Source of the DNA: Octopus sinensis
Taxonomy: Eukaryota
Assembly (NCBI RefSeq): GCF_006345805.1
Contig: NC_042998.1
Span: forward strand, 12,152,001-12,216,000
Reading direction: 5' to 3'
Length of the DNA stretch: 64,000 nt
The notes under the pieces were generated by a model that ran no database searches, was not told where the DNA came from, and worked only from the letters and a program-made list of their open reading frames with translations. The stretch's first letter is position 1. Each line of letters starts with the position of its first letter. Below, piece after piece: positions 1 to 64,000 of the stretch. Both the position numbers and the translations under genes were made by a program.

Positions 1-144
1 ATATGTATATATACATATATATATATATTTATACACATACATATATACACATACGCTATCTATGAGACTAGTGACACTGTGTGTCATTTTAAAACTATAT
101 ACTTCGAGGAAGGTTTAGTGCTACCATCCTTGGCGAACGGTTAT

Positions 145-189
145 CCTGTGCCGATGAAGACAAATAACCCAGAAACCATGACCCGCAGG
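145..189 (+). ncRNA. Degenerate minimal type I hammerhead ribozyme motif (Penelope-like relic)
   Basis: cctgtg-CCGATGA-a-...-ccc-a-GAAA-ccatgac-cgcagg. Stem I pairs (cctgtg/cgcagg). U4 is mutated to C, and stems II and III are eroded. Confidence 0.4.
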
Positions 190-348
190 TGCCGCTTATG
201 CTGAGTAGGGACATTAGCTCCCTTGTTCGAGGTATAAGGACACCGTTGTGCATCGGTAGCCAGCTGGAAATGATGTTTTCCTCAGCTTAAAAACGTAGTA
301 ACATCCTCTTGATCATGACTGCAAATGGATCTGTGTGTGTGTCCTCCC

Positions 349-575
<227 letters not shown>

Positions 576-869
576 GTATAGGTGATTAGACAGGCAATTT
601 TAAAGAATAACAGTATAAACATTTCTACAGCTAGTCATAAATTTCTTCACTTTAGTAGCTATTGTTCAATAATTGTTTCAAGTTATAAGTAATTATAAAC
701 TTTTGCAAATTACACGGTATTTGATTTGTGAAATTAACGATTATCATAACTTGCTTAACTCCAGCATTTAAATATGTTAGGTTATTTGTGGCTGAAGTTA
801 ATTGCAACATTATGTTTATTTACAATAAATAAACAGGACTTCTGATTACAATCACACCCTTTAATTAGA

Positions 870-1575
870 AAAAGCACACCCATACACACACGCGCCATTC
901 CAATAGTCACAACAAATACTCACAGACACACACATACACACACACACTGCACCAACAATACAAATAAAACACTCACAAAATTACATCCGAGCATAGGCAT
1001 ATACCACACAGAAAAATAACATACACATACACACGCATGCACACATTCTCACACATACACTTCACCGCAACAAATATAGCACACACACACACAAACGCAT
1101 ACCCAGTACAAACATGCACAGAACGTACACGCTCACAAACACCACCCTGATAAACGTAACACACACGGAGACACACACAATCCCTGACAAATACAACATA
1201 CTCACAAACACATATACACATACATACATATGCACACATACGTTTGCACACTCAAACAGACATATACACACCACCCGGACAATTATAACACTACAAACAT
1301 ACAGAGACACACACATACTCATGTGCACGCACACACCACTCTGACCAAGAAAACACACAAGCATACATACGCACACACAGACGTACACATATACAAACAC
1401 AGACACATACATACACACACAGTATCCTCACAAATGCAAATCACACACATCTACACACATGCACACATCACCCTGCGAAATATAAAACACACACATACAC
1501 AGACCCATACAAACACACACACTACACTGAACTCTAATACCTGTCAAAAACCACCACACACACTCACCCCATATT
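870..1575. repeat. Degenerate CA-rich low-complexity tract
   Basis: Interrupted (CA)n. It explains the HTHT/CVCV ORFs. Confidence 0.85.
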
Positions 1576-1900
1576 GAACTCTCCGACCAGTCGGAAAACC
1601 ACCGAACCATTGCAGACTGCCCCACAAACAATGAGTAAATTTTCACCAATTTATATTTTTAACTTCGCACATCTGCATTGTTTTGTTTTAAAGTTTATCG
1701 TCTACAGTATAGTAGGGTCAGTTGGACACCGTCTATGAGAAAAACAGCACCTTGACGCAATTCACTCTGCCAGAAATTTGGAAACGACATACTGTACTGC
1801 TTAGCATTCGCGCCTGAAGACCCAGTACGAACATTTCAGAGTGTTTGGCTGTCAATTTGAGGATACTGCAATCTGAGGTCATATACTGAAAGTGATAAAA

Positions 1901-2411
1901 ATCAAACAACCAGTCAACATCATGGTGTTTGGAGTCATCGCTAGTAATGGTGATGTTAAGCCTCCATTTATCTTCCCACACGTCCTCACACTCAACACGG
2001 AAGCCTACATCAAGTGCCAGCAGGGAGGTAGTCCTGGCCTGGGTTAAGAGGGTGGATGCTGGAAGGCCCTATGTCTTACAACAGGACTTTGCACCATGCC
2101 ACACAAGCAGGAGAACCAAGCAATGGCTGTCTGTCAATTTCTGTGAAGATATCACACATAACCCCTTTGATTATTATGTGTGGGTCACAGTTGAGCGAGA
2201 GACCAACAAAACTCTTTTTAACACCAAAGATGAACTGAAGGCAAGGATTATGGCAGCATTCACCAGTTTAAACAAGAAGACCGTTCTGAAGAGTTACAGG
2301 AGATTCCCAAGTCGTCTTGAGGTCGTGGTTGAAGCCAATGGCGATTTTATGGAATAAATTTAGTATTTTCATGTTTGAGTAATTTAGACAATTCATTCAC
2401 TGCACCCTGTA
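1901..2411 (+). mobile_element. Tc1/mariner (maT/DD37D-like) transposase 3' fragment with right TIR
   Basis: IKQPVNIMVFGVIASNGDVKPPFIFP...NTEAYIKC, then a frameshift into VLAWVKRV..GRPYVLQQDFAPCHTS...NPFDYYVW...EANGDF*. Ends in CACCCTG+TA. The WPPNSPD motif is deleted. Confidence 0.85.
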
Positions 2412-2817
2412 TACATGTGTGTGTGTGTGTGTGTATGTGTGTGAGAGAGAGCATGTGTGAGTGTGTGTGTGTGCATATGTATAGATACGCGAATGTATAA
2501 ATATGTACCTTCATATAAATATGAAGGTATATATAAATATGTACCTTCATAGGTACATACGTGCGTGTGTGTGCATATCTGTGTGTGTATCTATATGAAC
2601 ATGTTTACCGGTTTATAAAATTATGACGACCATTGTTTAAGCGTAACTCGATTGAATAATTTGCTAAGTGAAGTATGTACTAACGTCGATATAATCTATT
2701 AATAAAACCGTAGGTGATGTCTTAACCACGTTAGAAGTCTATATTTCAATATACATATTTTATAAATATCTACATGAAATTGTGGAATCTACTTAGTAAC
2801 GTATGTAAAGATGCAGT

Positions 2818-2867
<50 letters not shown>

Positions 2868-4068
2868 GAGGGAGAGTATCTAAACTGATATCGATCTGCT
2901 TTAAACAGTGATACAATTTCCTTCAAGGAAAATTCAGCACCATTTCATAGATATGTGATGAATAGATAATCTAGTCCTTGATGCAATATGGAGTGAAGAA
3001 TGTTATAATCATAGAAAGCTTTTGGTGATAGGCATCTTCACATAAACATTAACACCTTTCTGTTGTTCTGATGCAGCAGAATCCAAGGAGACTTTTAAAG
3101 GTGTGAATCAGCCACACTTAGAAAGCAATAAATTGCGAGGTAAAGTTTCGCGGTAAATGTTCCATGATCTTATACTTTGTTTCAACAAAATCAGAGCGAC
3201 ACTTATCACTTTCTCGCTCTCATATGTACAGCAAGATCCTGAAATGAATATTTCAGTCATGTGGGAAAAAAACGTGTGAAGTCTGATGATTGAATGTCTT
3301 TTAACCTGCACCAAAACAATCAATGAATTGAAGAAACAATCCGACTGAATAGCATCTGTAGCACGCCCTTTTTACGGTATAGAATATTTAGGAAAAAACA
3401 AAATGATTGCAGATGCGAGGCACAGTGTATATACAACGAAGCAAGCGCAAGATGAACTCGAGCATATAGCACAAACTGGCATTTTATGAATGAACCAATT
3501 AGCTTTGATAACAATACATTAATTTCATAAACATAACAACAGCTACTTAGTACTTTAAATATCCATATTGTTTACAGAAACTATGTTTCGTAAAATGGTT
3601 TCAGTTATTTATTAGATCATGTGATATGTTGCACTTTTTCATAATACGATACTTCCTTTATGTTTATTTAGACGGGTTATAGAATGATTGGGTAAAATAT
3701 TGCTGTCCTTACAACTATTTGAGTTAAGAGCAATACATCATATTAATAAATAACGACAAGGCCGATCAGGATAATAAATCGTTTTTCTTTCTTGTTACGT
3801 GATACTTGTTTTCATAATGAGAAAAGAAGATTTATATCTGAACCGATGTCGTAAGGAAATATACACAGACGTGTTCAGAGTGCTTCGCTGAATTTCTCTC
3901 GAAATGATAAACAGCAAACAATGGTAAGATAAACATGCTGATTTTATAACTTTTTATTAATTTCCCTTGTATAAATCCAAACAAACAGTATGGTTTTCTC
4001 TTATCTAAATTTTATATTATTCAACTATACTTTCAAAAGTAGATGTTTTCTAGTTCATCCATCTGGGC

Positions 4069-4269
4069 CAGTGCTTTTCAACCTTTTTGCTGGAGCGGAA
4101 CCCCAAGGAAACATTCCACTGACTCGAGGAACCCCTGTGCAATAATTTAATTGTCTTATGCACACATATCTGCACAGGAGAATTAAAAATTACTGTCGAT
4201 TTTAGCATTTTTGTAACTTCTTGCGGAACCCCTGGACTGTACCGGCGGAACCCTGGTTGAAAACCACTG
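4069..4269. mobile_element. hAT (Charlie-like) MITE, 201 bp
   Basis: TIRs CAGTGCTTTTCAACC / GGTTGAAAACCACTG. Perfect 8-bp TSD ATCTGGGC at 4061-4068 and 4270-4277. Confidence 0.9.
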
Positions 4270-4559
4270 ATCTGGGCCAATGAAGGTCATCATTATTTGA
4301 GTTCATTAAAAACGTCTACTTTCTCGCTGTAGAACTACTCTATGTTTATATACATATATACATATACTAGTTTACTCGCTTACAGTGCCCATCTTGATAC
4401 GCGTTCAGCTATATATAGTCAATTTGGATTCATATATATTTTACTGACCTCAAACTATTGAAAATCAAACTAGATCTAGTCTTAGTTTTCTATATCAATT
4501 TCACACCCATCCACGATGCGTTACAGGGGCATACATCAATCAAGTAATTGACTGGCACC

Positions 4560-4850
4560 TTATTATCTCAAGCCAAGATGGATGTAATCGTTATGCATAT
4601 GTGTGTGTGTGTGTATGTGTGTGTTTGTGTGTGTGTGAGTGTGTGTCGCTATGTGTGCATCACTAAAACTCGAGAACTAAGCGACCGATTTCAATCAAAT
4701 TTTACACATACTTTACTAAGGGTGCATGCAGTGTCATGGACCATAGAAATTTTCAAATTCTTGCCAAATGCAAGCCCGGAGCAATTTCTTATCTCTTACA
4801 CTATTTCAGTATTACGTGTCAAAAGTGAAACGATAACATTTCTATTATAA
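4560..4850 (+). mobile_element. Possible non-autonomous Helitron/Helentron-type repeat
   Basis: Internal (GT)n followed by ctcgagaactaagcgaccgatttcaatcaaatttt, a layout recalled from DINE/Helitron-N elements. Ends were not resolved. Confidence 0.4.
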
Positions 4851-4870
4851 AAGTACTTTCATCTCCGACG

Positions 4871-5817
4871 AACATTCTTAGTGGCTTTCTTCTACATGAA
4901 TATGCCCTTTTAATCGCAACATTTTACAGACAGTGACTTTGCACCAAGCTATGTCACTGACCGACCGGATCCTGCACTTTCAGCACCTGGGCCTTCAGCA
5001 CCTACAACACCTGGGCCTTCAAGCAACATAGCCGCCAGGTCTTTTCTTTCACCATTTCAAATCCTTCCACTACCCAAAGCAGGCCCTAGGAAAGAATTAA
5101 CAAGAGGAAGAAAGAAACGTTGTTCTGAAATTCTCACTGACTCGCCGGTTAAAAGAGCAATCATAGAAGAAAAGACAAAAAGTAAAAGTAAAAAGAAGAC
5201 AAACATTGATAAAGGAACGATAGGAAAGGGACTCAGTAAGGGCAGGTCAACGAAGGGAAAAGGTCAAACTTAAGAAAAAAGTTCAAATTCAAGAATGTGA
5301 TACCTCTGATGAGAAAGAGTGCAATTGCTTAGTGTGCTGCGAGCCTTTTTCCAACAGCAAAGGAAGGGAAGTGTGACTTCAATGCTCTGATTGTAAAGGT
5401 TGGGTTCACGAGGCATGCACACCAGGTCTGACAATATTCACATGCCTAAATTGTGACTCTGATGATGATATGTAATGAAACCGTTATAAAGGCCCTTGAT
5501 CATCAAACCAACAAGCTTATATCATGTGTTTCTGTCCACTAACATGTATGTTCCAAGAAAATGCATTCATGTGTCAAAATACCCCGTTATATGTGTCAAC
5601 TTACCCCGGTATCGGGGCAATTAGACACATTTAAGCGGTCTTAGAAAATGCACAAAATATAAACCCAGACAATAAGCAGATGAAATCTCTAGCTTTGTAA
5701 GTCTTCTGCTATGGTTGATTTATGCGTGTAATACAAGATGCAGTACAATACATTAAATAGTATTGCTCTGTCAGTGAAAATGTAAAAAATGTAGTCAACT
5801 AACCCCGGTCTCCCCTA
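4871..5817 (+). mobile_element. pogo-like transposon 3' half: transposase C-terminus with PHD finger, and right TIR
   Basis: NILSGF..PFNRNIFTDSDFAPSYVTDR and PFQILPLPKAGPRK..RGRKKRCSEILTDSPVK motifs. C4HC3 pattern CLVC...CSDCKGWVHEAC...CLNC ending at TAA 5473-5475, with internal stops. Terminus GTCAACTAACCCCGGTCTCCCC+TA, with subterminal copies at 5571-5629. Confidence 0.8.
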
Positions 5818-5915
5818 CATGTCAGTCTACTTTTAATTATTTTTTTAAAGATTATATAGGACTGCTGTAACTCCTCCAGAAATAATAGAGCAATAAACAG
5901 AAGAGTGTCATAGGT

Positions 5916-6013
5916 ATGTGAACTTGGTTGAACGATATTTCGACATCTAGCGTGCCTGTGGCACCTGTGGAAGGCACGCTAGTTGCCGAAATTTCGTTTA
6001 ACCAATTTCACAT
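5916..6013. repeat. Imperfect ~98-bp palindrome (MITE-like fold-back)
   Basis: atgtgaacttggttgaacgatatttcgacatctagcgtgcct pairs with aggcacgctagttgccgaaatttcgtttaaccaatttcacat around a 14-nt loop. Confidence 0.8.
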
Positions 6014-6041
6014 GATAGCTATAATAATAATAATAATAATA

Positions 6042-6102
<61 letters not shown>

Positions 6103-6153
6103 TAATAATGATAATAATAATAATAATAATAATAATAATTATAATAATAATAA

Positions 6154-6708
6154 ATGCCCTGATGCAGTACCAGGCAGTGGCTCTCATGGCTTCTGATCTT
6201 AACTGATTGGAAGTGTTATCATGTACATTGTTTTGCTTTGGTATAAAAGATGGGCTACAGCAAATATTCTGCTCAATACCACAGATTTGCTTGTCAGTTG
6301 TTGACCTTAACCAGTTGAGCATGTCCCTTAGTGGCTGACGATATGTGCATCTCTGATCACGAGCAGAAGTAGTGGGGGAGCATCATAGCCATGTGTTGAG
6401 AGGGATTCTTTGGGGTTTGAATAATTCACCTCTGGAAACATGGGTGGTTTTTTCAATATCCTTAAACAACCCTTATTCAGGGACCGTTTGAGCGGGATGG
6501 GCTACTCAAACTGAAGAAAATTCTAACTGGGCCCCACCTGCAAGGTCATGTGCTGTTTATCTTGATATGAGATCACCATGTCGCGCACATATGGTTGTGA
6601 TGCATGTGCCTGGTGTACCTTTATCAGACGGGTAGTCATGATGGGTATATTGGGCTTCGTATATTTTACCCCAGTGTCACTTTGATGGCATGAACTGCTC
6701 TCTCACTC
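6154..6708. mobile_element. ~555-bp interspersed element in (AAT)n, copy A1
   Basis: Flanked by (AAT)n on both sides. Near-identical to 7505-8060 and related to the B copies and to 39178-39872. Confidence 0.85.
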
Positions 6709-6740
6709 AATAATAATAATAATAATAATAATGATAATAA

Positions 6741-7294
6741 ATGCCCTGATGCAGTACCAGGCAGTGGCTCTCATGGCTTCTGATCTTAACTGATTGGAAG
6801 TGTTATCATGTACATTGTTTTGTCTTGGTATAAAAGATGGGCTCCAGCAAATATTCTGCTCAATACCACAGATTTGCTTGTCAGTTGTTTGACCTTAACC
6901 AGTTGAGCATGTCCCTTAGTGGCTGACGATATGTGCATCTTTGATCACGAGCAGAAGTAGTGGGGGAGCATCATAGCCATGTGTTGAGAACGATACTTTG
7001 GGGTTTGAATAATTCACCTCTGGAAACATGGGTGTTTCGTTCAACGTCCTTAAACAACCTTATTCAGGGACCTTTTGATCGGGATGGGTTACTCGATCTG
7101 AAGAAAATTCTAACTGGGCTCCACCTGCAAGGTCATGTGCTGTTATCTTGATATGAGATCACCATGTCGCGCACATATGGTTGTGATGCATGTGCCTGGT
7201 GTACCCTTATCAGACGGGTAGTCATGATGGGTATACTGGGCTTCGTATATTTTACCCCTGTGTCACTTTGATGGCATGCTCTGCTCGCTCACTC
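6741..7294. mobile_element. ~555-bp interspersed element in (AAT)n, copy B1
   Basis: Shares diagnostic variants (gagaacgatact, gtgtttcgttcaacg, ctgctcgctc) with 8093-8648. Confidence 0.85.
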
Positions 7295-7397
7295 AATAAT
7301 GATAATAATAATACTAATAATAATGATGATGATGATAATAATAATAATAATAATGATGATGATAATAATAATAATAAAATAATAATAATAATAATAA

Positions 7398-7453
<56 letters not shown>

Positions 7454-7504
7454 TAATAATGATAATAATAATAATAATAATAATAATAATTATAATAATA
7501 ATAA

Positions 7505-8060
7505 ATGCCCTGATGCAGTACCAGGCAGTGGCTCTCATGGCTTCTGATCTTAACTGATTGGAAGTGTTATCATGTACATTGTTTTGCTTTGGTATAAAAG
7601 ATGGGCTACAGCAAATATTCTGCTCAATACCACAGATTTGCTTGTCAGTTGTTTGACCTTAACCAGTTGAGCATGTCCCTTAGTGGCTGACGATATGTGC
7701 ATCTCTGATCACGAGCAGAAGTAGTGGGGGAGCATCATAGCCATGTGTTGAGAGGGATTCTTTGGGGTTTGAATAATTCACCTCTGGAAACATGGGTGGT
7801 TTTTTCAATATCCTTAAACAACCCTTATTCAGGGACCGTTTGAGCGGGATGGGCTACTCAAACTGAAGAAAATTCTAACTGGGCCCCACCTGCAAGGTCA
7901 TGTGCTGTTTATCTTGATATGAGATCACCATGTCGCGCACATATGGTTGTGATGCATGTGCCTGGTGTACCTTTATCAGACGGGTAGTCATGATGGGTAT
8001 ATTGGGCTTCGTATATTTTACCCCAGTGTCACTTTGATGGCATGAACTGCTCTCTCACTC
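7505..8060. mobile_element. ~555-bp interspersed element in (AAT)n, copy A2
   Basis: Near-identical to A1, at a period of ~1351 bp. Confidence 0.85.
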
Positions 8061-8092
8061 AATAATAATAATAATAATAATAATGATAATAA

Positions 8093-8648
8093 ATGCCCTG
8101 ATGCAGTACCAGGCAGTGGCTCTCATGGCTTCTGATCTTAACTGATTGGAAGTGTTATCATGTACATTGTTTTGTCTTGGTATAAAAGATGGGTTCCAGC
8201 AAATATTCTGCTCAATACCACAGATTTGCTTGTCAGTTGTTTGACCTTAACCAGTTGAGCATGTCCCTTAGTGGCTGACGATATGTGCATCTTTGATCAC
8301 GAGCAGAAGTAGTGGGGGAGCATCATAGCCATGTGTTGAGAACGATACTTTGGGGTTTGAATAATTCACCTCTGGAAACATGGGTGTTTCGTTCAACGTC
8401 CTTAAACAACCCTTATTCAGGGACCTTTTGAGCGGGATGGGTTACTCGATCTGAAGAAAATTCTAACTGGGCTCCACCTGCAAGGTCATGTGCTGTTTAT
8501 CTTGATATGAGATCACCATGTCGCGCACATATGGTTGTGATGCATGTGCCTGGTGTACCCTTATCAGACGGGTAGTCATGATGGGTATACTGGGCTTCGT
8601 ATATTTTACCCCTGTGTCACTTTGATGGCATGCTCTGCTCGCTCACTC
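8093..8648. mobile_element. ~555-bp interspersed element in (AAT)n, copy B2
   Basis: Near-identical to B1. Confidence 0.85.
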
Positions 8649-9179
<531 letters not shown>

Positions 9180-9639
9180 CTGAATCTGACTGACATCAAG
9201 TGCATTGATGTTATATCGGTTTCTTTTAGCATTGGATTGAGTGACTGCGTATGTTATTCAAACTGAAGTTATTGACTATCCTAAATGAAGGTTATCTGTT
9301 ACATGACAGCAAGCCAGGTGACTTTAGACAAAGACAGATGTATCAAATCATGTGTATAAATTTCCCCATTGAAAATGATTCGCAATTAATTAATCTATTT
9401 AGTAGCTACGTTTTGCCGTAAACAGATTGTCACATGCGTTAATTAAAATTTCTTTAGGAATTTTCATTATGATTACAGTCACTTCTACTTGATTTAGTAG
9501 ATAAGTGCCATACTACGGCTCGTAGCGACATGAACCCCCGTAACATAGTATTTCATCAAGTATAATTCAATTTACAGAGAAATACTTTACTTGTAGAATT
9601 AAGCCATTGACCATGTCTGATAATCTAGACGCCATTATT

Positions 9640-9990
9640 TCTTTTTTATTCATCTATATTAATATAAAACAGGAAATCTTGTAGTCCTCCCGTATTATCT
9701 AGCTTTATGGACACAACGAACGGTTTTGGTTGACATGGTGTTGGCAAGATGGTGGTCTCAATGTTCGACGGTTTTTAGACACGAACTATTTCACTCTTCA
9801 TTGATTCCTCTTTATGAGATTTGCTAGCCCTCGAGATCTGACTAAGTCTTCGATTTTAAATACCGATACGATGCTAGAGACTGCAGGTCTCGAAACATTA
9901 AACGATTCTAAACTAAAGAGTTTATTTAGTGAAATCCCCGAGTCAGCTCGGTCGAACGATTTGGAAATTAGATCGGACAAACATTATTTC
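9640..9990 (-). pseudogene. Decayed LINE (CR1/L2-like) reverse-transcriptase fragment
   Basis: LISKSFDRADSGISLNKLFSL resembles the RT motif DFSKAFDxVDHxILLxKL. A downstream FLFYINID resembles LFLIYIND. Heavily eroded. Confidence 0.4.
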
Positions 9991-10051
9991 CTTAAATATA
10001 AGCATCTGCAAAAACTGTAAAAAAAGATAGAGGATATGTACGAATATATAT

Positions 10052-10117
<66 letters not shown>

Positions 10118-10871
10118 TATAGTACTGGAAAGACAAATATGTAAGAATATGAGTAGATTAGAAATCGAAAGAAGACAAATTTGTAAGGGAGAAATTGAAA
10201 AATAAACATACAACCACTGTCTCACTAGTAACACATTTCGCTCAGAGAACTGGCTGTTTGCATTTGTTACAGAAGATATGTAGATTATTTAGAACTTTTA
10301 AATAAACTTTAATATTATATTTTCTACAGCAATGGCAATGAATAAATTTTAGCGATATTTTCGAGATCAACTTTGTTTTTGATCATTTCGGTGTCGATGA
10401 AATAAGTACCAGTTGAGTCTATGTACTCGAATTATCGGACACTTGAAATTATTGACCTACAACCGAAATTTACTGTCTTTTTTTACAAATTTTCTATTAG
10501 CGTAATTTCTTTTCCGCAAAGGTTTTTACAATTTTTCCATCGCAGCATCTGCATGTATAATAGCTTGTTGCTGGCACCAGAAGTGTCAAATACTTATAAA
10601 TATATGCACACACACACACAAACACGTGTGTGTATGTGCGTGCCTGTGTATTTAATATTTATCGATATCTATTTAATATATATGTGTTTATGTATATATA
10701 TATATAAAATAGAAAAGAGTGAAAAAACTACAGAAGGCTTGTTTTATAAGGTTAAAGAATATATTTAAGTCGTTATGTTAGAAGAATGTTATAAAATTTT
10801 TCATATAGTAACATAGTTTTTGAAGAAATTACCGGTTTCACACACCAACTTTCTCACCTATATATATATAT

Positions 10872-11190
10872 GTTACCGAGATGTACTCGCATAGCAAGTA
10901 ATTTGATCTGAGATCGTGTGCTGAAACGAAAACAATGTCAGCGTGGAAGGTGTTTATAAGCCATTTAAGAAACACACAAAAGCCGTTCGATTCACTTCAA
11001 TATTTAAGTTTAATTTGTCAAAATATTTTCGTCGCTAAAATCCGCTACCTAGCACGGATTTTTGTCAGTGAACAGGTCGTGGATTTTAGCGACGAAAATA
11101 TTTTGACAAATTAAACTTAAATATTGAAGTGAATCGAACGGCTTTTGTGTGTTTCTTAAATGGCTTATAAACACCTTCCACGCTGCAATT
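10872..11190. mobile_element. Penelope-like fold-back repeat with 105-bp inverted arms
   Basis: 10939-11043 is the reverse complement of 11081-11185, with a 37-nt spacer. Flanked by (TA)n. Confidence 0.8.
11061..11110 (+). ncRNA. Minimal type I hammerhead motif with non-canonical G3-C8 core (GUGAACA)
   Basis: TTTGTCA-GTGAACA-G-GTCG..CGAC-GAAA-ATATT-T-TGACAAA. It has a 7-bp stem I, stem II gtcg/cgac, palindromic helix III AATATT, and a predicted cut after 11103. Confidence 0.65.
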
Positions 11191-11197
11191 GTATATA

Positions 11198-11288
<91 letters not shown>

Positions 11289-13417
11289 ATATATATACGT
11301 GTGTGTGTGTATTAGCATTTCACTCTTCTTTAGCAGTAACAAGCTTATTATACATGCAGAAACTGTGATAGAAAAATTCAAATCGATGCCCTCAAATAAA
11401 ATTACACTATATAAAGTAAACACTTTAGTAAAGCAATTAAGTGAGATAGTGAAACTGAGCTGAATTTTGAACAAAGAGATTACTAGGGTCTATTTAAAGT
11501 CATAGTTGCAATAATAAACTATATTTTATTAAGAATTTCAAAAGAAATTGTATCATACGCATATTTGTGTTAATATTTCATTTATCTGACGAATGTGTGT
11601 GTGTTTTCTTTGGACTCAGTCACATTCTGTAGTATATCCTGTGATTACTAGGCACTCTCAACCGCATTAATGCCATGTAATTAGTATTAGCATTGTGCTT
11701 TGTATTGCATAATGTGATAATTATCACGAACTGTTTAGGGAAGCACGTACTGCTTTGCATTAGAATCTTATTTCCGTGCCGCAAGATTGTGGATTTCAAA
11801 ATCTCATTATGTTAGCTATAGCATTATTGTCTGTTAGCTGTTTAAAAAAATATGTTGGATATTTTCTGTGTTTGACTAAACAACATCCATATCAAAGTAT
11901 TTTGTAATTGTCAATATTTCCTTTGTTATTTTACTGAATTATTTCGGTGTACGTATCCGGTATTCTTGATAATAATATATGTTCCTTTTTTATCAGGTGT
12001 ACATCTAGTTTCATACGTAGTACTATGTATGTATAGAATACATTAAAGGAGAGGATAATTTCTACAAAAATCATGATAGTAATTCGGTAATATTTAATTT
12101 TCAAAAAATATTAATTCAGTCCTGGCATAAAATGAGGTTAATAATAGACCACTCCTAACCTCCTGTAAGAAAACGTACCATTCTAGAGTACCTCGTAATT
12201 GCACGTTGAATGACAAATTCTTGTGTATAAATGTATAGTCACCGTGATAAAGACTCACTCAGCTAAGGTCTACATTGATGATAAGATTGACTTTACGTGA
12301 CGTTATCATGCACAACCAAGCACCTTCTCTACTTGTACCACGAAACAATCGACAAGAATTGACACCAATATACAGGACCCAAAGCTAAGAGTATACTCTA
12401 AAATCTGTTCTGCCCCATAGTTTGTCGTAGAACTCCCTACACGGGGAACTGGCAAACTTGCAAATTTTGTTGTCGTGACTAGTTTGTTGCACCAAAACGT
12501 AGTCTGTACAAAATCGTTTCTATGACGAAATCTTCCGCCACTAGTTCTACAAAACTTTCTCTCAACCTAAATCATTATATTTTTTACTGCAAAACGTAGC
12601 GTTCCCTTTGTACACTCTGAAATTCTGTGAAACTCCTCCCTCTCCTTCCGTCCTTTCTTACTAACAAGCTGTGTTTCCACTTGCTAATCCACTGACTTGC
12701 ACCTGTTTCTGTTTTAAATCTGCGCGTATCGCTACCGATATTTACTGTTAATAGCTTCCCTGTTTTAGTCTACAACCTAGCAGACCAGGCTGTTATAGTA
12801 TTCATGTCCTTTCCTCTATAATTTTCCGTACTATCTCTACTCTATTCTTTGTAAATGTTTATATTTATAAACATTTCTAAAAATAAGCATTTTGTCATTT
12901 TCTTTCGATGAGTTTCCGCGTAACATCTCCATTAGAACTTATGGTATTACATACATTTACAACATCAATGTATTACGTTTGAATATGCTTACAGAATAAG
13001 CAATGGAGCTCCCGAAACAGCTGTCAAGATAAGACTATTGCATAACACCTTTTGTTTCCTTTGTTTTTTATATCATATCCTGTACTTAGCATTCCATGTA
13101 AATGTACGCATTATATAGATGTACTTTTATTCTCGTTTCAGTCATCTACCCAAAATCTACCCAAAACGTATTCTTTGTAAGCCTAGTACGTATTCTATTG
13201 GTCTGTTTTGCTGAACCGCAAACTTACGGGAACGTCAACACACCAACATCAGTTGTCCAGCGATGGTGGGGGAAGAAACACAGACACATAAATGTGTACA
13301 TATATGCTTTCATTTTTCCGTGTACCAAATCCACTCACAAGGCTTTGGTCAGCGTCAGGCCGAGTCTATAGAAGATTTCTATAGTAATTTCTATATCGAT
13401 TCCTGAAAAAAAAACAA

Positions 13418-13535
13418 CCATGGCACCAACGTACACATAAGGGCCTCTCCTCCAGTTCACAGTGCATTTTTTGGCGATGTTACGGGTCATGCTAAGATTA
13501 TCCAATGGGCAAGTAAATTTGTCCCTCCCGGAGCA
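13418..13535 (-). pseudogene. Decayed Penelope-like GIY-YIG endonuclease fragment
   Basis: CSGRDKFTCPLDNLSMTRNIAKKCTVNWRRGPYVYVG resembles the CxCRxKxxCPLxxxCLxxNxVYKxxV...YIG region of Penelope-like elements. Confidence 0.45.
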
Positions 13536-16500
13536 CCATTGTTGATGACCTGGGGTTGTGTAGTGGTTGTTCTATCACTCCACTTATAATTGGTTGTGTA
13601 TTCAGCATGCTGTTGGCGTGCAGACTCTATACGTTCATTGTTATAGGTAGATTATCTGTTCTGGATGTTTCAGGGTTATAATTTTCTGTGGTTAACTGTT
13701 GTTGGTTGTCAGTCATGCGAGGATTGAATGTAAATTAATTATTTAAGCTTTCATTGATGGTGTTTTTCGTGGCCTTTTTAAGTTTAACATTATTTCTTCA
13801 GTGCGTTCCATCTGGTGAGAATGCATCGTTCCACGCTGACAAGGAGGCAGTGCATCTTGAAGATGAAACAATCGTTGTGGTAATATAATTTATTTGTTGG
13901 TACAATCCGCCTTGTCTTTTTATCTTTAATATACACCCAACATCCGTCCTGGAATTCTGGGAATTATTACAACGATGTTTGCTAAGTATCACTGATGATG
14001 CCTGGTAGTCATAGGTGGCGAACGTGCTCAGCAAACACACGACCTGGGACTTACACTGAAATAAGATTTCGATACTGCGTTTAATGCGTATTTTCTTAGT
14101 ATTAATTCTTTAACCTTATATGCATACATACATATATTTGAGCGTGTGCACGCGTGTCTGTGTGTACATGTTTGTGTGTATGGATAAACAATGAGAAACA
14201 CCGCCTTTTTCAGAAAGACACGGGAAGGCGATGTTTCTGATAGTTTATCCATACACACAAATACGGATACACCGGATTGTTACGATTCCATGCCACTTTT
14301 TCTCTGTAAGCGCTACAATTCATGAAAGGATTAAAATAATTTTCTATTTTATGGCATTGCAAATACTTACCTCCAAATAGCTGGTCTTTGGTCAATTATA
14401 TAATTTCAATATTTTAACTGTATCCCAACTGAATGTTTATGTAAAATATACAAACACGATACGATAAAAAAAAGCAACACGATATCCAAGGAATGAAATC
14501 TTTATTTCTGTTGTGTAGAACATAAGCTCACTATTTGCTTTTAGCTGAACAATTTCCTATACATATAAGGACGCTGGGTTTTGTTTGTATTCTACAATAC
14601 ATGATATCATAAATATTAAACGTGAAATTTTAAGGATATGTAAACACGCACATAACACAGTAAACACATAGTGAATGGTAACTTTGTTGATTTGTCGATA
14701 AAATACTAATACTGTTCTATATATTGCAAATGCTTTAAGGATGAGAAAAGAAGAATAAATAATAAAGAAAAATAAATCTAATAATAATTCAACAATGTGT
14801 TTTCGTAAGAACAGCCACAGCAACATATTTAATAGAAAATATGTTTAAGGCCTAAAATGAATGTACACATGGAATTGTATCTTTCTTTAAATATGCAATA
14901 AACATATCCGCAATAAGACGTTAAGGAGTATGGTATTATAGTGATTCTGAAGTGTTGAAGTTAAGTTGCAATAAAATCGCCTCCCACTGAAATTTCGAGA
15001 CTGGAATTGAAGCGAAAACCATTTTGAATGAAGTGGTTTTATAACCTCACTTTAACATCCTCAAAGCGTTAGCACTACTAAATTTTGGAGATATCTTCTA
15101 ACATATTTCAAGCCATTGCTTCAGATATTGATCACGTGAACCTATCACAAACTCTTCTATATTTGTAAAACTAAAACAATATCAAAACGAACAATAGACA
15201 AGGTAGGACATCTAGAAATGCTTCACGATTGATATCTGTATAAAATGTCTTTTATTTTTTCACAATTTTCTACTTGTTATGTTGTGATGAAATTTAAGTA
15301 TGTTTCAAATATTTTGCATTTTTCTTCTTGCATAAATCTGAAATATAATAAAATTTTATTATCATTATAGTTGATCGAAAGTTGATCCAAGTGGGAATTA
15401 AAAAGATTGTGTACTATCAACATAGACATAAAAATACCGTCTAACCTATATATATATTTGAAAGATGATCATAAAGTGTCTATACATTGCAAAAGTAGGT
15501 AAAAAAAATCTAAGTTGTCTAATGTTAAGCGGGGGCTTTATTTGTAAATGAGATGATAAGAATAACGTGTGTAATGACAAATAGCTGACGCATTCCGCTA
15601 ACCGAATCTAAAATTATATAAAATATAAGAATAAGCAAGTTAACACACACCTTTAGTAATTCACATGTAAAACTGCCATAGAATTACAACGCACAACTAT
15701 TTCATTAAATTGCACTTTAGAAGAGATTATGCTTATACTTAACTTACACTTAGCCGTTTATCAGAGATCGACAAGGGGCATTATTAACTATGGAGATTAA
15801 AGAAAAACGGATTCAACACTGATGTAACTATTTAGTTTTAATCACATTGAAAACTGGAGTTCTTTTCCTTGATTCCACCGATAAAAATTATCATTAATTC
15901 TAATTACTTTTCTTATTAAGGTTGTAATTTCAGCTGAGTAATTTTATTAAGGTCACTACGTTAATTATATTAGTTGGCACTTTAGTATATGAAACATTTT
16001 TTCTGATTTTCCCAAAGTATTTGTAAAATTTGCGCTTTTTTCTGAAAGATATTTATTAAACATTACATAGCATATTATTTTTCAGTTTCTTTCATTTCTA
16101 AACTAATTGTCAAAACCAGAGTATACACCCCCTTAGTGTTTGTAGGATGTTACTAACCTAAGAGGCATTAGTAGGTGGGAAAGGAAGGCAGACGATGTCG
16201 GCAGAAGTGATAGACTCGACCTTGAGATTGATCTTTGTATTACGTCGAGGGTGATATTTCGTAAAGTCATCATGGAGATAATCGTTACGCTAGAATCAAG
16301 GGTAGGGAAAGTGAAATAGAGGAAGGTGGGAAAATATAGAGCTGGTGAAAAAATAACCTGTAATGAAAAGTATAAAATCATCCAGGTAGGAAAGATTTGT
16401 GGAGCGTGTAGGTTGGGTATTGGGGCTATGCAAGTCTTGTTGTAGCGATGCAGATTCGGGGTTGAAGCGTGGTTCGCTGAGAGGTGGATGGAAGTTGACG

Positions 16501-19500
16501 CAGATACGTTAGATGCAGAAGTTTTTTTCATGTTGTATAACGTACAATTCCACAAGCGGCAGTGGATGAGTTACTAATGAGCGCAGCCTAGTGTAGTATA
16601 TATTTATACAGCATTTAAATGCCAGAAACACCTATGGATTCCGGTCTATTGCAGGCAAGCCGATGATTTTAGTAAAGGACTTTGCTGCTGGTATTTTAAT
16701 TAAATTTGTATATTATCAAAGAATAAGTCTACTACAGTTTATACATCCTACAACACGTCGCCTACAAGTGGGTCTTAAACGTATTGCCCCTGATCAGGTT
16801 AAGTACACAAGTAAAAATAGCATTTGTGTGAGTACAGAAAATCACTAGTACTTTCAGGCGCCGTAAAAATATTTCTTAATGAAGATATGCTACGTCTCAT
16901 GTTCATCATTTGAAATTTATTGAAATGTATATTGGATAATTCAAAAATTAGTGTATTGCTTAATCTTGAATATTGGTTTTGTTATATATCATAACTAAAT
17001 TCTTCATGCCGATTATATATGAACTGGGGACGCACTCAAAGAAAGTCATTGTATCTAAGCAATATACAATGTAAATACGTTTAGGTATTTTAATTATTAC
17101 AATGTTTGATCTTTCAGTCACTACACTAAAGCCACTACTGTTTCGTAGCAATGGTTTATGAGAAAGCATAATAATTATGCATACAATGATGTGTTTTCTG
17201 GTCCTGTGGGGTAGTTTGTCAATTTCAATATGAGGATTTTCCTTCTCACTCGTTGCAGTCAATGAATATTGAATTGATTAGTCGTGAAGCGATCGGAATA
17301 ATTTATGCAATTCTCTAAACTTCAAAGGATATCATTAACTCTATCAGTGTAAATATATTACCTAGGTCTCTGAAGACTATTTTAGTCTAAAATATGTAAT
17401 CATCAACCTCCTATTTGCAGTTTTTCCTGTCTACACTTATTTCGAACTCAATATATCGGTCATGTGTTGCGCCATTAAAGGAATTTTTGACCTCAAACAC
17501 CTCTAGAAGAGGAATAATTTTCACTGTAAAACTAAGTTTATATACAAAAGATTATATAACAAGCTGGGTCACAGACAAATATTAATGATTACGACGATAA
17601 CATCGTCAATAATAGTGATAACTATAATGAATGTCACTCTTGTCATCATCATCATTGCCGCAGTTAGAATGAAACTGTTTCATGGTGATAATATGTTTTC
17701 AGCCGCAGTCATATTTCTACGAATTTTCTGAATTAAAATTAAAGTTCAAATGATATTAAAATTTTTCCTTATGAATTAGAATACGCAATTAGATTCTTCT
17801 TCAATAATCGAAGTAGAATGAGAAATTAAATGTCAAAATTGTCAAACTAAAAGCCAAGTATAGCACAATGATATTTAAGTCCTAGTTATCTTTCTGTCGT
17901 TCTTTTCTTTTTACTGTGTCTGTAATGAAACCTACCATTTTAAAACCAATATCTTTGACGATAAAACTGTCACAGCAAATGTGACAGTTAGTTTCTCTCT
18001 AATTTCCTGTCTAGAATTACCATGATATTTCTTAAAAAGGTTTTCGCGTAGGTGTTGGTTTTATGAGAGTCCAACTTAATAAGTATGCCTGTGGAAGAGA
18101 AAATATATAATAAAAATGAATAAAACCTGGTCTGAAATGTACAACGTTTTTGCTAGCGGTACATTGAGATAGAATTCTTAACAATCCTAGTAGCATATCA
18201 TATGAACTTCATACATTTTATTATGAAGCATACAGAAATTTTAGAATTATATAATATAATTAAAATTAAAATTTTCTCTAAAAAGGTAAAGTATAAAAGT
18301 AAATAGAATACGATAGTTTTAGTACAAAATATGTTAAAGTATCAGTAAATAGATGGATTCAGATTTACATGTCTTGTAGCAGCGTATACATACACATATG
18401 CATGTGTGTGTATGTGTGTATGTGTGTGTTTGCTGAATGGCGTCATATAGATTGCTTGATCTTATTAATATTCAAGATTCTAATTATCATATGACTAAGC
18501 AAACAGACATTTCTCTTAAGAAAATAGTTTAGCCTTAGGTAAACTTTTAGCATCAGACCATTTGTATAGATGAATATCCTCCTCAAAAAAAGGAAAAGGA
18601 AAACAGAAAACAGAAACAAATTAATGAAGAAAGAAAAAGACAAATCAACGAAGAAAAATAATGTAAATTTTGTCTGCATATTGACTTAATAGATAAATTA
18701 TCAAAGCTCAAATGATATTGTATAACCTTTTCTTCGCACTCTATTTCATCATGGCTGTCAGTATGATGTTTGATTTTATTATGTTCACTAAGCGAGTAAA
18801 TCTGGATTTGATTCATTCTGATGAGTTCTTTTGAGTGGTACCGCATTCTCAGACCAATCATTGCTGAAATGTAAATATACGTTTCAATTTCAGTTTTATG
18901 CAATAGATTCTTCGCATCATGTTAAAAAATAAAGGGGAAAAAAAAAGACATCTTTTCATTAGGTTCTTAAAGTAATGTGAATCGAAATAAATTTAGAAAA
19001 CTTTTCTAGTTGACAAAAGTAAAAAAAAAGGTGTTAGAAATGTAGTTCATTGATTAAAAAATAAATGTTATTTAGTCCCAACAACTACAACCTGGGTTCA
19101 TTTCGGCAACATGTATAAATTTGATCTAGCATATATACAAAATTATATAATACTGGTTTTAAATTACAGCACAAGGCCAGCAATTTCGGAGGAGGGGAAG
19201 GTCGATTAGATCTACCCTAGTGTTAACTGGTACTCGTTTCATCGATGATAGACAAATTCGTCCTCGACAAAATTTGAACTCCGAACTTAAGAAATGCTGC
19301 TAAGCATTTTTGCAATGCGAGATAATGATTTTACCAGTTAGCCGCCCTACAATCTTGTATAATTTTAAGGTTAATGATATATATTCTATAAGTACTAAAA
19401 TAAATGCATCAAATAATTTAGCCACACCAGTCTTGGTGATTGTGAGAATATTGAGAGCATATTAAAAATACCCAAGACTAAAATATAGTCATAATTTTTT

Positions 19501-19738
19501 CGAATAGATAAACTGCAAATTAGTTAAATACAATGGTGCTCTAACAAAACTACTGGTTACTACACTACAACATGAAATATAACTGTTGTTTTTACTAACT
19601 ATATTTAATGATGATCCGCTATTGTTGCAATCGTGTTTAATTTACATTTGAACTAGTCTGTGCTATCGGCCTTTCTTATGTAATCAAAGCTATTGTTAAA
19701 AGAAAACGTGAGGATGGCATTTATGTTATTTTTTTCAG

Positions 19739-19916
19739 ATCTGCTCAATCAGGTTTTCCTGTGGCTAAACAACACCGACAACAGCGGCAGCAAGAACAGC
19801 GACAACAACAACAACAACAACAACAATCAAAGCTCACTTATAACGAGTTGATGTGCTATTTCGAAGATAATGTAGTTGATCACATATCCACTAGATTAGG
19901 AAATGAGATTTATTGA
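19739..19916 (+). CDS. Candidate terminal coding exon, polyQ-containing, gene unknown
   Basis: Acceptor gttatttttttcag, then 58 stop-free codons SAQSGFPVAKQHRQQRQQEQRQQQQQQQQSKLTYNELMCYFEDNVVDHISTRLGNEIY*. No upstream exon was identified. Confidence 0.3.
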
Positions 19917-20362
19917 TTTACGTTATATAACATCGGCTAGATAAATGAACATCGATAAATGAATTTGATTGATTGATAGAGTGATTGCTCTAGCATCAAA
20001 TCATAACCGATAATTACTCAAGGGCAAGTACAATGGACACGCTTTTTGATTTCTCATCGAGAAAATTTTCTGAGCGATATTTGGTGCATTTTAAATATGC
20101 ACCAAATATTGCTCATGTATTACCCTTTGGCCTCCTCTAACAAACTATAGGTTACACATTTGAAAGACACTTCTTCAGCTATGTAAATGTCCGATCACGC
20201 CCAAGCGTTTCCTAAATGTCTGTTTGATCCGAGACGATTATCAAAACAAAAAAAAAAACAACTACTAGACTGTTATCTAGCACTACTTTAATGGTTCATG
20301 TATTGATCGAGAGAGTAAGTGTTATCCATGGGCAAGTGTAGTATTCGTAATAGACTATGAAA

Positions 20363-20780
20363 GGCGGCGAGCTGGCAGAATCGGTAGCACGCCGTGCGAA
20401 ATGCTTAGCGGTATTTCGTCTGCCTTTACGTTCTCAGTTCAAATTCCAGCGAGGTCGAAATTGCCTTTCATGCTTTCGGGGTCGATTAAATAAGTACCAG
20501 TTACACACTGGGGTCGATATAATCAACTTAATCCGTTTGTCTGTCCTTGTTTGTCCTCTCTGTGTTTAGCCCCTTGTGAGTAGTAAAAAAATAGATATTT
20601 CGTCTGCCGCTACGTTCTGAGTTCAAATTCCGCCGAGGTCGACTTTGCCTTTCATGCTTTCGGGGTCGATTAAATAAATACCAGTTACGCACTGGGGTTG
20701 AAGTAATCGACTTAATCCGTTTGTCTGTCCTTGATTGTCCCCTCTATGTTTAGCCTCCTCTAGGCAATAAAGGAATAAAT
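20363..20780 (+). mobile_element. tRNA-derived SINE (family 1), one full copy plus a tandem partial copy
   Basis: ggcggcgagctggcagaatcg...gttcaaattcc (A/B-box-like) ...gtaaaaaaata. The body repeats from ~20595. Same family as 25978-26203 and 53056-53270. Confidence 0.85.
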
Positions 20781-22125
20781 AATAGACCATGATGCATGAT
20801 TACTTCAAGTAAATTCAGCAAGTAATTACAAAAACGATTTAAGAGAAGTTACCATCGTTTAGGAGTGAGATAACTGAATATTGCATTGGTATAGATTTCG
20901 ATATTATAGCTATTAAAAGATTACTGAAAGGAATCATTGAATATTAAAGCGATTTTGAGATGATCATACGAGAATGCGAACTACGTATCTTCCTCTTTAC
21001 AGGATAGCACTATGTCCTCTTGGCCTTTTAGGCTATGGCAGTAAATTATGATTGATTACACATGTCAGTATAGGACAAATGTCTATTCGCATAATCATAT
21101 GTTATCATTATTTTTTTCGAAATAATAGCACGTCATCTTAAATACAAATTAAGTAGACGTTTTTGCTCTTCATGGTGATTGATGGAAAGCAAAATTGTTT
21201 TTCATTTGTAAAACTTTCCATTAATTCAAATGTGTAATCATTGTTTCTAATGCTAATATGAATGACGCAATTTGATCGATCAAAATACATTTTATATTCT
21301 GAAAGTGATCATGAGTAAGGATTAATTACGATCTTAATTTGACAATTCCGAGAATTATATAAAACCGAGGAATGAATACATAAATACGCAGTCTATTTTT
21401 CCATGAAAAATACAATACTGAAATAAGTAGGTTTGAAAAGATTGTACGATAGCTATCTGAATTTCTCTATAATATTGTAGCAGCTGGTAAAAGAATAGAG
21501 GAATGATGTTACTCTATTACACTATCAAACAGACTATCAGATGCCTTTATACAGCATATCACTAGTCACGATACGCCTCCACTCTTTGTTCGTTGGCTCT
21601 AATCTATTCCATTTCAGCCTGAAAAGTTTGTGTCATGTTTCGATTCGTCTTGGAGGCCTTCTGAATAGTCTGTTCCTGCAGGTGCCTACCTTTTGTCCAT
21701 ATCTGCTCCTGTGGAACTTGCGCTTTCGGTATTACATGGCAATAACATTCACAGTACATTCCGTTATAGAATTAGCTCGTTTCGAATATCGTCCCACAAA
21801 CTTATTCCTAGCATGGGTCACTCCATTTTCTTTTTCAACCATGGCCTCTCGTTGTCCTTTTTTTTTTTTTGCAGAAACCTACGACTTGCTTGTATTTAAG
21901 TGTGCAGACATGACGGTTATATAGAAGAGACATGCGTGCAGGAAGCTGTTCGTTTGTGTTTTCAGGGCATTTCTGGTCAAGGCAAATGTTTTCATCACAG
22001 CTCATAAAATGTACAAGATTTCTGCGTTCCTTTCTCAGCATTTCTTTACTGTCAGTTCCAAGTAGATGTATTCCTGATTCAGACAAACATTGACACAAAT
22101 GTATACTCCACTTACACTATATATA

Positions 22126-22155
<30 letters not shown>

Positions 22156-22177
<22 letters not shown>

Positions 22178-22291
22178 CGTGACCACCGTGACCAACCAGG
22201 CTATCAGATGTTGCTACACATCGCTGGTCACAATGCGCTTCGAATTGTTTTAGCCTTCAAATGACGGTACCCCGCTGGCTAAGCGAGCAGG

Positions 22292-22296
<5 letters not shown>
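22156..22296. mobile_element. SINE-associated repeat fragment within (TA)n
   Basis: Matches 35876-35995 (atcagatgttgctacacatcgctggtcacaatgcg...ctaagcgagcagg). Confidence 0.7.
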
Positions 22297-22360
<64 letters not shown>

Positions 22361-22995
22361 AAGGGGCCCGAAGTCGATTAGGAAAATCTAAAATATACAA
22401 AAGATACAGTAAAATGAAATGAAATAATACATTTTATTGTATTTTATTTTAAATTATTTTGTATTGTCCTAGGCGACTTCCGGCCCTTTACCGCATATAT
22501 CATTCATTTATTTATTTACTTATTTTACCCCGTATTAACTGTTTTAATAGCCGGTCATTTGTTTTTTAAATTCTAACTGACCAGTTCTATCTCACTTTAG
22601 GCTATCTCACTTTAGGCTATCTCACTTTGAACACTAGGTGGATTGATTGAAAAGCCTACTAGTAAGCAAAAGTGACATTAATCGATATGCATTTTAATAT
22701 GATAAATTCTATTACTTAGTACTACAAACATAATTATTAATAATTATTATTATCATTATCATAACACTTTATTGTATCTTTGCTCCTTCCTTGACCTATC
22801 CTTTTTGCGTAAACAGCTATTATTATTTTCAATTCAACTTATGTACCCCCGTATATAAGACTATCGAACCCAAAACCCTTTTATATGTTTAGTCATTTAC
22901 TTAACGTCCTTGGGAGATACACACGCAACATGACTTGATTCTCAGCATATTCAACTTTTCCTTCGTCTTTTCTTTTCATTTATTTATGTGATTTC

Positions 22996-23110
22996 CACTC
23001 TGATGAAGCTCCATTATTCAATTCGGTTTTATTACCAACTATGATATATATTTTTAGCATAATAAGTGTGATGCCAAAGAACATTGGGAGCAGAAACAGC
23101 TGTTAGATGT
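22996..23110 (+). ncRNA. Degenerate hammerhead motif with long stem II insert
   Basis: cact-CTGATGA-a-gctcc...ggagc-a-GAAA-cagctgt-t. Helix III is palindromic (ACAGCTGT), but stem I is imperfect. Confidence 0.45.
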
Positions 23111-23349
23111 GATGCATATTTTTGTAAACAATTAGTAATTAATTATTGATACAAATCAATTGTTGTTCATCAATATTATCGCTATTTTCGGTTTTCTTAA
23201 AATTTTGACTCCTGTTTTTTATCTGTCTTTACTTATAATTTATGAGCATAACTTGTTTGCCCATGTTTAAATATAGGTAATATACCGGTAGCATAATGGA
23301 AACTTTTATCCCTTAGACGGTTATTTTAACCTCTAACTCAGCAAACATG

Positions 23350-23380
<31 letters not shown>

Positions 23381-23381
23381 A

Positions 23382-23420
<39 letters not shown>

Positions 23421-23451
23421 TTGTGTGTGTGTATGTGTGTGTGTGTGTGTA

Positions 23452-24040
23452 TAAAGGCAAAATTAATAGGGCACAAAAGTGACGGAGATTACTGTAAAAT
23501 TAACTCCAAAGCCACTAAACCACTACACTTAATGTCTGACAAAGGGTGGGGGAAATCGCGATACGGCTAAATACACTAGGGACTTACCTAGTATGTTGCT
23601 TCAGTGGCTTTGGAGTTAATTTGACTGTTAGTTTTACATAAATTATGCTAGTCAATACCCTCCGTCACTTTGGTGACCACTATTAATTTTGCCTTTAGAT
23701 TCTACTTGCTAATAAGCCACTCATTTAATTTGTTGTTGACACTTTTACCGTTTTGAAAATCAACGGCTTTACTTATAAGATTGACAAAGGAAGATGAGCT
23801 TACCATGGGCGTTAAAAGCTGCTGATGACAATTATGGTGGTCTACACCAAAATTCGAAATCGTGATACGGGTATAAACGCCAGGCGCTTACCTCACTTTG
23901 GCAATCATTAAGTATAATGTTTTAGTGACTTTGGAGTAAATTTTGTTCTTATTTTAGCATAAGCGATGCTAGCCAGTACCCTCCGTCACTTTTGTGACTG
24001 CTATTAATATTGCCTTTAGGTTGTAATTGCTAATAAGCCA
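23452..24040. mobile_element. Penelope-like repeat in inverted plus direct arrangement with two hammerhead-like motifs
   Basis: aaaggcaaaattaatag..gtgacggag (~23452-23487) is inverted relative to ctccgtcac..attaattttgccttt (~23660-23697), which recurs directly at ~23980-24020. Motifs at 23532-23568 (degenerate) and 23818-23871 (CTGATGA..aatt/aatt..C-GAAA-tcgtgat-a-cgg). Confidence 0.6.
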
Positions 24041-24049
24041 CCATATAAT

Positions 24050-24083
<34 letters not shown>

Positions 24084-24976
24084 GTGTGTGTGTGTGTGTA
24101 TGTGTGTGTGTTTGTGTGTGTGTGTGGCTGGTAATTTGAATTACAGACACAACTCATTTTTTCCTGCTGAAAAGACTGTTGCAACATGAAATAGATTGTC
24201 TTCCCCAAGGATACAACGTGGTGCCAGTATTCGAACTCACTACCTTGTCATCATGTGTCGAATACCCGCTGACCAATAAGCCACGCTCCTTCACTCATCG
24301 ATATATAGCGAAGAGATAATAAAATAGGTGAAGCAATCGAACCCATTTATCGTAGAAGTCTGCTTACAAACCATAACATTTACATATGAACTTAAATATA
24401 AAGGGTCTACATATAATTCAGTCTAGTGATACTATACAAATCTATCTTTTATTTGTGTTGAATTAATACAACTGTAGAAATTATTTTGGTAAAAACATTG
24501 TTGCTGGAGTTTAGGGCATCTTTTCAGCTGTCCACCAGACCTATATTGAAAGGTTTTACTGGCATGACTATTCTGTCATCTTTCGGGGTTACATACATAG
24601 ACATACACCGGTAAGAAGACTCGTACACTTTATTGAAAATGAATTTTTGTCTCACAGATAGAGTTTCACGCTGGAGACATTTAGATGGAAACATACATAC
24701 GTATGTGTGTATTCTCGCCTGAAGATCGTAGTGGCTTGATATACATTCCCCAAACAAACACGCTTCAACATGCACACTTCGACATACACCAATGCATACA
24801 CACATGTGTGCACAAAGGCCCATACTGACGCGTACCTCACAACTGGTCATTTTGTCATTAACCTCGTTATTAGGGCAAGTGATAGAAATTTACTTCAAGT
24901 CCACGCAGTGATTCTGTTGTTCAAGTATATTTTACATTGGTTTCTGATGTGTTTAAAAGATGAAATATTACTTTAC

Positions 24977-25219
24977 TCACGTTTTATAATGATAGCAGAA
25001 GCGATAGTAGCAGCTGGAGTGTGTTTCATGGCAAAACCAGAAAGGCATGTAGTTTTCACGGCAAAGGTTTCGTATCTTGAAGCAGTTATTACAATTGTAA
25101 TTTTGCTTGTTATGTCGGTTGACTGGATATGGCAAATTACTGTAGCTGCTATAGTAAGCATTACAGTCTGTGATAAATAACAGACTGAGCAGTATCGGTA
25201 TTATTAAAGTCTTCATCAT
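24977..25219 (-). CDS. Small secreted cysteine-rich, Tyr-rich peptide (80 aa)
   Basis: Signal-peptide-like MMKTLIIPILLSLLFITDCNA, then a 59-aa mature region with C-x2-C-x6-C-x9-C-x6-C-x4-C. A strong acceptor (tgctgatttttttttcag) ends at 25244, 24 nt before the ATG. AATAAA lies on the minus strand at ~24628-24633. Confidence 0.75.
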   Translation of the reverse strand: MMKTLIIPILLSLLFITDCNAYYSSYSNLPYPVNRHNKQNYNCNNCFKIRNLCRENYMPFWFCHETHSSCYYRFCYHYKT

Positions 25220-25977
25220 ATCTGTACTCGTGCCTTTTTCCGCCTGAAAAAAAAATCAGCAAAACATCTAAATGAATTAAAAGTATTCATATATTTACGT
25301 TGCCAATACATATTACACATAAATACATTTATATTCAGACCTGATTCATGACGCAAGAATTGAGTCTGAAACCTTTTTTTATTTTGAGCGCAAATCCTGA
25401 TCGAACGCTGACTGACTTTGTCTTTCATTCACCTAATAGTAACGGAATAGAAGCGTATAGAATTACTGTTCCTTTACTAAGGTGATATGTTGTCTTTATT
25501 AAAAATTATTATAGTTTAAAATAGGTTTCATTTAAGTTTTATTGTTAATGTCAATACAATTTCACAAATAATTCTTCACCAAAAGGCACAATTTGCCATT
25601 TACTTCTGATACCAGAGATTCAGTTGAAATATGAATTTAAGGGTAAAGCTAGAGAATTGCCGAAACTACTTTCTAGTTCAATATTCCGCCGAAGTCAGGA
25701 TATATATTTTTACATAGTCAGTCATAATGAGTTCAAATTTTGGCACAAGGCCAGCAATTTCGGCGAAAAGTCGCTTAAATCAAATCCATTGCTCAACAGG
25801 TACTTATTTTATCGACCTCGAGGCGATGAAAGGCAAAGTCGATCCAGGTGGCATTTGAATCTGAAACGCAAAGATGGACGCCAATTTGCCCAACTCGCTA
25901 ACAACTCTGCCAGCTCGCTACCTTACATAGCCAATAATATTAATACAATTATATATTTTGATATTTTTGATAACACC

Positions 25978-26203
25978 GGCGAGCTGGCAGACACGTTAGC
26001 GCGTCGGGCGAAATGCGTAGCCGTATTTCGTCTGTCGTTACGTTCCGAGTTCAAATTCCGCCGGGGTCGACTTTGCCTTTTATCCTTTCGGGGTCGATAA
26101 ATTAAGTACCAGTTACGCACTGGGGTCGATGTAATCGACTTAATCCCTTTGTCTGTCCTTGTTTGTCCCCTGTGTTTAGCCCCTTGTGGGTAGTAAAGAA
26201 ATA
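25978..26203 (+). mobile_element. tRNA-derived SINE (family 1)
   Basis: High similarity to 20363-20592. A diverged minus-strand relative lies at ~25742-25920. Confidence 0.85.
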
Positions 26204-27598
26204 TATATATTTTGATATTTGAAATGACTTAATGGTCTACAAATACCATGTATTTTAAGGCGTTGTGTCTATATTAGAAAACAACATTTCGAGAAATGGT
26301 AAGGGCGTAGGATAACTTTCAGTATCAACAATTTCTGAGCGACTGAAGGAAGGTCTAAGATATATCTTCTCAAAGTCAATCCTCTGTCTTAAAAAAGAGA
26401 CCCTGAATCAGCTTCTAATATTAAAGTGTAAAACCACAGTATGAAATTGCTTTTAGAGAACACTTAAAAGTCTCGCGAATAATAGGAAAATATAGGCTGA
26501 GGTTTGAAACTCATCTTAATTGTGAAAGGTTGCAGCTAGATTAGCCAAGTATTTGTGTTTTTTCGTTAAGTAGAATTAAAAGGTAAAACTACGTCACTTA
26601 TTCCAGACGAAAAATAATGTGTTGTAAAAGTTGTAGAACATTAGTAATCCTTCATCTTTAAGACACTCTAAGAGATAAACGTTATGACGTCGAGTTTAAC
26701 GAAATTGGGAAGCTCCGTGCAATAAATTTAGAAGCGTTTGCATAGATTTAGAGAAATTACTAGTGAAATCCATTCTGAAATATTTGGTGTCACTTATTTC
26801 GTGGGAGAGCAGGTGGAGTAATATCTCCAAATGCCAGTGTACTTTAAGCGAGGTAAATGGAGAGCATTTATAGTAGACTAGTTCTCTAATAGGAAAAGTT
26901 TACAAAGCCAATTAAAGCCTCAACTTTTGTTGAATTTTACTGAACATTTTCGACAGGCATATTTCCAGACGAAGTACTGCAAAAATTATAACATAAATAC
27001 TTCTAAATATTAATCCACGTATACATTGTTTCCTTCAAAAATTAAGAAATTACATGATACTCGAAAATCGTAACACTCAGATTCAACAAAAAATATAAAG
27101 TACATTAAGTGTAAGTATTTTGTAATTGAGATATAAATACTTTTATGATCTCCAGATAAAGTTGTCATCACTTTAATTTGAAATATCTTTAAGTTATAAT
27201 TTTCCTATGTTACGAAATTGAACATTTCTTTCTTTCCATAGAGTTGGTTGTATAATAAGTGGATTTTACTTTTGCTGTCGGAACATAAATTACATCTACT
27301 GTAATTTGAGAATAATTTATTGATTACAAATAAACCTGGTGCTACATCAGTATTCATGCTCTAGTTGAATGCTATATTAAAACAGGAAATATTTCCCCAT
27401 CAGTCGCAATTATATTGTTATATTTTTACTTGAGTTATTGCTTTTGCGGTTATAAGGTGAGAGAAATTATATGAAGAGGCACTGTAGGAAAACTAAGTTA
27501 TCTCTGTTCATTGCAGCACATGGATTTCAGGTCAACAGAACATAATAGGCCGCAACCGTATCTGTTGTGTCCATATCTACAAAAACGTTCATTAAAGG

Positions 27599-27664
<66 letters not shown>

Positions 27665-28010
27665 ACACAAGCATATAAATACATTGGTGCGAAATGTATC
27701 TTTTTCACAGTTTGTGGTAGTTAACGAAGGAACGCAATAAAATGATGAACTGTTGTGATAAATATGATAACACCCACCTATGTTCCTATGTTGCAACGAA
27801 AGAGATAGATTTCATTTCACACAACATGACATTTAGTTGATACATGCACACCACTCATTTTATTGACCGATCACCTTATACGTTTGCGTGTGTTTGTGTG
27901 TGCCCGTTTGTGTTTGTGTGTATGTGGCTGTGTGGTAAGTAGATTGGTTACCAACCACATGCTTCCATTTCCCGTCCACTGCATGGCAGTGTCTTCTACT
28001 ATAGCTTTAC

Positions 28011-28176
28011 ACGACGGGCTTCTTTCAGTTTCCGTCTACCAAATTCACTCACAAGGCTTTGGTCGGTTCGAGTCTACAGTAGAAGACACTTGCCCAAGAT
28101 GCCACGCAGTGGGACTGAAGCCGGAACCATGTGGTTTGTAAGCAAGCAAGCTACTTACACACAGCGACTTCAGCGC
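28011..28176 (-). mobile_element. SINE (family 2) 5' part
   Basis: Reverse complement of 40526-40690. A partial plus-strand head lies at ~27924-27997. Confidence 0.75.
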
Positions 28177-28213
<37 letters not shown>

Positions 28214-28669
28214 TAGACAGATAGATAGATTGATAGATATATACAGTTTGATGTTAGTTGCCACGCTCAGTAAACCGTGACATCTAAGCCACATACTGAT
28301 TGGCCAAAATGCTATTTGTATGATTCAACCTGCTGTAGCCCATCGGGAGGTATTTAAAGGGCAAATTTAATCACTTCCCAGGGTATGAGACTAGTACTTA
28401 TTTCATCGACCCTGAAAGGATGAGAGGTAAATTCGACCTCGGCGGAACGTAGCTAGGGGCGATATATCGCTAACTTTTTCAGCCAACGTGCTAACGATTG
28501 TGCCAGCTCACCGCGTAAAGAAAGATTTGAAAAAAAAAATATTGTAATAAAAACGTAAAAATCAGAATAGAATTTCATTGGATGCTACATTCTATAAACA
28601 ATCATACAAAGTCGGATATATATATATGTGTGTGTGTGTGTGTAATAAAATTTTATCCTACATTAGATG

Positions 28670-31600
28670 TTTGGTTTGGCATCCTTTCTGTCTCGGGAGA
28701 CAATGGAGTTGCGCATTTTTTTTTTTTTCTAGGTCTAGTCCGGCTGTTATATTTTATTTCCTGTTACATTTCTTGCTGTGGCTGTGTAGTCCTATCCTGG
28801 ACAAACGCTCCCTCTGGCAGGTACTGCAAATGTAGCGAAGACTGTTCCTGGCTGATTGTAGTGCCATGGTCTCTTGTTTATGTCTCTTCCTTTCTTTCCA
28901 TTTCTCCTCTCTCTTCTCTGTCACTCCTCTGTATACCCTCTTTTACTGTACGTCGCCATTCTCCACGGTTGCCGGCGACTGCCTCCCAACCGCTAATGTT
29001 GATGTTGCAGGCCTTCATATCCCTTTTGCAAACATCCTTGTAACGCAAGATCGGTCTACCCACAGACCTAGTACCCCTAGCAAGCTCTCCGTAGAGTATG
29101 TCCTTGGGGATTCTGCCATCTTTCATACGGCTAACATGCCCAAGCCATCTCATACGTCTTTGTGTGAGGAGTGCAAACATGCTTGGTATTCCTGCTTGCC
29201 TGAGGACATCTTTGTTGGGGATATGATTCTGCCATTTGATGTGGAGGATTTTTCGGAGGCAGCGCAGGTGAAAGATGTTTAGGCGACGCTCTTGGCGTGT
29301 GTATAGCGTCCAGGTCTCGCTTCCATACAGTAGAGTGCTGAGTACACATGCCTGGTAGATCTTCATTTTTGTGGTCTTGGTCAGCTTATTGTTGTCCCAA
29401 GCCCGTTTGGAGAGTTGGGCCATCGCAGCAGCTGCCTTGCCAATGCGTATATTGAGCTCAGCGTCAAGGGATAGGTTGTAGGTGACGGTAGAGCCCAGAT
29501 AGGTAAACTTCTCCACCTCTTGTAATCTGTGGTCTCCAATATGTATGTTTGGGATGTCCAATGTAGCCTGGCCCATGATGTTGGTCTTCTTAAGGCTGAT
29601 AGCTAAGCCAAAGTCGTTACATGATTGCTCAAAACAGTTAATGAGCCTTTGGAGGGCTTCTTCTGTGTGTGTTACCAGAGCGGCATCATCAGCAAATAAC
29701 ATCTCCTTGATCAGGACGTTTCTGATTTTGGTCTTGGCACGCAGGCGCGAGAGATTGAACAGTTTCCCGTCACTTCTACTGTGCAGAAACACTCCATCAT
29801 CTGATGTCTGAAAGGCATGTGACAGCAAGAGTGAGAAGAAGATGCCAAACAATGTAGGAGCGAGGACACAGCCTTGCTTTACCCCGTTTTTTTATTTGGA
29901 AGGCGGCTGATGTTGAACCGTTGTGCTGTATGGTGCCTTGCATGTCATCGTGGAAAAACTTGATGATCCTCAGCAGCTTTGGTGGACATCCGATTTTTTG
30001 GAGCAGGAGGAAGAGGCCTGTTCTGCTTACCGAGTCAAAAGCCTTTGTTAGATCAATGAAGGCCATATATAATGGCATTTTCTGCTCTCTGGACTTCTCC
30101 TGAAGTTGGCGTATGGAGAATATCATATCGATAGTTGATCTGCTTCTTCTAAAGCCACACTGCGATTCCGGATAGATTCGAGAAGCAAGTAGTTGTAGCC
30201 TGGCCAGGATAACGCGGGCAAAGGTCTTTCCAACAGTGCTTAGAAGGGATATACCACGGTAATTGTTACAATCACCACGGTCACCTTTGTTTTTGTAGAG
30301 CGTAATGATGTTGGCATCCCGCATATCCTGAGGGACTGTACCCTCTTCCCAGCACTGACACAGAAGCTCATGAAGGTGCCGAAGCAGGATGGTGTTTTTG
30401 CCGGCTTTGATGATCTCTGAGGGGATGTCGTCTTTTCCCGGAGCCTTATTTCTTGCTAGGGAGTCAATAGCCTTGGTGAGCTCTGCTATAGATGGCGGAC
30501 TGTCAAGTTCGCACATGACTGGCAAGATCTTGACACTCTCGACTGCAGCCTCAGCCACTGTGGTCTCCCGTGAGTAGAGATCCTGGTAGTGCTCCACCCA
30601 TCTATCCATTTGCTTGCCTTGATCCCTGATGAGATCTCCAGTAGTTGATTTCAGAGGGGCTGACTTGGTTGCGGATGGACCGAGGGCCTTCTTCAAACCA
30701 GCATACATCCCACGGGTGTCGCCCCTGTCAGCAGCTGACTGGATACTCTGACAGATTTCCTGCCAATACCTATTTGCACAGCATCTGGCTGTCAGTTGGG
30801 TTTTATTTCGTGCCTTTCTGAGTTCTTCGAGTGACTTTGTAGAAGAGTCACTCTTGTATTGCACCAGAGCTGCACGCTTTGCTTCGATAACTGGCTCCAG
30901 CTCTGAGAGCCCAGCATTGAACCAATCTGGGTTTTGCCTTTCTCTCATGCCGAAAGTATCCAATGATGTCGTATACAAGGCTTCCCTGATATAGTCCCAC
31001 CTACTTTCACAGCAGAGGAGGTTGGGCAGCTACTGAGGGCAACCTTGATAGAAGCAGCAAAACATTTTCGCAGTGTAGGGTCCGAGGTTCTGGCGGTGTT
31101 GATGCGTGGTCGGCCCACTTTCTTGGAGCGATGGACTTTTTTAGGGAGAATCCTCACCCTGCTTCTAATTAGTGAGTGGTCTGTGTCACAATCCGCACTG
31201 TGGTAACTGCGGGTCAATAGAGTGGAACTCAGAAAGGATCTCCGTGTAATGATGAGATCCAGCTGATGCCAGTGGTGAGATCTTGGATGTCTCCAGGATG
31301 CCTTGTGGGATGGCTTGCTGGTGAAGAATGTGCTTGTGATGCACAGGTTGTGGTATGTGCAGAATTCGAGTAGTCTCTGACCATTGTCATTCATGTTGCC
31401 AATACCAAAGTGTCCAACACAAATGGGCCACGAATCATGGTCAGATCCCACGCGAGCGTTAAATCCCCTAGAAGGTAGATATTTTCAGTCGTTGGTATAT
31501 TTTCTAGGACACAGTTGAGATCTTTGTAGAACTGGTCCTTGGTCTCCTCTGAGCTGTAGAGAGTGGGAGCATAGATGCTGAGTAGATGTACTGAGCCAGA

Positions 31601-32560
31601 AGAAGTCGAGAGGCGCAGTGAGAGGATACGCTCAGTGCCTCCCGATGGTGGTTCTATTGAGGAGAGTAGTGAGTTTCTCACTGCAAAGCCAACGCCATGT
31701 TGACGAGGTTCTTCTGGATCTCTTCCCTGCCAAAAGAAGGTGAAGTCCTGCTCTTTGAGTCTGCCGTTTGAGGGAAGTCTTGTCTCCTGCAGCCCAGCAA
31801 TATCTATGTTGAGCCTCTTTAGTTCACGGTCAATGATGGCCGTTTTCCTTGTGTCTTCAATACTGAGAAGATCGTCAGATATTCCAGGACACATGGTCCT
31901 GACATTCCAGCTGCCAACTGCAGAACTGGTGTTTTCTTGAATTTTAGTTGCTTGCCTGGTGCAGAGGTTGCAGGCCGCTTTTCGAGTCGTACTCTTAGCT
32001 CAAGCACCCAATGGAACAGGCGGCTTGTGGCGGGTCAGCACCTTATTAACTGGGGGCTGCCCAGCTTGAGGTGGGCAGTAGCTAACCAATAGGACACGGA
32101 AGTCCCTCCCACCGGCAGAGGTAACCCGTAGCGTCCATATTTTACGCCAATCTGAATGGACTTATCACTCGTAACTGTTACCTCCCGTGTTGTTTCTGCA
32201 GCTTTTTACAGCAGCACTGAAGTGTCCTCTCCAGTTTTGCGCAGGCCTGGGCTATAGATAAGAAAGTCCTGGGTAGCCCAATCGTCAGGTTTCCTCTCTC
32301 GACCTTGCTGATGTAGTCCAGTGGAGTGCAGTGCATTACGTTTGGCACCAGCTTGGTTGCAGGAGCTGCCGGAAGAGTGTTGAATCGAACACTAGACCGC
32401 CTTCGGGGCTCCACTCCGGATTTCATTGAAGGTTGTCTCCTTTCCGTAACCCTGGATAGGGGCCCATACCGGGTACTGTCAGCCGGAGCCAGCTGAGCCC
32501 GGAACTCGTGTCAGGCAGGGTCGTCACTCCCTGAAGTAGTGAAGAAGTTCGCTACCCACT
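28670..32560 (-). mobile_element. Full-length RTE-clade non-LTR retrotransposon (APE endonuclease plus RT), frameshifted
   Basis: APE motifs SWNVRTM, GLQETR, HGVGF, IYAPT, GD(F)N, W.HPRS..WHQLD, DTDH. RT motifs NYRGISLLS, QCGFR, FIDLTKAFD, GVKQGCVLAP, LFADD, FTYLGS. The C-terminal CSTC..SRIGLHSH..KC ends at TAA 28754-28756. The 3' UTR contains ccattgtctcccgagacagaaaggatgcca, and there is a ~550-bp GC-rich 5' UTR. Confidence 0.95.
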
Positions 32561-33143
32561 ACCTTTTCAAGTAATGTTAAATTATTATTACGGTTTTTTT
32601 TTTTTTTCCCCTATGTTAAATTTCAACCACTAATATTCACCATCATCATCAGCAGCAGCAGTTGTAGTAGAAGCAGCAATATCACTAGGAGGGAGTGGGA
32701 AGGGGAGAGAATAGAGAGATATCCGGTATTGGTGGTGGGGGTGGGTTTGGGCGGGCGCACAGCGAACAGGTCAGCCGGAATTTAGGGAGAATTAACGAAA
32801 TTCTAATAGGTTGTTAGCGATGAGATCATTTAAAACTGTCAGTCCTAACGTAGTAGAGATGGAGAAAAAAGAAAAAAGGAGCAAAAATATTCTTAGCTTT
32901 GCGTATCGTCATCGTGTGGCAGAATGAAAATAAAAATGGCCAGCGAACAGGTCAGCCGGAATTTAGGGAGAATTAACGAAATTCTAATATATGTATATAT
33001 ATTCTAATATATGTATATATATATATATATATAAAGTTAATCCAAACAAGAAAACACAAAAAAAACAAAAAAAACACAGCAACGCCAGGACGTGGAACAA
33101 ATAAAGTATTATTGGACGCTCAGGAAAGAAGGGAAGAAGGAGG

Positions 33144-33178
33144 GTTTAACGTTTCGAGCGGAGCTCTTCTTCAGAAAC
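33144..33178 (-). ncRNA. Minimal type I hammerhead ribozyme (intact core)
   Basis: Minus strand: GTTT-CTGAAGA-A-GAGC-tcc-GCTC-GAAA-CGT-T-AAAC. Helix III is the ACGT palindrome. It lies in a short repeat (~33060-33200) also present at 46745-46930. Confidence 0.75.
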
Positions 33179-33204
33179 ACAGGAGAAGGAAATCTCTCTC
33201 CCTC

Positions 33205-33218
33205 TCTTTATCTATCTA

Positions 33219-33313
<95 letters not shown>

Positions 33314-33321
33314 ATATATAT

Positions 33322-33385
<64 letters not shown>
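33205..33385. repeat. (TCTA)n/(TA)n microsatellite; similar tracts at 33877-34146 and 50355-50525
   Basis: Direct reading of the sequence. Confidence 0.95.
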
Positions 33386-33394
<9 letters not shown>

Positions 33395-33628
33395 CTAATA
33401 TTAGGGAATAAATCCAAACTTACAGGGAAAAATCAGATTTAGGATTGAATCCAATTTTATAGTAAAATATTATATTATTAAATTAGAGACAAAATTATAT
33501 TAATTATATTTTTAATAATTTTGTTACATATTTAAATAATATAGATTAATCATATGTATTGGCTTAAGTCTTTCATTGTTTGATTTGCCTAATAGTGGTT
33601 TTGTCTCTAATTTAATATAATATATATA

Positions 33629-33677
<49 letters not shown>

Positions 33678-33897
33678 GCAATCCTACATGTTGATTCACT
33701 GAAGTGACAAGAATTGTATAGATATCTGAAATGTGGATTGAATTGTTGTAAGGGAATTGTAGTTAAATTTTACTCTTTCACTGAGCGAAGAATCTGATAA
33801 ATTTCGAGAATATATCACGAAGTAAGACTCTTCATAAAACCAAAACCGGTTGTTTCAATTTCGCATGAAGTCATAGATCTATCTATCTATCTATCTC

Positions 33898-33993
<96 letters not shown>

Positions 33994-33997
33994 ATAT

Positions 33998-34055
<58 letters not shown>

Positions 34056-35219
34056 GTCTGTCTATCTATCTATCTGTCTGAATGTCTGTCTGTCTGTCTG
34101 TCTGTTTGTTTGTCTGTCTGTCTGTTTGTTTGTCTGTCTGTCTGTATATGAATGTTTTTTTTCCTCATTTACTGGTTTCAGCGAAATTCTTGGACCATGG
34201 TTTGTATGTATACACATGGACACACATGATATATGTACCAGTTTATTTAATGGGTTTCCTATATATTATGCCTTACAGTATTTCTTCTTAATGTCATAAA
34301 TTTATGATCTTGCTACCTAACATGAAAAATGTACATTTATTTCTATTTCTCTTTAATTATCCTTCCATAGCCTGCCCTACATAACGTATATGGCTTTAAC
34401 GCTATTTTTTCTAACTACTACACTTGTAACTCCCACTCAACCATTACAACTAAAACTAAATCACTTGCACACTTCCTATTATTGAGATAATTTAATAAAG
34501 GATATGATTATTAAATTAACCGATTTCTCTTGTATGACCTGGTGCCATATAATTCAGCTTTATTGTTGTGAGAGAAAGCTCATTTTATATTGATGATTAG
34601 CCTGCTAGTATGTTTATTGAATAAATAAGCGCAGGCTTTTCTATCTAGATATGCTATTCGCTTAAATTCCCCACTTACAAAATATGTCGCGTAGATGCCT
34701 CATTAACGTTAGTTATTTCTTGCCTTCGATTCGATACGCTTCCCAGATGAACAATTTATAGAGTCCATCCCCCGCGTGCTAAGCCTTAATTCACATTTTT
34801 ACCGACCTTTTCTCTCCTCCACGCTTAAACTTATTTAACAAACTAAATCCGCACCTACACACAGACACACAAGATCACGCACATATATCCATAGATACAA
34901 TTATAAAACGTTCCGGCAACCTACTACAACAATTCTACGGAAGCAGACAATACAAAACAAAGTAATTTTAAATTCTTTTATGTTAAACATTGACATATAC
35001 TTACATAAACATATATATGCATACAAGCATATATGCATAAATATATAAGCTTGTACATATGTATGTATGAAAATACGTGCATATGTATTTGAATATATGT
35101 GTATATAAGTGTACATATTTAGACACACATATATACATATATATATATATTCAATTCTCCTTATATATTCACTACTCTCTCTCACACACACATACTCTCT
35201 CTCTCTCTCTCTCTCTTGT

Positions 35220-35275
<56 letters not shown>

Positions 35276-35383
35276 GGCATCTAGAAGATCCAAGAGTGGC
35301 AGGTAACGCTAAGTAAATGCTATGGACAGACTATAGTTAAACTCTTGGCTCGATAGTGATTAGGGGAGGAGTTTAATGTGGGT

Positions 35384-35441
<58 letters not shown>

Positions 35442-35454
35442 TACACAAAAACGG

Positions 35455-35495
<41 letters not shown>

Positions 35496-35509
35496 CAAAA
35501 GAGACGACA

Positions 35510-35737
35510 AAGTCAAGGCCGTGAGGAGTTTTCAGGACATTTATAGGGAAAGAGATATATAGTTTTACAGCTGTTTCTGGGAAATTCCTTATTTCGAACT
35601 TAAACATTTACTTCTATTTAACCATCTCACATCATCTCTAATGAAGAGATGTCAATAATATCCCAGGAACAGTTGTAAGACTATATCTATATCTCTTTCC
35701 GTATAAACGTTCTGAAAACCCCTAACAGCCTTGACTT
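35510..35737. mobile_element. Imperfect fold-back (Penelope-like) with decayed hammerhead at 35635-35680 (+)
   Basis: Arms ~35510-35582 and ~35661-35737. Motif tct-CTAATGA-a-gagat..atccc-a-GGAA-cagttgt-a-aga; the left arm keeps the ancestral acagctgtttctggga. Confidence 0.6.
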
Positions 35738-35818
35738 CGTTATCACTTAATATATATATATATATATATACAACTCTGTGTATGTATATATATGTACATA
35801 TATGCATATATATATATG

Positions 35819-35860
<42 letters not shown>

Positions 35861-35875
35861 TACATATATATATAT

Positions 35876-36140
35876 ATCACGTGATCACGTGACCGACCAG
35901 ACCATCAGATGTTGTTACACATCGCTGGTCACAATGCGTTCGCATTGTTTTTAGCCTTCGAATGGCGCCACCCCGTTGGCTAAGCGAGCAGGCCAACAGA
36001 AGATAGAGTGGGAGAAAGAGTGGTGAAAGAGTACAGCAGGGATCACCACCCCCTGCCGGAGCCTCGTTGAGCTTTTAGGTGTTTTCGCTCAATCCTGCGA
36101 CCGCGAGTCCGCTGCCCTAACCACTTGGCCATTGCGCCTC

Positions 36141-36143
<3 letters not shown>
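35876..36143 (-). mobile_element. tRNA-derived SINE (family 3), internally deleted
   Basis: Head gtggaggcgcaatggccaagtggttagggcagcggactcgcgg is shared with 58635-59015 and 57615-57752. Confidence 0.8.
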
Positions 36144-36197
<54 letters not shown>

Positions 36198-37617
36198 TAA
36201 ACGACACATGTCCTTAAGTCCTATTTATAGCTTGTTATGTTGAGGTCTTAAATATATTTATCAGGCACAGTCAAATGTTCATATTAGCAAGAGATTGTTT
36301 CGACCAAGAGAAATATATCAATGTCTAACGCACTATTGTTTACCTTTCACCTGAAACTCAAGAAAGCCATCTCTTATCATCTGACTCCTAATATTTGCCA
36401 TTTTCAATTATATTTGTACGCCTTACATCTTTTTCGTATATTTGGCTATGTTTTAGTTCTGTTCATTCTGTTTGATATCTATGAATCCATTACCTTAGTC
36501 CACGTACTAATTCAATGAAGATTAATGGAGTGCTTAATTTATCAATCTCTTTTAACTCGGTGAACAATAATTACTATGTTCCCCTTTCTCAGATTATTAA
36601 TCAGCGAAAACCTTTTCTGAAATTTCAGAATGCGTCCGCACATTTCTTTTGTTCATTTGTGTTCTCAGTCTTTATTCCCTTTCTATGTCCTTTATTTTTA
36701 ATCAATCACTCTCCTCATTATTTCATTACATTTCTCTTAATCCCCTATGATTTGAGTTCATTGCACTATTTATGTATTTCATCTCCATTCTTCATATATC
36801 CTTATATATTTAAGATCATATGTTTAATCATATTTATATATTATATCCAATGGTTGAGTTTCACTATTTTGTTTTAGTTTACTTTGTTGTAATTTCTTGT
36901 TTTCTTCAACACAAAACTTCTTTATTTCCTTTACCTAGTTCCTTTAATCCCTGATTAACTGTTTGATAATTTGATCATGACGTCTTTATTATTTTCTGTG
37001 GCATAATATTATTATATTATCATATCCCATTCACATAGCACTAAATTTAATCATTATTAAACACGCTATGCTGCCGTCATACACATAAATATACTTGTTA
37101 CGATCTGAAACTGTTTACGAACTCTAAAACCTTTTGAAATTTCAGAAAGTCATTATTCTTGTAACATGTATTTTCTTCATACCACGTATTTTTTCAGCAC
37201 CCTGTTATACCTTTAAATTTCTATTTTATAACGACTTAGTATATTTTTGTAATTGAATTACAAAGCAGCTTTCCTTCAAGCAATAACGTAGTTCTTTCAA
37301 TAATTCTTACTATAATTCATAAGTTTCATTTTCCCGCGACAATTTAAGAAAGCATACACACATTTCCTGAACTCTTCTTCAGACACATCCATTTCATTTT
37401 TTACTCGTATTTTACTGAACAAGTTTAGGAGGAAATCATTATTTGAATCATTTTCTGCTTTTATTATTCCTTTTGCAATTATTAATGCTGTTTTTCACTT
37501 CTACCATTTAACTGCAAAATTGTTCGAATTTGTACATATTAAACGTATTTCATATTTGAAAATAATAGAGCTCTTTCGTTTATTAACATTTTAAAACCTT
37601 CGTTTTTACGTATCGAA

Positions 37618-37864
37618 GAGAAAAGAATTATAGTCACACCTTGTTGACGTGGCCACTTATTAAGATAGTGGTTTCTTGTGCAGATAGTGGCGTATTGAGT
37701 GAGAAGCATTTTGAAAAAGATCACTACTGCATGCTGTGTCGCAAAGTATCTGAGCATTGCTGAGAAATTTGGACTTTAGCTGATATTTGCGACAAACGTC
37801 AGACAGGTGCAAGAACTATGCTCTTTCAGAGAAAACGCTGATTGTCACTGGATCTCTCAAATAA
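37618..37864 (+). pseudogene. Probable pseudogene paralog of the 24977-25219 Cys-rich peptide
   Basis: xKRIIVT/LLTWPLIKIVVSCADSGVLSEKHFEKDHYCMLCRKVSEHC*EIWTLADICDKRQT/C gives C-x2-C-x6-C-x9-C-(x6)-C. The in-frame TGA sits where the intact gene has Arg (C-R-E). Two 1-nt frameshifts are inferred and no ATG is present. Confidence 0.5.
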
Positions 37865-39102
37865 CAATGTTCTTTATAGAAGGTATGCTAGACATGGTCT
37901 CAAATATACAGGCAGACTCTTGCAATCGCTATATTGATAATAATAAAAATATCTCAATCCATAAAAAATTTAATGATGGAAAATTTTAAGCACTTTACTG
38001 TCGGTCCACTGACATACCATTATCAGATACAAATGATTTGGATTGCTGTAGCTGAAATACTGAAAGTGCTTGACTTGTATAGATGTGTGTGTGTCTCTGT
38101 GTGTGTATTAAAACTGGTGCATAATTTTTATATTCAAATTACTGAAATATTAATGAATAACAAAAGGCTGGGTGGGTGGTATAGTGGTTTCTGAGGGAGA
38201 GCGTGAAATCATTCTGATTCTATGGAAAACATTTGTCAGCCATTTTGAATATTGCACATAAAACTACGATCGCCAAATAGCATTCAATTATCGGCAGAAC
38301 TAGTAGTATTCCAACGTTGACTCACTACAAAAATAGTCTACGTGGAATAGATTTGCGGTTTTTCCTCTTTCGGCTCTTTACGTTCTGATTTCAAATCCTA
38401 CCTTTATCATTTTTGCCTTTCATCCTTCTGGTGTCGATAGATTTAGGTACCAGTCAAGATTTAGTGTCAGTAAATCCCATCCCTCGAAAATTTTTAGCGT
38501 TATTATTGTAACATTGATGATTCGCTCACTACACAAATAATGTCTTATGCTGCATGTTTCGGTTCTTTACACGTATGTCAATTTAAAACTTACAGTTTAA
38601 CTCTGTAAGTTTTCTATTCCCCCTTAGTCAAAGAAATACATTATCAGTTCGCCATTTGATTGGATGTAATTAAATAGAACCCTCCAACAAACATACTTCG
38701 TTGGAGATAATGATTCGTGGTATTTGTTGCTAATCATTGTATTTCGAGTCCAAATTCTGCTGAGGCCGACTTAGCCTTTTACCCATCGGGGTCGATAAAA
38801 TAAGTGTCAGTCAAGTATCAGTGTCAATATTATTGGTTTTCTCGTTTCACTAAACGTTGATCACTTTCCCCAAGTATTGAAAGTTAGGGCTGCATGCTAG
38901 CAGAATCGTTAGAATGCCGGATAAAATACCTAGCAGCATTTCGTCCGGCTTTGTTTTCTGGGTTGAAATTTCGCTGTGATCGAATTTATCTTTCTCCCTT
39001 TCAAGTTAGATAAAATAAATACTAGTTTAGCACTGGGATCGATGTATACGACTTGTCACTCACCCAAAATTTCAGGCCTTGTGCCTATAGTAAAAAGGAT
39101 TG

Positions 39103-39176
<74 letters not shown>

Positions 39177-39177
39177 G

Positions 39178-39872
39178 AGTGAGAGAGCATCTCATACCAT
39201 GTTCCTAGAGTTAAATTATCCAAATCTCAAAGAATATTATCAAAACATGTCTATAATACTCGTCCACTACTCCTGCTCCTGATTAGAGATGTACATATCT
39301 TCAGCCACTAACGGACATGCTCAACTAGATAAGGTCAAGCAGATGACAAAGATCAAACAACTGACAAGCAAAATTAGAATTTTCTTCTGGTCGAGTAACC
39401 CACCCCGATCAAAAGGTCCCTGAATAAGGTTTGTTTAAGGATGTTGAACGAACCACCCGTGTTTCCAAAGGTGAATTATCCAAATCTCTAAGAATTCCTT
39501 AGAACACACGGCTATGATGTTCCCCAACTACTTCTGCTCATGATCAGAGTTGCACATATTGTCAGCCACTAAGGGACATGTTCAACTGGTTAAGGTCAAA
39601 CAACTGACAAGCAAATCTGTGGCATTGAGCAGAATATTTGCTGTAGCCCATCTTTTATACCAAGACAAAACAATGTACAGGGTAACACTTTCAATCAGTT
39701 AAGATCAGGAGCCATGAGAGCCACTGTCTGGTATTGCAGCAGGGCATAATTGAGCTGAATAGTTGCTGTAGCTCATCTTTTATACCAAGACAAAACAATG
39801 TACAGGGTAACACTTGCAATTAGTTAAGATCAGGAGCAATGAGAGCCACTGTCTGGTACTGCATACGGGTAT
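39178..39872. mobile_element. Diverged, rearranged inverted copy of the ~555-bp (AAT)n-embedded element
   Basis: Reverse complement of the 6154-6708 sequence with internal duplications. Flanked by (ATT)n and (CAT)n/(CTT)n/(ATT)n/(AAT)n. Confidence 0.8.
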
Positions 39873-39899
39873 TCATCATCATCATCATCATCATCATCA

Positions 39900-40061
<162 letters not shown>

Positions 40062-40141
40062 GTATTTCAGATATTCAGTTTAGGGTAAATTCACCCTTTC
40101 TTTCAGTGACATATTATCGTCTGTGTGGACTGATGCTCGGA

Positions 40142-40330
40142 TTAGGAAGATTTTGTAGTCTTCCATATCACTGTCTGATCACTTGCCTTGATGTCTGTGT
40201 CAATGGCGTTTACCATATCCCAGAGTATTTTTGCTTTGTCATCAGAGGGTATCTTTGCTGTATTTATATAATGCCCTTCTCTCTTACTAATTGATAATAC
40301 TAGCATAGTCCCCAGTAAGTGAACATCCAT
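40142..40330 (-). pseudogene. R4/Dong-type restriction-like endonuclease relic
   Basis: DDKAKILWDMVNAIDTDIKASDQTVIW resembles ENDKAKILWDxxIQTDxxIKAxxPDIV. It lies next to the trinucleotide tract. Confidence 0.5.
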
Positions 40331-40525
40331 CTCATTCTTTAATGTTTATACATGCATGGTTTATTGGTTGGGTGAGAGTGTGGAGCCAATACCAATATGG
40401 TTAATTTTTCGACACACCGTACACTCAGCGTTTACTTGACCTAATCTACTGCTCTACGTACAGATTATAGTAAATCTTTGAAGATCTACTGCAATTAGCG
40501 CAAATAGAAAAGATCTACTGCAAAT

Positions 40526-40927
40526 AGGCGCAGGAGTGGCCTAACCAACCACTTGCTAACCAACCACACGGTTCCGGGTTCAGTCCCACTGCGTGGCATC
40601 TTGGGCAAGTGTCTTCTGCTATAGCCCCGGGCCGACCAATGCCTTGTGAGTGGATTTGGTAGACGGAAACTGAAAGAAGCCTGTCGTATATATGTATATA
40701 TATATATGTATGTGTGTGTGTGTTTGTGTGTCTGTGTTTGTCCCCCTAGCATTGCTTGACTACCGATGCTGGAGTGTTTACGTCCCCGTCACTTAGCGGT
40801 TCGGCAAAAGAGACCGATAGAATAAGTACTGGGCTTACAAAGAATAAGTCCCGGCGTCGATTTGCTCGACTAAAGGCGGTGCTCCAGCATGGCCACAGTC
40901 AAATGACTGAAACAAGTAAAAGAGTAA
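40526..40927 (+). mobile_element. SINE (family 2), near full length
   Basis: tRNA-like head (ggttccgggttcagtcccactgc), internal (TA)/(GT) tract and tail aaacaagtaaaagagtaa. Fragments occur at ~13240-13380, 52440-52600, 53600-53700, 56500-56600 and 60400-60560. Confidence 0.85.
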
Positions 40928-43058
40928 GTGTAATTGAGGACACTTCGCCTTTAGGTCTAAATCTTCCTCTTAACCCCTGTGCACTATTTTATGTATTTTT
41001 CACGTGGAAATCTATCTTGCGCATTAAATCCATAATGGTGTCTGATTGAGCCCAATTCACTCTTCGGCTGTCTACAGGCGATTTCAGCCTGAAACTGAAT
41101 GAAAGACAAAAATATAGAGAGAAAGGGAGCGATCCTAAATATACTGAAAACATTATTGACAACAATATAATTTGCGTCATTGCTGACCTTGAGCATAGAG
41201 GATGATTAACCCAAAGCAATGTATTCGGTGCTCTAATGCTCTTTCAGTGTTTCAAACAATCGTTTTAAGTTCGCATGATGTATCACCATTGGAAGCCTAC
41301 TTTTGACGTTTTTGATTAACTTCAGTTCTCTCTTGCTTATCAGTTATTTTTGTACTGTTTTTGATTACCTGAATGCAGTAAACACGTTTCCGTTTCGTTT
41401 TGCTTGTGTTTGATAACTAATCGTAGCAGTTTTGACTTCGTTACATGTCATTTGTAGTTCGAGAATTAATATTAGTTTCCTAGTTACCTTAGGCAACTAT
41501 CTTCCTGAATTCTTACAAAACACAATTATTTTATCTCACGAATTTTGTATGGTATATTCTAAACACATTCATTATTTTTCTTGTTATTCCGTCACCTCTT
41601 TTTCCTACATTATCTATCTAGTTGAGAATGTTTTTAATATATCATTTTACTTGGAGAAATAGAGAGCTCATTCCTATTAGCTCCATAAAAAAGAATCTCT
41701 ATTATATTTAAGTATAATTCATATAAGACATTAGGCCCTAATGTTTAATTTTGGTTGTGATCAGTATATATTATTGAGTTGTACGTGTTAGTCAGTTTTC
41801 GGTCTATTTATCAATGTTTAATTAACCAACATGATATGAATGTTCTTAATTAATTACTTCTTGTTAAGCTGGCCTTAACTCGTTTTCTGGCACGATTTCT
41901 CATATACTATTAGTATATGTCTGTATTTCATAGTCAAACTTCTAATTGGTTATCCTTTACAAGATGCACATTGAATCCTTCAACTCCAAATAGCATTTTC
42001 ATCTATCCGTAGCATTATTTTCTGTCCATTCTGATCTTTAATATATTGGTTGTTGGCGTTTGTGTCTGTCATACAAAGTATGGTGTGAAGAAAACATTTT
42101 TTTTTCGCTGAGTTTCCATTCTAATGGAAATAGGTGAGATCACCTATCAGTCACAAACAGCCAAGACAATACACAAAACATGATGTGGTGTTGAATTCGG
42201 AGGTTTACATAGCTCAGATTTCTTAATTTTGTATAGATGAATGTAGTTCACCCCATTTACATATACGTATATATATTCTCAAGCACAAACACATCCACAC
42301 ATATACACATATTGTTCACATTGTTAGAATCGTGCAAACGCAGGAGATACATCAGATAAAAATAACTATTGATACTACACAATGTTCAGGCGAGGCCTGC
42401 AGTAGAATAAGGTGTGAAACCTAGACGGTACAGCTGCTACAACCCGAGTTATCCTAGACCATATCCATAAAAGCGCTAATTACCTAAAGTAAATCTCAGA
42501 TACGTTCCAACCTTTGGTTTACTGGTGAAACGCATCCTCTTCCTATTTTCTACCACTACTTGAATGAGCCTTTCTCTTCCGCGACGCTGTCTGAGATAAT
42601 GCTAACCCACTTTTACATTCTCATTTAACTCTTCTTCTCTTATCGCTCATGATGTCCAATTCACGAATCACTACAATAGTAACTACGTCCAGTCTTTCTC
42701 AATTGTCCCGACAATTTCATCCCTGCTCATAAATTTCAAGCAAATCTTCAAAAGGAACAAGAATAACATATATCTTATATGTCACATTTGTTCAGGAGAG
42801 TCTACCAACCTATGAATATGTTTTCTTTTAGTCATATTTCTTTTATTGAAATATATATATGTATGTGATTTAAGTACCCGTTACAAAAACGAAAATGAAT
42901 ATCACAAAAATTAAATTATGATTGCAAAACAGCTCTCACACAATATTATGATAAAAGCTTTTTAATTGGAATTATGCAGTCTGGTTTATAAAAAAATGTT
43001 CACGATTTAAAAAATAGTTTCTAAGCTAATTGTCAGTTGTTATTTCACTTATATAACT

Positions 43059-43094
<36 letters not shown>

Positions 43095-43700
43095 TCATAT
43101 GAAAAGTTATATATATGTGTGTGTGTATGTGTGTATGTGTGTATGTGTGTGAGTGTGTGTGTGTGTGTGTCTGTGTGTACGTAGAGTTGTATATAATGTA
43201 CTCATGATATTTGTACAAATGCACGGACAGAAGGACGCACACTTATACGAAGGTAAAGCATGTTGAACAGAGAGTTCTATCAACAGAAGTAAATAATATT
43301 TATCATAAAAAGTTGGTATTCTAATGTGTAGCGTGCCTTTGCAAGTCTTCAATGGGTACGTTGCATGTATTTTCTGTAGCATATAATATACTTCAACGTG
43401 CAAATGAGCAGTAAAATAAGAAACGACTTAACACAAAAAGAAAAAAATTATATAAACGACTTCATCAAATATAGTTAATTACAAATAAATGAAGATTTGT
43501 GTACACTGTATATAATATGGCAAAGTAATTTGTGCTTTCGAGCTACTCTGGCCGAAATATGTTTAAGACCGATGATGACAGTTCGATTTCCCCATTAATA
43601 TATTTTGAACAAAACTATATAAATTATTATATTTTACGGTTTATGTAGAATTGTTTCTCTTTCGAATGATATAAGCGTCATACATCTTTTTGCAATTCAA

Positions 43701-44992
43701 ATAATTTTAATGCGCAATTAATTCAAATGATTAGAAATTGTCGGCAAAATTAGTTTAAGACCATACCAAAAGTATGCAAATTTATAAACCAAATGTGTGG
43801 TCATATGGCTGGTCGTACTTCACTGTTTTATTTAATAATCGAGCAGTTACACATTAATTCGCTATTGGAAAGTGTCTAGTATCAGCCCAGTTACTAGATC
43901 AAAGATCGCATTGCTTAATCAGCAAAATGTGTCCTTCATGAACAAGCAATTAGGATACTGCAAAACGCCTTGTGTTCAAGCACAGAAGCTTTAGCAAGTC
44001 ACTGGCCAATACAAAGATCAGCAAAGAATAGGCGCTCCGAGAAAAGACAACAGTACAGATGGATCGACGAATTCATAGACTTTTTGTGGGTAACCGAATG
44101 ATAACAGCAGTGGACATTTGCAAGCAATTATCTTATGAAACTGACATCAGCTTTACATCACAAACTGTCAGAAACCGCCTAAAAGAATTTGGACTGTCCA
44201 GCCGTATCACTCGAGAGAAGCCGATAATTTCTGAGACGAACCGGTGGAAGCGGATCAAAACCATATTGAATGAGCAGCCGAAGACTGGTCAAAAGTACTT
44301 TGGAGCGACGAATCCCACTTCTGCATCTTTGGATTAGACGGAAAGACTTATGTTAGGCGCCGTCCAACTGAAGAATTCTATCCTAAGTGTCAAGAAAACA
44401 GCGCAAGCGGGAGATGAGGGGTTATGCCATGGGCCGCGTTCAGCAGCTTAGGTACGGGTCCAATTGCTATGGTCGATGACAGAGTGAACAATGTAGGCTA
44501 TCTGCAGTTAGTAAATGAAACTCTGCTGCCATATTTAAATAATCAGATGCCACCGGGATCTATTTTCCAACAACACAATTGCCTTTTTCATAAGACTAGG
44601 AAAGTTTTAAAATATTTTGAGCGCAATAATTTGGTGGTTATTGAGAGGCCTCCGCAGAGACTCGGATTTGAATCCGATACAAAATTTATGGAATTATGTT
44701 TCAAAAAGAGCTCGTGCTAAAAACCAACAAATTTGTCCCAATTTTATAATTTTATCGGAGAAAATTGACCGAACATTCCAGGAGATTTCTGTGCTCATCG
44801 AACTCCACGTCCCACCGTTGTAAGGACGTAATTGAAAATAATGGCTATGAAAATTGATACTAATAATAAATTTTTGCTCGTTGATCATTTGTACCGTAAA
44901 TTCTCAATTTACACAAAATAATGTTGGTACGGTCTTAAACTTCTTTTGCCGACAAATATTACTCATTTGAATTAATTACACATTAAAATTGT
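43701..44992 (+). mobile_element. Tc1-family transposon (~1.3 kb), decayed DD34E transposase
   Basis: Inverted ends ~43701-43767 and ~44926-44990. HTH region TVRNRLKEFGL, WSDESHF, FQQHN (D mutated to H) and PPQ.SDLNPIQNLW (E mutated to Q), with frameshifts. Confidence 0.9.
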
Positions 44993-45126
44993 AGAAAGAG
45001 AAAGAGAAAAAAATTCTACATAAACTGTAAAAAGTAAAATAATTTTATACAGTTTTGTTAAAATTAATTTAATGAAGGCAATAATAAATCTCTGAATGAG
45101 ATGTAAATAGTAACCGCTCGACAACG

Positions 45127-45365
45127 TAAAGTATACTAGCCATCTCAACATGGCTAACCACCACAAAGGGTGGGTGTTACTGTAGCTTTTAGCCCCAGGA
45201 GATCATCGTCTCCAGCTGGCTTTAGGCACACTTTCTGTGCCCTTATGATATTAGGCACAGAAAGTGTGCCTAAAGCCAGCTGGAGACGATGATCTCCTGG
45301 GGCTAAAAGCTACAGTAATACCCACCCTTAGTGGTTAGCCATATTGAGATGGCTAGTATACTTTA
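45127..45365. mobile_element. Near-perfect ~240-bp palindrome of an interspersed repeat
   Basis: Arms 45127-45241 and 45254-45365. A 13-bp direct repeat AATTTAATGAAGG lies at 45066-45078 and 45366-45378. A single-arm relative is at ~63295-63400. Confidence 0.8.
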
Positions 45366-45419
45366 AATTTAATGAAGGTCTTAAATTTATTTTGTCCTGT
45401 GTATATTGGTTTGAAATGT

Positions 45420-45620
45420 TGGCACAAGGCCAGCAATTTCAGGGGAGTGGGTAAGTCGATTACATCAACACCGGTGCTCGACTAGTAATTATTTTATCAA
45501 CTCCTAAAGGATTAAGGGCGAAGTCAGTCTCGGCGGAATTTGAACCCAGAACGAAAAGGGGGAAGAATGTCACTAAGCAGTTTGTTCTGCGTGCTAACGA
45601 TTCTGCCGGGTCGCAGCCTT
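45420..45620 (-). mobile_element. Diverged SINE (family 1-like)
   Basis: ggcacaaggccagcaattt...ggcggaatttgaacc...ctaacgattctgcc. Related copies at ~19170-19350, 28390-28515 and 38890-39095. Confidence 0.7.
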
Positions 45621-45876
45621 CCTTTCAAGTTATATTAACCAGAGATAAAAATATATGTAGATGCTGATGATATATATTTTCTGTAGCACACATCTCCCAA
45701 AGAAACAAACTAGGAAATATAAAGATATTCAAAACTGAGGAAGATTCTAGACAAAGTAAAATAATTTTATAAATGGTAGATAAGAGATGCAAGAGCTTAT
45801 TATGCTTGTCCAATATTACAATTGAATAACACACACACACATATATATATACGTATATATATATATATATATATAT

Positions 45877-46032
<156 letters not shown>

Positions 46033-46033
46033 T

Positions 46034-46065
<32 letters not shown>

Positions 46066-46744
46066 CGTATATATCTATATGTGTGTGAATATATGTATAT
46101 ATTTATATATGTGTGTATGCATCTGTGTCGGAGCGTTAGTACGTATATGTGAACCAACTCTTATTTGTACGTATTGGCCAAATCTTAAAGGTCAGCTAAG
46201 GACAATTCTTGTGTAACCAACCATACAGTACAACTCAACAGTGCATAGAAATTAAATGCCAATCCCTTTACAATAACAACCACTTTAACAGTATCAGAAT
46301 CACCATCCAAAGCGGTTTGTCAACGGCCATTCAGTAGCAACAAGCCCTGATAAGCTCAGTGACTACTACTAAATTCAGGCGACGACAGGAAGAGATGTTG
46401 GTGAAGCCTAGGATTCTGAACTTACGGAGACAATATTTACATATCGACTGAAGAAACAGAACGAGGTCTCATGATGAAAGGAAACAGTGGTATAAACAAG
46501 TAGTTGAATGCCTCGTGAACAACGTTGCGTGGAAACAGTTGAAGTGATTAAAACATAAATGTCGAACCGTACTCCTCGTTGACTCCAATTTTTTCAATTG
46601 TGTATTCACACACGACAGAGGCCTAAAAGCAAACCTGAAAATTCGTGTAATACTACTACTGGATAGCACAGGATAAAACTTTATACTGTACTCTACTATG
46701 TTGTTAATAGAATATAACATAACTATATATATATATTCAAAATG

Positions 46745-46930
46745 TGACCGCGTATGTACCGTTGGCGATTTTTTTCCCTCTGTCTTCCCTTCTCTTGATC
46801 TTTCCTTCTCCTATGTTTCCGACGAAGAGCTCCGCTCGAAAAGTTAAACCCCCTTCTTCCCTTCCTTCCTGAGCGTCTAATAATACTATATTTGTTCCAC
46901 GTCCTCGCATTGTTGTGTTTTCATGTTGGA
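46745..46930 (+). mobile_element. Penelope-like short repeat with mutated hammerhead (46815-46849)
   Basis: gttt-CCGACGA-a-gagc-tcc-gctc-GAAA-agtt-aaac. Same family as 33060-33200. Confidence 0.7.
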
Positions 46931-46931
46931 G

Positions 46932-46968
<37 letters not shown>

Positions 46969-47107
46969 ATATATATATATATATATACATATAAATGAAA
47001 GAATGGAGTTGAACGACGGTTTAACAAAATTCCTTTATTCTCGACATAGTTTTCGAAGGCTGCATATTCCTAATTTCGAAGGAAATTTTATACAACACAC
47101 CATATAT

Positions 47108-47141
<34 letters not shown>

Positions 47142-47146
47142 ATATA

Positions 47147-47660
47147 CAGAATGTCCTAGAATTAACAGTCTATTTAAATGAAATCGGACAGTATTTTTAA
47201 AAATCCACTTTTATTTATTTCTCATATTTGATGTGTGTTAAAAGTGCGTACGTTTCTAATTTTGTTTATAACTTTATAATTTTTAGACATTTTATATGAT
47301 TTTATTTTCATTCCTGTTGGATCCACCTTATCTGTCCACCACAGTTTTTTTTTTCAATGTGGATGCAAGCAATTCTCTTCCTCCATCCTCATGGTGTAAT
47401 AGTTAATCTGAACTTAAAATACGCATTTAGTTAGCAGGGCAGATGACAACGCCTGAAATGTGTTTCGCAACGGTAAGGGCAGATTTGAAATTTGCAGGAT
47501 ACAGATCGAGCACATGTTGAAAGTTTGCAATTAAGTTTCGACGTAAGATTTAGAAATTTATTTCTTTTGATCTAATTCAGTAATGACCATAAAATTCTGT
47601 CAGTTTTTTTAAAATGTCTCCAGTTTCATTGAAATAGATAGTTAATTCTGGGACATACTG
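47147..47660. mobile_element. Non-autonomous Tc1/mariner deletion derivative (MITE)
   Basis: ~55-bp imperfect TIRs (cagaatgtcctagaattaac.. / ..gttaattctgggacatactg), left TA, and a residual transposase C-terminus RFEIC..IEHML. Confidence 0.7.
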
Positions 47661-47706
47661 AATACATACATACATGCATATACACAAACACACGGACACA
47701 CAGATA

Positions 47707-47768
<62 letters not shown>

Positions 47769-48048
47769 CAAAGTAAAGTTGTAAGATACCGCACGAGTAG
47801 AAATATATATGAAAAAAGGTTCGAAAATGCAATATGAATGATGTTTCTTCACTTGACCGGTTTCACTATTTTAGAAAAAGATTGTCAAAAGTAAAATGTA
47901 AAGCTTTGTATGAGCTTTGTTGTGTTAAGTACTGTGACAACCAGTACTTAACACAACAAATCTTTACCTTTTACTTTTGAGAATATTTTACTAAAAAAGT
48001 GAAACCTGTCAAGTAAATAAACATCTTTAATTGCATTTTCAAACATTC

Positions 48049-48098
<50 letters not shown>

Positions 48099-48372
48099 TA
48101 TTTAATCAACGTCATTTGAGATGGGTAGTCAATCCAGACAAAATATTATATAAGCTCTCTGTTAGTACACTAGGTTAGCAATATTTTTTAGATTTGTAAA
48201 GAACTCTGCCTATATATGTGGCAAGGTCCGAGATTATACTTCATCACCATTCCATATTGTAAACCCGTGGCTGTGCTTCAGTTATACTGGTTTTTACTCA
48301 AATTGATTTACAAGACAATGCACAAATAATGCTCATTGCATATTCTTCCTTGTTGCAATAAAGTTGACTTAC

Positions 48373-48416
48373 AACTGTTTTCAGTAGTTATTACAGGTTC
48401 GTTATTGATAGGTTTA
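48373..48416 (-). other. Candidate 44-nt exon
   Basis: Acceptor ataattttctttag and donor GTAAGT. Supported by motifs only. Confidence 0.2.
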
Positions 48417-49377
48417 CTAAAGAAAATTATGTAAGGACCGTCAGTCATAACCCGTCATGTATATTATTTAATATATAAACCTCGGCGGACAAAATACTTT
48501 TGTATGAGAATATTATATAAAAATGATATAACGTAAAACTCTATAGATTTTGTATAATTACAATTATCTTTAAAACTTTGTATAACTTTCGAAATATCAG
48601 AAATGTCACTTTTAGAATTTCCTTGTACGTTATTTAAGTGGGCTCATCAGATCACTGCATATATTTAACATGTAAATGCACAATAATTGTTTTTGAATTT
48701 GTGAAATTATATTGTGTTTTGCATTTAAATTTATAGACCAGCTATCAATTCAGTTGTAGAGTCAATTAGAATTCTTCAACAACTATATGCAACGGATGTC
48801 ATAATAATTTTATCTTCGACAGGCCTGTCTTACATTCGATTAATAAGAGTACAACAATAAAACAAAATGATAAATTTCTATAAGAATTTCCTCAAAATTT
48901 GAAGGTATTTGAGATTTATAACCATAAAAATCTGTACATCCGATTCTCAAAGTTTGTATAGACTAGATTATTTTGAGTATATTCTGAAATCAGTAGTATG
49001 ACTACTAGTAATATCATACAACTGGCTCTCGATTCATATAAAATATAATGGATATGACAAAAAATAAATAACAGGTCACCAACAAGTTCCTAAGAAAATT
49101 TCTTTTACACTTTTCGCTTAAATATTTTAAATAATTGTTTTAAAATTTTGAACTCCAATTCTGTTCTACTTATTAATTATCTCAAAACACCGTGCTTTTT
49201 AATCATCCTTCATTAAATTATACTTGTATTTTTGACAAAGAAACACATGCCATACTGAATAGACTTTCGTAAATTTCCTCAGAACTTGTGTATATTAATA
49301 TACATATACACACACACACACACATATATATATATACACACATACATACACACAAGCATATATATCACTACATATGT

Positions 49378-49408
<31 letters not shown>

Positions 49409-49411
49409 CTT

Positions 49412-49487
<76 letters not shown>

Positions 49488-49489
<2 letters not shown>

Positions 49490-50352
49490 TCCGTAATAAT
49501 GAAGGGTGAAATTAATTAATTTGGAATAATTATCAATTACACCAAGTAGTCTTCGGCATGTAAAAGCCTCATTCGAGGAAAATTTAAGTAATACTAAGCA
49601 ATAAAGGGTTTAGCAACGTTATGTGTCTGTTTGTGTCTGCCTTCCAATTGCTGTTTTTACTGAGATCTCCCTTTTTAGTAGAAGAAATAGCTATAACTCT
49701 TTGACTGCTATTTCTAAATTCGGTATGTGGTAAGGCAATTCGTTGCTAACCCTTTATGCTTAGTATTACTTAAATTTTCCTCGAATGAGGCTTTTACATG
49801 CCGAAGACTACTTGGTGTAATTGATAATTATTCCAAATTAATTAATTTCACCCTTCATTATTACGGATAACCATATTTTATCTCAGTAGATGACCACAGC
49901 ATATTGTTTGGCTACACGCGGGTGGGAAGGGGCTGGTGACACAATCTTTTCACTCACACTTTGAATTTAGTGATACTAGTTGCGGATTCTAGCTCGCTCT
50001 GATACTGAGTTGAGTTGGTGCCTTCTAGTATCTCAAATTCAATATAATCATTTATGATTATAGTATTCTACGCTGAAGAGAAAAGAAGTTTTGGTAAGGT
50101 AGAATTATTTAATATTTAATTCTTATGCTTTCCTAAAAACTTGATTTCGAAACGTACGTCCGTAGATAACTTAAAATTGTATGATAGATTGCCGTCAATT
50201 CATTCTCTCTTACCTGTTTGTGTCTGCCTTCCAATTGCTGTTTTTACTGAGATCTCCCTTTTTAGTAGAAGAAATAGCTATAACTCTTTGACTGCTATTT
50301 CTAAATTCGGTATGTGGTAAGGCAATTCGTTGCTAAACCCTTTATTGCTTAG

Positions 50353-50354
<2 letters not shown>
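49488..50354. mobile_element. Penelope-like non-autonomous unit: inverted partial copy plus ~587-bp tandem period
   Basis: Inverted arms 49488-49618 and 49741-49869. Direct repeat 49627-49765 and 50214-50354. Contains a hammerhead motif. Confidence 0.75.
50067..50166 (+). ncRNA. Type I hammerhead ribozyme, canonical core, GUC cleavage triplet
   Basis: TCTACG-CTGAAGA-G-aaa..aagtttt...aaaactt..ttt-C-GAAA-CGTACGT-C-CGTAGA. 6-bp stem I, palindromic helix III ACGTACGT, and a predicted cut after 50160. Confidence 0.8.
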
Positions 50355-50419
<65 letters not shown>

Positions 50420-50452
50420 GAAGTGAGATAGATAGATAGATAGTTAGATAGT

Positions 50453-50510
<58 letters not shown>

Positions 50511-51768
50511 TAATATATATATATGATCCTTTATGAAGTTTGTGTAAGATGTTATATTTTAGCGTAATGTATATTTGTATTGCTTTACTTTTAAAAATAT
50601 CGAGACAATGTTCCTATATTCGAAAACATTAATTATTTATTAATTTGTTCGATTTAGATGAGCATCAAAGAATTTGGGTAAATATTCCCTAGTATTTTTA
50701 TTTTTTTAGTTTATTCTGCAAATTTATATGTAGGAACTGAGTCATGCAGTGATATGGAGAGCAGAGATGTCAGTGTTAAATGTAAATTGTATGGTGAATA
50801 TTTTGTCACGTGTTATTTATATACTTAATTGGCATTCCGCTGGCACTGCATTAACATTTCCTCCCTTCCTAATCACTAATCGCTGTGTATAAGTGCGTGC
50901 ATCTATGTATATATAAATATATATATTTATTTATATATATATATATATGCACTTAGACACACCCCATCTACACCCACATACCCACACATATTATACACTT
51001 ATATACATAAACATATATAATACATATATATATATATATATTTAAATACCCCAACCTGGCCGCAGTCTGAAACAATTAAATTTAAACATATATACATTCG
51101 TACGAATATATACATACATATATACATAAATACATACATACATACATACATACATACATACATACATACATACATCTATATATATATATATATATATTAT
51201 ATTATATATATATATATATAATACAGTCTAATAAAAGTTATTACCATTGTACTATCACCAACAATATTGCTAAGATTATGTTTTTTCTTTTCTTGTTCTT
51301 CCCGTCAACTCATTTATTTAAAAAACGTTTTGTTTATAACATTACAAAACTTAAAATATATAAATAAAATCAAATTAGTCTGTTAGTTCAGTTATTTTAT
51401 AATTTTCAAAAAACATATTGAATTATTTATGACCCACAGAAGAACACAGAATCAATACCAAAACGGTATTTTTCAGAAAGCAAATGAACAGTATTTCTGA
51501 AATTTTGGATGTTTTATTTATGTTTATGCGAAAACTAAATCAATAAACAAGTCAATATAGAATTTTCTGATATAGATTTGTTTATGAAAGTTGTTTTTGT
51601 CGTAAACAAATGTATTAATTAAATAACCATTTGTGATAATTGTAATTAAATATTGTTTTCATTATTAAATAATCTGAACAATACAACTAATGAAATCACA
51701 TTAAATGTACTATAGTGTGAAATAAATCATGAAATGTAATGAAACAAGAAATAACGCAGACAACTTAC

Positions 51769-51856
51769 TTGTTGGTTACTGGAGTAAATCCTCTGCTGGA
51801 GTCGTTTGCAAAAGCTTATATTCAATAGACAAGAACGCAGATTCATTCAACGTGTT
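51769..51856 (-). other. Candidate 88-nt exon (UTR, non-coding or uORF-bearing)
   Basis: Acceptor aatatttttttctgtacag and donor CAA|GTAAGT. All three frames contain a stop, but an internal ATG opens a frame that reaches the donor. Confidence 0.35.
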
Positions 51857-53055
51857 CTGTACAGAAAAAAATATTATTTTTACTGTGATTGTTAAAATAA
51901 AGGAAATAAATCTGAGGTGGTAGAAGATTCTGTGGATATTGTTCACGTGATTATGTTTGAACCGGATTATTTGATAGTCCTATCAATGCTGACAGTTAAA
52001 GAAGAAGAAAGCAAAAAAAGGAAACAAAAACAAAAAAGCGAAAGAACGTGAAGAATAGATAAGCAGCCTATATATATATCATATCAATGAGATTCTAATT
52101 GGCTTCTCTCCGCCTCTTATTAAAAGCAATAGTGTTTCTTGGCACCGATTTGTATTACTCACTTGAGATTTGGAAGTTTGTCGAACTTTCATTTTGTTGA
52201 GTTCACGTGACTTTACATTTTGAAAACTTATGCTGTTTTCTAATAACTGCAGATTTACGTTATTTTAGAAGTATGTTCAATGTTTAATAAATCAGAAGTA
52301 TCAAGGCATTATATTTTCTCATGTTACTCGTCTCAACCTTAAGACTACTACTCTGCTGTGGGGTAGCTCCTTAAAATCTCTAGCCCATAAAATCGATTAC
52401 AGTGCTTCGGGGATGCAAACAATACTGAGAGACTAGGTGCAAACAAAACATGCATATTAAACGCGAGCTTCCGCACAATTTCCGTCTATCAAACCTGTTC
52501 ACAAATATTTGCTGGCCCAAGATTATTGTACAAGACATTGCTCAAGATACCGAGCAATGGGACGGATATCAATACCTATCCGTTCCAAAGCGAACTTCTT
52601 AAACACGGAGATACACCTGCGATTCGTCTTTTATTATTATGAATTTAGATGAAAAAAAGGGACGCAATTTTTTTTTCTGTTCATCCGAGAATGTTAGAGG
52701 GCGCGAGGAAAATCGACCGCATTTCGCGTACAGAAGTAATGGGTGAAGATATCAAAATTATCATCAGATTCGAGACGTCTATAAAGTTTCAAAACAGTGG
52801 ATTTCGCTGAAGGCATCCCAGACATGATAGTGTTCTCAAAGAGGCTGACTGATGAAAACGTAAATACAGCAGAACTGGTGATGTACTCTACTATATAGCT
52901 ATAGTTTCATGGGGCTAAACCTTAGTTCGAATCCTGTGGGGCCTAGTTTTTCTTTCATTTGTGCAGAATATATAAAAATACTACTTTCGATATTCTAGGG
53001 GTGTCTCACTTGATTACAATTAATCCTCTTCATGTAGCTGTGATATAAGTATCTG

Positions 53056-53270
53056 TTTCTTTATTACCCACAAGGGGCTAAACATAGAGGGGACAAACAA
53101 GGACAGACAAACGGATTAAGTCGAGTACATCGACCCCAGTGCGTAACTGGTACTTAATTTATCGACCCCCGAAAGGATGAAAGGCAAAGTCGACCTCAGA
53201 ACGTAACGACAGACGAAATACGGCTACGCATTTCGCCCGGCGTGCAAACGTTTCTGCCAGCTCGCCGCCT
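53056..53270 (-). mobile_element. tRNA-derived SINE (family 1)
   Basis: Reverse complement of 25978-26203 with a small deletion. Confidence 0.85.
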
Positions 53271-54032
53271 TCTGCCAGCAAGACGCGAATAAATCAAATA
53301 ACACTTCTGTTTCACAAATCACTGTTCCTGTTATTTATTTCTCAAGTTTTACTTTCTAAGTATATCTAACTTAAACTGAAACTAATTATTTATGTGATTA
53401 GTCGGGAGCTGATAAAATTGTTGTAATAACGCAAGAAATTTACTTCTAATTTTTTTAAATTGTTTCAATCGACTGTTGCCATTTGTTTCAATAGACTGCG
53501 GCCATACTGGGGCATGACCTTGAAAGAGTCTTAGGCAAATGAATCTACCTGAATACTTATAATTTTAAGCCTGGTATTTATCTTTTCATTTTCTTTTGTC
53601 AACACCCTACGTTACGGGTACATAAACAGACCAATACCGATTCTGACACAGTGGCGGGGACCAAACATATACACAGACACGTACACATACACACGCATAT
53701 GTATGTGTGTGCATGCTTGTATGTGTGTGTGCGCGAGTGTGTGTGTATGTGTGAGTATGTGCGTGTGTGTGCGTGTGTGTTTGTGTATACTTTTGTTTTG
53801 AGACGTGTTCCGACAGGCGATCTTCCGAGGGAACCAGCGAATATACAATTCCAACCATGTTCCCTTTGTTGATATTGTTGGATGTCGCAAATTCTGCCAT
53901 CAATCCATACATTCATCCATCCATTCATCCATCCATCCATCCATCCATCCTACGTACTTACGTACATACATACATACATACATACATACATACATACATA
54001 CATACATACACACATACATACACGGTAATTTG

Positions 54033-54290
54033 AGTTTGTGAAGAGAAACTGTGTACAGTTGTGGAAATCAGCTGCCCAGCAGATGTTGACATAAAGCTGA
54101 AGATCAGTGAGAAATAGAATACCTACGCTGAACTATTGATAAACTGACAGTTACTCTACCTAGATTAAAAGTTCAGGATTATACCTGTAATTAGTGCAGC
54201 ACTGAAATATGTAACATATTGCTTAAGTAACAATCTTGAGAAATTAGAGTTCTCATAACCAGAATAGATAAAGCTGATGGAAGACTACAG
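54033..54290 (+). pseudogene. R2-superfamily (R4/NeSL-like) restriction-like endonuclease C-terminal relic
   Basis: EEKLCTVVEISCPADVDIKLKISEK*NTYAELLIN*QLLY..KFRIIPVISAAL matches the RLE pattern (x)IDxSCPxDxNxxxKxxEKxxKY..L...IPIVIGALG. Its first 76 bp are duplicated at 54609-54684. Confidence 0.6.
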
Positions 54291-54298
54291 AATCAACG

Positions 54299-54337
<39 letters not shown>

Positions 54338-54364
54338 ATATATATATATATATATAATAATAAA

Positions 54365-54600
54365 TATTAGGGAATAAATCCAAATTTACAGGGAAAAATC
54401 AGATTTAGGATTAAATCCAATTATAGTAAAATATTATATAATATTAATTCGAGACAAAACCACTATTTTGCAAAACAAACAAGGAAAGACTTAATCAATA
54501 CATAAAAATTTTTAATATAAAGAAATAAACCGCCAATACAATCGTTTCATGTCTTCAATGATATTCGTCAGGTGGATTTTCGATCTCCTAATCTGTTTTA
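54365..54600 (-). mobile_element. Penelope-like repeat with hammerhead-like motif (54530-54575, minus)
   Basis: Same family as ~33400-33610. Motif CTGACGA-atatc-attgaa-gacat-GAAA-cgattgt-a with a weak stem I. Confidence 0.5.
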
Positions 54601-54684
54601 ATTTATGAAGTTTGTGAAGAGAAACTGTGTACAGTTGTGGAAATCAGCTGCTCAGCAGATGTTGACATAAAGCTGAAGATCAGT

Positions 54685-54715
<31 letters not shown>

Positions 54716-54873
54716 GTGAAATAGAAAGATGAATAATCTTGTAGTAGATTAATCAAAAGTTTAACCGATACCTTAGTAGCAAAAATCACAGCAGTGAACA
54801 GCACGGTTGGAGGTACAACCATCTGGCGTAGCAACCGTGCGTTGGTGCGGATAATTGAAATAAAACATTATTG

Positions 54874-55778
54874 GTGAATTGAAGAAATGGAGCTGAACGC
54901 AGATTGAACAGAAATCGTTTTATTTCATTCTACACGTGTTTCGAAAGGCACAAATTACCAAAATCCGATTGAATAATGGGACCATATTGTGTCTTTCTCT
55001 TCAGGAAGAAAAAGGAAATCCGTTGGAAAAACAAAAACAGAACAGAGGCAGAGCAAAAAACAAATCGAACTGTGCTCCTAAGAGCCCATGGCGAAACTGT
55101 TTATCAGTGTATGTTGAGAACCGGTGGCTGAAGAATTCAACAGGTCAGGCATCGGTCAAACATGTGGGTGAGGTGTATAGACGTTCTTTGTGACCGAGAA
55201 TAAAGTTCTGACTATTAAAGAATATTGGATGTTTTATAAGGGGCGAGAAAAAATCTACTTAGAGACGTGTGTGTGTGTATACTGTTCTATATATGTGTGT
55301 GTTGGCGTAGGGGTAGAAAACATTTTTTCTACCTCTACCCCTACGCCAACACACACATATATAGAACAGTATACACACACACACGTCTCTAAGTAGATTT
55401 TTCTCGCCCCTTATAAAACATCCAATATTCTTTAAATAGTCAGAACTTTATTCTCGGTCACAAAGAACGTCTATACACCCTCACCCACATGTTTGACCGA
55501 TGCCTGACCTGTTGAATTCTTCAGCCACCGGTTCTCAACATACACTGATAAACAGTTTCGCCATGGGCTCTTAGGAGCACAGTTCGATTTGTTTTTTGCT
55601 CTGCCTCTGTTCTGTTTTTGTTTTCCAACGGATTTCCTTTTTTCTTCCTGAAGAGAAAGACACAATATGGTCCCATTATTCAATCGGATTTTGGTAATTT
55701 GTGCCTTTCGAAACACGTGTAGAATGAAATAAAACGATTTCTGTTCAATCTGCGTTCAGCTCCATTTCTTCAATTCAC
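54874..55778. repeat. ~905-bp near-perfect palindrome (two ~445-bp arms, 16-nt spacer)
   Basis: 54874-55317 is the reverse complement of 55334-55778. The differences I could see are single-base indels in runs. Confidence 0.95.
55645..55724 (+). ncRNA. Type I hammerhead ribozyme, canonical core (mirror copy 54928-55007 on minus)
   Basis: TTC-CTGAAGA-G-AAAGACAC...GTGCCTTT-C-GAAA-CACGTGT-A-GAA. Helix III is the ACACGTGT palindrome with a GUA triplet. Confidence 0.75.
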
Positions 55779-56004
55779 AAATATATATATATATATATAT
55801 AGGGTGGCGAATATTCGTTATAAATATCCCCACCAGTGGCCCAGCATTTATAAAAAGTCAATAGATAACATATTCATATTTCAAAGTAGAAAATTACCCT
55901 TTAACAGGTAATTTTTACATGCTCCACAATTGTTGTTTTTGGCCGTGTTGGCTGCTATTTCTTGCATGTAAAAATTACCTGTTAAAGGGTAATTTTCTAC
56001 TTTG

Positions 56005-56092
<88 letters not shown>

Positions 56093-56423
56093 AAGAATAG
56101 CCTGTTGATATTGTTGAAATTCCAACGAAGGAGCCTTGGATCTATGTTAGAAACCAACTCTTTCTCTATTGGCAAGAAATATTGGAATAAAACTGAATAA
56201 TAACATCCATATATATATACATGTGCGTTCATATACATTTGTATACATGTACACACACACATGCACACGCATGCACACATGTACATACACATGAAAACAC
56301 ACAACACACACGTGTGTGTATGTGTATGAATGCGCCTGTTTTGGTGTAAAGGAATGCAAAGTCATACGCACCCACCCAAACACCCCCCCACACACACACA
56401 CACTCACACACACACACACACAC

Positions 56424-56473
<50 letters not shown>

Positions 56474-57251
56474 GTGTGTATATATGTGCGTATGTATATG
56501 ATGGGCTTCATTTAATTTCTGTCTTACAAATCGTTGGTCAACCCAGGGCTATAGTAGAAAATTTTATCTACGGAATCTCACAAACTTCTTACCACACAGC
56601 TATTCCATATGGAAACCACATACAACTAATTCCATGCTCAGTAACGCTTATCACTCCTCCGTTTACGAAATGTATTACTGAATAGAAAACTGTATCGTTC
56701 TTCCTGTAACGTTTCCTTTCAAATGCGGTATCTTCTTCAATAGCTATTCAAGAAAACTAATTGACAGATGTTCGTGCTAGCCATGTTATTATAAGATCAT
56801 ATTATGATCTGACATCAAAAGCAGAAATACTTCGATTCAGTCATACATGTATTTTATGAAGTTGTAACGACATTCAAATTTCCTCAAAAGATTTAGATTT
56901 ATCAATAAGCTTACTAAGAGCTAGAATTATATTTTTCCCCATTTCTTTTGTGGAACAATCAATATTCAGTGGTCTTCTTCATCATCCCCTAAGCTCTGAG
57001 TTTATTTTTAGAAGAATATGGTGAATCTATTATATAACACAGAGTGTGTTTGATAATGCATAATCTTATATTATGGACAAGGTAATTGTGGGAGAGAACA
57101 CCTAAGCATATAAAGGGTAATTATTTGATCAATGCCATCTGAATAACGAAAGAAAATGGTTTGTGAAGCTGGAGTTACATGAAGAACTGTTGAAAAAGCT
57201 ATAACGTTAACCATTCCGTGTTCCATTGGAATTTTGACAACATCAATGACG

Positions 57252-57300
57252 TAGTCAAGTATGAAATGATGTATGTATACATACAAACATATATGTATGC

Positions 57301-57347
<47 letters not shown>

Positions 57348-57460
57348 TATATATATATATATATATATACATGTATATATACATATATATATATAATATA
57401 TATATATATATACATGTACATATATATATATATTATATTATATATATATATGTACATGTG

Positions 57461-57555
<95 letters not shown>

Positions 57556-57604
57556 GCATACATATATGTTTGTATGTATACATACATCATTTCATACTTG
57601 ACTA
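57252..57604. repeat. Palindrome with unique ~50-bp arms and a self-complementary (TA)n core
   Basis: tagtcaagtatgaaatgatgtatgtatacatacaaacatatatgtatgcatg is mirrored at ~57550-57604. Confidence 0.85.
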
Positions 57605-57614
57605 TATATATATT

Positions 57615-57752
57615 GTGGAGGCGCAATAGCCCAGTGGTTAGGGCAGCTGACTCACGGTCGTAGGATCGCAGTTTCGATTCCTAGACCGGGCGTTGTGAGT
57701 GTTTATTGAGCGAAAACACCTTAAGATCCACGAAGCTCCGGCAGGGGGTGGT
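57615..57752 (+). mobile_element. SINE (family 3) 5' part
   Basis: Matches the reverse complement of 58875-59013. Confidence 0.8.
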
Positions 57753-58634
57753 AGCATTAACAGTTTTCTTATAACCAGGACATCAGGCCATAGGTATGGT
57801 ATTACATTAGTATGATGTTCAGACAACTACTTAATGATGTGTATGAAATATTTCTTGCTTCTTCTGCAGAGAATGTACCAGTTGCTGAATTTAGGCAATT
57901 TATTTGGATCCCTATCTTTTGTCTATGTTAGGAATTGCGTTACACCCATTTACAGTCCATAATAGGCTGCTCTGTTTATCGATGTTGCTGACATTATGAA
58001 GTTTTATGCTAATAATAAAACATAGTTGACTATCTATCTAGTAGTATACATATTTATTCATGCATGTATATATTAACTACTTATTTTTATTCAACTTACA
58101 CAGTCGATGAGAATAAACGCACTGGTTAACACGATGTAGTGTATGTCACCACTAGGATTCCTATTGCACTGTAAATTTATCAATTACGTTTTCGCTGCCA
58201 GATAGGAATGCTTGCTTAAAATATGCTTATGAAAGCTAAGTTTTGAAATAAGGATATGTCTGTCCTGTTACTTTTAGCGTCAGGCATAGGCTGTACTTTT
58301 GTCCTCAAACTGGAAACCTAACATGAATTTTCGGAACACGATGAACTCCACTAAATGCATACGACTTTCCACAAGTTTATTTCTTTCCCAAACTTTGATT
58401 TGAATGCCTTTCTTCACTAGTTGATACTACTGATTATTGCAGTCTTGAGGTTATATTATTTATATTTATTGAGTGATTTTCGTCCCCGCATGACTTGAAG
58501 TTATAGTTCTTGATGTAATTGAGAATTCGTGCCCCTCGTGCGTTTTGCGCTTCTGTAACCATGGAGACTACATTCGAATATCATCGTTGGTACAATCGTT
58601 TGCAGAATACAGTTATAACCTGGTTTGCGAAGGA

Positions 58635-59015
58635 TGGAAGCACTCCGTCGGTTACGACGATGAGGGTTCCGGTTGATCCGAATCAACGGAACAGCCTGCT
58701 CGTGAAATTAACGTGTAAGTGGCTGAGCACTCCACAGACACGTGTACCCTTAACGTAGTTCTCGGGGCTATTCAGCGTGACACAGAGAGTGACAAGGCCG
58801 GCCCCTTGAAATACAGGTACAACAGAAACAGGAAGTAAGAGAAAGTTGTGGTGAAAGACTACGCAGGGATCACCACCATCCCCTGCCGGAGCCTCGTGGA
58901 GCTTTTAGGTGTTTTCGCTCAATAAACACTCACAACGTCCGGTCTGGGAATCGAAACCGCGATCCTATGACCGCGAGTCCGCTGCCCTAACCACTGGGCC
59001 ATTGCGCCTCCACGA
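58635..59015 (-). mobile_element. Full-length tRNA-derived SINE (family 3) with TSD
   Basis: tRNA-like head with A box (tggcccagtgg) and B box (gtttcgattcc). 11-bp direct repeat TTTGCGAAGGA at 58624-58634 and 59016-59026. Confidence 0.9.
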
Positions 59016-60728
59016 TTTGCGAAGGAAACACTAAGTGTTAAGAAAATACACCTTGTTTTCCCATCATCATTGTTAAAACGGTGAGCACCTGAATGAGAGG
59101 CTGCATTGATATAAATTAAGAGTGTTTTCATCTCATCTGAAGAAGGTTTTCATTCAGTAAAACAACATCTACAAATATTCTTTACCTAATTTAAGACAAG
59201 ATACGGAGATTTTATTTTTAAAACTTTAAGTATTCCGCAGTAATGATTTCCAATACAATCCAGTTTCATCTTCAGTTGTGATAATCGGAGCTCTTTACTT
59301 TTAGTTAGGTCATTTAATCTCCTCCCGAATGGAACGATTCTCCGTTGAAGCGCTGTCTATAGGAAACAGTCTTACCCACTCAAAGTCAATCTTAAACTAG
59401 CTCCAAATTCTTACGGCCCATGTACCTCTCTCGGCAGTAGAAGTTTTTTTTCTACACCACTGACGTTGTTACATGATCGCAGGTGGATAAAAGGTTTCAT
59501 CATAACCCCACGCAATTTATTGCACCAGCAGATGATTTTGTAGTTGCTCAATTCAATAAAAATGCAATCCTTTAGTCCTTAAATTTGCGTGTATACGTGT
59601 GGCTCCTTTTTAGCACTATGATCTTTCGCCATTGAAGCCTCTAACTACCTTCTAAAATCCATTTGTGATTCACTGATGGAGATAATACGCTATGCGTAGG
59701 AGTATCATCTCCACTGAAAGCATGATAAAATTTGCGAGTCTGAAATGAGGAAAATCGAAAAAAAAAAAAGTGGATATTGCTTGGTAACAGAGCTGCTTTG
59801 CGTAAAGTGGTTATTGTTTTAGTGTGCACTGCCCTCTATAACTGAATATTTCTGGCATAGTTTAACTAACAAAGAAACACAAAGCTTTTTTCAATCAGAA
59901 AAATAAAACAGCAAATAAAGAGCAACATACAGGAAATTTCAACAAGTTAACATTCTATGGAATAACATTTGGATACAATGGAGCGTGATGAATCTGAGAC
60001 GAGAAGTACCGAAGTTAGTTTTCTCATCTTCTGAATGTGTAGTATTACGTTTGAAACTAAATTAGGAAATTTCATTGTAAAACGGTTGTGACAAAATTAT
60101 TATGAAGAAAAATTCAAAGAATTTCTCCATGCAAATACCCCCCCCCCATGTAAACGTATTTTTTTATCAGAGGAGTGAAACACATGGAAAAGCAAGTCGT
60201 ATATATTTGAAAATCAAATTATAAACAGAGATCAGTTAGGAGAGGAAGGGTGAATGAATTCACATGTTAGGGAGTTAAATGCTAAAGTGCTGGAAAGAAA
60301 AGGGACATATTTCTGTGAGGTGTGTAAAAGTTAATTATAAATACTATGTGTATTTATACGTAAGAAACGCAGACATACACATATATATATATGTATATGT
60401 ATATGATGGGCTTCTTTTAATTTCTGTCTACCAAACCCATTTACAAGTCTTTGGTCAGCTTTGAGCTATAGCAGAAGATTCTATCTACCGTATCTCACAA
60501 TGGATTTGAAACTGAAAATATGTTGTTAAAAAGCAAACTTCTTACCACACAGCTATGCCGTCTGTGGAAATCAAAACTATCCCTTTCTCTCTCTTTCTCT
60601 GTCTATCTATTTCTCTCTCTTTCCCGCTCTATCTCTTTCTCTCTCCTTCAGCTTTATGTAGTGCGGCTATAAAGACCTAGGTTCCTCTCAGTCATACCTT
60701 ATTAGTTTCCCATTCCTTTAACAGTCTT

Positions 60729-60880
60729 GTGGCCATTTTCAGGATCTGCACTAATCCCAACATCAAAATATTCCATCCCAGAACATTGACATTCTGGGAT
60801 TTCCTACCTTCTAATATCTCTTCCACAGATTTTTACTCTCACTGTTTCAAATTCAAACTTCATTGCATCAAATTCACTGT
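60729..60880 (+). pseudogene. CR1/L2-like LINE C-terminal relic
   Basis: IFHPRTLTFWDFLPSNISS...FKFKL resembles SFFPRTIxxWNxLPxxV...FKxxL. Confidence 0.45.
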
Positions 60881-62189
60881 TCAAGAAGACGCTGTAAAAG
60901 ATATGGGCACTGTCCCTTCCTCCTAGTAATACGCACACATACACACGCAGAAACACATGCATGTACATAAAAACACATTATGCGTGTGTATACGTGTATA
61001 TTAGTCTGCTTGTATATGTCAATGTGTATCTGCACATGTGTGTCAAGGAAGTTGTAAGAATTTTGCGTTAATTTATAGCATTCTAACAAAGCCCTTCAGA
61101 CTTCCTCTCTGTTTCATCAGTAAAACAAATCACAAAAAGTATTGAGTTTAGTTGTATGTTACAAATTTAAATATTTTATGGCTTCTAGAAATAATATCTA
61201 TACATTCAGCCTCGTATATTTCTAAAGACGTGGTCTGCATATTTATAAAAGAGTAGGAAATAATCCATAGAATATATTTAACTACCAAACAATTGAATAA
61301 CTTGTTTAAAAAGATAGTATATAAACAAAACTTCATATAATCTATAATTGCTTCTTTCTGGGGACTATTAGACGTGCTTTCCATGGAATATTATTTTGTA
61401 GGTCACTGTTTAAATTCCGTACGGTTGGCTTTAGACCAAATTCCTACTTGTTTTGGCTTATATATTCATATTATCATTGTATTTATTTTCGTTTTGTTTC
61501 TATTGCATCTTATTTTACCATTGGGTTAATAATGGCTGCCAACTCTATTTGACAGGACGGTTTTCAGGAAGTAAGCCTTGTAGGTAACTGAGCCAAATTT
61601 CATTTAATCGGCTCTCCACCTTTGGAAGTTATTTTTAAACTTCCTTTTAAAACTTGTCAGACAACTTAATTCTGTACCAACATAAATAACCGGCCCAAAA
61701 CGTATAGAATATACTCGATTCATGTAAAGCAAAAGTAAATATTTCCGAAGACTATAATTGACCACTAATTTACATTGACAAACCGACAGACAGTTTCAAT
61801 TAAATCTAAATGTTATTTGCTATTTCAGAGGATGAAACTAATCAGATTTCTAAAAAAAAGTCGATACACTGAATTAGGCGTAGCTTGCATCAAGACAAAA
61901 GGGGGCTTTCATATTCGTAATATTATACTTAAAGTAAATTAAACGGTTAGTTATTTAGGAATTTATTTGGTTTTTATATTTATTCGCACAAGTTTATTTT
62001 TGATTGACTTGAGAAGATCGTACATAAAGTTTCCTATTTTGCTTTGAAAGTTGCCTTCTACTTCTAAATAGTAGGGCGAGGATAATTATTTCAGAATACC
62101 TATTGCTTTTTCTACTTAGAACAACTATCTTGATAATAAAACTCACTAATATTGTTGTTTCTAGCACTGAAAAGGCATAAGCATTGGAG

Positions 62190-62330
62190 ATATACTCATA
62201 TTGAATGCTAACAGATCTGACTTCTATATCTTTCGAAGTCCGCTGAAGTATTCTTGTGTCACGCTGGCTGTGCTCACAGCATCAACATATAATATTCTCA
62301 TCAATTCCAAATTATTTACAACATTCATCG
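62190..62330 (-). pseudogene. Possible hAT transposase dimerisation-domain relic
   Basis: LMRILYVDAVSTASVTQEYFSGLRKI*KS resembles ILLxLPVSTASxERSFSxLRRIK. Confidence 0.35.
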
Positions 62331-62706
62331 CTGGTGACGCTGGAGATAGACAGGTCATTGGTTCCTTGCCTAGTCAACGTTTTTTTTTATCCTTTCGCAA
62401 CCAAATAAGAACATTTGTTCCGAGTAAAATCCAGTCATATTTTCAGGGAAAATCTGGAGACCAGATCTGTCTTTTGGTGCTATAAATATTACCTGAATAC
62501 AAAGTAAGGGCATCAACGAAATGACTGTGGTGAGCTTGACCTTTCTCTCATTTTCAGAGCCAATAATTTGACCTTTGTATTTCCTTGAGGGCTGGCCTGT
62601 AGTTCATTATTTGAAGGAAAATCCATGCTGAAATATTCCTGCTGATAGCCTATATATATAAAACTATGAGTGCATTCCATCTTATCACAGAAACAGGTGT
62701 GAGGTA

Positions 62707-62890
62707 ATGAAGGTCATTACATATTTTCTTGTCGTTTATATTCTCACAAACTACGCTCTGTACTCGATTATTTCTTTTCTCTGAAACATATGTAAATGGA
62801 GTACCGCTAGGTGCAATGTTATATTTACATACACTTATGTTCCAAACGTATACAAAAAACACAGAGACATGTGAAAGAACAACAAACAAG
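62707..62890 (+). pseudogene. Possible second decayed paralog of the Cys-rich secreted peptide
   Basis: Acceptor cttatcacag 16 nt before the ATG, then MKVITYFLVVYILTNYA (signal-like) LYSIISFL*NICKWSTARC. This gives C-x2-C-x6-C if the TGA was Cys; a shifted-frame CSKR follows. Confidence 0.3.
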
Positions 62891-63294
62891 GTTTACCTTA
62901 CACACACACACACACTCACACACACACTCACACACGCATGGACATGAGTAAGTATTTCATTTATATCTTACGTATTTATCGCTGACGAGGAGAAAATTCT
63001 TATTAATTAATTCTGAAATTGGGACGAATACGGTAATAACGGAATTTTTTAGAGATTTCTGTCGGCTTGTATCCAGACGTATTAATAATGATAAATTATA
63101 ATGGTTATTGACAATTTGTCTATTTTCGGAATATTTAGCATTAGAATTTTTTTTCTTTTATTATTTATAAATTTATAAATTGAACCTTTAAAGGTATTTT
63201 TTAAATATGCTGGCCATTGATAAAATTTTTTTCGAAAAATTTTATCCTATCTTACATATATATATATATTTATTTATATCGTAAACTATATTTG

Positions 63295-63665
63295 CCACCT
63301 AAATGTGGCTAACCCCTAAGGGTGGATGCTACTGTAGCTTGTATCCCCAGGAGAACACCTCCTCCAGCTGGCTATAGACACACTTTATGTGCCCTATCAG
63401 TATTTGCAAAGGGAATTCATCCTTCCCATCTTCAACCTATGATGCACACGGACTCGAGTTTCTGGGTATTGACCCGTCATCAGAGTGTGACAATCAATGG
63501 TTGTCGATGAAAAGAAGGCCTCCCTTTGCAAATATGTATCCTTTTTCCAGTGATGAAAAGTCGCTGATATCGAAAAAGTGTAAACAAGCAAAAATAAATC
63601 GTGCAGAAACTCGAGTCTGTGTGTATCATAGGTTGAAAACGGGAAGGATGGCTTCCCTAGCATAT
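63295..63665. mobile_element. Penelope-like repeat with inverted arms and hammerhead (63445-63489, minus)
   Basis: Arms ~63405-63463 and ~63602-63662. Minus strand: cacact-CTGATGA-c-GGGT-caat-ACCC-a-GAAA-CTCGAGT-C-cgtgtg, with helix III ACTCGAGT and a GUC triplet. Confidence 0.7.
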
Positions 63666-64000
63666 CTTTGTAGGAAAACATTAGATAAGGTAAATCTACG
63701 GATTGAAGTAGAAATGCCAAGACCTCTCATGAAATCCCTGATGTGTAGAGCTTATCCATTCAAAAGACTCTCATGTACAAAGAACAAAGAATAGTATGTA
63801 GGATCGTGCGCGTGTTTATTTGGAAAAGAAAATGGCCATCCCGAAATACTACAATATGTGTATGTGCGTATGTGTGAGTGCGTATGTGTGTGTGTGTTTG
63901 TATGTGTGTGTCTGCGTGTGTGTGTATTTATAAATATGTATATATGTATCTTTGAATTCGTGCAATGTTATACTTAACACGTTCCAGTGAATTCGGCAAT

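Follow-up and report, generated by a model that had tools for sequence, protein, structure and literature searches.

A conserved six-cysteine octopod gene for a predicted secreted peptide, with a second coding exon behind a stop-like splice donor

Comparison with the argonaut Argonauta hians identifies an open reading frame at 24977..25219, on the minus strand of the window (the whole stretch of 64,000 nucleotides analysed here), as the main coding exon of a gene with a second coding exon. Codon by codon, the same comparison shows that the encoded protein is under strong purifying selection, with its six cysteines kept. By sequence searches the protein defines an orphan family, found so far in two octopod lineages. 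The product may well be a processed extracellular signalling ligand, a reading that we favour while holding it at somewhat short of an even chance. Genome annotation misses small secreted peptides more often than any other class of genes, and little of the endocrine and chemical signalling of cephalopods has been mapped. A gene that has hardly changed between the argonauts and an Octopus-like lineage, with no relatives elsewhere and no known cysteine framework, is therefore a concrete candidate for a lineage-specific signalling molecule.

The reading frame consists of an ATG, 80 codons and a TGA, giving 80 residues. The parts of its exon, called exon A, are the following.

24981..25243, minus strand: exon A, with acceptor ttttttttcag/GCGG at 25243/25244
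25220-25243, minus strand: part of the 5' UTR that lies in exon A
24981-25219, minus strand: coding sequence of exon A, codons 1 to 79 plus two bases of codon 80
25157..25219, minus strand: predicted signal peptide, residues 1-21, with cleavage predicted between Ala21 and Tyr22
24981..25156, minus strand: mature domain encoded in exon A, made of an invariant N-terminal stretch rich in Tyr, Ser and Pro, a variable linker and the six-cysteine core

An earlier note on this DNA had described a 21-residue signal-like leader, followed by 59 residues with the pattern C-x2-C-x6-C-x9-C-x6-C-x4-C and with 10 Tyr, 4 His and 7 Lys/Arg against 2 Glu, and each of these points was recovered. Residues 1-21 start with Met-Met-Lys, continue with a 13-residue hydrophobic stretch and carry Cys and Ala at positions -3 and -1, an n/h/c layout that was judged by eye. 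The six cysteines of the 59-residue part (C43, C46, C53, C63, C70 and C75 of the precursor) are spaced 2-6-9-6-4, that is C2C6C9C6C4C, and a recount gave exactly 10 Tyr, 4 His, 3 Lys, 4 Arg and 2 Glu, with no Asp. This exon A mature part is basic, and 25% of its residues are aromatic. The acceptor is as strong as had been claimed: a polypyrimidine tract and AG occupy 25244-25260 and are kept in A. hians, and conservation extends to a branch-point-like CTRAY motif and to the bases with which the exon begins at 25243/25244. Splice-site and branch-point motifs, like the TATA and CCAAT motifs considered below, follow the textbook consensus. Reading frames of at least 80 residues with a signal-like start and at least six cysteines arose in 2 of 200 simulations of the window under a second-order Markov model. 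The peptide exon is present in one copy within the window, outside all repeats.

A collection of 5.8 billion proteins returned one relative, a 110-residue hypothetical protein of A. hians without described function (P0001, Ahia01_000555300), encoded in assembly GCA_054771915.1 on contig BAAFZT010000027.1 (locus L001). It is 78% identical to the reading frame across all 80 residues (E = 1.5e-38). No protein encoded by the window came back from this search, though proteins of Octopus bimaculoides and O. sinensis are included in the collection; the gene is thus unannotated in its source genome, in agreement with its description as unannotated-looking. Likewise, an exact-sequence look-up of the 80-residue product found it not to be on record.

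P0001 and the window gene are orthologous by reciprocal similarity, by a shared exon structure and by a colinear locus, in which three unique conserved blocks keep their order and orientation. The donor phase, a Lys-Arg site and an N-E-S sequon are also shared. P0001 differs by five extra N-terminal residues, due to an upstream ATG that is absent in the window, and its signal peptide and last ~8 residues have diverged; its introns are ~3-10 times shorter than those of the window. As read from the two loci, the gene is single-copy in both, with no tandem array. A real secreted-peptide gene, as the earlier note had it, is thus backed by an orthologue that keeps all six cysteines, and the term lineage-specific fits matches that so far come from octopods only.

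All six cysteines and their spacing are identical in P0001, and 35 of the 38 residues of the core are the same. An unbroken run of twelve residues at the predicted cleavage site, 11 of them following it, is the same in both species. Within the cysteine core, 16 synonymous differences were counted for 18.2 sites, against 3 non-synonymous differences for 95.8 sites (Nei-Gojobori). Over the mature part in exon A, omega by the same method is ~0.02 with synonymous sites saturated, and the differences fall 6/3/20 on the three codon positions; these selection estimates are those of a single species pair, the window against A. hians. The signal peptide has diverged (pN = 0.31), though the n/h/c layout and the small residues at -3 and -1 are common to both species. 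Saturated synonymous sites, together with introns that cannot be aligned, indicate a deep divergence of the two genomes.

The earlier note had placed the whole coding sequence in one exon, and this did not hold. The stop TGA (24977-24979) falls inside a consensus phase-2 donor, AC/GTGAGT, the orthologue is annotated as spliced at this place, and a conserved in-frame exon lies at 18788-18863.

24975..24980, minus strand: splice donor GTGAGT, phase 2, with the A. hians counterpart GTAAGT at the same position
18864..24980, minus strand: intron 2, 6117 nt against 608 nt in A. hians, common to the annotated relative
18788..18863, minus strand: exon B, the second coding exon, with acceptor atttcag/C at 18863/18864, encoding residues 80 (third base) to 104
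18720..18787, minus strand: start of the 3' UTR, with AATAAA at 18775-18780 and patchy conservation with A. hians to ~18720

Exon A of A. hians has an in-frame stop too (TAA), yet the annotated product runs on. P0001 is reproduced exactly by joining locus L001 at AAAAC/GTAAGT to the exon that follows tttcag/A, and the window has the equivalent AAAAC/GTGAGT in the same place. Since a GTRAGT donor placed after the second base of a codon reads G-TRA-GT, which is always a stop, the TGA is no evidence for the end of the coding sequence. This calls for caution in scans of open reading frames: a phase-2 GTRAGT donor mimics a stop, and calls of single-exon peptides need a check for a downstream exon.

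Exon B adds 24 codons in frame, up to a TAG at 18788-18790, and encodes a conserved Pro-Leu-Lys-Arg and an Asn-Glu-Ser sequon. A block of 75 nt, at 18810-18884, has 79% DNA identity to exon 2 of A. hians amid sequence that cannot be aligned, and the joined product finds that exon by tblastn at E = 1.6e-6. The frame of our model is the only one open in both species. Differences fall 3/2/8 on the codon positions, and omega is ~0.07 (first 18 codons, Nei-Gojobori, one species pair). The stops of the long products lie within one codon of each other in the two species. Intron 2, at 608 nt in A. hians against 6117 nt here, fits the smaller argonaut genome, ~1.5 Gb versus ~3 Gb (PMC12682272).

It could still be that the 80-residue product is the real one, the transcript ending in or retaining intron 2, and that exon B owes its conservation to something other than coding. 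This alternative, which is orthogonal to the question of function, would account for an in-frame stop straight after Lys-Thr in both species (TGA and TAA). In addition, the A. hians gene models were produced by the automatic GINGER pipeline from ab initio predictions, RNA-seq and homology (PMC12682272). Because these types of evidence are mixed, the annotation alone is no proof of splicing, and the pattern of conservation carries more weight. A phase-2 GTRAGT donor creates such a stop by itself, and the single shared frame of exon B, its 3/2/8 differences, its low omega and the near coincidence of the long-product stops all speak for translation through the junction, so that we consider the shorter product very unlikely and retain the spliced one.

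Further upstream, the comparison with A. hians points to a possible start of the gene.

51941..52226, minus strand: promoter-like conserved block, 79-81% identical to A. hians L001 814-1095
~51947-52045, minus strand: candidate non-coding first exon, ending in a donor-like CAC/GTGAAC
25244..51946, minus strand: putative intron 1, ~26.7 kb against ~9 kb in A. hians, filled with repeats that include a broken LINE

The block at 51941-52226 is unique in the window, and is colinear with its A. hians counterpart and oriented like the coding exons; apart from it, nothing upstream of the acceptor at 25243/25244 gave a unique colinear alignment to A. hians. It contains a 40-nt stretch identical in the two species, which holds a CCAAT (52098-52102) and is followed by TATATATAGG at 52067-52076. 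The T-rich ~100 nt downstream of TATATATAGG have no ATG in either species, and the end of the block, AATCAC/GTGAAC, is identical in both. A TATA box occurs in the block, as do TCACGTGAAC-like motifs at both of its ends. Judging by these motifs and by colinearity, we consider it somewhat probable that the block comprises the promoter and a non-coding first exon of the peptide gene, with an intron 1 of ~26.7 kb. The motifs are ambiguous as to orientation, and the block may act in the opposite orientation or on another gene, and the CACGTG at its end could be an E-box instead of a donor. A layout of three exons, one non-coding and two coding, is likely.

The spliced product is predicted to have 104 residues: the signal peptide (1-21), a 69-residue segment that reaches up to the conserved Pro-Leu-Lys-Arg, and a 12-residue tail. 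The segment has a pI of ~8.6, a net charge of +3, 23% aromatic residues and a mass of ~8.6 kDa; the tail is acidic (pI ~4.2) and begins Thr-x-Gln-Asn-Glu-Ser. In both species the signal-like leader and the conserved Pro-Leu-Lys-Arg, a predicted processing site, give the precursor the generic layout of neuropeptide and hormone precursors. Lys-Arg after Pro-Leu is not a furin site (R-x-K/R-R) and, by convertase specificity, is of the neuroendocrine-convertase type.

Structure prediction, one of the checks that the earlier note had proposed, was informative for one helix, C43 to ~E55, and unreliable for the remainder. Two AlphaFold models, with pLDDT of 51 and 60, conflict in topology, one having a hairpin and the other helices. 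They agree on that helix alone, from the first cysteine to about Glu55 (pLDDT 71-78 in the second run), and the invariant N-terminal stretch of the mature peptide is modelled as disordered. No significant match to the PDB was found by Foldseek with either model.

Searches for known families were likewise negative. Pfam, at E <= 10, gave no meaningful family for the 80-residue product, the 104-residue product or P0001: its sole line, Herpes_UL43 (E = 0.23, 10.9 bits for a cut-off of 24.9), is noise, as is an M24 peptidase with E > 1, the sole match of the sequence and profile searches against the PDB. Among 1.84 billion cluster representatives, searched exhaustively with a profile, P0001 was the sole true relative; the two other matches, P0002 and P0003, are translated tandem repeats without the cysteine pattern and were set aside as spurious. 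The first of the large protein searches covered every 5-mer of the conserved core. The peptide had no match in a scan of JGI metagenomes, and Rfam had none on the whole window. Three peptide fragments of the product had no match in a full-text literature search, and the supplementary material to the A. argo genome yielded none either.

In the earlier note the cysteine framework had not been recognised as that of a defensin, ShK, Kazal, Kunitz or knottin, and no family match from Pfam, PDB, profile or Foldseek searches contradicts this. The profiles of Kazal, Kunitz, ShK, WAP and chitin-binding type 2 domains were unmatched in Pfam (E <= 10) for the three protein versions. CS-alpha-beta defensins and mytilins have C-x3-C and C-x-C, both absent from C2C6C9C6C4C, and for likeness to this family Pfam gave 0 families at E <= 10 and the PDB profile search none of relevance. 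With the first model (pLDDT 51), Foldseek ranked a mytilin 4th, at a non-significant E of 7.9 and a match probability of 0.07; the second model had 0 matches. As for inhibitor cystine knots and knottins, the peptide has no adjacent CC and no toxin or knottin match in Pfam, and the models (pLDDT 51-60) are too weak for a pairing of the cysteines. Eclosion hormone, CHH/ITP and attractin gave no Pfam, PDB sequence or profile, or Foldseek match, though the peptide may yet resemble them in function.

If the product is a signalling ligand, its signal peptide (residues 1-21) would direct the precursor into the endoplasmic reticulum, where the six cysteines would form three disulfides around the helix from ~C43 to E55. 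A cut of the prohormone-convertase type at Lys-Arg (residues 91-92) would then release the 69-residue basic peptide, rich in Tyr and other aromatic residues and of ~8.6 kDa, and would also free the short acidic tail, which could be N-glycosylated. Outside the cell, the 69-residue peptide would act as a specific ligand, similar to a hormone, a neuropeptide or a pheromone, and contacts with its receptor would explain the invariance of even the unstructured N-terminal stretch. Three observations make us favour this scheme: the signal peptide drifts and the mature peptide is frozen, including the segment modelled as disordered; the Lys-Arg after Pro-Leu is conserved and is of the neuroendocrine-convertase and not the furin type; and each of the two loci has one copy of the gene.

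Among known six-cysteine hormones and pheromones, eclosion hormone, CHH/ITP and Aplysia attractin share with the octopod peptide a length of ~60-70 residues, three disulfides (predicted here), secretion and strong conservation. Helical content is also common to them and to the one segment of our peptide that is consistently predicted. Their cysteine spacings differ from the one found here, and in Pfam, PDB and profile searches the peptide has no likeness to known hormone families, which speaks against a ligand. Other points against it are that mussel antimicrobial precursors likewise join a basic peptide to an acidic C-terminal tail, and that 17% Tyr with 10% Cys is also seen in adhesive or cross-linked matrix proteins. 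That we are dealing with a deeply conserved hormone or pheromone restricted to octopods, with a framework of three disulfides not seen before and perhaps a new fold, missed by annotation because of its stop-like donor, is possible but rather doubtful. If this were true, the peptide would bind a receptor that has yet to be paired with its ligand, for instance in reproductive, optic-gland or chemosensory signalling.

The earlier note had proposed a lineage-specific three-disulfide effector, of antimicrobial, salivary or venom, or structural and adhesive function. The secreted six-cysteine peptide and its restriction to a lineage stand; venom and antimicrobial roles fit poorly, given a signal peptide with a pN of 0.31 and a frozen core, and a structural or adhesive role is possible. 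A frozen core with a diverged signal is the reverse of the pattern typical for venom and for most antimicrobial peptides.

A host-defence antimicrobial peptide is unlikely, though several traits of the precursor suit it. The anionic C-terminal pro-piece would keep the cationic peptide inactive or soluble until removed at Lys-Arg, in the manner of mytilins, myticins or defensins. Mussel antimicrobial precursors are built of a signal, a basic peptide and an acidic extension. The octopod precursor shares with mytilin, myticin and the MGD defensin this layout, with a signal peptide, a small, basic, disulfide-rich peptide (pI 8.6-9.0) and an acidic tail, and the low-confidence first model, a helix plus a hairpin, is the one that ranked a mytilin 4th, if non-significantly. 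The number and spacing of cysteines are different in the mussel precursors, however, with no sequence likeness and no reliable likeness of fold: the CS-alpha-beta signature (C-x3-C ... C-x-C) is absent, Pfam finds no defensin, mytilin or macin even at E <= 10, and the second AlphaFold model has another topology. After the Lys-Arg cut the net charge would be just +3. Immune effectors, moreover, usually diversify and duplicate, whereas this gene is single-copy, with an omega of ~0.02 and saturated synonymous sites, a constraint far stronger than is usual for genes of the mussel antimicrobial type.

Quite unlikely, too, is a role in a structural or adhesive matrix, with the protein joined by Tyr/DOPA, His or disulfide cross-links into the egg chorion, the stalk cement, the cuticle of the suckers, the beak or the radula. 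Composition is its sole support: the mature part in exon A, basic and one quarter aromatic, has 10 Tyr, 4 His and 6 Cys, a composition reminiscent of mussel foot protein 6 and of the proteins of cephalopod beaks and suckers. Low-complexity repeats are lacking, Pfam finds no chitin-binding domain, and conservation position by position is extreme across a deep divergence, which is unusual for such proteins; nor would a conserved dibasic site and a pro-tail be expected in them.

That the peptide enters prey as a component of saliva or venom is highly improbable. The product is small, secreted and disulfide-rich, with a generic C-C-C-C-C-C framework, and it can be likened by this pattern alone to framework-IX-type cone-snail peptides, which are also secreted, molluscan and provided with six separate cysteines. 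But the classical venom pattern, a conserved signal with a hypervariable mature peptide, is the opposite of what the octopod gene displays, as is the case relative to the cone-snail peptides themselves, for which Pfam and the PDB give no match. The gene is single-copy, it has been kept both in a benthic octopus-like genome and in a pelagic argonaut, and no toxin family matches it in Pfam or the PDB. A chance reading frame or a transposon fragment can practically be dismissed: the window has 44 ATG reading frames of at least 80 residues, mostly in repeats or low-complexity sequence, but this one has an orthologue, which lies at a colinear locus and is under purifying selection, and its exon matches no repeat in the window and neither Pfam nor a transposon. 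An origin from a transposon, which the earlier note had named as a ground for refuting its reading, was not borne out by the window repeats or by Pfam, and was rejected on the single copy in the window, the lack of a Pfam match, and P0001 as the sole true relative among the 1.84 billion representatives.

Several other features of the window were recorded. Much of its excess of long reading frames (44 versus ~15 in simulations) comes from microsatellite or low-complexity tracts. Such tracts, at 8606-9232, 33209-34079, 39839-40294, 45841-46110 and 57071-57583, contain homopolymer-run reading frames of 150-208 residues, which are spurious. Positions 1-2000 have a strong negative GC skew (-0.33), unlike the remaining window.

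Within putative intron 1, a LINE remnant at 28878-31894 on the minus strand retains parts of the endonuclease and of the reverse transcriptase, split by three frameshifts into four overlapping pieces of reading frame. Its GC content is 45-49%, versus ~35% around it. The proteins closest to its reverse-transcriptase frame belong to O. bimaculoides (84-89% identity), and O. sinensis reaches 67%; by this similarity the window is most probably that of an Octopus-like octopodid. Oysters, corals, amphioxus, shrimps and fishes have relatives that are 60-70% identical, a distribution of unusual breadth.

A SINE-like repeat of ~230 bp has at least five copies in the window, at ~87% identity. Its copies include the following.

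25977-26208: SINE-like copy
53050-53267: SINE-like copy
20365-20781: SINE-like tandem dimer, period 184
45452-45614: SINE-like copy

Two SINE-like copies in inverted orientation lie just upstream of the peptide exon (25768-26141). Another copy, at 99-184 of the A. hians locus L001, has 76% identity, which suggests an old octopod repeat family. An element of ~97 bp occurs twice in opposite orientations, at 28012-28108 and 40590-40686, and is 82-86% identical to A. hians L001 7799-7895.
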